Virus record (IMG/VR): IMGVR_UViG_3300027763_000003
Span: 1-61,031 of that record
Source: a virus
Lineage: Duplodnaviria; Caudoviricetes
DNA length: 61,031 nucleotides
Reading direction: 5' to 3' (one strand)
Shown here: positions 1-61,031 of the stretch, one piece after another
How positions within the stretch are numbered: position 1 is the stretch's first letter
Layout: each line of letters opens with the position of its first letter
Notes under the pieces: model-generated
Database searches by the model: none
Seen by the model: the letters and a program-made list of their open reading frames with translations, nothing else
What the model was told of the DNA's origin: nothing
Program-made: the position numbers and the translations under genes

Positions 1-127
1 TGACATTGACATTCCAATTATTGACGTAGCAGTGGTTCCTACTGGTGGCACTATCACCACTATTAAAATGTATGTATCCAATACATTTACTACTGAAGGC
101 GGCACTCCTTTGTATGGCTCTGTATCA
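1..127. repeat. Terminal direct repeat (copy 1), identical to 60905-61031; circular assembly overlap
   Basis: tgacattgac...ctctgtatca is identical at both ends over 127 nt and lies inside an ORF; 127 is a common assembler k-mer length. Confidence 0.95.
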
Positions 128-382
128 AGCATTTCTGGTACTGGCCGTCAAAGTTTTGCATACACCGCAGCAGGAGTTACGAGTGCAAACAATACCCCTG
201 TTGACATCGTAGGTGTTAATGGAACCCAGGCTTTGTCGCAGATTGTATTTACTCTGTCAATTGCAGCTACTGCAACTTTGGTTACCCCAACTGCAGGTCA
301 GATTTATGTGGCATTGCGCTATGTCCAGCCAGACGGAAATATCGGTACTGCTACTGCTTACCCATACGGTAACTTCGACTAA
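1..382 (+). CDS. 3' part of the gene starting at 60597 (Thr/Gly-rich putative structural protein)
   Basis: Frame continuity across the 127-nt overlap; stop at 380-382. Confidence 0.85.
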   Translation, partial: DIDIPIIDVAVVPTGGTITTIKMYVSNTFTTEGGTPLYGSVSSISGTGRQSFAYTAAGVTSANNTPVDIVGVNGTQALSQIVFTLSIAATATLVTPTAGQIYVALRYVQPDGNIGTATAYPYGNFD

Positions 383-391
383 TTAAGTAAC

Positions 392-413
392 GGGGGCTTC
401 GGCCCCCTTCTTT
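392..413 (+). terminator. Intrinsic terminator or stable hairpin
   Basis: GGGGGC-TTCG-GCCCCC followed by TTCTTT. Confidence 0.7.
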
Positions 414-430
414 GGATTTAAGGAGTTAAT

Positions 431-3244
431 ATGTCTGGATGGACCGTTGTTGACTACAACTCAAACAAGTCTTTGCCCATTACGGGTATTGCTGGTTCCG
501 GCACTGTAGCGCCGTTTGTTACCCCTGCGCTTGGCGCTCTAGACCCAGTAGGTAAGTTTCGCGTATCTACGCCACAAGCCCTGATTGATACCGACTTTGA
601 GTATGGCACTCAGCCAACTAAGTGGGAAACGATTGCCCTGCAGAATAACCGCCAAAGCGTTTACTTTATCCAGCAGCAGCCCCTTGGTGTTACTAGCATT
701 ACAGGCACGACAACTCTGACGCTTACTGGCACGTTTACAGTTGCAGCCAACACCCCAATTTTTATCCAGAACGCAACTGATTCCAACGCAAATGGCTGGT
801 GGTACACCGCTGCGGGTGGCGCAAACACCATGACCGTAATTCCTACTACGGCTTGCACCGTAGGGGAAAAATTCAGCGCAACCACTACCTATGTATATGC
901 AGGCTACTTCTACTCCAACTGTGGTATTGAGGTTGGTGCAAACGCATTTACGACTGATGGCACGGCTACTGTTTCTGTAGCTACAAGCAATGCACATGGA
1001 TTGCAGCTTGGTAGCTATGTGTATATCCGAGGCACCACAAGCTCGGGAACCATTATTAATGGCGCTCAAGTTGTTACGCAAACTCCTCAAGCAAACGTAT
1101 TTAGATTTACCAATACTAACGGTACAGTAGCAGCAGCAGCAATTACCAACTCTGCTGGCACTAACGTAGTTTATGCCCGCCCATCTGGCTACACAGAGCC
1201 TCGTAGTTTTGACGGCGGTGTAGCGTTTACGGCTGGTGGCGGTACACCCAACCAACAACTGATTCGCCAGACTCGCCGTTACTTCCGTTACCAGTCAGGT
1301 AAAGGCCTTCAGTTCTCTACCGGCTCTTCGTTAAAGCCTGCGCTGTTTGTTACCTCGCTGACCGGCAGCACTACTACAGCTACGGTAACTACTCGCTACG
1401 CTCACAACTTAACGGCTGGCGCAAAGATTCAAGTGCTGAACGCAGACCAAGGTGTGTACAACGGCAACTTCACTGTTGCGTCTGTTACATCTCCCACTGT
1501 TTTTACTTACACAACCGTAAGCAGTGTTGGCGCAGCTACCACCGCTACCGGCCTCATCCGCATCAGCCCAACTAGCTGGTACGGGTCTTCTAACCGTGTG
1601 GGTATGTTTGACCAGCAGAACGGAGTGTTTTTTGAGTTTGACGGTCAGACTTTGTACGCTGTGCTTCGCAACTCTATTAACCAGATCAATGGTACGGTAG
1701 CAGTAACAAATAGCTCTGCAACTGTGACTGGAACTGGAACTTCATTTGCTACCCAATTGTTGGTCGGTGATTACATTGTCATCCGTGGGCAGTCCTACAA
1801 GGTGGTTACCATTGTTAGTAATACGGACTTGCGGGTGTCTCCTGAGTACCGTGGCTCTACCATCTCTGGCGCTTTGGTATCCAAGACCATTGATACTAGA
1901 ATTCCACAATCTCAGTGGTATGACAAGTGCGATGGCACGGGTGCGTCTGGATACAACATTGACCTTACCCGTATGCAGATGTTCTACATCGACTACTCTT
2001 GGTACGGTGCTGGTGTGGTGCGTTATGGCTTCCGCGCCACCAATGGACAAGTGACCTATGTCACCCAAATCCAAAACAACAACCGCCAGTTTGAAGCATA
2101 CATGCGCTCCGGTAACATGGCAGCTCACTATGAGTCCAACGGGCAGTCAGCTATTACCTACTTGACTTCTAGTTTGGCGGCTAGCGGTAGCACTACTACA
2201 ACTGCAGTTGTTGCTGTTGACACCTTGAGTATCCCGCTTACAGCAACAACTGGTTTTAACAATGCTGGTGTAGTGCTAATTGGCAGTGAGTACATTTCTT
2301 ACTCCAACATCTCAGGCACTACATTGGTAGGCTGTGTTCGTGGTTACGGTAACACTACCGCTCGGGGCTACCCATCTGGTACTACGGTTACCGCATCGTC
2401 TATGGACATTGCAGACGGTACTGGGTTTGCTCCATCAGGCGCTGTAAAAGTACAAGCTTCCGGTGCTTCTGGAGTTGTTGAGTACATTGCGTATGCAGGC
2501 AATGATGGGAGTTTTTTGTACGGCCTTACACGCGCCCAAACTGGCGGTCAAGGTGCTGCTCAAACTTTTACCTACAGTGCGACAGCACCCATTGCAGTTG
2601 AGTTTGCTTCCCCTGATACCGTACCCTCACTGTCTCACTGGGGTTCTTCGGTCATCATGGATGGTCAGTTCAACGATGACAAGTCGCTGATTTTTAACTA
2701 CGGAACCACGGCGCAGCTTGCTGTCCCTGCCGGTGCAACAGTCCCTATTATTGCAATTCGTATTGCACCGTCTGTGGACAACGGCCAAATTGGTTTGCTT
2801 GGCGCTAAAGAAATTGTCAATCGTATGCAACTGCAGTTGGTTGAGCTTGGCATTGTCTCTGCTGGTACATTCCTAATCAACTTGGTTTTGAATGGGTACT
2901 GCACTAGCTTTAGCGGGGCATGGAGTTCACCCACTGTCGCCAATGGATATACCTCTTCGTTAGCGCAAGTAGCAGTCAACACAACTACTACAGCATCAAT
3001 TAGCGGAGGTGAGTCAGTCGCTGCAGCATTTACCAATTCCAGTGGTCAAACTACACTGGACATAACTGGAGTTCGTGACTTGGGTAACTCTATCCTTGGG
3101 GGCGGTACTACAACTGCGGTTCCAACTGGACAGGCGGGGCAGTACCCAGATGGCCCAGATATTTTGTATGTAGCTGCTACTAATACGGCAGGAACAGCTA
3201 CAAATATTCTGGTTCGCTTGAGCTGGAAAGAAGCACAGGCGTAA
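431..3244 (+). CDS. Large Thr-rich beta-structured virion protein (fibre/spike or head appendage)
   Basis: 937 aa, AGGAG RBS, repeated small beta modules (e.g. HGLQLGSYVYI / HNLTAGAKIQV), located in the structural operon. Confidence 0.6.
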   Translation: MSGWTVVDYNSNKSLPITGIAGSGTVAPFVTPALGALDPVGKFRVSTPQALIDTDFEYGTQPTKWETIALQNNRQSVYFIQQQPLGVTSITGTTTLTLTGTFTVAANTPIFIQNATDSNANGWWYTAAGGANTMTVIPTTACTVGEKFSATTTYVYAGYFYSNCGIEVGANAFTTDGTATVSVATSNAHGLQLGSYVYIRGTTSSGTIINGAQVVTQTPQANVFRFTNTNGTVAAAAITNSAGTNVVYARPSGYTEPRSFDGGVAFTAGGGTPNQQLIRQTRRYFRYQSGKGLQFSTGSSLKPALFVTSLTGSTTTATVTTRYAHNLTAGAKIQVLNADQGVYNGNFTVASVTSPTVFTYTTVSSVGAATTATGLIRISPTSWYGSSNRVGMFDQQNGVFFEFDGQTLYAVLRNSINQINGTVAVTNSSATVTGTGTSFATQLLVGDYIVIRGQSYKVVTIVSNTDLRVSPEYRGSTISGALVSKTIDTRIPQSQWYDKCDGTGASGYNIDLTRMQMFYIDYSWYGAGVVRYGFRATNGQVTYVTQIQNNNRQFEAYMRSGNMAAHYESNGQSAITYLTSSLAASGSTTTTAVVAVDTLSIPLTATTGFNNAGVVLIGSEYISYSNISGTTLVGCVRGYGNTTARGYPSGTTVTASSMDIADGTGFAPSGAVKVQASGASGVVEYIAYAGNDGSFLYGLTRAQTGGQGAAQTFTYSATAPIAVEFASPDTVPSLSHWGSSVIMDGQFNDDKSLIFNYGTTAQLAVPAGATVPIIAIRIAPSVDNGQIGLLGAKEIVNRMQLQLVELGIVSAGTFLINLVLNGYCTSFSGAWSSPTVANGYTSSLAQVAVNTTTTASISGGESVAAAFTNSSGQTTLDITGVRDLGNSILGGGTTTAVPTGQAGQYPDGPDILYVAATNTAGTATNILVRLSWKEAQA

Positions 3245-3247
3245 TGT

Positions 3248-3496
3248 ATGGCTACCAAGTCACCAGCATGGACTCGCAAGGAAGGCAAGAACCCCAACGG
3301 CGGCTTGAACGCCAAGGGGAGGGCCTCCGCGAAGAAGGAAGGCATGAACTTGAAACCTCCCCAGCCGGAAGGCGGCAGCAGGCGCGACTCTTTTTGTGCA
3401 AGAATGTCTGGAATGAAGAAGAAGCTTACCAGCGCAAAAACCGCCAACGACCCGAACTCGCGTATCAACAAGAGCCTTAAGGCTTGGAACTGCTAA
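3248..3496 (+). CDS. Small basic conserved phage protein (DUF6321-like)
   Basis: AWTRKEGKNPNGGLNAKGR...RRDSFCARM...SRINKSLKAWNC signature. Confidence 0.7.
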   Translation: MATKSPAWTRKEGKNPNGGLNAKGRASAKKEGMNLKPPQPEGGSRRDSFCARMSGMKKKLTSAKTANDPNSRINKSLKAWNC

Positions 3497-3505
3497 GGAA
3501 CCCCT

Positions 3506-4096
3506 ATGTCATCGCTACCTCCAGATCAAATTGCAAAAATAGCACTTGCTCAAAAACTAGACGCCGAAGGTAAAAAGGCTCCAGTTATGGCTCCAAAACA
3601 GGGGTCAGGCCGCTACTCACGTAATGACCAATTTAAAAAACCCGTGTCTGTAACGATGCCCATGCCGACTCCTAAGCCGCAGTTTAAGCCGGATATTCCA
3701 TACCCTGATGCTCCTAAAGGGGGCTCTACAACTACAGGGCCTGTACCTAACCCATCAAGCGATGAGGCAATGAAGAAAATCATTGCTGAAAAAGCCGCTA
3801 AAGCCGCAGGCACAGGGCTTGATGTTAACAAGCCGGGCGGAGCTCCTAGTGTAGGGACAGAAGGACCTAGTTTAGGGGGAGGAGACCCTCCCTTTGATGT
3901 ATCAGACTACGGACCGGGCTTTATGTCTCCCCGTACGGGTATGGGCCCGACCGCTACAACGACCGGTATGAAGCGCGGCGGGGCTGTGCGCAAAAAGATG
4001 CAGACCAAGTTTGCCTCTGGTGGTTCTGTAGGTGGCGCTTCTCGCCGTGGAGACGGTATTGCTCAGCGGGGCAAAACCAAAGGACGGATGTGCTGA
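3506..4096 (+). CDS. Pro/Lys-rich protein with GG motifs and a DGIAQRGKTKG tail
   Basis: 196-aa ORF with AAGGA RBS; MKRGG and FASGG motifs. Confidence 0.75.
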   Translation: MSSLPPDQIAKIALAQKLDAEGKKAPVMAPKQGSGRYSRNDQFKKPVSVTMPMPTPKPQFKPDIPYPDAPKGGSTTTGPVPNPSSDEAMKKIIAEKAAKAAGTGLDVNKPGGAPSVGTEGPSLGGGDPPFDVSDYGPGFMSPRTGMGPTATTTGMKRGGAVRKKMQTKFASGGSVGGASRRGDGIAQRGKTKGRMC

Positions 4097-4097
4097 C

Positions 4098-4283
4098 ATG
4101 AATGAACATCACGACACCGCTAAACATATCATTGATATAGTTGCTCCGTTGGCAGCAATTGGGTCTTTCCTTGAGGTAATTTCACCAGTGTTTGGTCTTA
4201 TCGGAGCAATTCTTGCAGTCATGCGTATTGCTGAAATGGTGACCGGCAAAGACTTTGTTGACCTCATCCGACGCAAAAAATAA
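4098..4283 (+). CDS. Small hydrophobic membrane protein (holin-like)
   Basis: Start reassigned to ATG 4098; hydrophobic core and basic C-terminus RRKK. Confidence 0.55.
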   Translation: MNEHHDTAKHIIDIVAPLAAIGSFLEVISPVFGLIGAILAVMRIAEMVTGKDFVDLIRRKK

Positions 4284-4293
4284 AGGATACATC

Positions 4294-5118
4294 ATGGCAA
4301 TGGTTCCACCCAACCCCTACGATCAGCTTACCAACATTAACCGTGGTATGCCTCAAGTTGCTCAGCCAACAACTACTACGCAAATGCAGCCCAGCCCTCC
4401 AAGCTTGCGTGGTTTTATGAACCAGCATCATGGTCATTTTGGTGGCGGTAACTTTGGTATGCTCCCTCCAGGTATTGATCCACGCGCTATCGCTGCTAAC
4501 CCTCAAGGTTACCAACAGTTTTTGCGTCAAGCTCAACAACAAGAGCAGCAGCATCCTGGTGCCACATTTTTGGGTCAAGCTCCACAACCTGGGATGATGC
4601 CTGGAATGATGCCAAAATCCGCTGGAACTGGCCTGGATATGTTTAGCAATGACCAGGAAAAAGCAAAGGCAGCACAATACGCTGCAATGATGCAATACCA
4701 GCAAATGCAAAAGGCGGATGGTCAAAAACCCGGAATGACGCAGCCGGTTCAACAAAATTCAAGCATGGGAACATTTGGATTGAACCAGCAAGATCTGCAG
4801 CAAAAATTGCTTTCTGAGCAGCAGTTGTATAGTCCCGCCCAATACGGAGGTCCGCTAAATGAGCCCAATTTAGCAATGCCGTTTTATCAAACCCAACAAC
4901 CCCAACTCAATGATGTGCAAAAACAATATCAGGCAGCGGGCGGTACTGGAACAGGATTTGGTCAGCCTACATCTGTAGCAATGCCAACTCAAAATCAATA
5001 TGCTCAAGGTAAATCAAGTCTTTCTGCAGCACCGCAGTTTGGAGCTGGGCCAACACAAAGCTCGCTTAATCAACCACTGCAATCCAACAATTTGATGCAG
5101 CAACTTGGAATGAAGTAA
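4294..5118 (+). CDS. Gln/Pro/Met/Gly-rich low-complexity protein
   Basis: ATG 4294 after AAGGA; composition strongly biased. Confidence 0.7.
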   Translation: MAMVPPNPYDQLTNINRGMPQVAQPTTTTQMQPSPPSLRGFMNQHHGHFGGGNFGMLPPGIDPRAIAANPQGYQQFLRQAQQQEQQHPGATFLGQAPQPGMMPGMMPKSAGTGLDMFSNDQEKAKAAQYAAMMQYQQMQKADGQKPGMTQPVQQNSSMGTFGLNQQDLQQKLLSEQQLYSPAQYGGPLNEPNLAMPFYQTQQPQLNDVQKQYQAAGGTGTGFGQPTSVAMPTQNQYAQGKSSLSAAPQFGAGPTQSSLNQPLQSNNLMQQLGMK

Positions 5119-5119
5119 T

Positions 5120-5659
5120 ATGCCTTCAGTTAGTAAGAAGCAACACAATTTCATGGCTGCTGTGGCTCATAGCCCTGCTTTTGCCAAGAAAGTAGGGGTT
5201 CCACAATCTGTGGGGCAAGACTTTAACAAGGCCGATAAAGGCCGTAAATTTTCTAAAGGTGGTGACACTATGGCTACAAAAATGGATCCTCGTGTAATGC
5301 AAATGATTGCAGCTAAAGCTGCTGCAGCTCGTGCTCCTATGGCTCGGCGTCCAATGCCTGCACCCCCTATGGCTCCTGCTATGGCTCCTGGCATGAAAAA
5401 AGGTGGCATGGCTGCTTTTGAAAAATCAGGTAAAGATGTGGAGTCCAAAGGTATGCGTGAAGGCTCCAAGGCTGATATGGCCCTGGACAAAAAACAAATG
5501 ATGGGCATGAAGAGTGGTGGAGCTACTAAAAAAATGGCTGGTGGTGGACTAGCTTCTAGCCACAAAAGTGCTGATGGCATTGCATCTAAAGGTAAAACTC
5601 AAGCTATGCAGGTCTCCATGCCCGGTAATCGCGGCATGAAAAAAGGCGGAAAGTGCTAA
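5120..5659 (+). CDS. Basic Met/Lys/Ala-rich protein with five GG motifs
   Basis: MPSVSKKQHNFMAAVAH N-terminus; FSKGG, MKKGG x2, MKSGG, MAGGG. Confidence 0.8.
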   Translation: MPSVSKKQHNFMAAVAHSPAFAKKVGVPQSVGQDFNKADKGRKFSKGGDTMATKMDPRVMQMIAAKAAAARAPMARRPMPAPPMAPAMAPGMKKGGMAAFEKSGKDVESKGMREGSKADMALDKKQMMGMKSGGATKKMAGGGLASSHKSADGIASKGKTQAMQVSMPGNRGMKKGGKC

Positions 5660-5669
5660 GGAGTACGCA

Positions 5670-5942
5670 ATGACACGACCAACCAAAGACGAAATGCAAG
5701 AGATGCGTGATGAGCGCGATGCCCCTAAGCTGGAGAAGGCTTATATGGACTCCCTGACCTCAACCGAGGCCGCACCAAAGCCCGAGTCCAAAAAGGATCC
5801 TCGTGATGCTGTGCGCGGCCAGCGCGGGTACGCTAAGGGCGGTATGACTGCATCCAAACGCGCTGATGGTATTGCTCAACGTGGCAAGACCAAGGGAACG
5901 ATGGTTATGTGTGGTGGCGGCATGGCCAGAGGTAAGATGTAA
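5670..5942 (+). CDS. Small protein with YAKGG and RADGIAQRGKTKG motifs
   Basis: AAGGAG RBS; shared motifs. Confidence 0.75.
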   Translation: MTRPTKDEMQEMRDERDAPKLEKAYMDSLTSTEAAPKPESKKDPRDAVRGQRGYAKGGMTASKRADGIAQRGKTKGTMVMCGGGMARGKM

Positions 5943-5944
5943 TC

Positions 5945-6478
5945 ATGGACTTCAATACCCCCCAACCCGATATGTTGGCTCAAAAGCAAGCACGAAGGGC
6001 TGCACAAGCTGCTGAAGTAACAAAACGCGCTCAAGAAATGTCTGAGCGGCAAGCGCTGACTCAACAGCGAGACGTTGCAAATAGGGCGCGTATAGCTCAA
6101 GACGCTGCAAGATTGCGTAGTCGAACAGGCCCAGATATAGATCAATTGATGTCCCAAATGGGGCCTGGACAAAATCTAGCAGATATGGCAGCTACAAAAG
6201 CCGCAATTGCTGCCAAGAACACAGCCAATCAATCGATGTCGGCGACACCAGTAGCGTCAGCAAAACCTGCCCCGCAACAAAGTAATGTGGGTTTTGGTCA
6301 AAAAAATATGGGGGTTATGGGCATGGGCAATAACCAAAACAATCCGATGGCAACCCAACCTGGTATGAAGCGTGGTGGTTCTGTTAAAAAGTACGCTAAA
6401 GGAGGCTCGGTGAGCTCTGCTTCTTCCCGTGCTGATGGCTGCTGCACTAAAGGAAAAACCAAAGGTAAGTACCTATGA
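5945..6478 (+). CDS. Ala/Gln/Met-rich protein with MKRGG, YAKGG and RADGCCTKGKTKG motifs
   Basis: 177-aa ORF, tightly packed in the operon. Confidence 0.75.
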   Translation: MDFNTPQPDMLAQKQARRAAQAAEVTKRAQEMSERQALTQQRDVANRARIAQDAARLRSRTGPDIDQLMSQMGPGQNLADMAATKAAIAAKNTANQSMSATPVASAKPAPQQSNVGFGQKNMGVMGMGNNQNNPMATQPGMKRGGSVKKYAKGGSVSSASSRADGCCTKGKTKGKYL

Positions 6479-6708
6479 GAGCCAGTCGCGGTATGGGGGA
6501 TATTAATCCCTCTAAAATGCCATCAGCCAAGAAGGTTGCCCGCCGTGACAATACTGACTTTACGGAGTACGCAAAAGGTGGTCCAGTTGGTTTGTACGCC
6601 AACATCAATGCTAAACGGAAACGTGGAGCAAAGATGCGTAAGCCAGGCGCTAAAGGCGCACCAACAGATCAAGCATTCATTGATTCAGCAAAAACTGCAA
6701 AGAAGTAA
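6475..6708 (+). CDS. Small basic protein (YAKGG; GLYANINAKRKRG)
   Basis: ATGA overlap with the upstream gene. Confidence 0.7.
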   Translation: MRASRGMGDINPSKMPSAKKVARRDNTDFTEYAKGGPVGLYANINAKRKRGAKMRKPGAKGAPTDQAFIDSAKTAKK

Positions 6709-6717
6709 GGAAATAAA

Positions 6718-6948
6718 ATGTCCCAATTTACATTGACTGCCGAAGAAGACGCATTGGTTATTACTGCACTGCACAATAAAGCAGCACAGTATTCCGCCAT
6801 GTTTGGCACGGCAGACCCAGAAATGGAAGCTTTGATTGCAAAAGTTGAAGGCCAGCTTATGGCTCCTGAAGTTGCAGTTGAAGAAATTTCTGCAGTTGTT
6901 GAGGCTCCTGTTGAAGAATCCCCTGTAGTTGATATCACTACCAACTAA
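6718..6948 (+). CDS. Small acidic hypothetical protein
   Basis: AAGGA RBS; 76 aa. Confidence 0.65.
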   Translation: MSQFTLTAEEDALVITALHNKAAQYSAMFGTADPEMEALIAKVEGQLMAPEVAVEEISAVVEAPVEESPVVDITTN

Positions 6949-6950
6949 AT

Positions 6951-7880
6951 ATGACTACCTCCGGCTCAACCACCTTCAATCTTGAGTTTGTAGAACTTGC
7001 TGAAGAAGCCTGGGAGAGAGCTGGCCGCGAGATGAGGTCTGGTTATGACTTGCGTACTGCACGTAGGTCAATGAACCTTATGACCATTGAGTGGGCTAAT
7101 CGCGGGTTAAACATGTGGACGATTGAGACTGGGACCATTACCCTAACCCAGGGTTTGAATACGTATGCGCTACCTACGGACACGATTGATCTACTGGATC
7201 ATGTGATCCGAACCCAGCCTAACGTAGCATCCACCCAGTCTGACTTAAGCATCACCAGGATTAGCGTATCCACTTACGCAACAATCCCCAACAAGTTGAC
7301 TCAAGGGCGTCCAATCCAGGTTTGGATACAGCGTCTTTCGGGCCAAGTGAATCCTACCAGCTCAACGCTCAGCTCAACTATCTCATCCACGGATACAACT
7401 ATAACTCTTGTTACAGTTGTTGGGCTTGCTGGGTCTGGCTACATCCGCCTGGACTCAGAGGATATTTACTACACCTACATCTCGGGTAACACGCTTGGCG
7501 GTGTATTCCGTGGGCAGAACAATACCACCGCAGCATCTCACACTGCTGGCGCTGCTGTTAGTGTTCCACAGCTTCCAGCCATAACGGTGTGGCCTACGCC
7601 AGATGGATCTCAAACGTACCAGTTTGTGTACTACCGCCTGCGTCGGGTACAAGATTCCGGGGATGGTAGCAATACTGCCGATATGAATTTCAGGTTTCTA
7701 CCCGCTGTTACGGCTGGATTAGCCTACTACATAGCTATGAAGGTACCTGAGTTCCAGGGCCGTCTTGATATGCTTAAGGCTGTTTATGATGAGCAATTCA
7801 AATTAGCTGCTGGCGAAGACCATGAGAAGGCTACGTTGCGGCTTGCTCCAAGAATTGCATACATTGGTGGCGGCTATTAA
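6951..7880 (+). CDS. Putative head-tail adaptor / head completion protein with an inserted beta domain
   Basis: Helical N-terminus (EEAWERAG...ARRSMNLMTIEWANRG), VWPTPD motif, C-terminal FLPAVTAGLAYYIA typical of podoviral adaptors. Confidence 0.55.
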   Translation: MTTSGSTTFNLEFVELAEEAWERAGREMRSGYDLRTARRSMNLMTIEWANRGLNMWTIETGTITLTQGLNTYALPTDTIDLLDHVIRTQPNVASTQSDLSITRISVSTYATIPNKLTQGRPIQVWIQRLSGQVNPTSSTLSSTISSTDTTITLVTVVGLAGSGYIRLDSEDIYYTYISGNTLGGVFRGQNNTTAASHTAGAAVSVPQLPAITVWPTPDGSQTYQFVYYRLRRVQDSGDGSNTADMNFRFLPAVTAGLAYYIAMKVPEFQGRLDMLKAVYDEQFKLAAGEDHEKATLRLAPRIAYIGGGY

Positions 7881-8269
7881 TGACCTCCCCATACGCATCA
7901 GGCAAATACTCGATTGCCGAGTGTGATAGGTGCGGCCAGCGTTTCAAGCTAAAGCAGTTGAAGATTGAGGTTATAAAGACTAAACTGTATCAATTGAAAG
8001 TGTGTGAAGTGTGCTGGGATCCAGACCAACCACAACTTCAATTGGGCATGTACCCAGTTAACGATCCACAAGCAGTGTATCAACCAAGGCCAGATACAAC
8101 TTATGTTTCTGCTGGTCTTAACACTTTAGGGTTTAATACTGGTGGATCTCGTGATATTCAATGGGGCTGGAATCCAGTTGGTGGCTCCAGCCAATTTGAC
8201 ACAACTTTAACGCCCAATTACTTGGTTGGAACCACAAGTGTTGGTACAGTAACAGTAACGGTTTCGTAG
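7880..8269 (+). CDS. Zn-finger-containing conserved phage protein
   Basis: CDRC...CEVC pairs. Confidence 0.65.
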   Translation: MTSPYASGKYSIAECDRCGQRFKLKQLKIEVIKTKLYQLKVCEVCWDPDQPQLQLGMYPVNDPQAVYQPRPDTTYVSAGLNTLGFNTGGSRDIQWGWNPVGGSSQFDTTLTPNYLVGTTSVGTVTVTVS

Positions 8270-8278
8270 GAGTAAATT

Positions 8279-8470
8279 ATGGCTAAAGAAAACATGAAGA
8301 TGGACATGGCGCAAGACAAGGCTATGATCAAAAAAGCATTCAAGCAGCATGATGCTCAAGAGCACAAAGGCGGAAAAGGTACCTCCTTGAAGCTTAAAAA
8401 GGGTGGCGTCACTGGTAAAGCCATGCGGGCTGTTGGCCGCAACATGGCCCGTGCAAACAACCAAAAGTAA
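8279..8470 (+). CDS. Small basic protein (LKKGG)
   Basis: AGGAG RBS; 63 aa. Confidence 0.65.
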   Translation: MAKENMKMDMAQDKAMIKKAFKQHDAQEHKGGKGTSLKLKKGGVTGKAMRAVGRNMARANNQK

Positions 8471-8478
8471 GGTTAATC

Positions 8479-8760
8479 ATGGCTACATTTAGTAAAAAAA
8501 TGATGGGCAAAGAGGTTGGCTCTGCTGATGTGTACGCACAGCCGCACACTATGTCCGGCAAAAAAATGACCCAAGCACCGGTAGAGTTTGGAACCAACCC
8601 TGGCTTTCCTCCCAACAAAAGTAAGCTTGAGAATATTGATGTAAGCGTTGGAAACATCAGTAAGTCTGCCGGCAATGAGCCGATCAAAACCTCCGGAATC
8701 AAAATGCGCGGTACTGGCTGCGCTACCAAGGGAACAATGTCTAGAGGTCCGATGGCATGA
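8479..8760 (+). CDS. Small basic protein (MRGTGCATKG)
   Basis: 93 aa; ATGA-coupled to the next gene. Confidence 0.65.
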   Translation: MATFSKKMMGKEVGSADVYAQPHTMSGKKMTQAPVEFGTNPGFPPNKSKLENIDVSVGNISKSAGNEPIKTSGIKMRGTGCATKGTMSRGPMA

Positions 8761-9419
8761 ACTACGCTGCGCTTGTAGTTGCGATTTCCGATTACACGGA
8801 GAACACCTTTGATACGGTGGATATGAACCTGTTTATTACACAGGCAGAACAACGCATCTATAACTCAGTTCAGTTTCCATCGTTGCGTAAAAACGTAACG
8901 GGAGCAATCACATCTAGCAACAAGTATATTTCTTGTCCTGATGATTTCCTGGCTCCTTATTCTTTGGCAATTTACCCACAGGCTGGTGGAAGTTACACAT
9001 ATTTACTCAACAAAGATGTTAACTTCATGCGTGAAGCTTACCCAAATCCAGCAACAACGGGCACCCCAAAGTATTATGCAATTTTTGGTCCAACTGTAAA
9101 CTCTGGAACTATAACCAATGAGTTGACATTAATTATTGGACCAACCCCGGATGCTGTATATAGCACAGAGCTGCATTACTATTATTACCCGGTGTCAATC
9201 ACTACTGCCTCCACAACCTGGCTTGGCGATAACTTTGACTCAGTGCTTTTGTATGGCGCTCTTGTTGAAGCTTACACCTACATGAAGGGTGAAGCAGATA
9301 TGATTTCCATGTACAACCAAAAGTACATGGAAGCACTTGCACTTGCCAAACGTCTGGGTGATGGCATGGAGCGCCAGGATGCCTATCGCAGTGGACAACT
9401 AAGGGCGAAGGTTAACTGA
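8757..9419 (+). CDS. Putative tail adaptor / tail tubular protein A-like
   Basis: MNYAAL..., GTPKYY, GPTPD, LLYGALVEAY pattern of podoviral adaptor proteins. Confidence 0.55.
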   Translation: MNYAALVVAISDYTENTFDTVDMNLFITQAEQRIYNSVQFPSLRKNVTGAITSSNKYISCPDDFLAPYSLAIYPQAGGSYTYLLNKDVNFMREAYPNPATTGTPKYYAIFGPTVNSGTITNELTLIIGPTPDAVYSTELHYYYYPVSITTASTTWLGDNFDSVLLYGALVEAYTYMKGEADMISMYNQKYMEALALAKRLGDGMERQDAYRSGQLRAKVN

Positions 9420-9835
9420 TGGCTATCATTCAAACCCAAACCACCAGCTTTAAGTCGGAGCTGTACCAGGCTGTGCATAACCTATTGACAGATACAATTA
9501 AAATTGCGTTGTACACAGGTAATGCCAATATTGGACCTGATACTACTGTGTACACAACTTCCAATGAAGTTGTAGCTTCTGGGTATACAGCTGGTGGAAA
9601 CACTTTGACTGGTGCTACAGTTAATAGTTCTGGTTATACCGCCTATGTAAATTTTGCCAATACAAGTTGGGCCTCATCCATTACTGCCCGCTGTGCTTTA
9701 ATTTACAACTCAAGCAAGAGTAATAAGTCAATTGCTGTTATTGACTTTGGATCTGACAAGTCTTCAACTACTACATTCTTGATTACTATGCCAGCTAATA
9801 CTTCAACCACCGCACTCATTCGGAGTTCAAATTGA
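9419..9835 (+). CDS. Putative virion structural protein
   Basis: SFKxEL...KIALYT...EVxxxGYTAGG; paralogous to 10033..10509. Confidence 0.65.
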   Translation: MAIIQTQTTSFKSELYQAVHNLLTDTIKIALYTGNANIGPDTTVYTTSNEVVASGYTAGGNTLTGATVNSSGYTAYVNFANTSWASSITARCALIYNSSKSNKSIAVIDFGSDKSSTTTFLITMPANTSTTALIRSSN

Positions 9836-10023
9836 TTATTACCACCACTAAAGGCGACATGGATGATTCTTTGCTTAACAGGAAAGCAGGGGTTGTTGAT
9901 AATGAAAATGAGTACACAACTTGGGTAGAGTACTGGCTAGACGATGAGCTTGTTCATCGTTCCGCTCATGTAACACTGAAGAAGATGCCGGGGCTTTCCA
10001 CTGGTGAAGTTGCTACCATTTAA
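9832..10023 (+). CDS. Small hypothetical protein
   Basis: TTG start, GGAG RBS, ELVHRSAHV motif; fills the gap between genes. Confidence 0.55.
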   Translation: MIITTTKGDMDDSLLNRKAGVVDNENEYTTWVEYWLDDELVHRSAHVTLKKMPGLSTGEVATI

Positions 10024-10032
10024 GGAAATATC

Positions 10033-10509
10033 ATGGCAAATACTCAATCAATGTGTACCTCGTTCCTTAGTGAACTGATGACAGCTACCCATAATTTTGG
10101 TGTTGCACCTACTCGTGGAACAACTGCAGCGGATACTTTTAAAGCGGCTTTATACTACACCACGGCTACTGTAAACGCAGCAACTACGGCCTACTCAGCT
10201 ACTAATGAAGTTTCTGGCACGGGCTATACAGCGGGCGGTACTACAGTAACAAATGCAACAGCCCCGGCATCAACAAATACCTCGACTACTGCAGGAACAG
10301 GATACTGGACGCCGTCTGCAAGCTTTACTTGGACTACGGTGACGATTAGCACGGCGTTTGATACGGTGCTGCTCTACAACTCCACCCAGTCCAACAAGGC
10401 TGTCAGTGTCCACACATTTGGCTCCCAGACCATTACCGCAGGGAACATCACTATCACGATGCCTGCCAATGCGGCTGGAACTGCTTTACTGCGCTTGGTT
10501 ACGACCTAA
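10033..10509 (+). CDS. Putative virion structural protein, paralog of 9419..9835
   Basis: SFLSEL...FKAALYY...NEVSGTGYTAGG. Confidence 0.65.
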   Translation: MANTQSMCTSFLSELMTATHNFGVAPTRGTTAADTFKAALYYTTATVNAATTAYSATNEVSGTGYTAGGTTVTNATAPASTNTSTTAGTGYWTPSASFTWTTVTISTAFDTVLLYNSTQSNKAVSVHTFGSQTITAGNITITMPANAAGTALLRLVTT

Positions 10510-10536
10510 CCTGTTGCTTCCCAAAGGGAAGTTTGT

Positions 10537-10824
10537 ATGCGTATTGCTAATCGCTTATCAAGTATTACATACCTTGGTGTGGTGATTAATACATATGAAG
10601 CTAATGCCGGTGAAGGCATACCAATGCATACACATCTTTTTTCTCATGGAACTGTATGCCAAACTGGGTCCTGCAAAATTACAATTGATGAAAATTCTTT
10701 TGTTATACCAAGCGGCATGTTTTATGAAATGCCAGCAAATACAGCGCATGAAATTGAAGCCATGGAAGATGGAACTATTATTATTAATATAGTTCCTGAC
10801 CAAAGGATTATGGTAAATGCATAA
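10537..10824 (+). CDS. Cupin-domain protein
   Basis: PMHTH...H plus PANTAHEIEA cupin motifs. Confidence 0.75.
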   Translation: MRIANRLSSITYLGVVINTYEANAGEGIPMHTHLFSHGTVCQTGSCKITIDENSFVIPSGMFYEMPANTAHEIEAMEDGTIIINIVPDQRIMVNA

Positions 10825-12725
10825 TGGCGCAAATAATTCTTTACCCGACAACCAGTCCTCAATCTTGGAATCTTCCAGCTGATTGGAATGATGCTGCAAA
10901 TACCATTGAAATATATGGGGCTGGAGGTAGTGGAAGAGATGGAACGGCAACTGCATCTGGCGGCGGTGGCGGTGGCGGTGCATATGGACTAGCAACCAAT
11001 GTACCGCTTAAAGCGGCGGATGCTGCTGGATATGTAACCAACAAATTTTATGCTCCCGGAACTTTATGGAATGGAGTTATTGCAACTGACGGCTGCACTG
11101 GATTACCAATTATTGGCGCTTTAGTATTTGCAAGTAATGGGGTCCCTGGAATTTCCGGCGGTCAAGGCGGCTCCATAGGTGGTTCTCAAATAGCTGGCAT
11201 TGTTTACACTACAATTTCAAGGGCTGGCGGTAACGGAGGTCTAGGAAGAACTTCAACTACTGCTGCCGGTGGTGGAGGTGGTGGTGCGGCTGGACCTAAC
11301 GGCATTGGTGGAGCAGGAGGAGCAAATAGCGCTACCAATCCAACAATAGGTAGAGGCGGCGGCGGTGGAAACGGTGGCACGGCTGGTTCTGGTACATCTG
11401 CAACAGGTGGAACGGCGGGAACGGGGGCTGGTGCAGGCGGTACTGGCGGCGCGGCATCCACATCAGGTAGTGCAGGTGGCAATGGAACTTCTGTTTACTC
11501 TGGTGGCGGTGGAGGTGGCGCTGGTGATGGCACGGGAACTACTGTTGGCGGCGCTGGTGGAACTTATGGTGGGGGCGGCGGCGGCGGCGCTTCTTCAATT
11601 ATTTCAACGGGTGGAGTTGGTGGTGCAAGTATCATCATCATCAATTACACCCCAATCCCAACTGTAACTGTAGCTCTAACATCCGCATCAGCCTCTGGTA
11701 GTTTGGGTGCACTTGTGTTTTCAAAGAGTGTAGCTATAACTTCTACAGCTGCATCTGGTTTTTCTTCTACTCTAGGCTATACCTATTCAACGCTCCTTGG
11801 AAATAATACGGCGAGCGGTTTTGCGGGAACTGAAACCTACGCTTCTGATGTGCAGGTAAATGCAACCGGGGTTATTGCATCTGGTTTTGCCACAACGCCC
11901 ATTTATGCTTTAACTAATTCCACTACAGGCACAAGCGCGCTCGGACAAACAGCTACACCGGTGTATGCGCTTACATCACCTATCTCAAACACAAGTGCTG
12001 CTGGGCGTGTAAGCCTTCCGGCATATGCGGTTTCCTTAGCTACTTCTGGCGTATCAGCATCAGGGCTGCTGGGCACTGTTGTATTTTCAACAACTATAAC
12101 TTTTGACATAACAGCAGTCACAGCCTCCGGCTATGCCTCAAACACAGCCATGTCTTTTGACAAGGCGCTTACTACTACTCCAGCTGCAGGAGTCCTTCAA
12201 ACGCTGGTGTATGGAATAACACCAAGCCTTACATCTGTGGTAGGATCAGGATCAGCGTCTGGGTTTGCCTCTTATGCTGTAACACAGGCACTTACAGGGA
12301 CATATGCAAACGGCTATATTGGTCAGGTTGTATCTGTTGGCTGGAGGGTGATACCAACACCACAATCCCCTGGTTGGAATGATGTTAGTAACACGCAAAC
12401 GTCAAGTTGGAGTACTGTAGATAACATGCAAACTTTGAATTGGACCGCTGTTAGCGACACTCAGGCGTCAAATTGGGATGCTATAAACAACTTGCAAACA
12501 GCAAATTGGGCTGCTGTTGGTAATACCCAAACGTCAAGCTGGAATGATGTTAGCAACACGCAAACAGCAAATTGGGCTGCTGTTGGTAACACGCAGAATC
12601 CAAACTGGAGTGGCATTGGTAACAATCAAAATTCAAATTGGGGCAGTGTTAGTAATACCCAAGCGCCAGGCTGGGATGCTGTAAACAACCCTCAAGACCC
12701 AGGGTGGGTAGACGTTAACACTTAA
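10824..12725 (+). CDS. Glycine-rich fibre/adhesin-like protein with C-terminal Trp repeats
   Basis: GAGGSG...GGGGG domain, Thr/Ser/Ala-rich shaft, ~11-aa W repeats. Confidence 0.65.
   Translation: MAQIILYPTTSPQSWNLPADWNDAANTIEIYGAGGSGRDGTATASGGGGGGGAYGLATNVPLKAADAAGYVTNKFYAPGTLWNGVIATDGCTGLPIIGALVFASNGVPGISGGQGGSIGGSQIAGIVYTTISRAGGNGGLGRTSTTAAGGGGGGAAGPNGIGGAGGANSATNPTIGRGGGGGNGGTAGSGTSATGGTAGTGAGAGGTGGAASTSGSAGGNGTSVYSGGGGGGAGDGTGTTVGGAGGTYGGGGGGGASSIISTGGVGGASIIIINYTPIPTVTVALTSASASGSLGALVFSKSVAITSTAASGFSSTLGYTYSTLLGNNTASGFAGTETYASDVQVNATGVIASGFATTPIYALTNSTTGTSALGQTATPVYALTSPISNTSAAGRVSLPAYAVSLATSGVSASGLLGTVVFSTTITFDITAVTASGYASNTAMSFDKALTTTPAAGVLQTLVYGITPSLTSVVGSGSASGFASYAVTQALTGTYANGYIGQVVSVGWRVIPTPQSPGWNDVSNTQTSSWSTVDNMQTLNWTAVSDTQASNWDAINNLQTANWAAVGNTQTSSWNDVSNTQTANWAAVGNTQNPNWSGIGNNQNSNWGSVSNTQAPGWDAVNNPQDPGWVDVNT
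12340..12720 (+). repeat. ~33-nt (11-aa) tandem repeat W-x-x-V/I-x-N-x-Q-x-x-x, about 11 copies
   Basis: WNDVSNTQTSS / WSTVDNMQTLN / WAAVGNTQTSS etc.; DNA repeat caaacagcaaattgggctgctgttggtaa occurs twice. Confidence 0.85.
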
Positions 12726-12734
12726 GGATTAGCT

Positions 12735-13871
12735 ATGGCTGTCAATTACACATCTTTACTGAACTTAGCACAGCCGGTAAATGGTACGGAATCTGGTACG
12801 TGGGGTAGTGATGTAAATAACGGCATCTCGTCGTATCTTGACATTGCTATTGCTGGTGGCTTGGCAGTAACTGTAACTACTGCTGATGTAACGCTTGCAC
12901 CCACCCAGGGAACAAGCTCCGGAACAAACATTACATCAACAACCTCGCAGTACGCTATTTTGAACGTAAGCGGGGCTATGGACGCTGCACACAATCTGAT
13001 CGTACCTAGCACTAGCAAGTGGTACATCATTAACAACGCTACTACCGGCGGCTTTGCTCTTACAGTAAAAGGTGCAGCAACTACAGGTGTGGCTCTTGTC
13101 AACGGTGAGAAAGCCATTGTTGCCTGGAATGGAACTGACTTTGTAAAGATTTCTGGCGTATCTGGCGCTGCTGTGTTTACCTCTGTTACAGACTCCGGGC
13201 TTACCTCTGGGCATGTGACCTACGCATCTACCGGTGGACTGCTGGTTGACTCTGCCAACCTGACGTTCAATGGTACGGTGCTGACTTCCAGCTTTGCCGG
13301 ACCAGTTGCCGCCACAACCCTTAGTGCATCCAGCACGGTGAGTGGCTCAGGCTTTTCCACTTACCTAGCAAGCCCTCCAGCTATCGGTGGTACGGCTGCT
13401 GCGGCTGGATCTTTCACTACGCTATCTGCCTCGTCTACGGTCAGCGGGACAGGGTTCAGCACATACTTGGCAAGTCCACCGGCTATCGGCGGTACAGCAG
13501 CTGCTGCAGGTTCGTTCACCACCCTAACGGCGTCAACCAACTTTGTTGGCCGGATCAATCCTCGTGCCCTTGCCAGTACGGCCAACAGCGCCACACCTAC
13601 CATCAACACCGACAACTACGACATAGTAGTTATCACAGCGCAATCCGTAGCCATTACATCGTTTACGACCAACCTGACTGGAACCCCGGTCAACGGCCAG
13701 AAGTTGTGGATCTCTATTACTGGTACGGGCGCTATTGCAATTACCTGGGGCGCTTCTTTCGAGTCCTCCACGATCACGCTGCCAACCACCACCGTGACCA
13801 CAAACCGGCTTGATATTGGTTTTGTTTGGAACGTGGCTACCAGCAAGTGGCGCTGCGTTGCTACCGCGTAA
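12735..13871 (+). CDS. Tail fibre protein
   Basis: N-terminal GTESGTWG anchor motif; internal duplication STYLASPPAIGGTAAAAGSFTTL x2. Confidence 0.65.
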   Translation: MAVNYTSLLNLAQPVNGTESGTWGSDVNNGISSYLDIAIAGGLAVTVTTADVTLAPTQGTSSGTNITSTTSQYAILNVSGAMDAAHNLIVPSTSKWYIINNATTGGFALTVKGAATTGVALVNGEKAIVAWNGTDFVKISGVSGAAVFTSVTDSGLTSGHVTYASTGGLLVDSANLTFNGTVLTSSFAGPVAATTLSASSTVSGSGFSTYLASPPAIGGTAAAAGSFTTLSASSTVSGTGFSTYLASPPAIGGTAAAAGSFTTLTASTNFVGRINPRALASTANSATPTINTDNYDIVVITAQSVAITSFTTNLTGTPVNGQKLWISITGTGAIAITWGASFESSTITLPTTTVTTNRLDIGFVWNVATSKWRCVATA

Positions 13872-13880
13872 GGAGCAAGC

Positions 13881-14066
13881 ATGTCAAAGTGTGCTGTTTG
13901 CGTAAACAATGCAGTTGTCAACATCATCGTTGCCGATGCAAGCGACCCGTGCCCTGTTGAAAATGGAGTTTTAATCTCCGTTGATGGCATTGATTGCGAT
14001 ATTGGCTGGGTGTACACCGGCTCAGGCTTCACTAACCCCAACCCTCCTGAATGGAGTGATTTGTAA
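13881..14066 (+). CDS. Small fibre-associated protein
   Basis: VVNIIVAD...[10 protein letters not shown] pattern seen next to Gly-rich fibre genes; AAGGAG RBS. Confidence 0.55.
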
Positions 14067-15199
14067 TGCCTACCGTTGTCTTAACAAGTGGAACTACCTG
14101 GACAGTCCCAAGCGACTGGACCAGCTCAGGTGCGACCATTGAGGTAATTGGTGGCGGTGGCTCAGGGCGTGTTGGTGGTAGTGGTAATGGAGCCCAGGGC
14201 GGTGGAGGTGGTGGGTATACAAGAAATACCGTTGCTGCTCTGAATGCAGGCCAATCTATCACCATTGCTATTGGTGCTGGTGGCGCAGCTAAAAATACAA
14301 CTTCAACAGACGGAACGGCAGGTGGCCTTAGTTACATTGGCACTGCAGCGGTAACAGGGTCAATTGCAACAACAACTTTAACAGTAACAGCTGTATCAGT
14401 TGGAACCCTTTATGTTGGATCGTATATCACAGGAACCGGCGTAACCGCAGGAACATACATCACCGCTTTTGGTACTGGCACAGGAGGGAACGGAACATAC
14501 ACTGTATCAGCGTCCCAAACGGTGTCCTCTACAGGTCTTTCATGCTATCTTGCTTTTGCAAATGGTGGTGGTGCCGGGGTTTCAGGAGCGGGTGGAGCGG
14601 GCGGTGCAGCTTCTAACTGGGGAACCACAAAATATGCAGGTGGATCTGGTGGCAGTACCGGTGGAATAGGTGGTCGAGGCGGCGCTGGAGGTGGTGGCGC
14701 TGGAGGTTATGCTGGAAATGGCGGAAATGGTGGTAATCCAACTAGTACCGGTGGCTCAGGTGGTGGTGGAGCTGGTGGATTAACGGGCGCTGGAACAACA
14801 GCCGCTGATTCAACTACAGCAAACGGTACAGCTGGTGGCGCTGCAGGATACTCTGGAAGCTCGGCAGGTACCGGAGGAACATCAGGCGTACCTGCTGGTG
14901 GCGCTGGCTCCAATGGTGCTGGTGGCGGTGGCGGCTATCCAAGTGCTAGTGGTGGAGGTGGTGCTGGTGGCGCAGGACCTGCAGCTAGTGTTTTGGGTCA
15001 GTATTCTGGCGGCGGTGGTGGTGGTGCTGGAAATAACAGTGCCGCCACAATTCCTAACGGTGGATCTGGCGGAGGTTATGGCGGTGGTGGCGCTGGTGGT
15101 ATTGGAGCTATAACAAGCCCTAGTGCTTCAGGTGCGGGTTCAAACGGCGTGATTGTCATAACCTACACTAGCGCAAACGGGTTCTTCCTGCTGTTCTAA
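14066..15199 (+). CDS. Glycine-rich receptor-binding/adhesin-like protein
   Basis: TSGTTWTVP...IGGGGSG...[10 protein letters not shown], the Gly-rich domain architecture. Confidence 0.65.
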
Positions 15200-15200
15200 T

Positions 15201-15671
15201 ATGATTGATCCCATCACCCTCATTGCTACCGCACGGGCTACGATAGCCGGTGTTAAGCAAGCCATTGCGCTGGGGAAAGATGCGGCTGATTTATGGCATC
15301 AATTTTTTGATGTCAAAGACGCTGTGATGAGGGAAAAGGCTAAGCCGTCAAAGAAGGCGTTTCAGTCTGCCAACTCGCAGGCTATGGAACTGATTCAGCT
15401 TGCAGAAGAAATGCAGCAGGTTGAAGAGCAGATCAAACTGTCTTTTATGAGGCGCGGAAAAACCAACTTGTGGATGGACTTCTTGAAAGAAAGGAACCGC
15501 ATCGTGGCTGAAAATAAAGCAAACGAAATTGCGGCAGATAAGGCTAAGGCCAAGCGCAAGAAAGAAATTGAAGAAGTTATTGAAATGGTTTTGTTGGTGG
15601 TCCTCATCTCCCTAATAATTACATTGGGTGTGTGGGGTACTATGGAATATATTGCTTTTATGCGGAAATAA
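15201..15671 (+). CDS. Membrane-anchored protein with a C-terminal TM helix (lysis-region accessory)
   Basis: MIDPITL... coiled region followed by hydrophobic VLLVVLISLIITLGVWG. Confidence 0.6.
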   Translation: MIDPITLIATARATIAGVKQAIALGKDAADLWHQFFDVKDAVMREKAKPSKKAFQSANSQAMELIQLAEEMQQVEEQIKLSFMRRGKTNLWMDFLKERNRIVAENKANEIAADKAKAKRKKEIEEVIEMVLLVVLISLIITLGVWGTMEYIAFMRK

Positions 15672-15672
15672 T

Positions 15673-16170
15673 ATGAATGAACTACTCAATATTCTCAAAG
15701 GCATTGCGCCTGCTGTTGCAACCGCCGTTGGTGGCCCTCTTGGTGGCCTCGCTGTTACCGCTATCGCTAATAAGTTTGGCGTGGCTGATGACGTTAAGGC
15801 TGTTGCGGCTGCTATTGCAGGTGATCCAGAAGCAGCGACCAAGCTGGCTGAACTAGACCTCAAGCAGTTTGAGTTGGAGAACGCTGACCGCGACTCCGCC
15901 CGTCATATGCAAGAGACTGCGTTGAACCAGGACGACAAGTTTGCCAAGCATTTCATTTATTGGTTTGCATGGTTCTGGTCCATCGGCTCAATGGCCTACT
16001 TCTTTGCCATTACCTTTGGGCAAGTTCCAGCCAGCGGTAAAGACTTCGGTAACATCATCTTGGGCTTCTTGCTGGGCACCGCTGTTGCTACCATCATCTC
16101 GTTCTTCTACGGCTCCAGCAAGTCCAGTAAAGACAAGACCGATACCATGAGCAAGGAGTTGATGAAATGA
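15673..16170 (+). CDS. Putative holin
   Basis: Start moved to ATG 15673; two TM segments and FFYGSS motif; directly upstream of the endolysin. Confidence 0.6.
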   Translation: MNELLNILKGIAPAVATAVGGPLGGLAVTAIANKFGVADDVKAVAAAIAGDPEAATKLAELDLKQFELENADRDSARHMQETALNQDDKFAKHFIYWFAWFWSIGSMAYFFAITFGQVPASGKDFGNIILGFLLGTAVATIISFFYGSSKSSKDKTDTMSKELMK

Positions 16171-16595
16171 ACCTCACCGAACACTTCACACTTGAAGAGT
16201 TGACCCACACCGACCATCGTCAATATGACAACACACCCAACGATGCAGAGCTCGCAAATCTTAAACGACTGGCTGAGTTACTGGAGTTGGTCAAGGTGGC
16301 ACTTGGAGGTAAACCCATCATGGTCAACTCCGCCTTCCGATCTAAGCAGGTCAACGACGCAGTCGGCTCCAAAGATACGTCCCAACATCGAGTGGGCTGT
16401 GCTGCGGACATCCGTGTTCCCGGAATGACTCCAGATCAAGTGGTTCGTGCTGTCATTGATGCCAAGCTTCCTTTTGACCAGATCATCCGTGAGTTTGATG
16501 CCTGGACACACATCAGTGTAGTGAATGACATTGGGCACCTCCCCCGCCGACAGGCTCTCATCATTGACAAAGCAGGCACTCGCGCATTTGCCTGA
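16167..16595 (+). CDS. Endolysin, peptidase M15A family
   Basis: HFTLEEL...SAFRS...NDAVG...SQHRVGCAADI...WTHIS. Confidence 0.85.
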   Translation: MNLTEHFTLEELTHTDHRQYDNTPNDAELANLKRLAELLELVKVALGGKPIMVNSAFRSKQVNDAVGSKDTSQHRVGCAADIRVPGMTPDQVVRAVIDAKLPFDQIIREFDAWTHISVVNDIGHLPRRQALIIDKAGTRAFA

Positions 16596-16613
16596 TTCAT
16601 GGGAAAATGAGTT

Positions 16614-19001
16614 ATGCCACTAAAAAAGATTTCCCTTAAGCCTGGTGTTAACCGTGAGAACACGCGCTACACCAATGAGGGTGGCTACTATGAATCGAAC
16701 CTGGTTCGGTTTCGCCAAGGTACGCCTGAAAAAATCGGTGGCTGGTATCAAATTTCCGCCAATACATTCCTTGGAGTTTGCCGGTCCCTATGGAACTGGG
16801 TAACTCTTGGCGCACAAAATTTAATGGGCGTTGGCACAAATCTCAAATACTACATTGAGAATGGTGGTGCTTACTATGACATTACACCGATTCGTGCTGA
16901 GTCTACTCTTACCAACCCATTTACTACAATTAATTTATCAAAAACAATTACGGTAACAGATGCTTCTGGTGGATATAGCAACGGGGATTTTGTTACATTT
17001 TCTCCATCGGTTACAGTTGGTGGAATTTCAATTGGCGGTGAATATCAAATAACCGCATCAACCGGGGCTACCACCTACACTATTACTTCAACATCAGCAG
17101 CTACCTCCGGAGCAACTGGTGGCGGTACTGTATATGCCGTTTACCAGGTTTCGGTTGGCCCCGAGTATGCAGTCCCTCTATCTGGCTGGGGTGCTGGGCC
17201 CTGGGGTGGTGGAACCTGGGGCACTGGATCCACAACAGCAGATGCTATACGCATCTGGAATGCCAACAACTTTGGTCAAAACCTAGTGTATGGGCCACGG
17301 GGTGGGGCTTTATATCTTTGGAATGCAAACATAGGGTTTAGCTCTCCATCAATAACTATAACTATTGCAAGCCCAGCAGTAGTTACAGGTACATTTACCA
17401 TAGTAGATAATGCCGCTATTCAGCTACAAACTACTGGGGCATTACCTACTGGATTAATAGTTGGAACTACTTACTATATTAAGTATTTAACATCAACTAC
17501 ATTTAATCTGGCAACATCTACCACATCAAGTGCGGTATTGTCTGGTGTGGTAATTACTGGTACGGCCGGTCAATTTAGTTGCACCGCATCGAGTGTTGCT
17601 TTAGCTATTGGTCAATCATTAACGATTAGTGGAACCTATGGTGGTACAGGATCCATTACTGGATACACCAACCCAACGAAGTACTACATTATTGCTACCA
17701 ATGGATCAACTACGTTTACGCTATCCACTACAGCTGGAGGTTCTGGAGTTACGACTACGGCTGGAACTCCAACTGGACTTACCTACACGCTATCTACGAC
17801 AATTAATACATCAGGCACACAGTCTGGTGTGAATAGTGTATCGGTGCGTGGAATACCGCTATCCAGCCTTAACGGCGCAAGTTCTGTTCCGCTGTATCAA
17901 AACTACCTGCTCATCTCCGATGTGAGCCGTATCACCATTGTCTTTGGAACCAATGACTATGGCAGCACAACCCTGGATCCAATGTTGATCCGGTGGTCTG
18001 ACAAGGAGTCTTTGGTTGAGTGGCAACCATCCGCCACTACTGAGGCTGGATCAGTTCGTTTTTCTCATGGATCAAAAATTGTCACCGCGCTGCAAAGCCG
18101 ACAGGAGATTGTGGTTTGGACTGATTCCACAATTTACTCCATGCAGTATTCTGGTCCGCCCAATGTATTTAACACCCAGTTGCTTGCAGACAATGTATCT
18201 ATTGCAGGTCCAAATGCTATGGCAGTGGCTGCTAACGTGGTTTACTGGATGGGTGTGGATAAGTTCTACAAATATGATGGCCGGGTCCAGACATTGCGAT
18301 GTGACTTGCGCCAATTCATTTACAGCGACATTAACCCGCTTCAGTTTGACCAGGTGTATTCAAGCACCAACGAAGGCTTTAATGAAGTCTGGTGGTTTTA
18401 CTGCACTGAAAACTCAAACCAAATAGACCGGTACGTTGTCTACAACTACTTTGAAGATGTTTGGTATTACGGCTCTCTGGGTCGAACCGCATGGATTGAT
18501 ACTGGACTACGTAGCTACCCTGTTGCTGCTACTTACTCCAATAATCTTGTCAATCAAGAGTATGGTGTAGATGATGGAACCAGCGGAACTTTGGTTCCAA
18601 TGAATTCTTCCATCACAACATCAGAGTTTGATATTGATGACGGACACAACTTTGCTTTTGTATGGCGGATGTTGCCTGACTTGACATTCCGTGGATCTAC
18701 AGATGGGACGCAGCCAAGCCTGACAATACAGTTGCAGCCACTGCAGAATTCTGGATCTGGCTATAACAGCCCAATCTCCATAGGTGGAACAAGCTCCACT
18801 GGAACACAGACTGTTAACACGGCCAAGAATGGAATTGCACCGCTGTACACCTATCCGCAAGACCCAGACATCTTTACCGGCCAACTCAACATTCGTGTGC
18901 GTGGTCGACAGATGTCCATGAGAATTGCATGTAACACGCTTGGTACCCAATGGCAGCTTGGAGCACCACGTATTGATCTTAGACTTGATGGCAGGCGGTA
19001 A
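16614..19001 (+). CDS. Tail nozzle / DNA stabilization protein (P22 gp10 / T7 gp12-like) with inserted beta domains
   Basis: 795 aa, beta-propeller-like pattern (IRWSD, VYWMG, EVWWFY), C-terminal DGRR. Confidence 0.7.
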   Translation: MPLKKISLKPGVNRENTRYTNEGGYYESNLVRFRQGTPEKIGGWYQISANTFLGVCRSLWNWVTLGAQNLMGVGTNLKYYIENGGAYYDITPIRAESTLTNPFTTINLSKTITVTDASGGYSNGDFVTFSPSVTVGGISIGGEYQITASTGATTYTITSTSAATSGATGGGTVYAVYQVSVGPEYAVPLSGWGAGPWGGGTWGTGSTTADAIRIWNANNFGQNLVYGPRGGALYLWNANIGFSSPSITITIASPAVVTGTFTIVDNAAIQLQTTGALPTGLIVGTTYYIKYLTSTTFNLATSTTSSAVLSGVVITGTAGQFSCTASSVALAIGQSLTISGTYGGTGSITGYTNPTKYYIIATNGSTTFTLSTTAGGSGVTTTAGTPTGLTYTLSTTINTSGTQSGVNSVSVRGIPLSSLNGASSVPLYQNYLLISDVSRITIVFGTNDYGSTTLDPMLIRWSDKESLVEWQPSATTEAGSVRFSHGSKIVTALQSRQEIVVWTDSTIYSMQYSGPPNVFNTQLLADNVSIAGPNAMAVAANVVYWMGVDKFYKYDGRVQTLRCDLRQFIYSDINPLQFDQVYSSTNEGFNEVWWFYCTENSNQIDRYVVYNYFEDVWYYGSLGRTAWIDTGLRSYPVAATYSNNLVNQEYGVDDGTSGTLVPMNSSITTSEFDIDDGHNFAFVWRMLPDLTFRGSTDGTQPSLTIQLQPLQNSGSGYNSPISIGGTSSTGTQTVNTAKNGIAPLYTYPQDPDIFTGQLNIRVRGRQMSMRIACNTLGTQWQLGAPRIDLRLDGRR

Positions 19002-19003
19002 TC

Positions 19004-19303
19004 ATGGCTCAAAAAAATGTTGTAGCACCTCGACTACCCAATGCTACTGAAGAGTACGATAGCCAGATGATGAATCAGTTCATCAATATATTGCGGCTGT
19101 ATTTTAATCAGCTTGATAATGCAGGGCCTATTGCTGCATCTTCACAGTTTAGTGGTGCATCTGTTGTTTCTGGATTAAGTTTTTACCCCAATTCTGGGTC
19201 AACTGTACCAAGCTTGCCAACTCAAGCTAATCTTGCTAACTTGCGTATTGGTGATATTTACTATGACACTACTGCAAACAATGTACTGAAAGTGAAGGTT
19301 TAA
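19004..19303 (+). CDS. Small tail-associated protein
   Basis: APRLP...EYD...LRLYFNQLD; follows the nozzle gene. Confidence 0.6.
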   Translation: MAQKNVVAPRLPNATEEYDSQMMNQFINILRLYFNQLDNAGPIAASSQFSGASVVSGLSFYPNSGSTVPSLPTQANLANLRIGDIYYDTTANNVLKVKV

Positions 19304-19304
19304 T

Positions 19305-21440
19305 ATGCCAGGACGTCCAGATAATGGTGGAGGTGGCGGTTCCGTTGGGCCAAACACGCCCGGCGCTATTGCTTACACTGAATATGGTGGTCGTAGTGGA
19401 ACTGTTCCATATACAGCCTATCGTATGCCAACTGAGGCAGAGCAAGCGGCCCGCGATCTACGCTCTCAAATGCAAACACTTTCTCCAGAAATTCAAGCCA
19501 AGTTGGCTTCTGGAGAGTTGACCTCGCAATACACAACTGTAGCCAATGGTCTGGGTAGAAACGGTGATCACACTTCAAATAATGGGATTAGCGAGTTTAC
19601 ATCTCAAGGCCCAAATGACACCACTATTCATTATGACTTGAATGGAAAACAAACAGCTATAACGCAAAATGAACATGGTGGCGGCTGGTTAGATCATGCA
19701 ATGGGCGCTCTTGGTGGCGGCGTTCAGCATATTAGCGATGTAGTTTCCAGTGATCCTATTGCTCAGGCGGCAGTACTTGCAGTTTTGGCTGTTGCTACTG
19801 GCGGTGCTAGTGCATTGGTTGATATGGTTTCTGCCGTTCCTGAGTTAGCATCTGCTTTGCCCGAGATTGCAGCTACAGCTCCTGAAGTAGCAGCGGTAAT
19901 TCCAGAGGTGGCTTCAGCTGTTCCTGAAGTTGCATCTGCATTGGCATCTGCAGCCCCTGAAGTAACTGCCGCTATTACTGCTACGGCCCCAGAAATAGCA
20001 GCAGAGGCTGGTCTAGGTTCTCTTGGTGCTGCTGGGTCTAGTCTCAGTGGTGAAGCTTTACTTGGCTCAGAGTTGGCGGCATATCCAACGGCAGGGATAG
20101 TTGGCACAATCCCTGAAGCTGCTGGGTTGGGTTCTCTTGGAGTTACCGGTTTAGAATCTGCTATTGATTCTCTTCCAGCCTACGATCAATATATTCCAAC
20201 TGATGCTCCAGGTCTTCCATCTCTTCCAGCCTATGACCAATATATACCACCAAACACTCCAGGTCTTCCAGATATCCCCGCCTACGATCAATACATTCCG
20301 CCAGAGACGGTAAGTACTCCTCCGTCTATTCCTAATACGCAAGGTCTTCCATCTCTTTCCGATGTACCTACCTATGATCAGTACGTACCACCTGATGCTC
20401 CGGGTCTTCCGTCTCTTCCAGCTTATGACCAATATATACCACCTGATGCCCCGGGTCTTCCCGATGTACCTGCCTATGATCAGTACGTACCACCCGAAAC
20501 GGTAAAAACTCCTCCATCTATTAATGAAATGGTGGCTTCAGGTACGGGTCCAGGTTCTGCAGGAGCTCAAGGAGCAGCTAATGGAACATTGACTGGAGAT
20601 GCATTGAATGCTGCTTCTGGCGTGGGCACAGCCGCATCCACACTTACTGCCGCACAGGTTATCCAAGGTATTAAAGATGCTAAAGCTGCTGCAGATGCAT
20701 TGAAATTGCTAGGCATTGGAGCGGGTGGCGCAGCAGTGGTGAAGTCTTTGACTAGTGGCGGCGGAAACTCTGGTTACCAAGGAACTGTACCGAAGTACAC
20801 GGCCTCCAGGACACAAAAGTCTGCAAGTGAAACAAGGGCCGGGGTTGATGGTAAGCCTTACCGTCCTGGCCAAGGTGGGGTTACTTATTTCAGCCCTATG
20901 GTTTATACCCCAGCCGCAGCTAAAGGTGGATTGATGGGTCTTGCTGGTGGTGGCGAGATTGGAAATGAAGCGCCGCAATTTAATATTTCACTGAACACGG
21001 ATCAAGGTAGCAATTACCCTGTTCAAGGATATCCATCTCGTGAGGATGGGGTAGAGCAAAACGGTATCACTCAAAGCTCTTTACCTCAAACATCAGGGCT
21101 TCAAAGTTTGTATGGTCCATCCATGCAGAACTTTAACAATGGTGGAGCTGTCCCAGGTCAATATGGCCTTGGCTCCTACTCAGATGGTGGGCGCTTGTTG
21201 AAGGGGCCAGGTGATGGTGTCTCCGATTCCATTCCTGCCATAATTGGGGAAAAACAACCAGCCCGTCTTGCCACGGGTGAGTTTGTTATACCGGCTCGGA
21301 TTGTGTCTGAACTTGGAAATGGCTCTACAGAAGCTGGCGCTCAACGTCTGTATGAAATGATGGACCGCATCCAGAAGACGCGCCGCAAAACCAAAAATGT
21401 TGCTGCCAATACAAACGCAGCTAAGTACTTACCTGCTTAA
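19305..21440 (+). CDS. Putative ejection/internal virion protein with tandem repeats and a C-terminal GPGDGVSDSIPA...GEFV domain
   Basis: Position after the nozzle; PEV/IA repeats, PAYDQY repeats, four GG motifs. Confidence 0.65.
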   Translation: MPGRPDNGGGGGSVGPNTPGAIAYTEYGGRSGTVPYTAYRMPTEAEQAARDLRSQMQTLSPEIQAKLASGELTSQYTTVANGLGRNGDHTSNNGISEFTSQGPNDTTIHYDLNGKQTAITQNEHGGGWLDHAMGALGGGVQHISDVVSSDPIAQAAVLAVLAVATGGASALVDMVSAVPELASALPEIAATAPEVAAVIPEVASAVPEVASALASAAPEVTAAITATAPEIAAEAGLGSLGAAGSSLSGEALLGSELAAYPTAGIVGTIPEAAGLGSLGVTGLESAIDSLPAYDQYIPTDAPGLPSLPAYDQYIPPNTPGLPDIPAYDQYIPPETVSTPPSIPNTQGLPSLSDVPTYDQYVPPDAPGLPSLPAYDQYIPPDAPGLPDVPAYDQYVPPETVKTPPSINEMVASGTGPGSAGAQGAANGTLTGDALNAASGVGTAASTLTAAQVIQGIKDAKAAADALKLLGIGAGGAAVVKSLTSGGGNSGYQGTVPKYTASRTQKSASETRAGVDGKPYRPGQGGVTYFSPMVYTPAAAKGGLMGLAGGGEIGNEAPQFNISLNTDQGSNYPVQGYPSREDGVEQNGITQSSLPQTSGLQSLYGPSMQNFNNGGAVPGQYGLGSYSDGGRLLKGPGDGVSDSIPAIIGEKQPARLATGEFVIPARIVSELGNGSTEAGAQRLYEMMDRIQKTRRKTKNVAANTNAAKYLPA
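20170..20500 (+). repeat. Pro-rich tandem repeat (LP-x-LPAYDQYIP-x-DAPG), six YDQY units arranged as two blocks of three
   Basis: Repeated ccagcctacgatcaatat / ggtcttccatctctt DNA segments. Confidence 0.85.
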
Positions 21441-21449
21441 GGAATCATC

Positions 21450-22574
21450 ATGGCTACTTCAGCGTCTACACTAGACAACAACCTTTCCACCGGTGGTACA
21501 AACTCCCAGGGTCTTGCTAACTGGGCTGGAGACTACACTACTGATATGCTTGGTAAAGCCAGGGCGTTGTCCGAAGAGGATTACAAGACGTATCATGGTC
21601 CATTGACCGCTGGTGCATCCGATTTACAAACCCAAGCTCTTACAGGATTGGCTGGGCTTACAGTCCCAACTGGAGCTGCAGATGCAGCCAAAACTGCTGG
21701 TAATGTTGCAACAAGTTTGCAGGGCATGAAGTATGACCCAACTACATTTACCAGCCAATATGCTGCTCCTGTAAGTTCCGCGTTTGATGCAACTCAAGCC
21801 CAGGCTTACATGAATCCATATCTGCAGGTGTCACTTGACGCTCAATTGAAAGAGCTTCAAAGACAGGCGCAGATCAACAACATGATGGCCGGGTCAAAGA
21901 TGGCGCAGGCCGGTGCTTATGGCGGTGGACGTCAAGCTATTTTGCAGGGAGAAGAAAACCGGAACCTGCTTGACAAATCTCAAAGCTTAATTAACACCGG
22001 ATATAACACCGCTTACGATAAAGCTATGGCCCAGTTTAATGCTGAGCAAAACCGCAAAGTGCAAGAAGCACAGAACCAAGCTCAATATGGATTGAGCGCA
22101 CAGCAAGAAACCGAGAGGTCAAAGCAGTATGGATCTAAATATGATATTGACGCTCAAAATGCAGCCCTTGCCGCCGCTCAAGCGCAAGGTAATTTATCAA
22201 GTACGCAAAATCAACTTACATTAAATAATCTTAATGCACAGCTTGCTGGTGGTGCAATAGATCGCGGTATTACTGCAGAAGGTATTGCTGCAGATAAGGC
22301 TGAATTTGAAAAGCAGCGCGAATATCCAAAAGAACAGTTGAGATTTGAAAAAGAAATGTTGAATGGATTACCAATTTCTGCTGTTACAAATACTCCTGGC
22401 TCAATGACAGATCTAGGGAACTTGTTATCCGGCGTTGGTGGTCTTGGGCAAATCGCAACTGCTGCAGGATACAAAAACACGGATGAGCTCTTGACTGATC
22501 TGTACGGTGGAGTTGGAAAAGCCAAGGATGCAGTGGTCAATTCTGATTGGTACAAGTCCATTTTTGGACCCTAA
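21450..22574 (+). CDS. Putative DNA ejection (pilot) protein
   Basis: Ala/Gln-rich helical protein with YMNPY and AGAYGGGRQ motifs typical of podoviral DNA-transfer proteins. Confidence 0.6.
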   Translation: MATSASTLDNNLSTGGTNSQGLANWAGDYTTDMLGKARALSEEDYKTYHGPLTAGASDLQTQALTGLAGLTVPTGAADAAKTAGNVATSLQGMKYDPTTFTSQYAAPVSSAFDATQAQAYMNPYLQVSLDAQLKELQRQAQINNMMAGSKMAQAGAYGGGRQAILQGEENRNLLDKSQSLINTGYNTAYDKAMAQFNAEQNRKVQEAQNQAQYGLSAQQETERSKQYGSKYDIDAQNAALAAAQAQGNLSSTQNQLTLNNLNAQLAGGAIDRGITAEGIAADKAEFEKQREYPKEQLRFEKEMLNGLPISAVTNTPGSMTDLGNLLSGVGGLGQIATAAGYKNTDELLTDLYGGVGKAKDAVVNSDWYKSIFGP

Positions 22575-22599
22575 TAACTTACTGAATTAAGAGAACAAA

Positions 22600-24207
22600 A
22601 TGAATCTTATTCAAATTCAAGAGAACCTGAAGGATCTTCCTACTCAGGCAATCATGTCTTACGCTAATGGGCAGAACCCACAAGTTCCACCGTACATGGC
22701 GCTGAGCGAGTTGAACCGTCGTAAGTCTATGGAGCAGCGGGCAGCTCAACAGCCGACGGCATCTGTCAAAGATCAGCTCGAGGCTGCAGTCACGCATCAG
22801 CCACCTCCTGGGCAACCTATGCCTCCAGGGCAACCCATGCCTCAAGGCCCACAAGGCATTGCACAACTGCCATCACAAGCTCCACAAGAGCAACCTCAAG
22901 GGCAACCACAAGGCGCTCCACAAGGGCAACCCCCTGGTCCTCCTCAAGGTATGGCTCATGGCGGCTTGGCTGGTTTACATGTTAATGATGAGATGTTTCA
23001 TTACGCACCTGGCGGCATTGTTGCTTTTGCTGAAGGTGATCTTGTTGAAGGAAGTGATACTGGGCAGGTGATAACAGACGCATCCAGAGATTCCGCCCCG
23101 GATGAAACTTTGCGTGACTCTGGTCCACACCGCATCACAAAACCACAAGTAGTCCCAACAGGACTTGGATCTCTTGAGCCACAGATTGCAGCGATTTTGG
23201 CAAAAGGGATGAGCGGTGAATTAGCTAGTGCAGAGCCCCGTAATCCAGAGGTTATCAGGCAGGAGATCATGGACAAGTATCCGGAGCTTGCTGCGCTTGT
23301 CAACAAACTTCCCGGCTCTGAATTAAAAGATCTGTCCAAGCAATTGAAAGATCAAAACCAAGCCAACAAGGATAAGTTCCAAGAGAGCCAAGGCCGCATG
23401 GGTCTGGCTGGACTATCCCAGGCTTTGATTGCTGCCGGTGAAGCTACTCGAGGCCATAAGGGTATGGCTATGGGTGAAGCTCTTGGTGGCTTTGGTAAGT
23501 CTTACGCCAACTTTACAGCTGAAGATGTCAAGCGCCAGCAGGCCCAACAAGCAATGGAGCGCCAACAACTCATTGAAGTTGCCAAGCTTGACTCTGAAAT
23601 TGGAACCCTGCAGCAGGCATATGCCAAAGCCATGATTGATGGCCGGACTGCAGATGCGGCTAACTTTGAAAAGCAATTGGCTGATCGTCAAGATAAGAAG
23701 CAAGCGTTGCAGATTGGCACCGCTGAAAAATCAGGCACACTCGGCATCCAGCGGGGAACTTTGGATGCAACCATTGCTCACAATAAGGCTATTGAGGCTC
23801 AGCAGGCGGCTCAGCTTGCGGCTCAAAAGATTAACTGGCAGGCTCAGAATGATTGGCATCAAGAGCAGATCAAGGCGCTCAAAGAGTCCAAGCCACCTGC
23901 CGAACAAAAACTCATTGGTATGGCCGAAAGAGAGTTGGAGCGGGATCCGCAATACAAGGATATTGTTAAAAAGATGGAGCAGTTCACTTCCCCCGCGCAA
24001 CTGCAGTCACCTGATTTCTTGTATCTGCAGAAATCGGCAAATGCCATGCGCGAATCTGCCTATGCCCGCCACAATCTACCGGCTCCTCCAGAGTTTACAA
24101 TGCCTTCCACTGAGGGCTTTGTGAAGCCAAAAGAGCAGGGGTTTATTTCTAAATTTTGGAATGGTGACCAGTCTACTGCAACGCCAAAGGTAATTAAACT
24201 TGATTAA
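22600..24207 (+). CDS. Putative ejection/internal core protein
   Basis: Q/P-rich linker, MAHGG / YAPGG / FAEGD motifs, long coiled coil. Confidence 0.6.
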   Translation: MNLIQIQENLKDLPTQAIMSYANGQNPQVPPYMALSELNRRKSMEQRAAQQPTASVKDQLEAAVTHQPPPGQPMPPGQPMPQGPQGIAQLPSQAPQEQPQGQPQGAPQGQPPGPPQGMAHGGLAGLHVNDEMFHYAPGGIVAFAEGDLVEGSDTGQVITDASRDSAPDETLRDSGPHRITKPQVVPTGLGSLEPQIAAILAKGMSGELASAEPRNPEVIRQEIMDKYPELAALVNKLPGSELKDLSKQLKDQNQANKDKFQESQGRMGLAGLSQALIAAGEATRGHKGMAMGEALGGFGKSYANFTAEDVKRQQAQQAMERQQLIEVAKLDSEIGTLQQAYAKAMIDGRTADAANFEKQLADRQDKKQALQIGTAEKSGTLGIQRGTLDATIAHNKAIEAQQAAQLAAQKINWQAQNDWHQEQIKALKESKPPAEQKLIGMAERELERDPQYKDIVKKMEQFTSPAQLQSPDFLYLQKSANAMRESAYARHNLPAPPEFTMPSTEGFVKPKEQGFISKFWNGDQSTATPKVIKLD

Positions 24208-24215
24208 GGCTTCTT

Positions 24216-27200
24216 ATGCCCATTTATGAGTACAAAGGTCAGCAATACGATATTTCTACCGATGACCAGGCAGAGGCAAAAGCTAAGATCCTGAACTACT
24301 TGGGCACACAGGCAGCACCGGCAGCTCCGGAGGCGGGGCTTGCCAGCATTGCTCCACCCAAGATTCAAACAAATGCCGAGGGGCAGATCACCGGGATGAC
24401 TCGTGATCAATATCTGGCTTCCTTGCAAAAGCGTAACGAAGAAACCCCCAGTCGCTCAGCTGGAGAAGCGGCACTGGATGCTGGTATTACTTTACTTAAG
24501 GGTGCGATTGGTTTGCCGGAGGCATATGTCGGCTTGGTCGATATCCCTACGATGGGTTATGCTGGAAAACTTTTGAAGCAGGCTGGCTACAACCCGAAAG
24601 AAGCCAAAGAAATTTTAAATTCCTATCTGTCAGAAGCGCAGCAAAGTGCCGCTCGCAAGGTGGGTGAGGCTGAAGGATTCTTACCAACCCTGAAAGCTGC
24701 AGTTCAAAACCCAAGCGTCATTGCCTCGTCAATTGGAGAGTCACTCCCTCAAATGCTTGGTGGCGCAGCGGTAGGCAAAGGTTTACTGCAAGCTGCTCCC
24801 AAAGTAGCTCCGTGGTTAGCTGGCGCTGCTGGTGAAGGCATCATGGGCGCTGGTAGTGCTGCAGAGCAACTGCGTCAAGAATCCAAAGATGAACTGCTTA
24901 CCGGCAAGCAGGCGGCATCCGCAATTGGTTCTGGCGTATTCACTGCTGGCTTTGGCGCTGCCGCCGGACGGCTGGCGCATAGCCTGGGGTTGGAAGATAT
25001 CAATACCCTGCTGGTTAACGGACCACAAAAATCTGGCTTCAAGTCTGTCCAGGATTTTGCTAAGCGGGCAATTGGTGCTGGAATTTCAGAGGGCTTGTTT
25101 GAAGAATTGCCGCAATCTGCACAAGAGCAGATGTGGATGAACTACGCGCAAGATAAGCCATTGATGCAGGGAGTCGCCAATCAAGCGGCAATGGGCGCAT
25201 TGGCTGGGGCTGCAATGGGTGTTGGTGCAACCGCCCTGGCTGGACGCCAAAAAACCCCGCAGCAAGAACGAGCACAAGTTTTCTCCGATATGCTCAATGC
25301 AGCAGTCCAGGGAAAAGAATTTGATCCTGATGCTATTCCTGCCATTGTTGCAAACCGGATGAGCGCAGACAAAGGTTTTGAGGCTGGGACCAACATTCGC
25401 GTTAATCCCGCTACTGGACGGGCTGAGTCCAAAGTTGAGCCAGCCGCCCCACCGGAAGCTCCGGCAGGCATTGCCACCCCGGCCCCTCAAGCTGCCCAGC
25501 CATCCACCCCAGTTGCAGCGCCATCTGAGTCTCAAGACTCTGCGGCCATGATGCGCGAGCTGTTTGAGGAGCAACCAACTATAACAAATGTTACAGTTGA
25601 TCAGCCACCAACCAAGGTGGAGGAGCCTAAAATTGTTAACTCCTACGATATGGGGGAAGGCACCGAGCTGCGTGTTATTCAATCGCCAACGGGGTATGCG
25701 GTCAATCTATTTGATGCCGATGCCGGCCAATATGTACCCGGTGCCAACCGCATATTTCCAACTGAAAAATTTGGGGATCAGGCATTAAACAAAGCTATTG
25801 ATTTTGCAAAATCCGAACAGGAAAAAATTACTCCACAACAAGGAAAACCAAGTGTCCCTGAAGCCACTCAAACCCAGCAAGCAAAACCGCAAGAACAACA
25901 AGCGCCCAGTGCCGTCGACCTAATAGAGGGTAATGATAAATACGATACACCAGAGTTGCGCCTGCAGCAGAGTGCTGCCCTTGGTGATAATCTGACCAGC
26001 CTGATCCATGATGAAATGGAGTCTTATGGTCGCGCGGCCATTAAGAAGAAATCGCTAACAGACAACTACGGCAAGAAAAAAGATGCATGGGTTGATGCAT
26101 CTGATGCGGCCACCATTGCATTTGGTGCCAATGACTTTAGCGTCTTCCAGCCATACGCAACCCTCTTCCCCAAGACTGCAGCCAAGTTGCAGGCTCATTT
26201 AAAAACTACTTCGGCGCAAGAACAACAAGCTGTTCCGGCAACCCCGGCCAATCAAGAAACAACCCCGGCCAAAGCAGCGCCCAAGGGCTCTGCGTTTCGT
26301 CGTGCTTCTTATGACAAAAACCCATTCCTGACATTCCTGGCAACTCACGGCCTGTACCATGTGAAGGATAAACCTGGAAGCCTGAAGAGGGAGTTTTCCC
26401 CTGACAAGCAAATCATGGTCAGCGGCTACGGTCCAGTGTTTAAAACCTCCGGACGGCAGATGGATGAGCTGCTGCCTTTGGCTATACAAGATGGCTACTT
26501 GCCGCAAGATGCCACTGAGTCGGACCTGGAGCGTTTAATTCAAACAGCAGTTTCCGGCAAAAAAGTGGAGCCTCAATATTCGGAGCAGGGCGCACTCAAT
26601 GTTGCAGCGCAATATGAGGAGCGCATGAATCAAGAGCGCGACGCTTACGAAGAGCGCACCAACCAAACCGATGAAGAATGGTTTGGCACGAGTGAGGCTG
26701 AGTACATGGACCAAACGGCGCGTGAACTCGCTGCCGCTCCAGACGCAGACTTTAAAGCCGTCACCGATGAAGACATTGACTTCATGGATACACCCGCCAG
26801 CAATATATCCATGCGAGCCGCAATGGAAATGCTTGGCTTTACAGAAGAGGAGATTCAAGATGAAGAGCGCAAAGCTGCTGCAAAAACTGGCAAAACTGTC
26901 GCCGGACAAGCGGGTGAAGGTAATCAATCAGGCCAAGCAACTGAAGCTGCTGGCTCAAAAGCGGCAACAAGCGAAGAGCTAGAGCTTGCCACTCAAACCT
27001 CAGAAGAACTCAAAGCAAAACAGGCGGAAATCGAGCGTCTTACAAAAGAGAATGAGCGCCTGTCCAGGCAGGCTGAGGCCAAGGCTAAGGCCGACGAAGA
27101 GGTTGGTGAATTCACGCTAACCGGCAGTAATCGTCCGGCAGATGTGGCGGCAGCTCGCGGACAGAAGGATATCTTTGACCAGGCGGAAGAGACCGCTCCT

Positions 27201-30200
27201 GAAGAAGCCCCCTCTGAAGCGCCAAAGACCACTGCAGTCCAGCCGGTAAAAACCCCAGAGGGCGGCGCAATGCGCTACCCACTGGCCTCCATTCTATTCA
27301 ATGACGGCTATAAGGTCCTAGCTCTGGATAACCCGCGCACCTACGTTGACAAGGGTGGTGAGTCTCACCGTACCTTTGAAAAGGATGGTGTGCGCATTTC
27401 TATGACGCCGCAGCTGGTGCTGTTTCAGGACCGTAATGCTGTCATTACAGGTCAAGGTGAATCCACCGACCTAACCGTCAATGCGCTGTTGGTTGATCCC
27501 AACATGCGGGGCAAGGGTGCAGCCAGCCAGGCGCTGGGCAATCTCACTCAAGCCGCTGATCAATATGGAGTCACCCTCTACATTGAGCCAACTCCCATTG
27601 TGAACCTGCGTGACAAGAACGTGGGCTTGGACCGCCAACAGCTTGAGGATCTGTACCGCAAGTTCGGCTTTGACTTCCAAGACAACTCTACCAAAGTTAT
27701 GGTTCGCGAGCCTGAAGTGCAAAAGGCTGGCAATGAAGAGGTGCTTGGGCCGGTTGAAAAACCAGCAGCCCCAAGGCTGAAAAATGAGCCATATACCATT
27801 GAGGCCAACTTCACCGAGGTTGGCGAAGAGAAGCAGCACCTGTTGCTGTCTGACCAATCCTCCAAGCTCACTGAGTCCCAGAATCAAACCCTGGAGAAGC
27901 AGTACGGCGCTAAGCGTGACTCCACCGAGTTCCTGGACAGCCTACGCAAAGACGTTATCGCCTTCATCACGCAGGGCGCAAAGTCGGTCCACGGCAAGAT
28001 CCGCGCAATCATCAAGCAGGTTGCTGCTGGTGTGTTGTCTGTTGCCATTGTGTTCAACCCACAATTTGTCAGCAAGCCATACACCATTGCTGTTCCTCAG
28101 TATGATGTGAAGACCAGCGAGGTTATCAAGGACCTGCCCAAGGAGGCGCAGACAATGTCCGATGCAGCCAAGCGAGCATACGGCGTTATCTACCCAGCCC
28201 TGGAAGCCCAGCTCAAAGCCAACGACAAGCTGTTCATTGTGGCTGACAAGCAAAGCGGCAATACCTACCTGTTCAATCCAGACGGCTCTTTACTTTTGCA
28301 AAGTAAGACATTGTTTGGTAAGGCTATCGGTGACTACATGCATGGTGACAACGAGATCGTTGCCAACCGCATCACCCCAGCCGGTGTGTTTGACCTTGGC
28401 CTGCGTGATGCAAAGCGAAGTGAGGGCGAGGCTTACACTGCCGGTGACTACGATTTTGGAAAAGTGTTTGTGCTGGACAAGTCGCACATGGGAAGCCACG
28501 GCCCGTACTCCAATACGATCATGCACTCCGTCTGGACGCATGAGACAGATGCCAAGCAGCGCCTGGCTGCACTTGAGAAGCCCGGGGCAGAAGACTCCCG
28601 CTACTCATTTGGCTGCATCAACGTCAACAAGCCTACCTTTGAATACCTGATCACCAACCACCTGAAACAGATGGATGGCGCAAAGATCTTCATCGTGCCA
28701 GAGAACGGCACCAACGTGATGGACTTCATCAACGGCAAGGCAATGAGTAGTGATGACATCATCCGCCAGCGCGTTGAGCCGGTGATAAAACAAACTATCA
28801 CAGAGAAGAAGGCTCCAGCTCCGAAGAAGGAAGTGGAGCGTGAGATGGTTGGCCGCACCGAAGAAGAGAAGGTCGGGGTTAAGACGGAAAATGTACCGGA
28901 GAAGAAACCTCGCAAGCCTGGTAGCCAGACATTCAACAGCATTACGCCGGAGTCCAGCAACTTCAAGCGATTTTTTGGTGATAGCAAGGTGGTCGATGCT
29001 GACGGCAATCCGCTGGTGGTTTACCACGCAACTGATAATAAAAAAGATTTTTCTGAATTTGATACAGAAGATTTTGGATCATGGTTTGCTGAAAATATAT
29101 ATACATCAAATGGTTATGCAAATAAATCAGGTGAAGGTAACCCTCGAACAATCCCTGTTTATCTCCGGATAGAAAATCCATTACTTGTTCCTGATGATAT
29201 TGATCTTTCAAATGATCATACATTTGAAGAAATCATAAACCGCATAAATGATGAAAATGGAACAACATTTGATGTTGCTGATTTTGGTGATCCAGAATAT
29301 GAAGGTAATGCATATGAGCTTATAGCCCACGATGAACGCTTCATTAAACAAGTGAAGGAAGCCGGCTTTGATGGTATCCATGCACTAGAGGGTGGTGATT
29401 GGACATGGAATGCGTTTAACTCCAACCAAATCAAGTCCGCCATTGGCAACAGCGGTGAGTACGGTCCGTCCGGAAATATCGCCAACAGCATTGGCCGTAC
29501 CCGTGATATTGAAGAGGAGGTCCAACGCTCGCCATCCTTCAAGCGCGACATGAAGACACTGAACCGGATGCGCTCTGATGGCCGCATTACGGATGAAGAT
29601 TTTGTCCAACGTGCAGATCAATTGATCAAAGAGGACGAAGATCGGCGCATGAAAGAGGAGCCTACCGCTCGTCAACGTGGCTACTTGATCATCCAGGAGA
29701 AGATGTCCGCAGCGGTGCGTCGGGGCGAGATATCGCGTGATGCATATGACCTCGCCAACTGGTTCATGTCGCAGAATGAAGACTTGGTCAGCGACCTGGG
29801 CTTGAGCATCAAAGGTAAAGGGCAGGCTGGACAAGGTGGAACTTATCGATCCCTGGCGCGTATAGCTACCTTGATTAAGGGTGCCGGAACTGATCTTACG
29901 GCTACGCATGAGATATTGCACCACCTTGAGCGCATGATGCCTACAAAGGTCCAACAGGCCATCCGTAAAGCTTGGGCATCGCAGCTACTGCAGGCGCAAA
30001 AAAAAGCCAAGACTCCAGCCGAGAAGCTGTATTTTGCTGCTCTGATGGAAACTCATTATGGTGAAAATTTCATCGATAATTTTGAAATTCCAAAGGGAGC
30101 CGGGCCGGTTTACGAGAACATAAAAAAAATCTACCGTATGGAGGGCAAGAGCCTCACCAGTGAAAAGCTTGCGCAAGAATTGCTGATGAATAGTAATTTG

Positions 30201-33200
30201 CCAATGTCCAACTATGAGTACTTCAACCCATCTGAATTCTGGGCTGTCAACGGCTCAGACATTGTTAAAGCCAGGTACGATTCTGTTAAAGGCGGGGTGC
30301 TGGCTCGACTGAAGAACTGGCTAAAAGAACTGGGCCAGAAGATCAAGTCCTTATTTGGCCTGAAGTCTGACGCATCCATCATCCGCGCACTGGATAGTCT
30401 CGCAAAATCTGATGGTCAGTTTGTGACCAATGAGATGCTTGGTGAGGGTGACTACAACCAGATCATCCGTAACATCCAGGGCAACCCTGCGCCCACCGCT
30501 ATTTGGGATTCCCCTGAACCTTCTTTTATAGATGGCATTGAGTATCAACTCAGAGACAAACAGGTTGATACCAGGCGCGTCATTGAGAAGATCAACGAAG
30601 CTGTTGGACAGATTGATGAGCGCCTGGACGCCTACACCAAGGAGTCCCTGTACTCCTCTCGCTCCGCAGCTCGGATTGAAAACTTCTTGGAAAATGAATT
30701 CAGCCCACTGTTTAAGCAGATGCAGAAGGATGGCATCACTCATGGCGAGCTGGAGACCTACCTCCATAACCGCCACGCTGAAGAGCGCAACGAGCAGATC
30801 AATAAGATCAATTTGGCTCCGGATGTGCAGAATAAAGGTTCCGGCATCGACACGGCTGATGCTCGCGCATATCTTGCAAACCTACCCGCTGCACAAGAAG
30901 CCAAGCTAAAGGCTCTGGCCGCAATGGTGGACGACATCATTGATGGAACGCAAAAGCTTTTGGTGGCTGGAGGTCTTGAGACTCAGGAAACGATTGATAC
31001 CTGGAACAAGACCTACAAGCACTACATCCCGCTGCAACGTGATGACCTTGACTTTGTTCACACTGGTTCTGGTTATGTTGGCGGAGTTGGCACTCGAGGT
31101 GGTGCCAGTAAGAGAGCAGTCGGTTCTTTGAAGCCGGTAAAGGACATCATTGCCAACATTGCCATCCAACGCGAGAAGGCCGTCCGCCGGTCAGAACAAG
31201 CTGTTGTTGGCCGTGCTCTTTATGGCTTGGCTATTGCAAACCCCAACCCCGGGTTCTGGTTGCCGATCAACCCTAATGCCATCAAGAATAAAGCCAAGCT
31301 TGTTCAAGAGATGATGAGCTTGAATCTACCAGCGCAATTCGCCAACAATTTGATTCAAGAGCCCAAGGTTCCTGTGATTGATAAGGCTACCGGCCTGGTG
31401 CGTTACCAGGTCAATCCAGCTTTGCGTAACAGCGATAACGTCTTCCCTGTTCGAGTGAACGGTGAAGACCGATATATCATCTTCAACCCGCAAGATGAGC
31501 GGGCTATGCGTATGGCTCGTTCGCTAAAGAACCTGGATGCAGATGAGCTGGGCTATGTGCTTGGTAACATGGGTGCAGTTACCCGCTGGATTGCTGCTGT
31601 CAACACACAGTACAACCCTGTGTTTGGCGCATGGAACATGGTCCGTGACGTACAGAGCGCGGCATTTAACTTGTCCACCACTGCAATTGCTGGTAGCGAG
31701 AAGGAGGTTCTGAAGGGAACCATGCCTGCAATGTTTGCTATCTGGAATCAATTGCGCGGCAAGCCAGCCAAGAATGCAGAGCAGCAACAGTACATGGATC
31801 TGTTTGAGCAGATGCGTATGGCCGGCGGAACCACTGGCTTTGCAAAACAATTCAGCGGCCAGAGTGAATCGTTCGGTGCCTTTTTCTCTCGCATGAAGAG
31901 CGGTAAGCCAAAAGAGAAAGTGAACATTGTTGAGCAAGAGATCAAAAAGCTTAACCGTGGCAACGCTCGCAAGGCAGCTCAAAAATTGTTTGATGTGCTG
32001 TCCGACTATAACGATGCAATGGAAAATGCTGTACGTCTATCGGCATTTAAGGTATCGCTAGATAAAGGTCAGAGCGAACAGAAGGCTGCATCAATTGCAA
32101 AAGAATTGACGGTCAACTTCAACCGTAAGGGTGCGGCCTCTCCAACACTGCAGTCTTTGTATGCATTTATTAATGCATCCATTCAAGGAACTGCTCGCCT
32201 GTATCAAACCCTCAAGGGTCCGATGGGTAAGAAGATCATGGCCGGCGGTATTGCGCTTGGTGTGCTGCAGGCAGTTATCTTGGCGCTTAACGGATATGAC
32301 GATGGAGATCCTCCGGACTTCCTGAAAAATAAAAACCTGGTCATCCCAATTCCATTTGCTGGACAGAACTACATCATTCTTCCAATGCCTCCAGGATTTA
32401 ACATCTTCCCTGGCATTGGCCGGATCCTGACAGAGGCCACTCTGATCAAGACGGGGATGCTGAATAGCAACAAGGACCTGGGCGACAAAACAGTTGGTGT
32501 CTTAGAGCTTGTTTTGGATGCATTTAATCCGCTGGGTGCTGGTAGCATTACCCAGATGCTGACTCCCACCGCATTGGATCCATACTTTGCGTTGAAAGAA
32601 AATAAAGATGCCTTTGGCCGTCCAATTTACAAAGAAGACAAGTCAAACCGGCCGACGCCAGGCTACCAACGCTCAAGAGAAAGTGCTACGGAAGTCAGTA
32701 AAGCGCTTGCGGAGTTTCTGAATTTTGCATCATCACCTATGGGAACCAAGTACACCAAGGGATTCATTAGCCCAACCGCAGATGAGATCGATTACTTGGC
32801 TGGACAGTACTTTGGTGGCGTTGCTCGAGAGGTCATCAAGGGAGTGAGCTGGGCCGCATCTCCGTTCACTGGGGAAGATATACCGGCATACCGCAAGCCA
32901 GTGATTGGTAAGCTGTACGGAGAAACTGAAACCCCTGCAGCTGTATCGTCAAAGTTTTACGACAACGTATCAAAGATGGCTACCTATGAGAATGAGCTAA
33001 AGCAGCGCCGCAAGAACGGAGATCCAACCGATGAGTACCTGGCTGACAACCCTGATGCTCGCTTCTGGAAGCAGGCTAACAAGGTTGAGAACGAGGTATC
33101 TCGGTTGAATACCTCCAAGAAGGACGCCCTGAAGCGCGGAGATGATGAGGGTGCTAAGCGAGCCAATGATTTTAAGGTTGAAAAAATGCGGGCATTTAAT

Positions 33201-33224
33201 CAACTACTCAGAGAAGCCCAATGA
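24216..33224 (+). CDS. Large polyvalent protein (3002 aa): GNAT-like, L,D-transpeptidase-like, ADP-ribosyltransferase (ART-PolyVal-like), zincin metallopeptidase and LPD38-like domains
   Basis: VDPNMRGKGAAS...LYRKFGF (GNAT); TPAGVF...MHSVW...SFGCINV (YkuD-like); FGDSKVVDADGNPLVVYH...QIKSAIGNSG (ART); HEILH...EFWA; C-terminal NKDAFGRPIY. Confidence 0.75.
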   Translation: MPIYEYKGQQYDISTDDQAEAKAKILNYLGTQAAPAAPEAGLASIAPPKIQTNAEGQITGMTRDQYLASLQKRNEETPSRSAGEAALDAGITLLKGAIGLPEAYVGLVDIPTMGYAGKLLKQAGYNPKEAKEILNSYLSEAQQSAARKVGEAEGFLPTLKAAVQNPSVIASSIGESLPQMLGGAAVGKGLLQAAPKVAPWLAGAAGEGIMGAGSAAEQLRQESKDELLTGKQAASAIGSGVFTAGFGAAAGRLAHSLGLEDINTLLVNGPQKSGFKSVQDFAKRAIGAGISEGLFEELPQSAQEQMWMNYAQDKPLMQGVANQAAMGALAGAAMGVGATALAGRQKTPQQERAQVFSDMLNAAVQGKEFDPDAIPAIVANRMSADKGFEAGTNIRVNPATGRAESKVEPAAPPEAPAGIATPAPQAAQPSTPVAAPSESQDSAAMMRELFEEQPTITNVTVDQPPTKVEEPKIVNSYDMGEGTELRVIQSPTGYAVNLFDADAGQYVPGANRIFPTEKFGDQALNKAIDFAKSEQEKITPQQGKPSVPEATQTQQAKPQEQQAPSAVDLIEGNDKYDTPELRLQQSAALGDNLTSLIHDEMESYGRAAIKKKSLTDNYGKKKDAWVDASDAATIAFGANDFSVFQPYATLFPKTAAKLQAHLKTTSAQEQQAVPATPANQETTPAKAAPKGSAFRRASYDKNPFLTFLATHGLYHVKDKPGSLKREFSPDKQIMVSGYGPVFKTSGRQMDELLPLAIQDGYLPQDATESDLERLIQTAVSGKKVEPQYSEQGALNVAAQYEERMNQERDAYEERTNQTDEEWFGTSEAEYMDQTARELAAAPDADFKAVTDEDIDFMDTPASNISMRAAMEMLGFTEEEIQDEERKAAAKTGKTVAGQAGEGNQSGQATEAAGSKAATSEELELATQTSEELKAKQAEIERLTKENERLSRQAEAKAKADEEVGEFTLTGSNRPADVAAARGQKDIFDQAEETAPEEAPSEAPKTTAVQPVKTPEGGAMRYPLASILFNDGYKVLALDNPRTYVDKGGESHRTFEKDGVRISMTPQLVLFQDRNAVITGQGESTDLTVNALLVDPNMRGKGAASQALGNLTQAADQYGVTLYIEPTPIVNLRDKNVGLDRQQLEDLYRKFGFDFQDNSTKVMVREPEVQKAGNEEVLGPVEKPAAPRLKNEPYTIEANFTEVGEEKQHLLLSDQSSKLTESQNQTLEKQYGAKRDSTEFLDSLRKDVIAFITQGAKSVHGKIRAIIKQVAAGVLSVAIVFNPQFVSKPYTIAVPQYDVKTSEVIKDLPKEAQTMSDAAKRAYGVIYPALEAQLKANDKLFIVADKQSGNTYLFNPDGSLLLQSKTLFGKAIGDYMHGDNEIVANRITPAGVFDLGLRDAKRSEGEAYTAGDYDFGKVFVLDKSHMGSHGPYSNTIMHSVWTHETDAKQRLAALEKPGAEDSRYSFGCINVNKPTFEYLITNHLKQMDGAKIFIVPENGTNVMDFINGKAMSSDDIIRQRVEPVIKQTITEKKAPAPKKEVEREMVGRTEEEKVGVKTENVPEKKPRKPGSQTFNSITPESSNFKRFFGDSKVVDADGNPLVVYHATDNKKDFSEFDTEDFGSWFAENIYTSNGYANKSGEGNPRTIPVYLRIENPLLVPDDIDLSNDHTFEEIINRINDENGTTFDVADFGDPEYEGNAYELIAHDERFIKQVKEAGFDGIHALEGGDWTWNAFNSNQIKSAIGNSGEYGPSGNIANSIGRTRDIEEEVQRSPSFKRDMKTLNRMRSDGRITDEDFVQRADQLIKEDEDRRMKEEPTARQRGYLIIQEKMSAAVRRGEISRDAYDLANWFMSQNEDLVSDLGLSIKGKGQAGQGGTYRSLARIATLIKGAGTDLTATHEILHHLERMMPTKVQQAIRKAWASQLLQAQKKAKTPAEKLYFAALMETHYGENFIDNFEIPKGAGPVYENIKKIYRMEGKSLTSEKLAQELLMNSNLPMSNYEYFNPSEFWAVNGSDIVKARYDSVKGGVLARLKNWLKELGQKIKSLFGLKSDASIIRALDSLAKSDGQFVTNEMLGEGDYNQIIRNIQGNPAPTAIWDSPEPSFIDGIEYQLRDKQVDTRRVIEKINEAVGQIDERLDAYTKESLYSSRSAARIENFLENEFSPLFKQMQKDGITHGELETYLHNRHAEERNEQINKINLAPDVQNKGSGIDTADARAYLANLPAAQEAKLKALAAMVDDIIDGTQKLLVAGGLETQETIDTWNKTYKHYIPLQRDDLDFVHTGSGYVGGVGTRGGASKRAVGSLKPVKDIIANIAIQREKAVRRSEQAVVGRALYGLAIANPNPGFWLPINPNAIKNKAKLVQEMMSLNLPAQFANNLIQEPKVPVIDKATGLVRYQVNPALRNSDNVFPVRVNGEDRYIIFNPQDERAMRMARSLKNLDADELGYVLGNMGAVTRWIAAVNTQYNPVFGAWNMVRDVQSAAFNLSTTAIAGSEKEVLKGTMPAMFAIWNQLRGKPAKNAEQQQYMDLFEQMRMAGGTTGFAKQFSGQSESFGAFFSRMKSGKPKEKVNIVEQEIKKLNRGNARKAAQKLFDVLSDYNDAMENAVRLSAFKVSLDKGQSEQKAASIAKELTVNFNRKGAASPTLQSLYAFINASIQGTARLYQTLKGPMGKKIMAGGIALGVLQAVILALNGYDDGDPPDFLKNKNLVIPIPFAGQNYIILPMPPGFNIFPGIGRILTEATLIKTGMLNSNKDLGDKTVGVLELVLDAFNPLGAGSITQMLTPTALDPYFALKENKDAFGRPIYKEDKSNRPTPGYQRSRESATEVSKALAEFLNFASSPMGTKYTKGFISPTADEIDYLAGQYFGGVAREVIKGVSWAASPFTGEDIPAYRKPVIGKLYGETETPAAVSSKFYDNVSKMATYENELKQRRKNGDPTDEYLADNPDARFWKQANKVENEVSRLNTSKKDALKRGDDEGAKRANDFKVEKMRAFNQLLREAQ

Positions 33225-33495
33225 TCTCCCGCTCAAAGAGCTGACCGATAGTCCGGCGGTGTGCTTCCTCCCACATCTCCAGCCTTTCGGCTCGGCTCAT
33301 ATGAGCTCCCTGGTCCAGCTCGGAATGGCACTTAAAGCACAATGATGCAATCCTGTAGTCATTGGCTTTAAGGCTGCGCCCTTTGCCGTCACGCATCTGG
33401 TTGCTGTGAGCCGCCACTACCGTACCGTCTTCAGTACCACAGTGTTGGCAGGGAAGCTCACGAGCCGCATCCAGTAGCTTACGATTCCGGTACAT
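33208..33495 (-). CDS. Zn-binding putative nuclease (DUF1364/DUF968-like)
   Basis: MYRNRKLLDAARELPCQHCG...VVAAHSN...LCFKCH; start reassigned to ATG 33495. Confidence 0.65.
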   Translation of the reverse strand: MYRNRKLLDAARELPCQHCGTEDGTVVAAHSNQMRDGKGRSLKANDYRIASLCFKCHSELDQGAHMSRAERLEMWEEAHRRTIGQLFEREIIGLL

Positions 33496-33673
33496 CTTTT
33501 TTGCGCTTCTTGATTGTGGCAAGACCACCATCAGGTTTGCGCCCAAGCATGTACTCATCTGCTAATTCAAAAGAAAGCTTGATGATGCTGGCATCTTGCT
33601 TCCCTCTGATGAGCAGACCAGCCATTGCAAACATCGCGGCGATATCGCGCAGGTTTTGGTCATGCTCAGTCAT
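33479..33673 (-). CDS. Small hypothetical protein (LRDIAAMFAM)
   Basis: Tightly packed minus-strand ORF. Confidence 0.6.
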   Translation of the reverse strand: MTEHDQNLRDIAAMFAMAGLLIRGKQDASIIKLSFELADEYMLGRKPDGGLATIKKRKKDVPES

Positions 33674-33891
33674 TAGTGGACCTCGTGTAGTTTGTAAGCT
33701 TCTCTTGATGAGTTCAACGCAGTAAGAACAGCGTTACAGACCTGGTGGTTGTCGTCCATCTTGATTTGCACAAGGATATCGCACATAACGCAGCAAAGCG
33801 CCATAACAGCATCCATAGGCTCATCGCAAGGAGTTTCCATAACGGTTGACTCAATGGCATGTAGCATTTTGATAAATGACTCTTCCATCAC
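33673..33891 (-). CDS. Hypothetical protein
   Basis: Overlapping start/stop with its neighbours. Confidence 0.55.
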   Translation of the reverse strand: MMEESFIKMLHAIESTVMETPCDEPMDAVMALCCVMCDILVQIKMDDNHQVCNAVLTALNSSREAYKLHEVH

Positions 33892-34160
33892 ATCTCCAGT
33901 TCTTTAATTGCGTCACTAAGCAGGTCGTTTAGGTACTTGCTGCGGACAGCGATATGCTCAATCTCCTCCACCTGATCAACGCACTTGATGCAGTCACGCA
34001 GGGCCTTGTTGTATCCAGCCTTGTAGGCATCGTTGCCATCAAGGATCATTGCTATGGCGTCACGCACCATAGAGGATGCCTTGCGTTGCTGCGCCAGCAC
34101 CTTGATCTTCTCGTAGTGCTCAATCGGAAGGTACACGCTGTACGGTACTAGTTTCTTCAT
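33888..34160 (-). CDS. Putative ribbon-helix-helix DNA-binding protein
   Basis: PYSVYLPIEHYEKIKVLA...ASSMVRDAI resembles the RHH pattern; ATG at 34160. Confidence 0.5.
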   Translation of the reverse strand: MKKLVPYSVYLPIEHYEKIKVLAQQRKASSMVRDAIAMILDGNDAYKAGYNKALRDCIKCVDQVEEIEHIAVRSKYLNDLLSDAIKELEM

Positions 34161-34579
34161 TGTTTCCTCCATGCCTCAAAGGCTTCTTTGAGTCGATTAA
34201 ATAGGGCTCGGGCGTCTTCATCGGTCTTCAGTTCCTTGCGGGACTCAATACCAAGATAGTCGCTCAACCATTCGGCACATGCCTTCTCGTTCTGATCTTC
34301 CAAGAGCTTCTTCTGGCTAAGCCACTCCCAGAACTCAGGGTCACGGCACAGCATCCCAGCCATCTTCACGGCATGGTCGCCCGGGAACTCTTGCTCACGG
34401 TTCATTGGCCGCTCATCATCACCCAGCCGAACCATGACCACCACATAGCGTGATCCAACAAAGTCACGCATCAGGTCATCTGGCAGGTCATCGGGATGGA
34501 CGGCCATCGTCAACACGTAGCCGTCCTTGGATTGTTTCAGCCCAGTCTTGATGCCCTCAAACTGAATTGGTTCGCTCAA
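34157..34579 (-). CDS. Conserved hypothetical phage protein
   Basis: AGMLCRDPEFWEWL...LGIESRKEL. Confidence 0.65.
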   Translation of the reverse strand: MSEPIQFEGIKTGLKQSKDGYVLTMAVHPDDLPDDLMRDFVGSRYVVVMVRLGDDERPMNREQEFPGDHAVKMAGMLCRDPEFWEWLSQKKLLEDQNEKACAEWLSDYLGIESRKELKTDEDARALFNRLKEAFEAWRKQ

Positions 34580-34775
34580 GCTTAATCTCCAGGTAATTAA
34601 TGATGCCAGCAGCTTTGATCATTGCAGTTTTCAGTTCATCGTAGTTGGCTTTAGTCTCTTCAAGAGCTGCAATCAGCTCCTCCTCCTGCTGAATAGATAG
34701 CCGAAGAGCTGCATCAAGGTTGTTGCAGACCTTCTCCCAGCCCTCAACAGTAGTTGGCTTTTTACTTTTAGTCAT
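34557..34775 (-). CDS. Coiled-coil hypothetical protein
   Basis: 72-aa ORF in the operon. Confidence 0.55.
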   Translation of the reverse strand: MTKSKKPTTVEGWEKVCNNLDAALRLSIQQEEELIAALEETKANYDELKTAMIKAAGIINYLEIKLERTNSV

Positions 34776-35022
34776 CCCAGGGATCCTTTTGCGTTGTCAT
34801 CGGTTTTGCATTGGTATCCGCTTTAATGGAAATCATGCGGTTGCCGTTCTTGTCCTTCTTCAACCAAGCGCCAAGCTTGATCACAACAACCTCGTCCTCG
34901 GAGGCGTCAATCATTGCCAGAAGATAGTCCCGCTCAAACTTGATGTCGCCATTCATGTCTGGCTGTTTGTCGGCAGTCTTGCGCGTGTTGGTGAGAAGTA
35001 GTCCGCTGTTTGGGTAGTCCAT
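34768..35022 (-). CDS. Putative small ssDNA-binding protein
   Basis: NSG.L..N.RK...QPDMNG...LGAW; acidic/aromatic tail DPWDD; adjacent to ERF. Confidence 0.5.
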   Translation of the reverse strand: MDYPNSGLLLTNTRKTADKQPDMNGDIKFERDYLLAMIDASEDEVVVIKLGAWLKKDKNGNRMISIKADTNAKPMTTQKDPWDD

Positions 35023-35738
35023 TATTGATCCTTAAATTTTGCTTTGTTTTCTTTGAACATGTCCATGACCTCGTCATAGACCTCGGGGTGGGAGGTTTTC
35101 ACTGCGCTGTACAACTCGCGGTTGACCTTGAACATTTCCTTGACCTGCTCTTCGCTGGTGGCGTAGCTCAGCTTCAGTTTGGTCGCGCTCAACAGTAACT
35201 TGTTATGGTCGTCAGCATCCTCGGCGTGGATGGTGATGGTCCACTCGGGATTTGTCTCCTTGTAGGGAGGCGGCAATGTATCACCTTTCACGCGCTCGGC
35301 TGGTGCCTGGACGATGTGAGGGCGTGGCACAAAGGTAGATACCTTGGGGCGCTCTTCCTTTACTTCTGCTGGCTTGGAGGCGTCCAGCACATCATGCTCA
35401 ACGATCTCCATCGCAGTCATCCACAAGTAGCGGCGCTGGTAGGTTTCAACTGCACCCAGGTTCTGGATGGGGTGTGCACCCTTCAGCTCTGCTTTAGCCA
35501 TAGGGCTAGTGATAACGATGGCTGTTCCATCATCTATATCAGTGAGGGTTAGTACGGCGTACTCTGTTGTGTAGGAGACAACACCGCACAGGCCAACATC
35601 GGCAAAGATTTCCTGAATCGCCGGAAGGAAGTCTCCCAACTCAAAGTAACTGTAACCAGCAAACTTGTTCTGTCCCGTCTTCTTCAACTTGATTCCCTGC
35701 AGACGAATCCGCGCGACCATTAATTTGTTATGTACCAT
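35022..35738 (-). CDS. erf: ERF-family single-strand annealing recombinase
   Basis: KKTGQNKFAGYSYFELGD and QNLGAVETYQRRYL motifs. Confidence 0.85.
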   Translation of the reverse strand: MVHNKLMVARIRLQGIKLKKTGQNKFAGYSYFELGDFLPAIQEIFADVGLCGVVSYTTEYAVLTLTDIDDGTAIVITSPMAKAELKGAHPIQNLGAVETYQRRYLWMTAMEIVEHDVLDASKPAEVKEERPKVSTFVPRPHIVQAPAERVKGDTLPPPYKETNPEWTITIHAEDADDHNKLLLSATKLKLSYATSEEQVKEMFKVNRELYSAVKTSHPEVYDEVMDMFKENKAKFKDQ

Positions 35739-35754
35739 TTGTTTTCCTAAAAGG

Positions 35755-35821
35755 TGGGGGTACTCGCTGCACTAGTTGATCTGTGCTAGTAACGGCGCAC
35801 TCCAGCATCTGCTTTCCCCCC
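35755..35821 (-). ncRNA. Putative structured RNA in the 5' leader of erf
   Basis: GGGGG/CCCCC and GCUG/CAGC stems around a GAA/AGUA internal loop; ACUAG/CUAGU hairpin. Confidence 0.45.
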
Positions 35822-35826
35822 GTAAA

Positions 35827-35919
35827 TCATTTACTCATTTGTCCAGCCTTGTAGCCAAGGAACCAACAGATCGCGCAAGGTACTGCTACACCTAATGCAA
35901 TAAGGATGTCAAGTGCCAT
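35827..35919 (-). CDS. Tiny membrane peptide MALDILIALGVAVPCAICWFLGYKAGQMSK
   Basis: Read by hand; coupled to the stop of the lipoprotein gene. Confidence 0.45.
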   Translation of the reverse strand: MALDILIALGVAVPCAICWFLGYKAGQMSK

Positions 35920-36326
35920 CATTTGGCAATCTTCGGCAGTGGATAAGGAACCTTGTTGGTAGGCTGGCAGTGACCATCGTCCGAGGCAAACGGTTTGGTC
36001 TTGAAGTCAGCGTCTTCCAAACAGGAGGTATTGGCCGACACGGTAGAGCACTTCACCTTGACCAGACGGGTCTTGTCAGGGTTAACAAAGTCCATCGTTG
36101 CCCAGCCATCACCCTGGGGGCAAGCATTGTCTTGTGACGAGTCGCCACGACCAACAATGTCCCAGCCCTTGAGCAGGACGTTCTCTTGGCGATAGCGTTG
36201 GGCATTCCACATGGCGTTCTCACGCGCAGTACCCTTGGCTTCTTCCAGTGATGCGAAACTAACTTCTTGTTTACCGCAGGCAGTAAGTAGTGCCACAGTT
36301 GACAGGGTAATCAATAGTGCTTTCAT
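35919..36326 (-). CDS. Predicted lipoprotein
   Basis: MKALLITLSTVALLTAC lipobox after AAGGAG; four further Cys. Confidence 0.75.
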   Translation of the reverse strand: MKALLITLSTVALLTACGKQEVSFASLEEAKGTARENAMWNAQRYRQENVLLKGWDIVGRGDSSQDNACPQGDGWATMDFVNPDKTRLVKVKCSTVSANTSCLEDADFKTKPFASDDGHCQPTNKVPYPLPKIAK

Positions 36327-36327
36327 A

Positions 36328-36543
36328 TTAAGCTCCTTCAATGATTGATTGCTCGGGTGCGCTGACTGCTGTCTCAAGGACTGCACCATTGCTCATCAAC
36401 TGAGCAACATCCAGCGTCTTTGCAATCCGTACATCAAATGTTTTGCCAGCGATGTGGCGGATAGCTTGTGCCTGGCTTGCGGCCTGCACGAGGTGTTGTG
36501 TGCCACCATTGGTGACTATGTAAATGCGTTGTTCTGCTGCCAT
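36328..36543 (-). CDS. Small conserved phage protein
   Basis: RIYIV...LVQAASQAQAIRHIA; GGAG RBS. Confidence 0.65.
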   Translation of the reverse strand: MAAEQRIYIVTNGGTQHLVQAASQAQAIRHIAGKTFDVRIAKTLDVAQLMSNGAVLETAVSAPEQSIIEGA

Positions 36544-36815
36544 TATTTCTCTCCAGTTTTAATTAAAGTAACAAAGACAGGAGTCAATTCCCCCATCCAT
36601 GCCCCAATTGTGTTGAACTCAAAAAACTCAATGGCCTCGGTTTCATCCATTCCATCAGCCATCAAGATATCAATCACCTTCTCCATGTCGTAGGCCACTA
36701 CTGGGTGCATCCCGCATCGTTCTGCAATCCCAGCAATAGCTACGTCATACCCATCGGGCTCCAAGAACATAGCGTCCTCGAGCATCTCCATGATTTGTTC
36801 GCGTGGTGCGCTCAT
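36543..36815 (-). CDS. Acidic conserved phage protein
   Basis: DGYDVAIAG...VVAYD...EAIEFFEFNTIGAWMGELTPVF; start moved to 36815. Confidence 0.7.
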   Translation of the reverse strand: MSAPREQIMEMLEDAMFLEPDGYDVAIAGIAERCGMHPVVAYDMEKVIDILMADGMDETEAIEFFEFNTIGAWMGELTPVFVTLIKTGEK

Positions 36816-36982
36816 TACCACACCCCAAACCAAATGCCCGTGCCGTGGATCCATGCGATGGGAAACAGGATTGCCCCCGCCAACAAGAACCCCCATGATG
36901 CAGTCTTCAGGCAAACAAATATGTGTGTGAGCCATGAAGCCGCAACCCAAATAACCAGCGCCGGCCCCCAAAAATCTTTCAT
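36815..36982 (-). CDS. Small membrane protein
   Basis: MKDFWGPALVIWVAASWLTHIFVCL...GIWFGVW, read by hand. Confidence 0.55.
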   Translation of the reverse strand: MKDFWGPALVIWVAASWLTHIFVCLKTASWGFLLAGAILFPIAWIHGTGIWFGVW

Positions 36983-37221
36983 GCTTTTTCCTTTGCCTTG
37001 AGTTGATCTTTAAGCTGATTGCGCTCTTCCAGTAAATCGCCAATCATCTTCAGGTGCTCCTTATGGCGATCCTCCATAACCTTGACAAGCCGCTGAAAGT
37101 CAGATGCCCATTGGCTCATGCTGCGAGTCAGGATGTCTGCATTCCACCAAACATGATCAGCAGTTATTCCTTCCACCTTGGTTCCAACTTCTTGAATACC
37201 GCTCTCTTCCATCCATTCCAT
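36979..37221 (-). CDS. Coiled-coil hypothetical protein
   Basis: ATG 37221 after AAGGAG. Confidence 0.55.
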   Translation of the reverse strand: MEWMEESGIQEVGTKVEGITADHVWWNADILTRSMSQWASDFQRLVKVMEDRHKEHLKMIGDLLEERNQLKDQLKAKEKA

Positions 37222-37223
37222 AC

Positions 37224-38108
37224 TTACTCCTTGGTTGTTTGCTCTTTGTACGATTGCCACTGATTGCACCAACGACTGACTGAACAGAAGTTGGCACAGC
37301 GCGTCCGTTCACCTGGGCGCACCTCAATCTCGTACTCTTTACCGTACTCGGCCACCTTGGCCTGAGCTTCATCAATGGTGTCGCAGACATTGCGGGCTTT
37401 AACACCACCAATCTTTTTGACCGCGTAGGTCGTTTGCTTTTCCCAAGTCTCCTCTGGAGTGCAGTGGGGTAATTCATCACCAGTCTCGAGATCAAACAGG
37501 GCATTGGAGTGCAGCTCAACGCGCTTCTCAATGAACTCCTGTTGCTCCTCGTAAGACCAGAGCCGGATAGGGATAACCTTGACTGGCGCATCGGGATAGT
37601 TGGCCTTGAGGGCGGCATCACGGCGGCTCCAATCACGGATGATGGCTACGATCTCCAGCTTGCTTACGTCCGACTTCTTGACCTTGCGGACCAGCCATGC
37701 GTAGATGTTGAGCTGCAGCTCCCAGTCGATCTTCTCGTTCATCACCGACCAGGCCCCAACAGTCTTGTAGTCGTTGACGGTTATGGTTTCATCCTCGTTT
37801 ACGATCTGCAGATCTATAGCACCTGATATAGACCAGCCGTCAACAGTGGTGTGCAGACGCTCTTCAACAAGGTGGCTGTCATCTCGGCCATGCTCCAGTA
37901 CGCCGTGAATAGCCGTGCCAAAGATGGACCAGACCATCTCACTGACATCCTGCTCAATCTCTTCAGCGTGGATCTTGCGTAGCTGGACGATGCGGGGCGA
38001 GGAGATCAGCTCGGTAGCCGAAATGTTGGCCTTACCCTTGGAGTAGGTGGGGCGGCGCAGGACGTTAACGAACGTCTGCGGAAGGTTGTGCTTGTTAGTG
38101 AGGATCAT
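37224..38108 (-). CDS. PD-(D/E)xK exonuclease (Cas4/RecB-like), likely partner of ERF
   Basis: GTAIH, SGAIDL, DYKT, QLNIYAWL, C-terminal C-x3-C-x5-C. Confidence 0.8.
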   Translation of the reverse strand: MILTNKHNLPQTFVNVLRRPTYSKGKANISATELISSPRIVQLRKIHAEEIEQDVSEMVWSIFGTAIHGVLEHGRDDSHLVEERLHTTVDGWSISGAIDLQIVNEDETITVNDYKTVGAWSVMNEKIDWELQLNIYAWLVRKVKKSDVSKLEIVAIIRDWSRRDAALKANYPDAPVKVIPIRLWSYEEQQEFIEKRVELHSNALFDLETGDELPHCTPEETWEKQTTYAVKKIGGVKARNVCDTIDEAQAKVAEYGKEYEIEVRPGERTRCANFCSVSRWCNQWQSYKEQTTKE

Positions 38109-38377
38109 TATTTGATGGCGTGTTCTTTGATGCAGTTGGAAAGAGCTATAACGCAGTGATCCTGGGCATATTCATGGCCGAGTTCGAGCGTTTTTTCATA
38201 CAGATCTGTGAGCTGCACGATTGCGTCCTGCAGTGCATCCAGCACGAGAACGCGATCTTCTAGTGCCGTCACATTATTTTTTTTGATGTACTCCCACTGG
38301 AATTGGTAGGGGTAATCAAACTGTATCTCTCCACGGTGGTAGTTCCAGTAGGCTGTAAAGCAGCGCAATTTACTCAT
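38108..38377 (-). CDS. Hypothetical protein
   Basis: ATG 38377 after AGGAG. Confidence 0.55.
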   Translation of the reverse strand: MSKLRCFTAYWNYHRGEIQFDYPYQFQWEYIKKNNVTALEDRVLVLDALQDAIVQLTDLYEKTLELGHEYAQDHCVIALSNCIKEHAIK

Positions 38378-38412
38378 TCGTTTCTCCTGTAAAATTTGGG
38401 GTGGTGCAACAC

Positions 38413-38442
38413 ATTGTACCCATATCTTATCATGTATTGCAA
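38413..38442 (-). promoter_or_regulatory. Sigma70-like leftward promoter for the recombination operon
   Basis: TTGCAA-N18-TACAAT on the minus strand. Confidence 0.5.
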
Positions 38443-38462
38443 GAACTTGGAAAAATAAATTT

Positions 38463-38777
38463 ATGGCCGTCACAACAACGCAGCGCAGCCTCAAGTACAT
38501 GAGGGACAACGGCTTCTACGCCGAGGTGGTGGAGCGGTACAACTCCTTCACAAAGCGCAAGAATGACTTTGCTGGCTTCATTGACATCCTGTGCCTGGGA
38601 CAGGGCGCGGTGATCGGTGTGCAGACTACGAGCTGGGGGCACACATCAGACCGGCTGAAGAAGATCCTTGAGCACGAGAACCTGGACATCGTGCGTGACG
38701 CCGGCATCAAGATCGAGGTCCACGGCTGGCATAAGAAGGACAACCGTTGGCAAGTAAAAGTTATCCATGTAGAATAA
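38463..38777 (+). CDS. Small PD-(D/E)xK nuclease (resolvase/VRR-NUC-like)
   Basis: DFAGFIDILCL...GVQTTS...IEVHGW. Confidence 0.65.
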   Translation: MAVTTTQRSLKYMRDNGFYAEVVERYNSFTKRKNDFAGFIDILCLGQGAVIGVQTTSWGHTSDRLKKILEHENLDIVRDAGIKIEVHGWHKKDNRWQVKVIHVE

Positions 38778-38814
38778 AGCCGTGCTTCTCTCCTTGGCTC
38801 TTTACAGGGTCCTT

Positions 38815-38840
38815 ACCCCCTGGGCAACTGGGGGGTCTTT
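38815..38840 (+). terminator. Possible terminator hairpin
   Basis: ACCCCCTGG-GCAA-CTGGGGGGT followed by CTTT. Confidence 0.45.
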
Positions 38841-38864
38841 CTGTAACATTGTTATAGTTGAGAG

Positions 38865-39030
38865 CCAACATGCATGGGGATTGGTCTTATCGGGAAAGCT
38901 GCCGGTGACCAGCGGACATATCGTCTGACAAACCAGTCCCCAGCCGTGTTGGTGGTCTATCGGGTTAGCGCCGGTATGAATGCTTCCGTGAAGTTACTGG
39001 ACACACACTGCTTTATGTGAGCCACCAACA
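38865..39030 (+). ncRNA. Putative structured non-coding RNA with alternative stems
   Basis: CCAACA/TGTTGG, TGGGGATTGG/CCAGTCCCCA and TGTTGGTGG/CCACCAACA pairings; no ORF. Confidence 0.45.
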
Positions 39031-39089
39031 AATATTTTTCAAAAAGATCTTGCACACCACAAAATTGGTGTACACTACACTCCGTTGCA

Positions 39090-39180
39090 GTCGTGTGCAA
39101 TAGATTGAAAGCCGTTACTCATGCATTGGCCTCTAGGGATTCTTGGAGGACACGACCCAGTGCAGTAGTAACGGCTTTTT
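39090..39180 (+). ncRNA. c4-antisense-like structured RNA
   Basis: 12-bp stem AAAGCCGTTACT/AGTAACGGCTTT, inner TGCATTGG/CCAGTGCA, bulge ACACGAC complementary to upstream GTCGTGT. Confidence 0.5.
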
Positions 39181-39569
39181 GCATTTACGCGGCAACTTTG
39201 CTGTTGGGATCTATCGGGTTTTGGGTTGGCATGAGGGAAGCGTAGGAAGCCGCAAGGTGTAGTCCGCAGTCCACCAGCCCTACGACGTTCTGACCTACAG
39301 CGAGAGCGCAAAGAAGATGCATGGCGCAATCGGGGGAATTCCATTTGTGGCCCGTGGGTTCAAGTCCTTCGGATAACCCAAATGGTATGGGTGGCCGAGC
39401 TAGACGTTGCCAAGCAGCGGAAAGTACCCATAGGCAGCACAAGCTGGATTGATGCTGCCCCACATGGATGACCGAATGGCTCCGGGGGTGTGGAAATTTG
39501 CCAAAGGGGTTCACTCTCCCTTAGGCAGACTTTTGCCACAAAACTTTACTCATCCACCAGGGGTGTGAA

Positions 39570-39908
39570 ATGTCGAAAAACAAACGATCCAAACGTAGGG
39601 ATAGATTGGCTTCTTCCGGATATGTTTTGATCCACCCAGCGCCAAAACCAAGGCCAGTTGATGTGAAGTCAAGTAACTTTTTATCAACTTACGAATGGCG
39701 CAAAGTTCGCATGATGGCTTTGAAGAAACATGGCTCCAGGTGTCAGTGCTGCGGAGCTTCCCCAAAAGATGGGGCTGTGATGAATGTTGACCACATCAAA
39801 CCACGCAAACTTTTTCCCGATCTGGCTTTGGACCTCAACAATCTTCAAGTTCTGTGTCATGACTGCAATCACGGAAAGGGGAATTGGGACCAAACCGACT
39901 GGCGCTAA
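39570..39908 (+). CDS. HNH endonuclease
   Basis: CQCCG...VDHIKP...NLQVLCHDCNHGK. Confidence 0.9.
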   Translation: MSKNKRSKRRDRLASSGYVLIHPAPKPRPVDVKSSNFLSTYEWRKVRMMALKKHGSRCQCCGASPKDGAVMNVDHIKPRKLFPDLALDLNNLQVLCHDCNHGKGNWDQTDWR

Positions 39909-39926
39909 AAATATTTTTTGCAATAG

Positions 39927-39956
39927 TTGACTTTTTAAAAAATCATGTGTTATGCT
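39927..39956 (+). promoter_or_regulatory. Sigma70-like promoter with extended -10
   Basis: TTGACT-N18-TATGCT with TGn, in an AT-rich context. Confidence 0.55.
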
Positions 39957-40009
39957 TTAGGCCAAGGGAATATTTGTACCCATCCCTTACTAAACCCAAG
40001 GAGCAAACA

Positions 40010-40198
40010 ATGATTGATTGGATGAAGAACCTGTACCGCCCACCATCCCCACAAGCGATGGCGTTGCGTGAACTCGAGTCGGCCAAACGGGAGAAGCTTG
40101 ATGCTGAATCCGGTGTGGACTATGCAAAGTCCGTTGTGGACTACAACAATGCTCGTATTGAGCGCCTTGAAAACTTTCTTTATGGAGAGACAAAATGA
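40010..40198 (+). CDS. Small conserved phage protein
   Basis: ATG 40010 after AAGGAG; RELESAKREKL...YNNARIERL. Confidence 0.65.
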   Translation: MIDWMKNLYRPPSPQAMALRELESAKREKLDAESGVDYAKSVVDYNNARIERLENFLYGETK

Positions 40199-40620
40199 AC
40201 TGGAACATCTTTAAGCGCATCGAAGAACTGGAAGCTACTGTTAACAAGTTGCGCCTTCAATTGGTTGAGCACACCTTTAAAATTGATGATCTCGAAAACA
40301 ACTCTAACAATGTTACAGTTGAACAGTTCCCCATCATCGACTATGGCCGCGCAATAGTGAAAGGTGAGGGTCAGCCAATCCCCATGAGTGAGTCCGACCT
40401 CAAGCGTGAGCTCCTGGCACAAAGAAAGCGCGATTACTACCAGCGCAACCGCGAACAGATCCTGGCTAAGCAGCGGGCTAAAAAGCGTGATGAAGAGCGT
40501 AAGCGCAAGTCTCGTGAGTACGCCAAAAAGTACTACGCCAAGAAGAAGGCTGAACAGATGGCGAAACATGCTGAACAGCGGTTCCAAGAGATGTCGAAGC
40601 TTGGTCCGATAGCGGCATGA
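40195..40620 (+). CDS. Hypothetical protein with a basic helical C-terminus
   Basis: RDYYQRNRE / REYAKKYY repeats. Confidence 0.65.
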   Translation: MNWNIFKRIEELEATVNKLRLQLVEHTFKIDDLENNSNNVTVEQFPIIDYGRAIVKGEGQPIPMSESDLKRELLAQRKRDYYQRNREQILAKQRAKKRDEERKRKSREYAKKYYAKKKAEQMAKHAEQRFQEMSKLGPIAA

Positions 40621-40766
40621 AAGCCCTGTACGACCTTATCACCCGAGGTCTGTCAGCCATAGGAATGTCAGCGGTGCTGGTGTTCCTTTTGGGATACACC
40701 TACGCGCAGATCCCGTTGGTGTTCAAGACCTGTACACCATCCATGATTGATCGGATTTTGAAATGA
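40617..40766 (+). CDS. Small membrane protein
   Basis: MKALYDLITRGLSAIGMSAVLVFLLGY..., ATGA-coupled at both ends, read by hand. Confidence 0.5.
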   Translation: MKALYDLITRGLSAIGMSAVLVFLLGYTYAQIPLVFKTCTPSMIDRILK

Positions 40767-41068
40767 AAACAAGCAAAGTGTTTAAAGCCGCCAAGAAGCA
40801 ACTTTGGAATGGCGTTGGTGATTGGATGGATCACCCAAAAGAACGATACATCTGCCATGCCATTTACTGGCGTGTTAATTGCACAAACGATGAAGCCCGT
40901 TTCACCAAAAAACTCATTGCATTGTTGCTTGAGGGCCACGACACCTTGGAGGAATGGCTGTTGGCAAAACACGACATCAATGGGTTTTCCGACACAAAGA
41001 AATTGCAACAGACCCGCCAAGCATGGCTTGACCACTTGGTGAAGCATTACGAAAGCATTGGAGATTGA
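40763..41068 (+). CDS. Hypothetical protein
   Basis: YICHAI...RQAWLDHL. Confidence 0.6.
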   Translation: MKTSKVFKAAKKQLWNGVGDWMDHPKERYICHAIYWRVNCTNDEARFTKKLIALLLEGHDTLEEWLLAKHDINGFSDTKKLQQTRQAWLDHLVKHYESIGD

Positions 41069-41069
41069 A

Positions 41070-41327
41070 ATGAAACTACAAGCCGGTAACCCCAACCTGA
41101 TGCGCAAGAACCCTGACGCGTCTCTTGCCGCTGTGCCCAACAAGCTAGGTGACAAGAACCCAGCTCGCTATGTGCGTGGCGGATACGTGCCTATGGAGAA
41201 AGGCCCTGATGTTGTACCCCCGCCGCAAATGAACTTATGGAAGAGGGACAAGTACGTCCCCGAGAGCATGGCCCCAGTACGCCGTGGCGCTGATGACTTC
41301 CTTCGTGTGCAAAGCAGGGGGTTCTGA
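41070..41327 (+). CDS. Hypothetical protein
   Basis: ATG 41070; RRGADDFLRVQSRGF C-terminus. Confidence 0.6.
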   Translation: MKLQAGNPNLMRKNPDASLAAVPNKLGDKNPARYVRGGYVPMEKGPDVVPPPQMNLWKRDKYVPESMAPVRRGADDFLRVQSRGF

Positions 41328-41415
41328 TGTGGCCTTTCCCCCCATTCCCGAGGCCGGTGCCTGCTAAAGCACCACCGCTTAAACCTAACCCTGACAACTA
41401 TGAGGAGTCCCCATT

Positions 41416-41697
41416 TTGACTGAACGAATAATCACAGACAGCAACGGACGCAAACACATTACAACTGAACCGTTGAGGCCAAGACTTGACCAAGGCCCAG
41501 ACTACGAGCGTGGTTTTGTTGATGGGATGATGCATTTAACACAAACCAGCGTGTACAAGGCGGTCAATGCAATTGCACAACAAGCGATAGAAGCCCTAGC
41601 ACAGCCAGCGCAGGGATGGAAGTTGCGCGAGGTTTACTTTGACGAACATGGAGAGCCGATCATGCACAGAGAGCCAGCGCAGGAGAAGAACACATGA
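41416..41697 (+). CDS. Cassette-type accessory protein (LAQPAQ module, EKNT end)
   Basis: TTG start after GAGGAG; contains the array repeats. Confidence 0.55.
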   Translation: MTERIITDSNGRKHITTEPLRPRLDQGPDYERGFVDGMMHLTQTSVYKAVNAIAQQAIEALAQPAQGWKLREVYFDEHGEPIMHREPAQEKNT

Positions 41698-42215
41698 CTA
41701 AAGAAGAAGCATTGGAGATTGCACTTGATTACATCAATCGCACAACATACTGGACTGAAGGCCGAGACCGGCACGACACTTTGAAGGCTGTCAAAGAAGC
41801 CCTAGCACAGCCAGCGCAGGAGCCTAGCGCTACACGCCCATGTCGCAGTTGCGATGGAACTGGCGAGCGCTTTACAGGGATTGACGAAGCACCTACATCA
41901 ATCTGCAAACCGTGTAAAGGAACTGGACAAATAGCCTTGGCACAGCCAGCGCAGGAGCCTGTGGCGTGGATGTATTGGCAAAATTGTTTAAACGACGATG
42001 GCACTCAAACTGGGCCTTGGGTTAGACGGCTATCAAATACAAAGCCACAGGATTCAGTCATTTACAAAGACGTTACTGCCCTCTACGCCGCACCACCACA
42101 GCGCCCGTGGGTAGGGTTGACAAGGGAAGAGTCTTTGTCAATTCTTGATGACTGCCGAACTCCAATTACCTATATATCAATGATTGAAGCCAAACTCAAG
42201 GAGAAGAACACATGA
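41694..42215 (+). CDS. Cassette-type accessory protein with a CxxCxGxG Zn-finger insert
   Basis: LAQPAQEP x2 flank CRSCDGTG...CKPCKGTG; PQRPWVGLT; EAKLKEKNT. Confidence 0.7.
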   Translation: MTKEEALEIALDYINRTTYWTEGRDRHDTLKAVKEALAQPAQEPSATRPCRSCDGTGERFTGIDEAPTSICKPCKGTGQIALAQPAQEPVAWMYWQNCLNDDGTQTGPWVRRLSNTKPQDSVIYKDVTALYAAPPQRPWVGLTREESLSILDDCRTPITYISMIEAKLKEKNT

Positions 42216-42823
42216 CTAAAGAAGAAGCAACATGGAGATGCTCTCACGGCTGGTTGCGGGGAGAGCAGTGTGAGACATGCAAGGAAACGATGACTAAAGA
42301 CAAAGCATTGAAGCTGGCGCTTGAGGCGTTGGAGAAGAGTGTGGCTACCTGTTTTGATAGGTACGCTCATGAGCAAGTAATGAGCAGACCAGAGCACTTC
42401 ATTAACCAAGCCATCATCACCATCAAAGAAGCCCTAGCACAGCCAGCGCAGGGGCCTGACCGCCAAACATTGCAAGCGAATGGGACGCACCCAGCACCAT
42501 GCGCTCGACACTGCGAAGCACAAGCCTTTAAGGTTGAGATACGCAACTTGAAGGCGCAGTTGGCACAGCCAGCGCAGGAGCCGGTGGCTGAATTTAAAAA
42601 ATCGCATCGTGTAAATTACCCGCTTCTAACGTGGAATGATGGCTATGTTGCAAAGGTTGGCGCAAAGCTCTACACCACTCCACAACAGCGCCCGTGGGTA
42701 GGTCTGACGGATGAGGAACGCAAAGAAATCATGCGCTACGAAAAAGATTTTTGGGGTGTAAGCGGATGGGAGTGGAAATGCATGGAAGCCCTCGAAGCCA
42801 AACTCAAGGAGAAGAACACATGA
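42212..42823 (+). CDS. Cassette-type accessory protein
   Basis: LAQPAQ x2, QRPWVGLT, EAKLKEKNT. Confidence 0.7.
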   Translation: MTKEEATWRCSHGWLRGEQCETCKETMTKDKALKLALEALEKSVATCFDRYAHEQVMSRPEHFINQAIITIKEALAQPAQGPDRQTLQANGTHPAPCARHCEAQAFKVEIRNLKAQLAQPAQEPVAEFKKSHRVNYPLLTWNDGYVAKVGAKLYTTPQQRPWVGLTDEERKEIMRYEKDFWGVSGWEWKCMEALEAKLKEKNT

Positions 42824-43014
42824 AAGCCGTTATTGAAGTGACGGACTGCCAAGATTGTCCTTTTGCAGGAGACCACCGTGGACACGGTGAATGCTGGACT
42901 GAGTGCCGTCATCCTCAGCATAACCAAGGCCCATACGGAAACATACTTTGGGGTTGCCAAGAAAAGTTTAAGACCATCCCAAATTGGTGTCCACTCAAGG
43001 AGAAGAACACATGA
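42820..43014 (+). CDS. Small Cys-rich protein
   Basis: CQDCPF...CRH...IPNWCPLKEKNT. Confidence 0.6.
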   Translation: MKAVIEVTDCQDCPFAGDHRGHGECWTECRHPQHNQGPYGNILWGCQEKFKTIPNWCPLKEKNT

Positions 43015-43289
43015 GTACCGGCTGGCCTATCACCATGTTCCTGTTGCAGGACTGCGACCGCAAGCTGGCTCGTTGGTTCTCAAGCAGGCTGGATGCACAG
43101 GCAGTTATCCGCAGGCAGTGGCCTGACGTTGTAAAAACTTATTGGAGAAAGACATGAACAATTTATTTGAGTTGATGGAGGGTGCTTGGATTTTTGCTAT
43201 TGCATTTTTTGTGCTACTCACCATGCCAATATGGGTGCTGCCGTATGCTGCATTTAAATGCTGGAAAGCAATCCGAGCAAGGGGAAACA

Positions 43290-43562
43290 ATGTATAGCTA
43301 CAACAAACAAATCCGACAAGCACTAAGGGATAACCCTGATGGACTTACAGTGGCACAAATAGTAGTCTTGGTGCCTGCGCCAGAGAACACCGTCAATCGG
43401 CAGTTACGCATGATGCCAGACACATACATTGACCGCTGGCAATCGCGCGGTGTCAAAAACTATGTGAGTGCCGTGTGGTGTGTAATCGTGCCGCCCGAAA
43501 ATTGCCCTAGACCAAACCGCAAACCTTTAAAGGAAAAAAATGACTACATCCCCGTTTACTGA
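43290..43562 (+). CDS. Putative winged-helix DNA-binding protein
   Basis: IRQALRDNPDGLTVAQI...MPDTYIDRW...VPPENCPRP. Confidence 0.55.
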   Translation: MYSYNKQIRQALRDNPDGLTVAQIVVLVPAPENTVNRQLRMMPDTYIDRWQSRGVKNYVSAVWCVIVPPENCPRPNRKPLKEKNDYIPVY

Positions 43563-43803
43563 AGAGCAACGTGCAATGATTAAGTCATTGAGCAGGCTGC
43601 AACCAAGGGGTAGAGACTACTCTGCAGCCCCAAACAGGCCGTTGGAGGCTTACATCAAGTCAATGCAAAAGCTGCACCCTGAGATGTTCCAAGATGCCAA
43701 ATCAATGAAGGAGAGAGTTTTTGTTGATGAGCCACTTTTATGCAGTTTTAAGCGGTCAGTCCGAACTCTTTCAGAGTCACCGTACAGAGTCAGGAATGTT
43801 TAA
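43540..43803 (+). CDS. Hypothetical protein
   Basis: AAGGA RBS; in operon. Confidence 0.55.
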   Translation: MTTSPFTEEQRAMIKSLSRLQPRGRDYSAAPNRPLEAYIKSMQKLHPEMFQDAKSMKERVFVDEPLLCSFKRSVRTLSESPYRVRNV

Positions 43804-43805
43804 AA

Positions 43806-44102
43806 ATGCTATCCACCTACCCGCCATGCTTCAGCTCGGAGAAGCAACACAAGGAATGGAAGGCGCTTGCTTTTAGAAGCAATTTAAAAAGCTTCCACAT
43901 CTGCGTTGACTGCACACCCAGCTACCAGGCTGAGATGATGTCGGTGGCGCGATGCCAATCCCCCGATGTTGATGTCAATGTCCTGCACCAACGGGAGATG
44001 GAAGAAGCCATGAAGCAAGAAGTGACCGAGGGCAAGATCAAGCCGGTGGTGGATCATTGGACGGAGATGATTAACCAACTAACCCCAAAGGTTAAAAAAT
44101 GA
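43806..44102 (+). CDS. Cys-containing hypothetical protein
   Basis: PPCF...CVDCTPSYQ..M...RC. Confidence 0.6.
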   Translation: MLSTYPPCFSSEKQHKEWKALAFRSNLKSFHICVDCTPSYQAEMMSVARCQSPDVDVNVLHQREMEEAMKQEVTEGKIKPVVDHWTEMINQLTPKVKK

Positions 44103-44264
44103 AAAATGACGTACCAAACTTTGCCGCATGGAGCCACAGTAATCTGGCTAAATTTTCGGAGGAGTCGTACATTCGTATGCAAGCACAGCATGAGGCCATC
44201 AAGCAATTGCAAGGTGACCTTAAAGATGCAATGGTTCAAGTAAGACAGTTACTCAAGGAAAAAA

Positions 44265-45068
44265 ATGACTGAAAAAATTTCGCTGGAAAAAATCCGCCTC
44301 GATGGTGGAACGCAGCCCCGCAAAGAGCTTGATGGCAGCCTTGTACAGCACTACAAAGAACAGCTACTGGAAGGTGCGGTCTTTCCACCTGTCGATCTGT
44401 ACTTCGATGGCAAGCACTACTGGTTGTCTGATGGATTCCATCGCGTACACGCACACACCCAGGCTGGCTACAAAGAGATTTTGGGCAATGTTATTCAGGG
44501 CACAAAGCGTGATGCATTCATTGCCTCCTTGAAGGCAAATTCCAAGCACGGCAAGCCACGCAGCGCAGAAGAGCGCCGCTACGTTGTTCAATTGGCTCTT
44601 GAGGATATCGAGCTAGGGGAGTTTTCAGACTACCAGATCGCTGTCGCCTGCGATGTGAGCAAGATGACTGTTGGTCGCATCCGCAAGGCATTGGGGCTCG
44701 AGAAGTCCTCCAGCATTGGCAAAGATGGCAAGCGCCGCGATACCACAAGCATTGGACGCAAGCCTGCACCAATAGAGCCCGACTATGAAGAGCCCACAGA
44801 AGATGAAAAAATCAATGAGCTGGCAACTGAATTTGGCGTGATCTCGGAGGAGAATACTCGGCTCAAAGATATGCTTGCAGTTCAGTCTATGCCTGTTTCG
44901 GAAGAGGCAAAGCAGGAGGTGCAAGACACAATTACTATGTTGCGCGAGCAGGTCAAAGACCTTGAGGCACAGCTTTATTCCATGACCCAAAGTCGGAATG
45001 AGTTCATGTCCAAGAACACTGAGATGTTGAAGCAAATCAACTACTGGAAGAAACGCGCAGAGAAGTAA
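44265..45068 (+). CDS. ParB/Srx-like N-terminal domain protein with HTH and coiled coil
   Basis: GTQPR...FPPVDL...LSDGFHRVHA; SDYQIAVACDVSKMTVGRIR (HTH). Confidence 0.8.
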   Translation: MTEKISLEKIRLDGGTQPRKELDGSLVQHYKEQLLEGAVFPPVDLYFDGKHYWLSDGFHRVHAHTQAGYKEILGNVIQGTKRDAFIASLKANSKHGKPRSAEERRYVVQLALEDIELGEFSDYQIAVACDVSKMTVGRIRKALGLEKSSSIGKDGKRRDTTSIGRKPAPIEPDYEEPTEDEKINELATEFGVISEENTRLKDMLAVQSMPVSEEAKQEVQDTITMLREQVKDLEAQLYSMTQSRNEFMSKNTEMLKQINYWKKRAEK

Positions 45069-45104
45069 ACACCGAAGCTGGGCGGTTTCCCAGCAGGAGA
45101 GAGC

Positions 45105-46565
45105 ATGATAAATTTAAGACCGCATCAAGCGGATGTTGTGGCTAAACTCGACCAAGGATTTGCCCAGCACCGCTGCCAACTGTTGTATGCACCAACAGGA
45201 TTTGGCAAAACAGAAGTAGCCATGCACGTTATGGCTGAACACGCCAAGCTAGGTATCAGGGTGGCAATGGTATTGGATCGGATTGTGTTGGTTAACCAGA
45301 CCAGCACACGCCTTTCCAAGTACAAAATCCCGCATGGCGTCATGCAATCTGGTCACTGGCGATACCGCCCCCATGAGAGCATCCAAGTCTGTAGCGCACA
45401 GACCCTGGAGCGCCGGGCTGACTTCCCGGACGTTGGCCTCCTGATCATTGACGAGTGCCATGTCCAGCGCAGACAGGTCATCCAGTACATCCAAGACAAT
45501 CCGCAAGTAAAGGTCATTGGCCTGACCGCCACCCCATTCACAAAAGGATTGGGAGACACCTACACCCATGTGGTTGGTGCAAAGCCCACAGGAGAGCTGA
45601 TTGAGGATAAATGGCTTGTTCCACTCAAGATCTTCATTGCCAAAGAGATCGACATGACCGGAGCCAAGAAGGTTGCTGGCGAGTGGTCGCAAGACGAGGT
45701 GAGCGCCCGTGGCATGAAGATCACCGGCGATATAGTTGATGAGTGGATACAGAAAACCAACCAGCTGTTTGGTGGACCGCGCAAGACTGTAGTTTTCGCC
45801 TCCGGTGTTGAGCATGGGCGTGACTTGGTGCGACAGTTTGCTGAGCGCGGTTATCACTTTGTGTCCATCAGCTACAAAGAAGAGGATGACTTCAAGCGGG
45901 AAACCATTGAAGACTTCAGCCGTCCCGATACAAAGATCACCGGCCTGATCGCAACCGACATCCTCACGCGAGGGTTTGATGTGCCTGACGTAATGATTGG
46001 CGTGTCGGCTCGACCCTTCTCCAAGTCCTTCAGCAGCCATGTCCAGCAGATGGGGCGCGTCATGCGTCCATGTGAGGGTAAGACGCACGGCGTTTGGCTT
46101 GATCACAGCGGCAACTATCTCAGGTTCCGCAAGGAGTGGGATGACCTGTTCGCTGATGGTGTGACCGAGCTTCCAGATGGAGGTGAGGCAACCAAAAAAG
46201 AACCACCCGAGAAGGTTAAAAAAGAGTCCAAGTGCGGTGGATGCGGCGCGTTGTGGGTTTGGCCTGGACGGCAATGCGGTGAGTGCGGCTGGATCAGACC
46301 CATGAAAGAGGTTCTGAACGTACCAGGCCACATGATTGAGCTGGAGACAGGCAAAAGCTCCACCGCTGAGAACCAAAGCTTTTACTCCGAGCTGTTGTAC
46401 TACAGTCGAATGCGCGGCTACAAGGATGGCTGGGCGGCGCACAAGTACAAAGAGAAGTACGGGGCATTCCCTCGCGGCTTGGGATCGGAGACAAAGTCCC
46501 CCAGCCACAAGACACTCAATTGGATTAAGAGTAAAGCTATCGCATACGCAAAGGCTAGGGCATGA
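45105..46565 (+). CDS. Superfamily 2 helicase with a C-terminal Zn ribbon
   Basis: APTGFGKT, DECH, TATP, RGFDVPD, QQMGRVMR; CGGC/CGEC. Confidence 0.9.
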   Translation: MINLRPHQADVVAKLDQGFAQHRCQLLYAPTGFGKTEVAMHVMAEHAKLGIRVAMVLDRIVLVNQTSTRLSKYKIPHGVMQSGHWRYRPHESIQVCSAQTLERRADFPDVGLLIIDECHVQRRQVIQYIQDNPQVKVIGLTATPFTKGLGDTYTHVVGAKPTGELIEDKWLVPLKIFIAKEIDMTGAKKVAGEWSQDEVSARGMKITGDIVDEWIQKTNQLFGGPRKTVVFASGVEHGRDLVRQFAERGYHFVSISYKEEDDFKRETIEDFSRPDTKITGLIATDILTRGFDVPDVMIGVSARPFSKSFSSHVQQMGRVMRPCEGKTHGVWLDHSGNYLRFRKEWDDLFADGVTELPDGGEATKKEPPEKVKKESKCGGCGALWVWPGRQCGECGWIRPMKEVLNVPGHMIELETGKSSTAENQSFYSELLYYSRMRGYKDGWAAHKYKEKYGAFPRGLGSETKSPSHKTLNWIKSKAIAYAKARA

Positions 46566-47347
46566 GTTTTGAAGAATTTGCACAGTCGCATGGCTTGTTG
46601 ATTGACCATGTGGTGGAGGGGCGCTGGATGCGAGTTCCAACAACAGATCACCCGCGCAAAAAGAACGGGGCGTACATTTTTGACGGCAGAAGCGGTTTGG
46701 TGCAGAACCACGCAGTCCATGAGTCCCCGATCCGATACCAGTCGAATGAGCCGTATGTGCCTGACCCACACGCAGCAGCCAAGCGGGAGCGCAGAATCGC
46801 AGAGCAGCAACAGAAACAGGTGGATGCGGCAAAGAAGGCTGCATTCATCTATAACAATGTTACAGTTGAACCGCACCCATACCTGATTCGCAAAGGGTTT
46901 GCAGAGCCAGCCAAAGTATGGAAGGGGCTGCTGACAGTCCCGATGCGGGTGGATGGCAAGCTGGTCGGGCTGCAGTTAATCCAAGCAGACGGAACAAAGA
47001 AGTTTTTATCAGGGCAGCGCACAAAAGGAGCCAGCCTGGTCATTGATAACCACGGCAGGAATGTATTGGTGGAGGGTCTTGCGACAGGCTTATCAGTGCG
47101 CCGCGCTCTCAAATCCATGCGCCAGCGGTACACAATCCACGTTTGCTTCTCGGCTGGGAACATGGTAGAGATCGCCCAGTCGGTGCAAGACCCGTTGGTG
47201 ATTGCCGACAACGACCCGATGGGGATAAGTATTGCTAAAAAAATAGCCTCGCGCTATTGGTTAGGCGAGGCTGGTGAAGACTTCAACGACTTTGAGCAGA
47301 GGGTCGGAGTCCAGGCAGCTGCCGAGTCCCTCCGCCCGTTCTTCTAG
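46562..47347 (+). CDS. Toprim-domain primase-like protein
   Basis: HPYLIRKG, LQLI..DGTKKF, VEGLATG, IADND, DFND. Confidence 0.85.
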   Translation: MSFEEFAQSHGLLIDHVVEGRWMRVPTTDHPRKKNGAYIFDGRSGLVQNHAVHESPIRYQSNEPYVPDPHAAAKRERRIAEQQQKQVDAAKKAAFIYNNVTVEPHPYLIRKGFAEPAKVWKGLLTVPMRVDGKLVGLQLIQADGTKKFLSGQRTKGASLVIDNHGRNVLVEGLATGLSVRRALKSMRQRYTIHVCFSAGNMVEIAQSVQDPLVIADNDPMGISIAKKIASRYWLGEAGEDFNDFEQRVGVQAAAESLRPFF

Positions 47348-47574
47348 AACGTACCTCGTCCTTTGCAGGTAAAGCAGGCTGTGTCTTCGTGATACCCTTC
47401 CCCGCTCCCGTTGCAGGTTGGGCAAATGCCTGCTTCATCATCTTCGGGTAGGTACGCCAGCAAACTTTCGCGCGGGAGGTCAGCAAGCAACTCCACCACA
47501 GCGGTGGAGTCCCCAATCTCAAAATCGCGCTTGATTTGCTCAATAACGTCATTGATCAATTCAGCGTTTTTCAT
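47344..47574 (-). CDS. Small protein with a DnaJ-type CxxCxGxG Zn finger
   Basis: CPTCNGSG...CFTCKGRG. Confidence 0.6.
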   Translation of the reverse strand: MKNAELINDVIEQIKRDFEIGDSTAVVELLADLPRESLLAYLPEDDEAGICPTCNGSGEGYHEDTACFTCKGRGTF

Positions 47575-47579
47575 ATGGT

Positions 47580-48020
47580 TCACCATGATGATTGGTAGGT
47601 GAATGACCACTCGTCGCCCAGTTCCCTGCTCAGCAGTTCCTTGAGTTCCTTGTGGGTGCGCTTGACCTGTTCCCAGTACCAGTCATCCACCTCGGCGGCT
47701 CCAAAGAAGAACCCGCCTTGTGGTGGTAGCAGTTCCGCAGCCTTGTCGGGGTTGGCGATCACTTCCCCGCACAGCTCCATTAGCTTCATCAGGTCATCAA
47801 AACTGACGTAGTACTCCTGACAATTGTCTTCCCCGTCCTGCACGTTCTCCACAAACCATGCGTGGATCGCGTTGGCCTTGCGCCAGTACATCCCCTCGTA
47901 GTTCAGGTGGGTAAGCTTCATCCCAGCGGCTTCCGGTACACCATCCACTGTGGGCGCGGCGTCTTCATCAGACGACCAGCTAGTAAATTTCTTCGCGTTC
48001 AGGTACATATCTAGACCCAT
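47580..48020 (-). CDS. Conserved phage protein (MGLDMYL family)
   Basis: MGLDMYL...YWRKANAIHAWF...LLPPQGGFFFG...YQSSW; AAGGAG RBS. Confidence 0.8.
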   Translation of the reverse strand: MGLDMYLNAKKFTSWSSDEDAAPTVDGVPEAAGMKLTHLNYEGMYWRKANAIHAWFVENVQDGEDNCQEYYVSFDDLMKLMELCGEVIANPDKAAELLPPQGGFFFGAAEVDDWYWEQVKRTHKELKELLSRELGDEWSFTYQSSW

Positions 48021-48091
48021 GATTCTCTCCTTGTTACAGTTGCAGCCATCGAATGATGACCCACAAACCCAGCTCGCTGGGCTTGTAGATA

Positions 48092-48310
48092 TCACTCGCG
48101 CGCTTCCCCTAGCTGTGCGGTTTCGTGGTTAATGATGGCGTCCAGCTGCTCCAATACGTTGGCGCGGTTGCCCTTCAGCCCGAATTCAGTGCGAATGATC
48201 GAATAGCAGCTCTTGCCGCCTTTGACCTTCAGACCCTTGATCTCCAGCCGTAGACCGGAGCGCAGCACCATCAGGCGATAGAGTGCTATTTGGCTTGGTT
48301 GCGTGATCAT
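48092..48310 (-). CDS. Small hypothetical protein
   Basis: LRLEIKGLK...IIRTEFGLKG; start reassigned. Confidence 0.6.
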   Translation of the reverse strand: MITQPSQIALYRLMVLRSGLRLEIKGLKVKGGKSCYSIIRTEFGLKGNRANVLEQLDAIINHETAQLGEARE

Positions 48311-48513
48311 CATTGCTGCGCCCATTTCATGCCGAACACGCCTGGAAAGAATTCCGTGGTGGTAGCGTCTTGCGACAGCTTCACATAAACCCTGCCGGTG
48401 CTGCTGGGTTTGTGTGGCTCTCGAGCGCCGACCAGTAAGTACATCTCCCCGCGAAACGTGGGGTAGTACTGTCCAAGCTGCGCCTCGCGCCCTGTTGCGT
48501 CCAATAGTTTCAT
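48310..48513 (-). CDS. Small hypothetical protein
   Basis: PHKPSSTGRVYV...EFFPGVFGMKW. Confidence 0.6.
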   Translation of the reverse strand: MKLLDATGREAQLGQYYPTFRGEMYLLVGAREPHKPSSTGRVYVKLSQDATTTEFFPGVFGMKWAQQ

Positions 48514-48578
48514 ACTCTCGCCTTTCTTTGTGGTGGGTCACATTTGCCCCCAAAGCCCCGCGCGCGAGGCTTTGAGTG

Positions 48579-48770
48579 CTATCTGTGCAGCACGTTTTGC
48601 GCGGTGTGGATTGCCTCGGTCAGCTCTTCCGTCATGGCAGAGTCGGGCAGCTCGCAGCTATTAACGCTCGCCCAGTAAATCAAGTTCCCCAGTGCTTCGC
48701 GCAGAGCTTGGGTTTCAGTGACTGGGGCGTGGCAAATAGCGTCTATTTTTTGCTCGGTGGATGTTTGCAT
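48579..48770 (-). CDS. Small hypothetical protein
   Basis: In a packed minus-strand series. Confidence 0.5.
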   Translation of the reverse strand: MQTSTEQKIDAICHAPVTETQALREALGNLIYWASVNSCELPDSAMTEELTEAIHTAQNVLHR

Positions 48771-48772
48771 TT

Positions 48773-48964
48773 TTAGCCTTTTGCGTTTGTTTGGTATTCC
48801 CTGCGACCCTGGTCGATCAACCGGCGCGCGTGGTCGCGGTCTTGCGGCTCTTCGCTGGCGATCATTGCGCGCAGCTCTTGTGCCCGTTTTATGCGGCTGG
48901 CGGGTAGTGATAGGCGTTCGTATTGATAGCCCGCTTCGTGGTAGGCGTGTTCGGTGTGTATCAT
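48773..48964 (-). CDS. Small hypothetical protein
   Basis: In a packed minus-strand series. Confidence 0.5.
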   Translation of the reverse strand: MIHTEHAYHEAGYQYERLSLPASRIKRAQELRAMIASEEPQDRDHARRLIDQGRREYQTNAKG

Positions 48965-49131
48965 TCTTGGATTACCTTGTAGTCGGTTATGGATTGTTCA
49001 GGGGTAGCGTCCAGCAGTAGATTTATGGCTTCGAGCGCTGCCGGTAGGGTCGCAAAGCGTAGGGGCTGGTCGTTTTCCGTCCAGCTGTCAGCCCACCACC
49101 CGCGAAAACGGGTCAAAACAAGCCAGCTCAT
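48961..49131 (-). CDS. Small hypothetical protein
   Basis: MSWLVLTRF..., ATGA-coupled. Confidence 0.5.
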   Translation of the reverse strand: MSWLVLTRFRGWWADSWTENDQPLRFATLPAALEAINLLLDATPEQSITDYKVIQE

Positions 49132-49316
49132 GCGCGCACCAGCTGGTACATATTCCAGCCACAAGTGATCGTGATGTGTCCGTGGTGCAACATTTCGTCA
49201 ATCATGGAGCGGTCGAATTTGTGCCAGCCTGTCCAGTCGGCGGGGTGTCGCGCTACTTCGTGCCAGCCTTGGCGGTCGTTTTTTGCGTGGTATGCGATCA
49301 TTAGTGCGTTGCTCAT
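49128..49316 (-). CDS. Small hypothetical protein
   Basis: GAAAGG RBS. Confidence 0.5.
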   Translation of the reverse strand: MSNALMIAYHAKNDRQGWHEVARHPADWTGWHKFDRSMIDEMLHHGHITITCGWNMYQLVRA

Positions 49317-49379
49317 GGGTTGCCTTTCATTGGTTAGGGGTAGCCCGTAAGCCCTGCGCGTCAGGGCTTACAAATAGCC

Positions 49380-49637
49380 CTATATCGTGCAGCAGCCACA
49401 GCACGGGGCGTCCGCGCAGCGTCCGCGCGGGTTGCGGTAGTGGATCGTCCGCCCGTGTTGCCCGTTGAACATGATCACGCCGGCGGGGGCGTATATCGGC
49501 GCTGTCTCCATGTCTCCAGGCTCGTGGATCCAAGCTTTGCGGGTAATGGTGTCGTATTGGATCTCATCTCCAGCATTGAACCGGTGGCCGGTGATTGCGT
49601 CCCGTCCGGCGTATTTGGCGATCATTGTCTTAATCAT
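49380..49637 (-). CDS. Small Cys-tailed conserved phage protein
   Basis: AKYAGRD...GDEI...RNPRGRCADAPCCGCCT. Confidence 0.65.
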   Translation of the reverse strand: MIKTMIAKYAGRDAITGHRFNAGDEIQYDTITRKAWIHEPGDMETAPIYAPAGVIMFNGQHGRTIHYRNPRGRCADAPCCGCCTI

Positions 49638-49640
49638 GGT

Positions 49641-50327
49641 TCAGGCTTTCAGGATAGGGATTACTCGGCGCGCCAGCTGGTCGGTGCGCTTGGCGCGTGT
49701 GCCGTGGGCTCGGAAACCGACAATAAAGTCGCGGTCGGCTCGGCTGCACCATGCGTCCCAATTACCGCAATTCTCGCAAGTCGATTCTGCGCGGGTCTGC
49801 GCTTCGCATACGACAATGCGGCGACCTTCGGGCGTGAATGACAGTTTGGGCGTATCGCTTGGCACAATGCACACCACTGGCAAGCCGTGGGCGCTGAGCC
49901 GGTCGGCGTGTCCAGCATCGTCCGCGCTCAAGTTCACGACAAAGCCCCAAGCATTGGCGGCGCGTATCCACTTAATTGCCTGCGGCTGGTGCTTGTGACT
50001 GTATGCAAAGCCTTTGCGGCCCGTATTGGCCTTAACAATCACCCCCAGCTCGTAAGGGTCGACTAGCTCTCCATCGCCTGGAAGATCGCCGGCGATACCA
50101 TAACGCCACAATTGCAGCGGTGGCAAGTTGCGGATATAGCTGGCGAGTATGTCAATTGGGACCCCGCGAGCTGGCACTTTGTCCCACTGCATACGGGTGT
50201 AAAAGTCTTCCCCGTAACAGTCCTGCCCGTAGTGTGGGCAGCTATCGGGGCAAGTTTTTCGGAGCGAGTAAGTTTGCGGTATTGGTCCGGTTTTCCGGTT
50301 CGAGCTGGCGCGGATAAATGTGTACAT
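49641..50327 (-). CDS. Cys-motif protein (Gp88-like / radical-SAM-fold-like, possible Fe-S)
   Basis: NRKTG...TCPDSCP...CY, GDL, YSH, VNLS, CxxC...C, GFRAHG. Confidence 0.55.
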   Translation of the reverse strand: MYTFIRASSNRKTGPIPQTYSLRKTCPDSCPHYGQDCYGEDFYTRMQWDKVPARGVPIDILASYIRNLPPLQLWRYGIAGDLPGDGELVDPYELGVIVKANTGRKGFAYSHKHQPQAIKWIRAANAWGFVVNLSADDAGHADRLSAHGLPVVCIVPSDTPKLSFTPEGRRIVVCEAQTRAESTCENCGNWDAWCSRADRDFIVGFRAHGTRAKRTDQLARRVIPILKA

Positions 50328-50793
50328 AGTGGCGTCCTATAGGTAAGCGAAAAGGGTATAAGCGAGGGCGCAGCCAATAGCTACAACCAGCGCAGCAGCA
50401 GCCCACGGGCTGGGGTGATTGGTGGGGGTGTAGTGCTCACGCATCATGAGCCCCTAGCTGTTTTTGAATGTAGGCCAGCGCGAGCCATAGCTTGGCAAAT
50501 GTCCGGCTTTGTCCGGCGTAGTTAGTGACAATCCAACCGGCAGCGCCTGGTTCTAGTGTGTATTTCACAGTGCAGCCCCATCATGGATAACGTCCGCCAG
50601 CATTACTGTGACGTCATAAGCTTTTCGAGCTTTGAAAAAAGCGGCTGCGAGCTGCTGGGCGGCGTATGAGCTGGGCGCGTGTACTGTTGTTTGCTTGCCG
50701 CGATAAAACGCAATATAGGGTCGCATGGTTAGCCTTTTGGGTTGTCGGCAAAATCGCCGTCTATACCCTCGCGGGAGGGCATAGGCTGCAGTT

Positions 50794-51084
50794 TTACAGT
50801 GCTGGGAATAGTGTAGGAACCAGCTCGGCGGCTGCGCGCAATTCTTTTAGCTGGGCATAGTAATCGGCGTAGTCCATGCCGATATCCGCAGGGTAAACAA
50901 CGTCGCTAAGGTCGTAGGCGCGCATCACGCCGGCCTTTGTGAGCTGGGTTGTGGGGTGCAGTAGGTAATCAATCCCTCGATCAATGTCCAGCATGATGAT
51001 CGCCCCATTGTCCAGGCGCTTGGCGGCTATGCGCTGCCCGTGCTCGGTGTAGGTGCGTCCAGTGTTGAATGCGATGGTTTCCAT
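50794..51084 (-). CDS. Hypothetical protein, first gene of the leftward operon
   Basis: GAAAGGA RBS; FNTGRTYTEHGQRIAA. Confidence 0.65.
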   Translation of the reverse strand: METIAFNTGRTYTEHGQRIAAKRLDNGAIIMLDIDRGIDYLLHPTTQLTKAGVMRAYDLSDVVYPADIGMDYADYYAQLKELRAAAELVPTLFPAL

Positions 51085-51341
51085 GTTCGTCCTTTCGGGT
51101 AGTGGGTTAATGCAATAGATGCCCGTCTAATGTCTCATGTGCTGCATATCATGTCAAGGGGTTTTTGTACAGTAAAACGGGGAAAACAATTAATAGAATT
51201 GAATGTGTCGACCAGTCACGGAATAGACCCAGCAGTGCAAAGCCTGGACCCAGCAGCCACTATGCAAACGCGCGAGTCGTGATATAGTCCTCCCGTTCTC
51301 AATAAATACCGGTCGGTCGCAATAAAGGCGGGCAGTACACA

Positions 51342-52070
51342 ATGGCAAAGCAAACCACGCAAAAACTAACGCGCGAGCAAATCAAGGCAGGCTTGGACAC
51401 TATCCCAGTAGAAGTGCTTCTATCGGCTGGTAAGGGTAAGACACCACAGCTCACAGCAAAACAGAAGGCATTCGCTCATGCAGTAGCGCTAGGGAAACCA
51501 AAGGCTCAGGCCTACAGAGAGAGCTACAAGGCAGACGCCACACCGGCAACAATACACACAGCCCCGTATGAGCTGGCAGCAAACCCTGCGGTCGCTCGGG
51601 AAGTGGAAGCCTATAAGTTGGCCATCGAGGCTGAAAAACATCGAACACCCCTACAACTGAAGGCTTTACTGGTGCAGCAGCTGGTTGCCCATAGCCTGGA
51701 CGATGACTTCCCCCCAGCGTCACGGGTGCAGTGTCTCAAGCTGCTGGGCTCGCTGTACGATGTAGGCGCGTTCATTGAGCGCAAAGAGATTACGACAGTG
51801 TCGCGCAGTGACGATATCCGCACTCGCTTGCTGTCCAGGCTGCAGGCCGTCACTGTAGACGCTGAGCCGGTAGATGATGCGCTCGATTTGCTCGCTGAGA
51901 TCAAGAGCGCCAAGGCCGGCAGCGACCCCACCGCACCCGTACCCCCCGAATCAGGCGCGCCGCGCGCGGGTCCGCCTACACATACTATTCCACACATTCG
52001 ATCTGAAGAAGAATCCAATCCAGTTGATGATTCAGTTGATGATTCAGTCGATGATTTTGACCAACTGTAA
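51342..52070 (+). CDS. terS: Terminase small subunit (putative)
   Basis: LTAKQKAFA...AQAYRESY HTH-type N-terminus; upstream of TerL. Confidence 0.65.
   Translation: MAKQTTQKLTREQIKAGLDTIPVEVLLSAGKGKTPQLTAKQKAFAHAVALGKPKAQAYRESYKADATPATIHTAPYELAANPAVAREVEAYKLAIEAEKHRTPLQLKALLVQQLVAHSLDDDFPPASRVQCLKLLGSLYDVGAFIERKEITTVSRSDDIRTRLLSRLQAVTVDAEPVDDALDLLAEIKSAKAGSDPTAPVPPESGAPRAGPPTHTIPHIRSEEESNPVDDSVDDSVDDFDQL
52021..52056 (+). repeat. 12-nt tandem repeat x3 (CAGTTGATGATT)
   Basis: Encodes PVDDSVDDSVDD at the TerS C-terminus. Confidence 0.85.
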
Positions 52071-52163
52071 CAAAGTTATAGTTGAAACACCCCCCCGGTC
52101 TGTTTCTGTACAAAAATGGGGTGGGGGTATATTTTTTTAACAACTGTAACAATGTTATAGATG
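52062..52163. promoter_or_regulatory. Tandem palindromic operator-like sites
   Basis: CAACTGTAACA-A-AGTTATAGTTG (52062-52084) and CAACTGTAACA-A-TGTTATAGATG (52141-52163). Confidence 0.7.
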
Positions 52164-52208
52164 AAACATCCAAAGCTACTACATACCGTAAAGAAGAAGG
52201 AGTACTAC

Positions 52209-52430
52209 ATGACTGAGAAGCAGAGGACTGTCTTCCTTGTGATAGATGAGTACTGGAAGAATTTTGGCTATGGGCCGTCCATTGATGACATCATGTACCA
52301 GACTGGTGATAAGGGGCGGGGTAATGTTCATCGGATTGTGAAGAAGCTTTGTGAGCTGGGGATTTGCAAGCGGATGAGCAGGAGCGCTCGAAGTGTGCGG
52401 CCAAGCTATTTGTCGATGAGGAATATATGA
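52209..52430 (+). CDS. LexA-type DNA-binding-domain-only protein
   Basis: MTEKQRTVFLVIDEYWKNFGYGPSIDDI...NVHRIVKKL matches the LexA winged HTH; no peptidase domain; AAGGAG RBS before ATG 52209. Confidence 0.75.
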   Translation: MTEKQRTVFLVIDEYWKNFGYGPSIDDIMYQTGDKGRGNVHRIVKKLCELGICKRMSRSARSVRPSYLSMRNI

Positions 52431-52681
52431 AGACAATCATCCATGTGAATCAACATGTTATCAAGGCCAACAAGAAGACTGGCGCGAATGACCCTGTGCT
52501 GACGGTGAAAACCTACAAGGACAACAGATACGCTCATTTTGTTCGGATCAAGGGCGACAGTACTATTGTGTACTCGCCTGACAAGCCTTTATCTTGTGGA
52601 GCGCATGTTTGGATAGAGACACACGGGGATGTGATCCTGGATGAAGACTACTTTGCGGCTCTTGGCCCTTGCAGTAAATGA
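52427..52681 (+). CDS. Conserved small phage protein
   Basis: IHVNQHVIK.N...LTVK...YSPDKPLSCGAHVWIET. Confidence 0.7.
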   Translation: MKTIIHVNQHVIKANKKTGANDPVLTVKTYKDNRYAHFVRIKGDSTIVYSPDKPLSCGAHVWIETHGDVILDEDYFAALGPCSK

Positions 52682-54177
52682 ATATTGATGCACTGAGTAA
52701 GGCTATTGCTCTTCTTCCTGTTAATGAGCAGGAGGCGTTCTTTGATGAGCTGGATGAGTACCGGGCCAGTCTTTTGCGTGAGGAAGCGCAGGAGGACTTT
52801 CTGAAGTTTGTTCACACAATGTGGCCGGGCTTTATTGATGGACGCCACCATAAGGTGATGGCTCGTAAGTTCCAGGACATTGCGTCGGGGAAGATCAAGC
52901 GGCTGATCATCAATATGCCACCACGGCACACAAAGTCAGAGTTTGCTTCTTACATGTTGCCGGCCTGGTTCTTAGGTAAGTACCCTAACAAGAAAATCAT
53001 CCAGACTTCAAACACGGCTGAATTGGCTGTTGGATTTGGCCGGAAGGTGCGTAACCTTGTTGGCAGTGAGCAGTACTCAAAGATCTTCCCTAACGTGAAT
53101 CTGCGCCAGGATAGTAAGGCGGCTGGCCGTTGGTCAACGAATAAGGATGGTGAGTACTTCGCTATCGGTGTCGGCGGAACAGTAACAGGTAAGGGTGCTG
53201 ACCTATTGATCATTGATGACCCGCACTCTGAGCAGGAGGCCGCGCTTGCTTCCGGAGATCCGTCGGTGTTTGATAAGGTATATGAGTGGTACACATCTGG
53301 TCCACGCCAGCGTCTGCAGCCAGGCGGATCTATCGTTGTTGTTATGACCCGCTGGGCCAAGAGAGATCTGACGGGCCGGATTATTCAGTCTTCCCTTGAT
53401 AAGGATGGAAACGACGACTGGGAGGTAATTGACTTCCCCGCCATCCTGCCTAGCGATAAACCCCTTTGGCCGGAGTTCTGGAAACTTGAAGAGCTGGAGG
53501 CACTGCGATCTGAACTGCCAGCCGCGAAGTGGAATGCACAATACCAACAGAGCCCAACCTCTGAAGAGGGCGCGATTGTTAAACGTGAGTGGTGGAAGAT
53601 CTGGGAGAAGGAAGACCCGCCCCGCTGCGAGTTTGTTATCCAGAGCTGGGATACTGCATTCTTGAAGACAGAGCGGTCTGACTACTCGGCTTGCACTACC
53701 TGGGGTGTTTTCTACATGAACGAAAACTCCGAGGACGCTCACATCATTCTGTTGGATGCATTTAAAAAGCGTATGGAGTTTCCTGAACTTAAAGCCAAGG
53801 CGTTTAACCATTACAAAGAGTGGGAGCCGGATGCGTTTATTGTTGAGGCCAAGGCTTCGGGAGCGCCGCTGATATTTGAATTGCGGGCAATGGGCATACC
53901 TGTCCAGGAATTTACTCCAAGTAGGGGAAATGATAAGATGGTGCGGATTAACTCTGTAGCTGATCTATTTGCCAGTGGTAAGGTTTGGGCTCCGTCAACA
54001 CGCTGGGCTGATGAATTAATTGAGGAGATGGCTGCATTTCCAAATTCAGACCACGATGACTTGGTTGACTCCGCTACCCAGGCACTGATCCGTTTCAGAA
54101 AAGGCGGTTTCATTCGGCTGGCAACAGATGAGCAGGATGAAGTACGTTCATTCCGGCGCAAAGCATCTTATTACTAA
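52678..54177 (+). CDS. terL: Terminase large subunit
   Basis: MPPRHTKS Walker A, LIIDDP Walker B, MTRW, SWDTA, VEAKASG, HDDLVDS. Confidence 0.95.
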   Translation: MNIDALSKAIALLPVNEQEAFFDELDEYRASLLREEAQEDFLKFVHTMWPGFIDGRHHKVMARKFQDIASGKIKRLIINMPPRHTKSEFASYMLPAWFLGKYPNKKIIQTSNTAELAVGFGRKVRNLVGSEQYSKIFPNVNLRQDSKAAGRWSTNKDGEYFAIGVGGTVTGKGADLLIIDDPHSEQEAALASGDPSVFDKVYEWYTSGPRQRLQPGGSIVVVMTRWAKRDLTGRIIQSSLDKDGNDDWEVIDFPAILPSDKPLWPEFWKLEELEALRSELPAAKWNAQYQQSPTSEEGAIVKREWWKIWEKEDPPRCEFVIQSWDTAFLKTERSDYSACTTWGVFYMNENSEDAHIILLDAFKKRMEFPELKAKAFNHYKEWEPDAFIVEAKASGAPLIFELRAMGIPVQEFTPSRGNDKMVRINSVADLFASGKVWAPSTRWADELIEEMAAFPNSDHDDLVDSATQALIRFRKGGFIRLATDEQDEVRSFRRKASYY

Positions 54178-54185
54178 GGACAAAT

Positions 54186-56636
54186 ATGTCTATTGAAAAA
54201 TCACTCTCCTCCGCTCCAATGGGTTTGGAATCACTTGCACCTCCAGAAAATGATGGAATTGAGATTGAGATTGAAGATCCGGAGTCAGTTGATATCCATA
54301 TTGGTGATACTGAAATAAAAATTGGAAGCGTTGAAGATGATTTTGATGCCAACCTGGTTGACGAGCTGGATTCAGATGTAGTTAGCCAGCTTGTTTCGGA
54401 GTTGATTGAAGATTTTGAAGATGACGTTAACTCCCGCAAGGAGTGGATGCAGACCTATGTAGACGGACTCGAGCTACTGGGTATGAAAATTGAAGAGCGG
54501 GCTGAGCCCTGGATTGGCGCTTGCGGTGTTTATCACCCACTCCTGTCAGAAGCAGTGGTTAAATTCCAGGCCGAGGTGATGATGAGCACCTTCCCTTCGG
54601 CTGGACCCGTCAAAACACAGATCATTGGCAAAGAAACCCCAGAAAAGAAGCAGGCTGCTACCCGTGTGGCTGCAGATATGAATTATGAACTCACGGATGT
54701 GATGACAGAGTTCCGCCCTGAGCATGAGCGTATGTTGTGGGGCTTGGGTTTGGCTGGTAATGCCTTCAAGAAGGTGTACTTTGACCCAAATCTTGACCGC
54801 CAAACCTCCATTTTTGTACCGGCTGAAGACCTGGTTGTCCCTTATGGCGCTTCAGATCTGCAAACTGCTGACCGGATTACCCACGTTATGCGGAAAACGG
54901 AGAATGAAATCCGTAAACTGCAGGTTGCTGGCTTCTACTCGGACATTGATCTGGGAGAACCCAACAATAACTTGGATGATGTTGAGAAAAAGATCGCAGA
55001 GAAGATGGGATTCCGTGCAAGTACGGATGACCGCTACAAAATCCTGGAGATCAACGTCAATTTGGACCTGGAAGGGTTTGAAGATACAGATAAAAACGGT
55101 GAACCAACCGGTATTGCCCTGCCATACATTGTTACAGTTGAAAAAGGCAGCGAAAAATGCCTGGCAATCCGCCGCAACTGGGATAAAGACGACAAGCTCA
55201 AGAGCAAACGCCAGCACTTTGTGCATTACGGCTACGTTCCTGGCTTTGGCTTCTACTGCTTTGGCTTAATCCACCTTGTAGGCGCGTTTGCTAAGTCCGG
55301 AACATCTATTCTGCGCCAACTTGTAGACGCTGGAACCCTGGCTAACCTACCAGGCGGCTTTAAGACCCGGGGATTGCGTGTTAAGGGTGACGACACACCA
55401 ATCGGCCCAGCGGAATGGCGTGATGTTGACGTACCTAGCGGGACTATTGCTGACAACATCATGGCTCTCCCATACAAGGAGCCAAGCCAAGTACTGGCAA
55501 TGCTGCTGGACAAGATCGTGGACGAGGGACGGAAGTTTGCTTCTGCCGCCGATATCCAGGTGGCTGATATGTCCGCCAACTCTCCTGTCGGCACAACCCT
55601 GGCTATCCTTGAGCGCACCCTGAAAGTAATGACGGCGGTACAAGCCCGCATTCACTACTCCTTCAAGCAAGAGCTGATCCTGCTGCGCGACATCATCCGC
55701 GACTATACGCCTTCGACGTACAGCTATGAGCCAGATGAAGGATCACCCAAGGCTAAGCAGTCGGACTATGACCTTGTTACAGTTATCCCAGTATCGGACC
55801 CCAATGCAGCCACGATGGCGCAGAAGATTGTCCAGTACCAGGCTGTCATTCAACTATCTCAGCAAGCTCCTGATATCTACGACCTGCCGCAACTGCACCG
55901 CCAGATGTTGGATGTACTGGGTATCAAGAATGCAGAGAAGCTGGTCAAGCTTGAGGAGGATGAGTTGCCGGTTGATCCAGTGACTGAGAACATGAATGCA
56001 CTCAATGGCAAGTCCATGAAAGCTTTTATATCCCAGGACCACAAGGCCCACATGACGGTCCACCAGATGTTCATGCAAGATCCAATGATCATGCAGACCA
56101 TCGGCCAGAACCCAAAGGCAAACCAGATCATGGCCGCACTGCAAGCTCACAATGCTGAGCACTTGGCCTTTGAGTACCGTAAACAGATTGAGCAGCAGAT
56201 GGGTGTACCCCTACCAGCCCCGGGCGAGCCATTGCCAGAGGATGTGGAAGTGCAGTTGTCTCAACTCATGGCTCAAGCTGGTCAGCAAGTTAATCAAGCC
56301 AACTCAGCCAATGCCCAGCAGCAGCAAGCTCAACAGCAAGCTCAAGACCCGCTCATTCAAATGCAACAACAGGAACTACAACTCAAGAACGCAGAGATCC
56401 AGCGCAAGCAACAGAAGGATCAGCAAGAGATGCAGCTTAAAGCCAGCCAGCAACAGTTGGAAGGTATGAGCCTTGAGAACAAAAAGCAAGTGGACATGGC
56501 CCGCATTCAGGCTGAATCTATTAATGCCCAGATGCAAGTTCATTCTGCAGAAGCTATTGCTCAAGCCAAATTGCAGGCAGAGAATGAACGTGAACGTCAA
56601 CGCCTTATGGCTAGTATGTACAAGGGTCAAATATGA
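54186..56636 (+). CDS. Portal protein with a P22-like C-terminal helical barrel
   Basis: 816 aa directly after TerL; HPLLSEA, FKKVYFD; Q-rich coiled tail. Confidence 0.85.
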   Translation: MSIEKSLSSAPMGLESLAPPENDGIEIEIEDPESVDIHIGDTEIKIGSVEDDFDANLVDELDSDVVSQLVSELIEDFEDDVNSRKEWMQTYVDGLELLGMKIEERAEPWIGACGVYHPLLSEAVVKFQAEVMMSTFPSAGPVKTQIIGKETPEKKQAATRVAADMNYELTDVMTEFRPEHERMLWGLGLAGNAFKKVYFDPNLDRQTSIFVPAEDLVVPYGASDLQTADRITHVMRKTENEIRKLQVAGFYSDIDLGEPNNNLDDVEKKIAEKMGFRASTDDRYKILEINVNLDLEGFEDTDKNGEPTGIALPYIVTVEKGSEKCLAIRRNWDKDDKLKSKRQHFVHYGYVPGFGFYCFGLIHLVGAFAKSGTSILRQLVDAGTLANLPGGFKTRGLRVKGDDTPIGPAEWRDVDVPSGTIADNIMALPYKEPSQVLAMLLDKIVDEGRKFASAADIQVADMSANSPVGTTLAILERTLKVMTAVQARIHYSFKQELILLRDIIRDYTPSTYSYEPDEGSPKAKQSDYDLVTVIPVSDPNAATMAQKIVQYQAVIQLSQQAPDIYDLPQLHRQMLDVLGIKNAEKLVKLEEDELPVDPVTENMNALNGKSMKAFISQDHKAHMTVHQMFMQDPMIMQTIGQNPKANQIMAALQAHNAEHLAFEYRKQIEQQMGVPLPAPGEPLPEDVEVQLSQLMAQAGQQVNQANSANAQQQQAQQQAQDPLIQMQQQELQLKNAEIQRKQQKDQQEMQLKASQQQLEGMSLENKKQVDMARIQAESINAQMQVHSAEAIAQAKLQAENERERQRLMASMYKGQI

Positions 56637-56830
56637 TTGATAAATACCTGGACCATTTGTCTGCAAAGATAAATGACAAAGTATCCCAACTCCAAGTGAA
56701 CATTGCTGATGGTAAGGCAATGGATTATGCGGAGTACAAGAAGATGTGCGGAGAGGTTAAAGGTCTGCTCACTGCACGTTTATACATCACAGACCTACAA
56801 GAAAGACTGAAAACTAATGACGATGAGTAA
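56633..56830 (+). CDS. Small head-module protein
   Basis: DYAEYKKMCGEVKGL. Confidence 0.65.
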   Translation: MIDKYLDHLSAKINDKVSQLQVNIADGKAMDYAEYKKMCGEVKGLLTARLYITDLQERLKTNDDE

Positions 56831-57227
56831 TTTGGATCTCGTGAACGCTGTGGACTTGTCTCAAATTTTGAACAAGCCTGCAGAAGATAAAGCAAAACAG
56901 CTTCCAAAGCCAAGTGGTTACCGCATTCTTTGTGCTGTACCAGAGGCAGAAGAAACCATTGATGGGTCCAGCCTTATTAAGTCCGCAGACATGATGCGGA
57001 ATGAAGAGCTGCTAACTACAGTTCTATTTGTGGTTGAGCTTGGCCCTGATTGCTACAAAGATGAAAAACGGTTCCCCAATGGACCGTACTGTAAACAAGG
57101 TGATTTTGTTCTTGTCCGGCCAAATGCTGGTACTCGGCTTCTGATCCATGACCGTGAGTTCCGCATCATCAACGATGACAGCGTTGAGGGTGTTGTTCAA
57201 GACCCCCGTGGCATTAAACGCAAATAA
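56817..57227 (+). CDS. GroES-like co-chaperonin
   Basis: PSGYRIL...VVELGPDCY...GDFVL...GTR...FRIINDDSVEGVV. Confidence 0.8.
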   Translation: MTMSNLDLVNAVDLSQILNKPAEDKAKQLPKPSGYRILCAVPEAEETIDGSSLIKSADMMRNEELLTTVLFVVELGPDCYKDEKRFPNGPYCKQGDFVLVRPNAGTRLLIHDREFRIINDDSVEGVVQDPRGIKRK

Positions 57228-57236
57228 GGAGCGTAC

Positions 57237-58148
57237 ATGAAATACGATGAATTTAAATTTCCCGACGAGAAGGATGACGACAAGATTGACAATGAGATCA
57301 TTGTTGAGATTGAAGACGATACCCCTCCAGAGGACCGGAATAAAGAACCTTTACCTGAAAAAATTAAGGAAGATCTTTACAACGATGAGTTGGAAGACTA
57401 CTCCACCAAGGTAAAGAAGAAGCTTCTGCAGATGAAGAAGCTGGCGCATGATGAGCGCCGTGAAAAAGAAGCAGCCATGCGTGAGCAAACCCAAGCAATT
57501 GAGTTTGCCCGTAAGTTGATGGATGAGAATAAAAAGCTCAAGTCCAACTTAAACAACAGTGAGAGTAATGTTATTGCAAGCGTTACCCGGGCTGTTGAAA
57601 TGGAGATGGCTGCAGCCAAGAAAGAATACCGCGAGGCGTATGACTCTGGCGATACAGACAAAGTAATGGAGGCTCAGGAAAAATTAACCGCTGCCACATT
57701 GAAGGCTGATAAGGTTAAGAACTTCCGCCCTACTGTACAGGAAGAAGAATATGTGATACAACCGCCACGGCAAGCGGTTAATACTCCTACTCAAGATCCA
57801 TCAGCGGTAGCTTGGCAACAAGATAACCCCTGGTTCGGTGAAGATGATGAAATGACCAGCCTGGCTTTGGGGTTGCATGAAAAGCTCCGCAAAGAAGGTG
57901 TTAGAGTTTCATCGCAAGAGTATTACAATCGCATCAACCAAACTATCCGCCAGCGCTTTCCAGAGAAATTTGCAGAGCAGGAGGAACAAGATACTCGGCC
58001 CAGCCGAAAAAGCTCGGTGGTTGCACCAGCTACACGGAGTACATCCGCAAAACGAGTCAAGTTGACCCAAGGTGAACTTAACTTGGCAAAGAAATTTAAC
58101 CTTACACCAGAGCAATTTGCTTCGGAAAAAATCAAATTAGGATCATAA
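57237..58148 (+). CDS. Capsid scaffolding protein
   Basis: Acidic N-terminus, coiled coil, W...NPWF, C-terminal LT..E..LAKKF.L. Confidence 0.7.
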   Translation: MKYDEFKFPDEKDDDKIDNEIIVEIEDDTPPEDRNKEPLPEKIKEDLYNDELEDYSTKVKKKLLQMKKLAHDERREKEAAMREQTQAIEFARKLMDENKKLKSNLNNSESNVIASVTRAVEMEMAAAKKEYREAYDSGDTDKVMEAQEKLTAATLKADKVKNFRPTVQEEEYVIQPPRQAVNTPTQDPSAVAWQQDNPWFGEDDEMTSLALGLHEKLRKEGVRVSSQEYYNRINQTIRQRFPEKFAEQEEQDTRPSRKSSVVAPATRSTSAKRVKLTQGELNLAKKFNLTPEQFASEKIKLGS

Positions 58149-58151
58149 ATC

Positions 58152-58601
58152 ATGGCCGAAAACAGAAAACCGCGAGAGCTTGAGGAACGATTGATGGCAG
58201 AGCGTCCAAAACAATGGTCGCAGGCAGAAACCCTGCCAGAGCCTGACAAACAGCCTGGCTATGCGTACAGATGGATCCGTGTTTCTACTTTGAGTGTTGC
58301 TGACCCCCGCAATATCTCTGGCAAGTTCCGCGAGGGATGGGAGCCAGTTACTGTTGAGGAGCAACCGAAATTTAGAATGTTGTCCGATGCCAATAGCCGC
58401 TTTAGTGGCAATATTGAAATCGGCGGGTTGTTGCTCTGCAAGTGCCCTACTGAGTTTATGGAACAGCGAAACAAATATTTTGCTGACCAGGCTAAAGCTC
58501 AAGAGGTTGCTGTGGACAATAATTTGATGCGTCAAAGCGACCCTCGTATGCCACTCTTCAATGAGCGGAAATCGTCGACCAGCTTTGGCAAAGGCGCTTA
58601 A
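58152..58601 (+). CDS. Conserved head-module protein
   Basis: YRWIR...REGWEPV...GGLLLCK. Confidence 0.7.
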   Translation: MAENRKPRELEERLMAERPKQWSQAETLPEPDKQPGYAYRWIRVSTLSVADPRNISGKFREGWEPVTVEEQPKFRMLSDANSRFSGNIEIGGLLLCKCPTEFMEQRNKYFADQAKAQEVAVDNNLMRQSDPRMPLFNERKSSTSFGKGA

Positions 58602-58621
58602 TTATTTTTTTGGAGTCTTAA

Positions 58622-59509
58622 ATGGCATATCCTACGGTCTCGGCCCCCTACGGCCTTAAGCCGGTCAATTTGATCGGAGGTCAGGTATTCGCTGGTTCTA
58701 CACGTAACGTGAAGGTCCAGTACGGATACGCTACCAATATCTTTTACGGCGATTTTGTCTCGATTACTCGTGGCTTTGTGACCCGTCTGGCAGTTACTGA
58801 TGGCGGCTCTGCTGCTACCGGTGCGGCTGGTTACGGTCAAATCGGTATCTTCTTGGGTTGCTCTTACACCAACCCTCTGACCAAGCAAAAGCAGTTCAGC
58901 CAATACTGGCCCGCTTCGACCTTGGCTGGTGATGCCGTTGCTATCGTGACTGATGACCCTGACACCATCTTCAAAGCAGCTGTTGTAACAACTCAAGGCG
59001 GTACCACTATTGGTTCGGCTTCGAGCGCAATGGTTGGTCTGAACATGACCATCTCCAACCTGGCGGGTAGCGTCAATACCGGTAACTCGTCGAACGGCAT
59101 CTTGGCAAGCTCTGCTGCTACTACCGCTGCTCTTCCTGTGAAGATTATTGATGTTGTGCCTGACACTGCTATTTCCTTGGGCACTGCCACTTGGTCTAGC
59201 GGTACTACCACCTTGACTACCTCTGCTCTGCCTAACGCATTGCCAGTTGGTACTGAAGTTGGTTTCTTGGCCGCAAATGGTCAGTACGTTGGTACAGCTA
59301 ACTGGGTTTCTACAGCAGCTACTGCTGGCGCTACCTCTGTTGTTGTCAACGCACAATATGGCGTGGTTAATGCTGGCGGCGCTGCTGCTACTGCAACCGC
59401 AATCCCAGCAAGTTCCGTGCTTGTGTTTACGCAGTACACTGAAGTTCTTTGCAAGATTAACTTTGGTTTCCACTCGTATTACACCGCGCTCGGTACTCAA
59501 ACCGCCTAA
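58622..59509 (+). CDS. Putative capsid decoration/cement protein
   Basis: APYGLKPV, IFYGD, DDPD; directly upstream of the major capsid gene. Confidence 0.6.
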   Translation: MAYPTVSAPYGLKPVNLIGGQVFAGSTRNVKVQYGYATNIFYGDFVSITRGFVTRLAVTDGGSAATGAAGYGQIGIFLGCSYTNPLTKQKQFSQYWPASTLAGDAVAIVTDDPDTIFKAAVVTTQGGTTIGSASSAMVGLNMTISNLAGSVNTGNSSNGILASSAATTAALPVKIIDVVPDTAISLGTATWSSGTTTLTTSALPNALPVGTEVGFLAANGQYVGTANWVSTAATAGATSVVVNAQYGVVNAGGAAATATAIPASSVLVFTQYTEVLCKINFGFHSYYTALGTQTA

Positions 59510-59525
59510 TAAGGAGTAACTTAAA

Positions 59526-60437
59526 ATGGCTATTTCACGCGCACAACTACTTAAAGAGTTGCTCCCCGGTCTGAACGCTTTGTTTGGTCTTGAGTACGCC
59601 CGTTATGGTGAAGAGCATAAAGAAATTTATGAAGTCGAAACCTCTGAGCGTTCTTTTGAAGAAGAAACAAAACTGTCTGGCTTCTCTGCTGCACCCGTTA
59701 AGAATGAGGGCTCCGCCATCGCTTACGACAATGCACAGGAAGCATGGACCGCTCGTTACAACCACGAAACCATCGCTCTTGGCTTCAGCTTGACTGAAGA
59801 GGCTATCGAGGACAACCTGTATGACAGCTTGTCGGCTCGTTACACCAAGGGCCTGGCTCGTGCTATGGCGTATACCAAACAAGTCAAGGGTGCTGCTCCC
59901 CTGAACAACGGCTTCAGCGCTGCCTATACCGGCGGTGATGGTGTTGCTTTGTTCAGCACCGCTCACCCCTTGGTTAATGGTGGAACCAACGGTAACACCC
60001 CAACCACCCAAGCTGACTTGAATGAGACTTCCCTGGAAGCCGCTGTTATTCAAATCGCCGCTTGGACGGATGAGCGTGGTCTGTTGATTGCTGCTAAGCC
60101 CAAAAAGCTGATCGTTCCTCCTGCTCTGCAATTCGTTGCTACTCGTCTGTTGGAAACCGAACTCCGCGTCGGTACCAACAACAACGACATCAATGCGTTG
60201 AAGAACAATGGATCGGTGGCTGAAGGCTATACCATCAACCACTTCTTGACCGACAATAACGCTTGGTTCCTGACGACTGATGTACCTAACGGTATGAAGC
60301 ACTTTGTCCGTACTCCGCTGTCTAACAGCATGGACGGCGACTTCGATACCGGTAACGTGCGTTACAAGTCTCGTGAGCGTTACAGCTTCGGCTGGTCTGA
60401 TCCTTTGGGTATGTACGGCTCTAGCGGCTCGTACTAA
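59526..60437 (+). CDS. Major capsid protein (HK97 fold, Mu gpT-like)
   Basis: MAISRAQLLKELLPGLNALFG...KLIVPPAL...RERYSFGWSD; strongly biased codon use. Confidence 0.9.
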   Translation: MAISRAQLLKELLPGLNALFGLEYARYGEEHKEIYEVETSERSFEEETKLSGFSAAPVKNEGSAIAYDNAQEAWTARYNHETIALGFSLTEEAIEDNLYDSLSARYTKGLARAMAYTKQVKGAAPLNNGFSAAYTGGDGVALFSTAHPLVNGGTNGNTPTTQADLNETSLEAAVIQIAAWTDERGLLIAAKPKKLIVPPALQFVATRLLETELRVGTNNNDINALKNNGSVAEGYTINHFLTDNNAWFLTTDVPNGMKHFVRTPLSNSMDGDFDTGNVRYKSRERYSFGWSDPLGMYGSSGSY

Positions 60438-60454
60438 ACCATAGTGTTTTAAAG

Positions 60455-60479
60455 AAGGCTCCTCCGGGGGCCTTTTTTA
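60455..60479 (+). terminator. Intrinsic terminator after the capsid gene
   Basis: AAGGCTCC-TCCG-GGGGCCTT followed by a T tract. Confidence 0.8.
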
Positions 60480-60507
60480 TTGCACCAATTTAAATTTGTG
60501 GTATATT
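60480..60507 (+). promoter_or_regulatory. Sigma70-like promoter
   Basis: TTGCAC-N16-TATATT with TGn extended -10. Confidence 0.5.
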
Positions 60508-60514
60508 GAGTTAT

Positions 60515-60582
60515 CTGGGTGATTGCCCTTACCGCCACTGCCCCAGCAGACGATGCAACGATTGGTAAGGGTTCTTTTGCAT
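60515..60582 (+). ncRNA. Putative double-pseudoknot cis-regulatory RNA
   Basis: Three interleaved helices ending right at the RBS of gene 60597. Confidence 0.55.
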
Positions 60583-60596
60583 AAGGACTTTTTGTC

Positions 60597-61031
60597 ATGG
60601 CACGTTCTACTTTCGAAGGCCCTATTCTGTCGGGCGACAACCGTTTTGGCCCTCAACGCAATGTGGGCTATACCACACTGACGCAAAACGGCTACTTGGA
60701 TCTACTCAACCTGACCGCTAACACGGCAGGCTACTCCGGCGGCTCCAGCCAGTTTGTTGTAGGTAACAACATCCCAAATGGCAACGCGACCATTTACACC
60801 CCATCTTCTACTGTGCCCTTGGCCCAGTCTACTGCTGTGGTACCGACTGCTGACACTACCAGCAATATCTATCGTGGCTTTGTGATGTACATCCCAACCG
60901 GATCTGACATTGACATTCCAATTATTGACGTAGCAGTGGTTCCTACTGGTGGCACTATCACCACTATTAAAATGTATGTATCCAATACATTTACTACTGA
61001 AGGCGGCACTCCTTTGTATGGCTCTGTATCA
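60597..61031 (+). CDS. 5' part of a putative virion structural protein following the capsid gene; continues across the circular join to 382
   Basis: ATG at 60597 after AAGGA; reads MARSTFEGPILSGDNRFG... and is open to the end, in frame with ORF 32..382. Confidence 0.85.
   Translation, partial: MARSTFEGPILSGDNRFGPQRNVGYTTLTQNGYLDLLNLTANTAGYSGGSSQFVVGNNIPNGNATIYTPSSTVPLAQSTAVVPTADTTSNIYRGFVMYIPTGSDIDIPIIDVAVVPTGGTITTIKMYVSNTFTTEGGTPLYGSVS
60905..61031. repeat. Terminal direct repeat (copy 2)
   Basis: Exact copy of 1-127. Confidence 0.95.

Follow-up and report, generated by a model that had tools for sequence, protein, structure and literature searches.

The window analyzed here is a complete virus record of 61 kb from an uncultured phage, along which a dyad-symmetric DNA motif recurs between and inside genes (Table 1). 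Two copies form a tandem pair between the gene for the small terminase subunit (TerS) and a gene for a short LexA-like winged-helix protein. They flank a terminator-like hairpin, an arrangement that recurs in relatives. Another intergenic copy, at 38838, stands at the head of a noncoding stretch of about 700 bp and is syntenic in the related genomes G009 and G010, and the lone arm at 48032 sits downstream of a GC-rich hairpin. A ParB-like protein is encoded elsewhere in the window, and no tRNA genes were found. All of the site coordinates given in the first-pass annotation of this DNA hold.

Table 1. Positions of motif copies, the associated hairpin, and the genes discussed in the text
Feature	Coordinates	Strand	Context
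Exact CAACTRTAACA half-sites	25576, 52062, 52141	+	
Exact CAACTRTAACA half-sites	7409, 25589, 38850, 40311, 46858, 48032, 55130	-	
Full site, 2-nt center	7396..7419		Inside ORF 6951-7880, tail-fiber-like (PHROG matches)
Full site, both arms exact	25576..25599		Inside giant ORF, 3002 aa
Intergenic full site	38838..38860		2 nt past terminator-like hairpin 3' of gene 38463-38777
Full site	40299..40321		Inside ORF 40195-40620; syntenic in G006
ParB/KorB/Noc-fold protein gene, partner-less	44265..45068	+	267 aa; N-terminal ParB/Srx domain, HTH, long C-terminal helices
Full site	46846..46868		Inside primase gene; syntenic in relatives
Lone strong arm	48032..48042	-	Immediately 5' of Shine-Dalgarno and ATG (48019) of leftward gene
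TerS gene	51342..52070	+	phrog_51, E 1.8e-6; upstream neighbor of tandem pair
Distal copy of tandem pair	52062..52084		Overlaps TerS stop codon
Intrinsic-terminator-like hairpin	52087..52138 (about)	+	C7 ... G-rich stem, then T run
Proximal copy of tandem pair	52141..52163		ATG 52161 within right arm
LexA-N-terminal-domain-only winged-helix gene	52161..52430	+	89 aa; internal ATG 52209 gives 73 aa
Lone strong arm	55130..55140	-	Inside portal gene
Degenerate full site	55763..55785		Inside portal gene; also kept in G006 and G008

Enrichment and conservation of the dyad motif

The half-site CAACTRTAACA occurs exactly 10 times in the window, against a mean of 0.06 in dinucleotide shuffles, none of 100 of which reached 10; the earlier estimate of about 10 half-sites, with less than one expected by chance, was thus sound. 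Full palindromes have a 1-nt spacer at 38838, 40299, 46846, 52062, and 52141 and a 2-nt spacer at 7396 and 25576, and the shuffle expectation is 0.00 for either class. When both arms were scored against ACTRTAAC with 3 to 5 nt between them, eight sites had 0 or 1 mismatches out of 16, none had 2, and the background began at 3; the eighth of these full sites, at 55763, is the degenerate copy in the portal gene. The arms are unequal, the CAACTGTAACA arm being exact in eight places and its partner, CAaCTATAACa, being weaker. The sites called palindromes in the first-pass annotation are thus not true ones.

Seven half-sites lie within called ORFs, compared with a mean of 0.41 (maximum, 3) after synonymous-codon shuffling, and 0 of 500 shuffles reached 7. 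Absence of enrichment over such a background had been named beforehand as the result that would count against the motif, and the opposite was found. The six intragenic copies all share a single orientation and a single frame, in which GTT-ACA-GTT encodes Val-Thr-Val. Stop codons in the opposite orientation may account for part of this.

The family to which the virus belongs comprises at least 160 related contigs. A megablast search with 8 kb of the window against deposited phages gave no match, and the nearest cultured phages have a portal identity of merely 42 to 44% or so. In five near-complete relatives, the pattern AAC-NN-TAAC-N2-5-GTTA-NN-GTT matched 8 to 15 times each, against 0 to 1.2 times in block shuffles, whereas matches to the exact half-site of the window were few because the motifs of the relatives differ. 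The places of the sites are partly syntenic, and the primase site is found in all five. Of the 22 relatives with a gap-free alignment, most retain the TAAC-N3-GTTA core of this site; the exceptions are G006, in which the core is degenerate, and G017, which reads GAAC ... GTCA. Codons at this site shift among Y/F/C and among T/K/S/R/I in step with the motif type of each genome. These amino acid changes and the excess over codon shuffles uphold the earlier proposal that the intragenic motif is kept despite codon constraints, and protein sequences evidently bend to keep the network. Judged from these counts and alignments, the putative protein-docking network is genuine and under selection, and its roughly 10 copies of a 23-letter palindrome most likely dock a DNA-binding protein encoded by the phage itself.

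Across relatives, the conserved core is (T)AAC-N3/4-GTT(A), with a spacing in the family of either 0 or 3 to 4, and the CTGT of the window is replaced by CTTT, CATT, CTCT, and others. The core first proposed, CTRT-N9/10-AYAG, is thus superseded, and the analogy that had been drawn to CTGT-N8-ACAG does not survive comparison with relatives. Motifs differ even between G000 and G006, most genes of which are about 80 to 100% identical. A scan of IMG/VR for the TATATC-core variant, in which longer contigs with the ParB gene were sought, returned 116 stretches, and the sole related one was a contig already in the comparison.

Two conserved proteins with DNA-binding folds

The gene at 52161-52430 encodes a true homolog of the LexA N-terminal domain without the protease domain. 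The protein matched Pfam PF01726 (E 4e-6; score, 27 bits; cut-off, 23.7) and TIGR00498 (2.1e-6, domain only), its top matches in a PDB profile search were all LexA, and Foldseek placed 1lea and 3jso first, with an rmsd of 1.5 Å over 65 residues, all of which agrees with the original description of a LexA-type winged HTH. The ORF ends after residue 89, just beyond the wing; the C-terminal S24 peptidase/dimerization domain and the cleavage site are absent, so that RecA-triggered cleavage is impossible. The start codon had been placed at 52209 (73 aa), but ATG 52161 is likelier: other gene callers agree on it, and the 51 nt between the two candidates stay in frame in relatives, with changes mostly at third positions. 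Homologs listed in a search limited to 48 to 156 aa number at least 120 and are 73 to 114 aa long. The positions that align with base-contacting residues of LexA (G52, G54, N55, and R58) are invariant or nearly so, and across the 80 best loci the protein keeps 82 to 100% identity despite drift in the sites. The ORF next to this gene matched no Pfam family, and the 84-aa gene downstream cannot be an obligate partner, since just 1 of 10 relatives has it.

In most of the clades examined, one to three motif copies lie between TerS and the LexA-like gene. This holds even for distant clades with other sequences, the upstream sites reading GGTAACGTTACC, TAAACGTTTA (twice), or GGGTAAC-N4-GTTACCC; G002 has three tandem copies. 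The linkage reported in the first-pass annotation does not extend to the GNV[AS]RKM clade, in which no copy was found within 260 bp upstream of the gene; G012 and G014 have one copy about 0.5 to 0.9 kb upstream.

The second candidate, the ParB-like protein, matched phrog_1033 (E 1.2e-14) and, in a PDB profile search, ParB N-terminal domains (7o0n, E 4.6e-6; Spo0J, 4e-4). Pfam and NCBIfam searches at E 0.01 did not call the protein and returned no ParB model, and a Pfam HTH_23 match (E 0.005) fell below its cut-off. An AF2 model (pLDDT 80.2) gave ParB, Noc, and KorB structures (including 8qa8 and 8qa9) as the top Foldseek matches, over about 145 to 155 residues corresponding to the N-terminal domain plus the HTH. 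In the model, helices 122-129 and 133-143 form the central HTH region, and the long C-terminal helices (179-266) could dimerize. To our knowledge, the solved relatives of this fold that were listed all bind palindromes. Box II of the CTP-binding site of canonical ParB is GERRxRA; a CTP clamp is doubtful here because box II reads G-F-H-R-V-H-A. No ParA-type partner was seen, as judged by the lack of the deviant Walker A motif KGGxxK[ST] in any plausible ORF and of ParA among the PHROG matches of the ORFs scanned. No motif copy lies in or beside the ParB-like gene (44100-45200), where the best score was 5 mismatches of 16. All 28 family genomes carry both the LexA-like and the ParB-like gene.

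Candidate readers of the sites

The first-pass annotation was right that the motif is real and selected and that a LexA-type gene adjoins it, and it named the ParB-like protein as an alternative binder; the part that fares badly is the LexA-like protein as the determinant of specificity. It is possible, if rather doubtful, that the sites are read by this 89-aa protein, which would repress its own operon and occupy the other copies. Its true homology to the LexA DNA-binding domain, its occurrence throughout the family, the constant position of copies upstream of its gene in most clades, and the covering of its start codon by the proximal copy would all suit such a role. The near-invariant base-contacting positions would likewise suit the near-constant AAC, and the core, xAAC-N4-GTTx, is laid out like the Gram-positive SOS box, GAAC-N4-GTTC. 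However, no dimerization domain is evident, and the recognition helix, whose covariation with the motif had been proposed as a test, stays constant along with the wing while the motif changes. Helix and wing are identical within the pairs G000/G006, G009/G016, and L080/L088, with TT[CT]AAC in G009 against TGGAAC in G016 and TGTCAC in L080 against TGTAAC in L088. In L106 (TATATC) and L112 (TATTCC), the sites are perfect palindromes with altered cores, and the DNA-reading residues of the protein are fixed. Conversely, G012 and G014 have a different helix (GNVARKM) and the same CTATAAC-N4 motif, and one and the same helix goes with spacings of 0 and of 3 to 4. An I/V position in the helix that seemed to track TG versus TT in six genomes failed in L061, L069, L080, and L088. 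High identity of the protein amid drifting sites would suit a conserved target, perhaps in the host. For the ParB-like protein, the correspondence with the motif is coarse: xxTAAC cores are common to the genomes whose HTH helix reads S-x-M-T-V-G/S-R, and three divergent helices go with three divergent motifs, namely, SHTTVIR in G016 with TGGAAC, SHPFVGK in G011 with GGTAAC-N0-GTTACC, and SQSFVAG in MW202545 with TACTAGTC-N-GACTAGTA, counts that are inflated by genome kinship (about three independent contrasts only) and that use family sites selected visually out of a longer palindrome list. The covariation fails at fine scale, where N goes with TTTAAC in G010 yet with TATAAC in G014 and A goes with several classes; a one-residue code, pairing K or P with T[GA]T and S with ATT, breaks down in G014 and in the A class. 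Other phages with a ParB-like gene and no LexA-like gene also bear on the choice. The distant phage MW202545.1 has its own palindrome in eight copies, a network that exists without the LexA-like gene, and two of these copies lie inside its parB-like gene, which adjoins a YdaS/Cro-like HTH gene whose product could be the reader there. MT835519 has a three-copy palindrome, one copy being 19 bp beyond the matched part of the ParB-like gene, and in MW202898 the two copies of a palindrome lie no more than about 250 bp from the ParB-like gene; both families are small, and the counts are without a shuffle control. A palindrome copy at the ParB-like gene itself is thus found in MW202545 and, loosely, in the other two. 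DSL-LC04, with neither gene, has no recurring palindrome with 8-nt arms (7-nt arms in the other phages). Taken together, the comparisons favor the ParB-type protein no less than the LexA-like protein, and we tentatively prefer it as the reader of the sites, with a confidence a little short of even.

The remaining explanations appear less probable. The reader might instead be some other phage protein, encoded in the rapidly changing early region at about 40.7 to 43.1 kb and coevolving with the sites as immunity repressors do with their operators: positions 40700-43126 have no match in G006, although G000 and G006 are otherwise alike and differ in motif, and the fine-scale motif changes are not explained by residues of either candidate. 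We consider this improbable, as no DNA-binding domain was found in the ORFs there (the sole match, a weak one, is to a DnaJ zinc finger) and these ORFs are not conserved family-wide, as the network is. Somewhat less probable still is a host protein, either LexA or another global regulator, with the phage proteins as bystanders. The core does resemble Gram-positive-type SOS boxes, and of five genome-collection matches to the LexA-like gene, three are contigs that binning places with Microbacteriaceae (Rhodoluna among them), but motif and spacing (0 versus 3 to 4) differ between close relatives, and the binning of short contigs is weak evidence of a host. It is very improbable that the element is a nucleic acid structure (a cruciform or a DNA or RNA hairpin), a promoter, or a pac signal and not a protein operator. 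The TG/TA arms of G000, G001, and G002 would give a G-T wobble in just one of the two strands, in each of these genomes the sense strand where the site lies upstream of the LexA-like gene, yet arm mismatches in relatives, as judged by eye, are of all kinds (A-A, A-G, and C-T) and not mainly G-T, a center of 1 to 2 nt cannot loop without opening pairs, and an Rfam search found no RNA family matching the element. The sequence TGTTATAGT resembles an extended -10 element, but a promoter at 52062 would fire into the terminator and one at 48032 would be antisense; 8 to 10 copies argue against a pac site.

The palindromes would then be docking sites in an operator-like, genome-wide network, for which a ParB/KorB/Noc-type protein is the likeliest reader, a choice in which our confidence falls slightly below the midpoint. 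We infer that the ParB-like protein would bind them as a dimer. Copies immediately follow terminators, sit at a ribosome-binding site, and cover the beginning of the gene that opens the late operon, and the protein bound there may gate reinitiation of transcription or read-through into the next unit. Intragenic copies may serve as extra loading or roadblock sites, as for KorB from the OB operators on RK2. The LexA-like gene, the one most tightly placed under the sites, may encode a small cofactor that does not set specificity.

Comparison with known dispersed sites and significance

The nearest known counterparts are the operators of KorB on plasmid RK2 and, among phages, the unexplained dyad repeats of Cluster O mycobacteriophages. 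On the IncP-1 plasmid RK2, the ParB-family protein KorB uses dispersed palindromes, the OB operators, as a gene control network and not as a centromere; the sites lie near and far from promoters, and a small DNA-binding partner, KorA, is encoded alongside (PMC11790492). The likeness lies in a ParB-fold protein, dispersed palindromes, and a small DNA-binding protein encoded in the same genome. In contrast to RK2 as described there, the element here is a virus and not a plasmid, the ParB-like protein has a degenerate CTP motif and no site at its own gene in the window, many sites are intragenic, the small protein is LexA-like and not KorA-like, and binding is only predicted. Cluster O phages (Corndog) carry more than 30 copies of a 17-bp dyad repeat, TGTTCGG-N3-CCGAACA, with invariant arms; the authors predict a dimeric DNA-binding protein as the binder, and binder and function are unknown in that account (PMC4351075). 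Both sets of repeats are dispersed between and inside genes of phages that are not obviously temperate and that encode a protein with a ParB-like domain, but the phages are unrelated, and the sites here have another sequence, 8 to 10 copies, and one strong and one weak arm.

Other systems are more distant. Cluster A stoperators are also spread over the genome, with some inside genes, and the intragenic copies here share one orientation, in part perhaps owing to stop codons. Stoperators are asymmetric, oriented with transcription, and read by the monomeric immunity repressor of temperate phages (PMC9283540, PMC4351075), whereas the sites here are dyad symmetric with one arm stronger, and no integrase was found among the part of the ORFs that was scanned. 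LexA and its SOS boxes share with the phage system the N-terminal fold (1lea and 3jso) and the Gram-positive layout of the core, but the 89-aa protein lacks the domains that follow in LexA. The IR1-4 sites of N15 are dispersed. In ParB-parS, Noc-NBS, and the SopB protein of the prophage-plasmid N15 with its sites IR1-4 (PMC7205306), ParB-fold proteins bind several palindromes, which can be intragenic; unlike these, the window shows no ParA-type partner and no sign of a plasmid prophage state. By analogy with KorB and KorA, a two-protein silencing system might operate in what would be a virulent freshwater phage, in which the ParB-fold protein loads at the 8 to 10 palindromes and the ultraconserved LexA-like protein either retains it at operon starts as a corepressor or else binds host SOS boxes on its own as an uncleavable LexA mimic. 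We consider this unlikely; if true, one small gene would couple phage timing to the shut-off of the host damage response.

Reports of dispersed dyad repeats in phage genomes go back to 2015 or earlier, with neither a binder nor a function assigned to them (Cluster O; PMC4351075). The present family, with its many related contigs, motif drift among close relatives, and only two conserved candidate readers, offers a good handle on this question. If the ParB-fold protein reads the sites, plasmid-style gene control of the KorB type would extend to lytic-looking phages. If the LexA-like protein does so, a stand-alone LexA DNA-binding domain would serve as a phage global regulator, for which a limited literature search found no precedent. 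The intragenic sites provide a clear example of a DNA signal that overrides protein sequence.

Palindromic sites in the window

The palindromes are real and conserved and, judging from sequence comparison, form a selected network of candidate docking sites, which is very probably bound by a protein. Counting both strands, the 61,031-bp window contains 10 exact copies of the half-site CAACTRTAACA, each lying where the first-pass annotation had placed it; in 100 dinucleotide-preserving shuffles the mean was 0.06, and no shuffle reached 10. Full palindromes number five with a 1-nt centre and two with a 2-nt centre, and shuffles yielded none. When each arm was compared with ACTRTAAC, with 3 to 5 nt between arms and mismatches counted out of 16, eight places scored 0 or 1, none scored 2, and the background began at 3. 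Within called ORFs, seven half-sites were observed, against a mean of 0.41 (maximum, 3) when synonymous codons were shuffled ORF by ORF with the protein sequences unchanged (n = 500). None of these shuffles reached seven, and the motif is therefore enriched over a codon-shuffled background; a lack of such enrichment had been named in the first-pass annotation as refuting its reading.

The sites are imperfect palindromes. The strong arm, CAACTGTAACA, is exact at eight places, whereas the weaker partner arm, CAACTATAACA, is exact twice and carries 1 to 3 changes elsewhere. All six intragenic copies share one orientation and one frame, in which GTT-ACA-GTT encodes Val-Thr-Val; the other copies lie at the joints of transcription units.

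The window is an entire IMG/VR virus record with a direct terminal repeat, and its nearest deposited phages have a portal identity of only ~42 to 44%. PHROG and Pfam scans identified virion proteins, the small and large terminases (TerS and TerL), portal, and capsid protein, together with a 3002-aa giant protein, Erf, exonuclease, HNH endonuclease, ParB-like protein, helicase, and primase; no RNA polymerase or integrase was found among the ORFs scanned.

Coordinates of palindromic sites, neighbouring genes, and other features (window positions unless another record is named)
Feature	Position	Description
Direct terminal repeat	1-127, 60905-61031	127 bp; 23-bp palindrome AAATGTATGTATCCAATACATTT inside, at 66 and 60970
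Giant ORF	24216-33224	3002 aa; matches solely PHROGs without assigned function; 26-52% identity in relatives, whose remaining virion genes show much higher conservation
Small ORF	38463-38777	104 aa, just 5' of site 38838; no family match; 89-99% identity in G006-G010; among the most conserved small genes
Palindrome	38838	Begins 2 nt past the terminator-like hairpin downstream of gene 38463-38777
Non-coding stretch	38861-39569	~700 bp after site 38838; blocks kept in relative G009, e.g., GCATGGGGATTG and CAGTCCCCAGCCGTGTTGGTG; no match in searches for tRNA, tmRNA, and Rfam; may be a structured RNA of a new type or a replication origin
HNH endonuclease gene	39570-39908	Counterpart in 0/10 relatives; likely a recently acquired mobile gene
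Early region	40700-43126	Hypervariable cassette of small ORFs without assigned function; no match in closest relative, G006; flanking genes ~80-100% identical
ParB-like gene (+)	44265-45068	
Half-site	48032	Lone strong arm; adjoins Shine-Dalgarno sequence of leftward gene (ATG 48019)
GC-rich hairpins	48063-48086, 48551-48574, 49347-49371, 50761-50784	ACAAACCCAGC-N4-GCTGGGCTTGT between leftward genes; first form occurs twice each in G006, G008, and G009; probably serve the leftward operon as terminators or processing sites
TerS gene	51342-52070	
Tandem pair, distal copy	52062	Shares bases with TerS stop codon; the pair flanks an intrinsic-terminator-like hairpin
Tandem pair, proximal copy	52141	ATG 52161 lies within it
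LexA-like gene (+)	52161-52430	
ORF phrog_8676	52427-52681	84 aa; ATGA translational coupling to LexA-like gene; found in 1/10 relatives (G008)
Half-site	55130	Lone strong arm
Palindromes in MW202545.1	65, 10175, 10202, 27596, 34032, 43565, 49118, 49147	

The network in related phages

Five near-complete relatives (G006 to G010) each contain 8 to 15 matches to AAC-NN-TAAC-N2-5-GTTA-NN-GTT, compared with 0 to 1.2 in block shuffles. Among these genomes, the primase site is homologously placed in all five and site 38838 in two, and the sites 5' of the LexA-like gene are present in G009 and G010 and degenerate in G006 to G008. The preferred variant differs by genome: it is CAACTGTAAC in the window (G000), G007, and G008, CAACAGTAAC in G006, CAACTTCAAC in G009, and AACTTTAAC in G010; genomes of a second clade prefer ACATTAAC, ATATTAAC, or TAATTAAC, and G016 prefers CTGGAAC. 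Departures are larger in more distant members. In G011 (L260-L262), a complete genome of 60.5 kb, GGTAACGTTACC occurs 12 times when up to 2 mismatches are allowed, versus 1 for the reversed control; these copies (e.g., at 8466, 23221, and 56294) have the half-site of the window with the spacer absent. In G012 and G014, perfect copies of CACTATAAC-N4 or CAACTATAAC-N4 number only two, and G002 has six copies, three of them in tandem ahead of the LexA-like gene.

Of 27 matches at the primase site, 5 were left out for gaps; among the 22 relatives with gap-free alignments, most retain the TAAC-N3-GTTA core, which is degenerate in G006 and reads GAAC ... GTCA in G017. The residues encoded there (Tyr/Phe/Cys and Thr/Lys/Ser/Arg/Ile) shift in step with the motif type of the genome, as with TTT...AAA in TT-type and TGT...ACA in TG-type genomes; the DNA signal is thus selected even at the expense of protein sequence.

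Candidate readers of the palindromes

The first-pass annotation attributed binding to a LexA-type protein without a protease domain. Its identification of the protein was correct: the LexA-like protein scores above the curated cut-off of the Pfam family LexA_DNA_bind and aligns with TIGR00498 across residues 4 to 67 of LexA, the best solved relatives of a 72-sequence profile are LexA, and the AlphaFold model (pLDDT 87.8) fits LexA N-terminal domains at 1.5 Å over 65 residues. The protein stops just past the wing and lacks a protease domain; the ORF that comes next matches no family. A length of 89 aa is probable, because relatives preserve the frame of the 51 nt between ATG 52161 and an internal ATG at 52209, with mostly third-position changes, because other gene callers give 89 to 97 aa, and because this N-terminal extension is modelled as a confident beta-hairpin. 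At least 160 relatives in IMG/VR were confirmed by tblastn (the best 80 at 82 to 100% identity), and a large protein collection holds 243 clusters (73 to 114 aa among the 120 matches listed); no match was found among 50,697 deposited phage records.

It is doubtful that this protein reads the palindromes. In its favor, a site lies between TerS and the LexA-like gene in most clades examined, regardless of local sequence, the positions aligned to the base-contacting residues of LexA are invariant or nearly so, matching the near-constant AAC, and the xAAC-N4-GTTx core has the same layout as Gram-positive SOS boxes. In the survey of upstream sites (gene parsed in 154 of 182 loci), the GNV[AS]RKM clade had no palindrome within 260 bp of the LexA-like gene, and one palindrome lies ~0.5 to 0.9 kb upstream of it in G012 and G014. 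The expected co-variation of recognition helix and motif, however, failed to appear. Identical LexA-like proteins accompany TGTCAC at locus L080 and TGTAAC at L088; the window and G006, whose LexA-like proteins are likewise identical to each other, prefer CT[GA]T and C[AT]GT, respectively; an identical helix and wing accompany TT[CT]AAC in G009 and TGGAAC in G016; and at L106 and L112 the reading head is unchanged although the adjacent palindromes, perfect in both, have the cores TATATC and TATTCC. G012 and G014 have a different helix (GNVARKM) yet the same CTATAAC-N4 motif, and one helix pairs with spacings of 0 and of 3 to 4. Some symmetric site changes could be neutral if one arm of a quasi-palindrome is corrected against the other; even allowing for this, the pattern is not that of a specificity determinant.

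The LexA-like protein is thus not the better candidate, and the reader may instead be the ParB-like protein, a tentative assignment that we place a little short of even chances. A profile of this 267-aa protein matches ParB N-terminal domains, and the model of the protein (pLDDT 80.2) matches ParB, Noc, and KorB over ~150 residues (N-terminal domain and helix-turn-helix), with long helices at residues 179 to 266. The predicted fold is that of dimeric palindrome binders, which counts for it as the reader. Box II reads G-F-H-R-V-H-A, and no ParA-like Walker motif was found in plausible ORFs of the window; the degenerate CTP motif counts against the protein as the reader. The ParB-like and LexA-like genes each occur in 28 of 28 family genomes, the ParB-like protein being the faster evolving (29 to 87% identity). 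Its helix-turn-helix reads S-x-M-T-V-G/S-R in all genomes with the xxTAAC core and deviates in exactly the three lineages with a deviating motif (G016, G011, and MW202545), a comparison that draws on family sites chosen by eye and on related genomes, and so on few independent contrasts. A one-residue code from this helix-turn-helix to the variable site bases breaks down at fine scale, a further point against it.

The deposited phage MW202545.1 (GenBank) has the ParB-like protein (34%), helicase, primase, TerL, and portal in common with the window, and no LexA-like gene was detectable in it. It carries an unannotated network of eight copies of TACTAGTC-N-GACTAGTA (L278/L279), two of them within the parB-like gene and a pair directly 5' of the ribosome-binding site belonging to the gene that follows TerL. 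In two further phages with ParB-like homologues, small palindrome families, recurring by raw count, adjoin that gene, and DSL-LC04, a phage with neither gene, has no recurring palindrome. Against the ParB-like protein as reader, a YdaS/Cro-like HTH gene lies beside parB in MW202545.1, and no palindrome copy lies at the ParB-like gene of the window. Binding by another phage protein, for example from the hypervariable 40.7-43.1 kb region, is improbable, and binding by a host factor slightly more so; three of the five genome-collection matches of the LexA-like gene are contigs binned with Microbacteriaceae, which is weak as host evidence. It is very improbable that the palindromes act as a nucleic-acid structure or signal: a TG/TA arm asymmetry recurs in G000, G001, and G002, as would suit a hairpin, but arm mismatches of every type occur in relatives, and the sites fit a promoter or pac signal poorly.

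Relation to known systems

The closest mechanistic model is KorB of RK2 with its OB operators and small partner KorA (PMC11790492). The closest published phage counterpart is the 17-bp dyad repeats of Cluster O mycobacteriophages, which occur in >30 copies within and between genes and have no binder identified; these phages are not obviously temperate and carry a gene for a protein with a ParB-like domain (PMC4351075). Stoperators are asymmetric (PMC9283540); the sites here are dyad-symmetric with one stronger arm.
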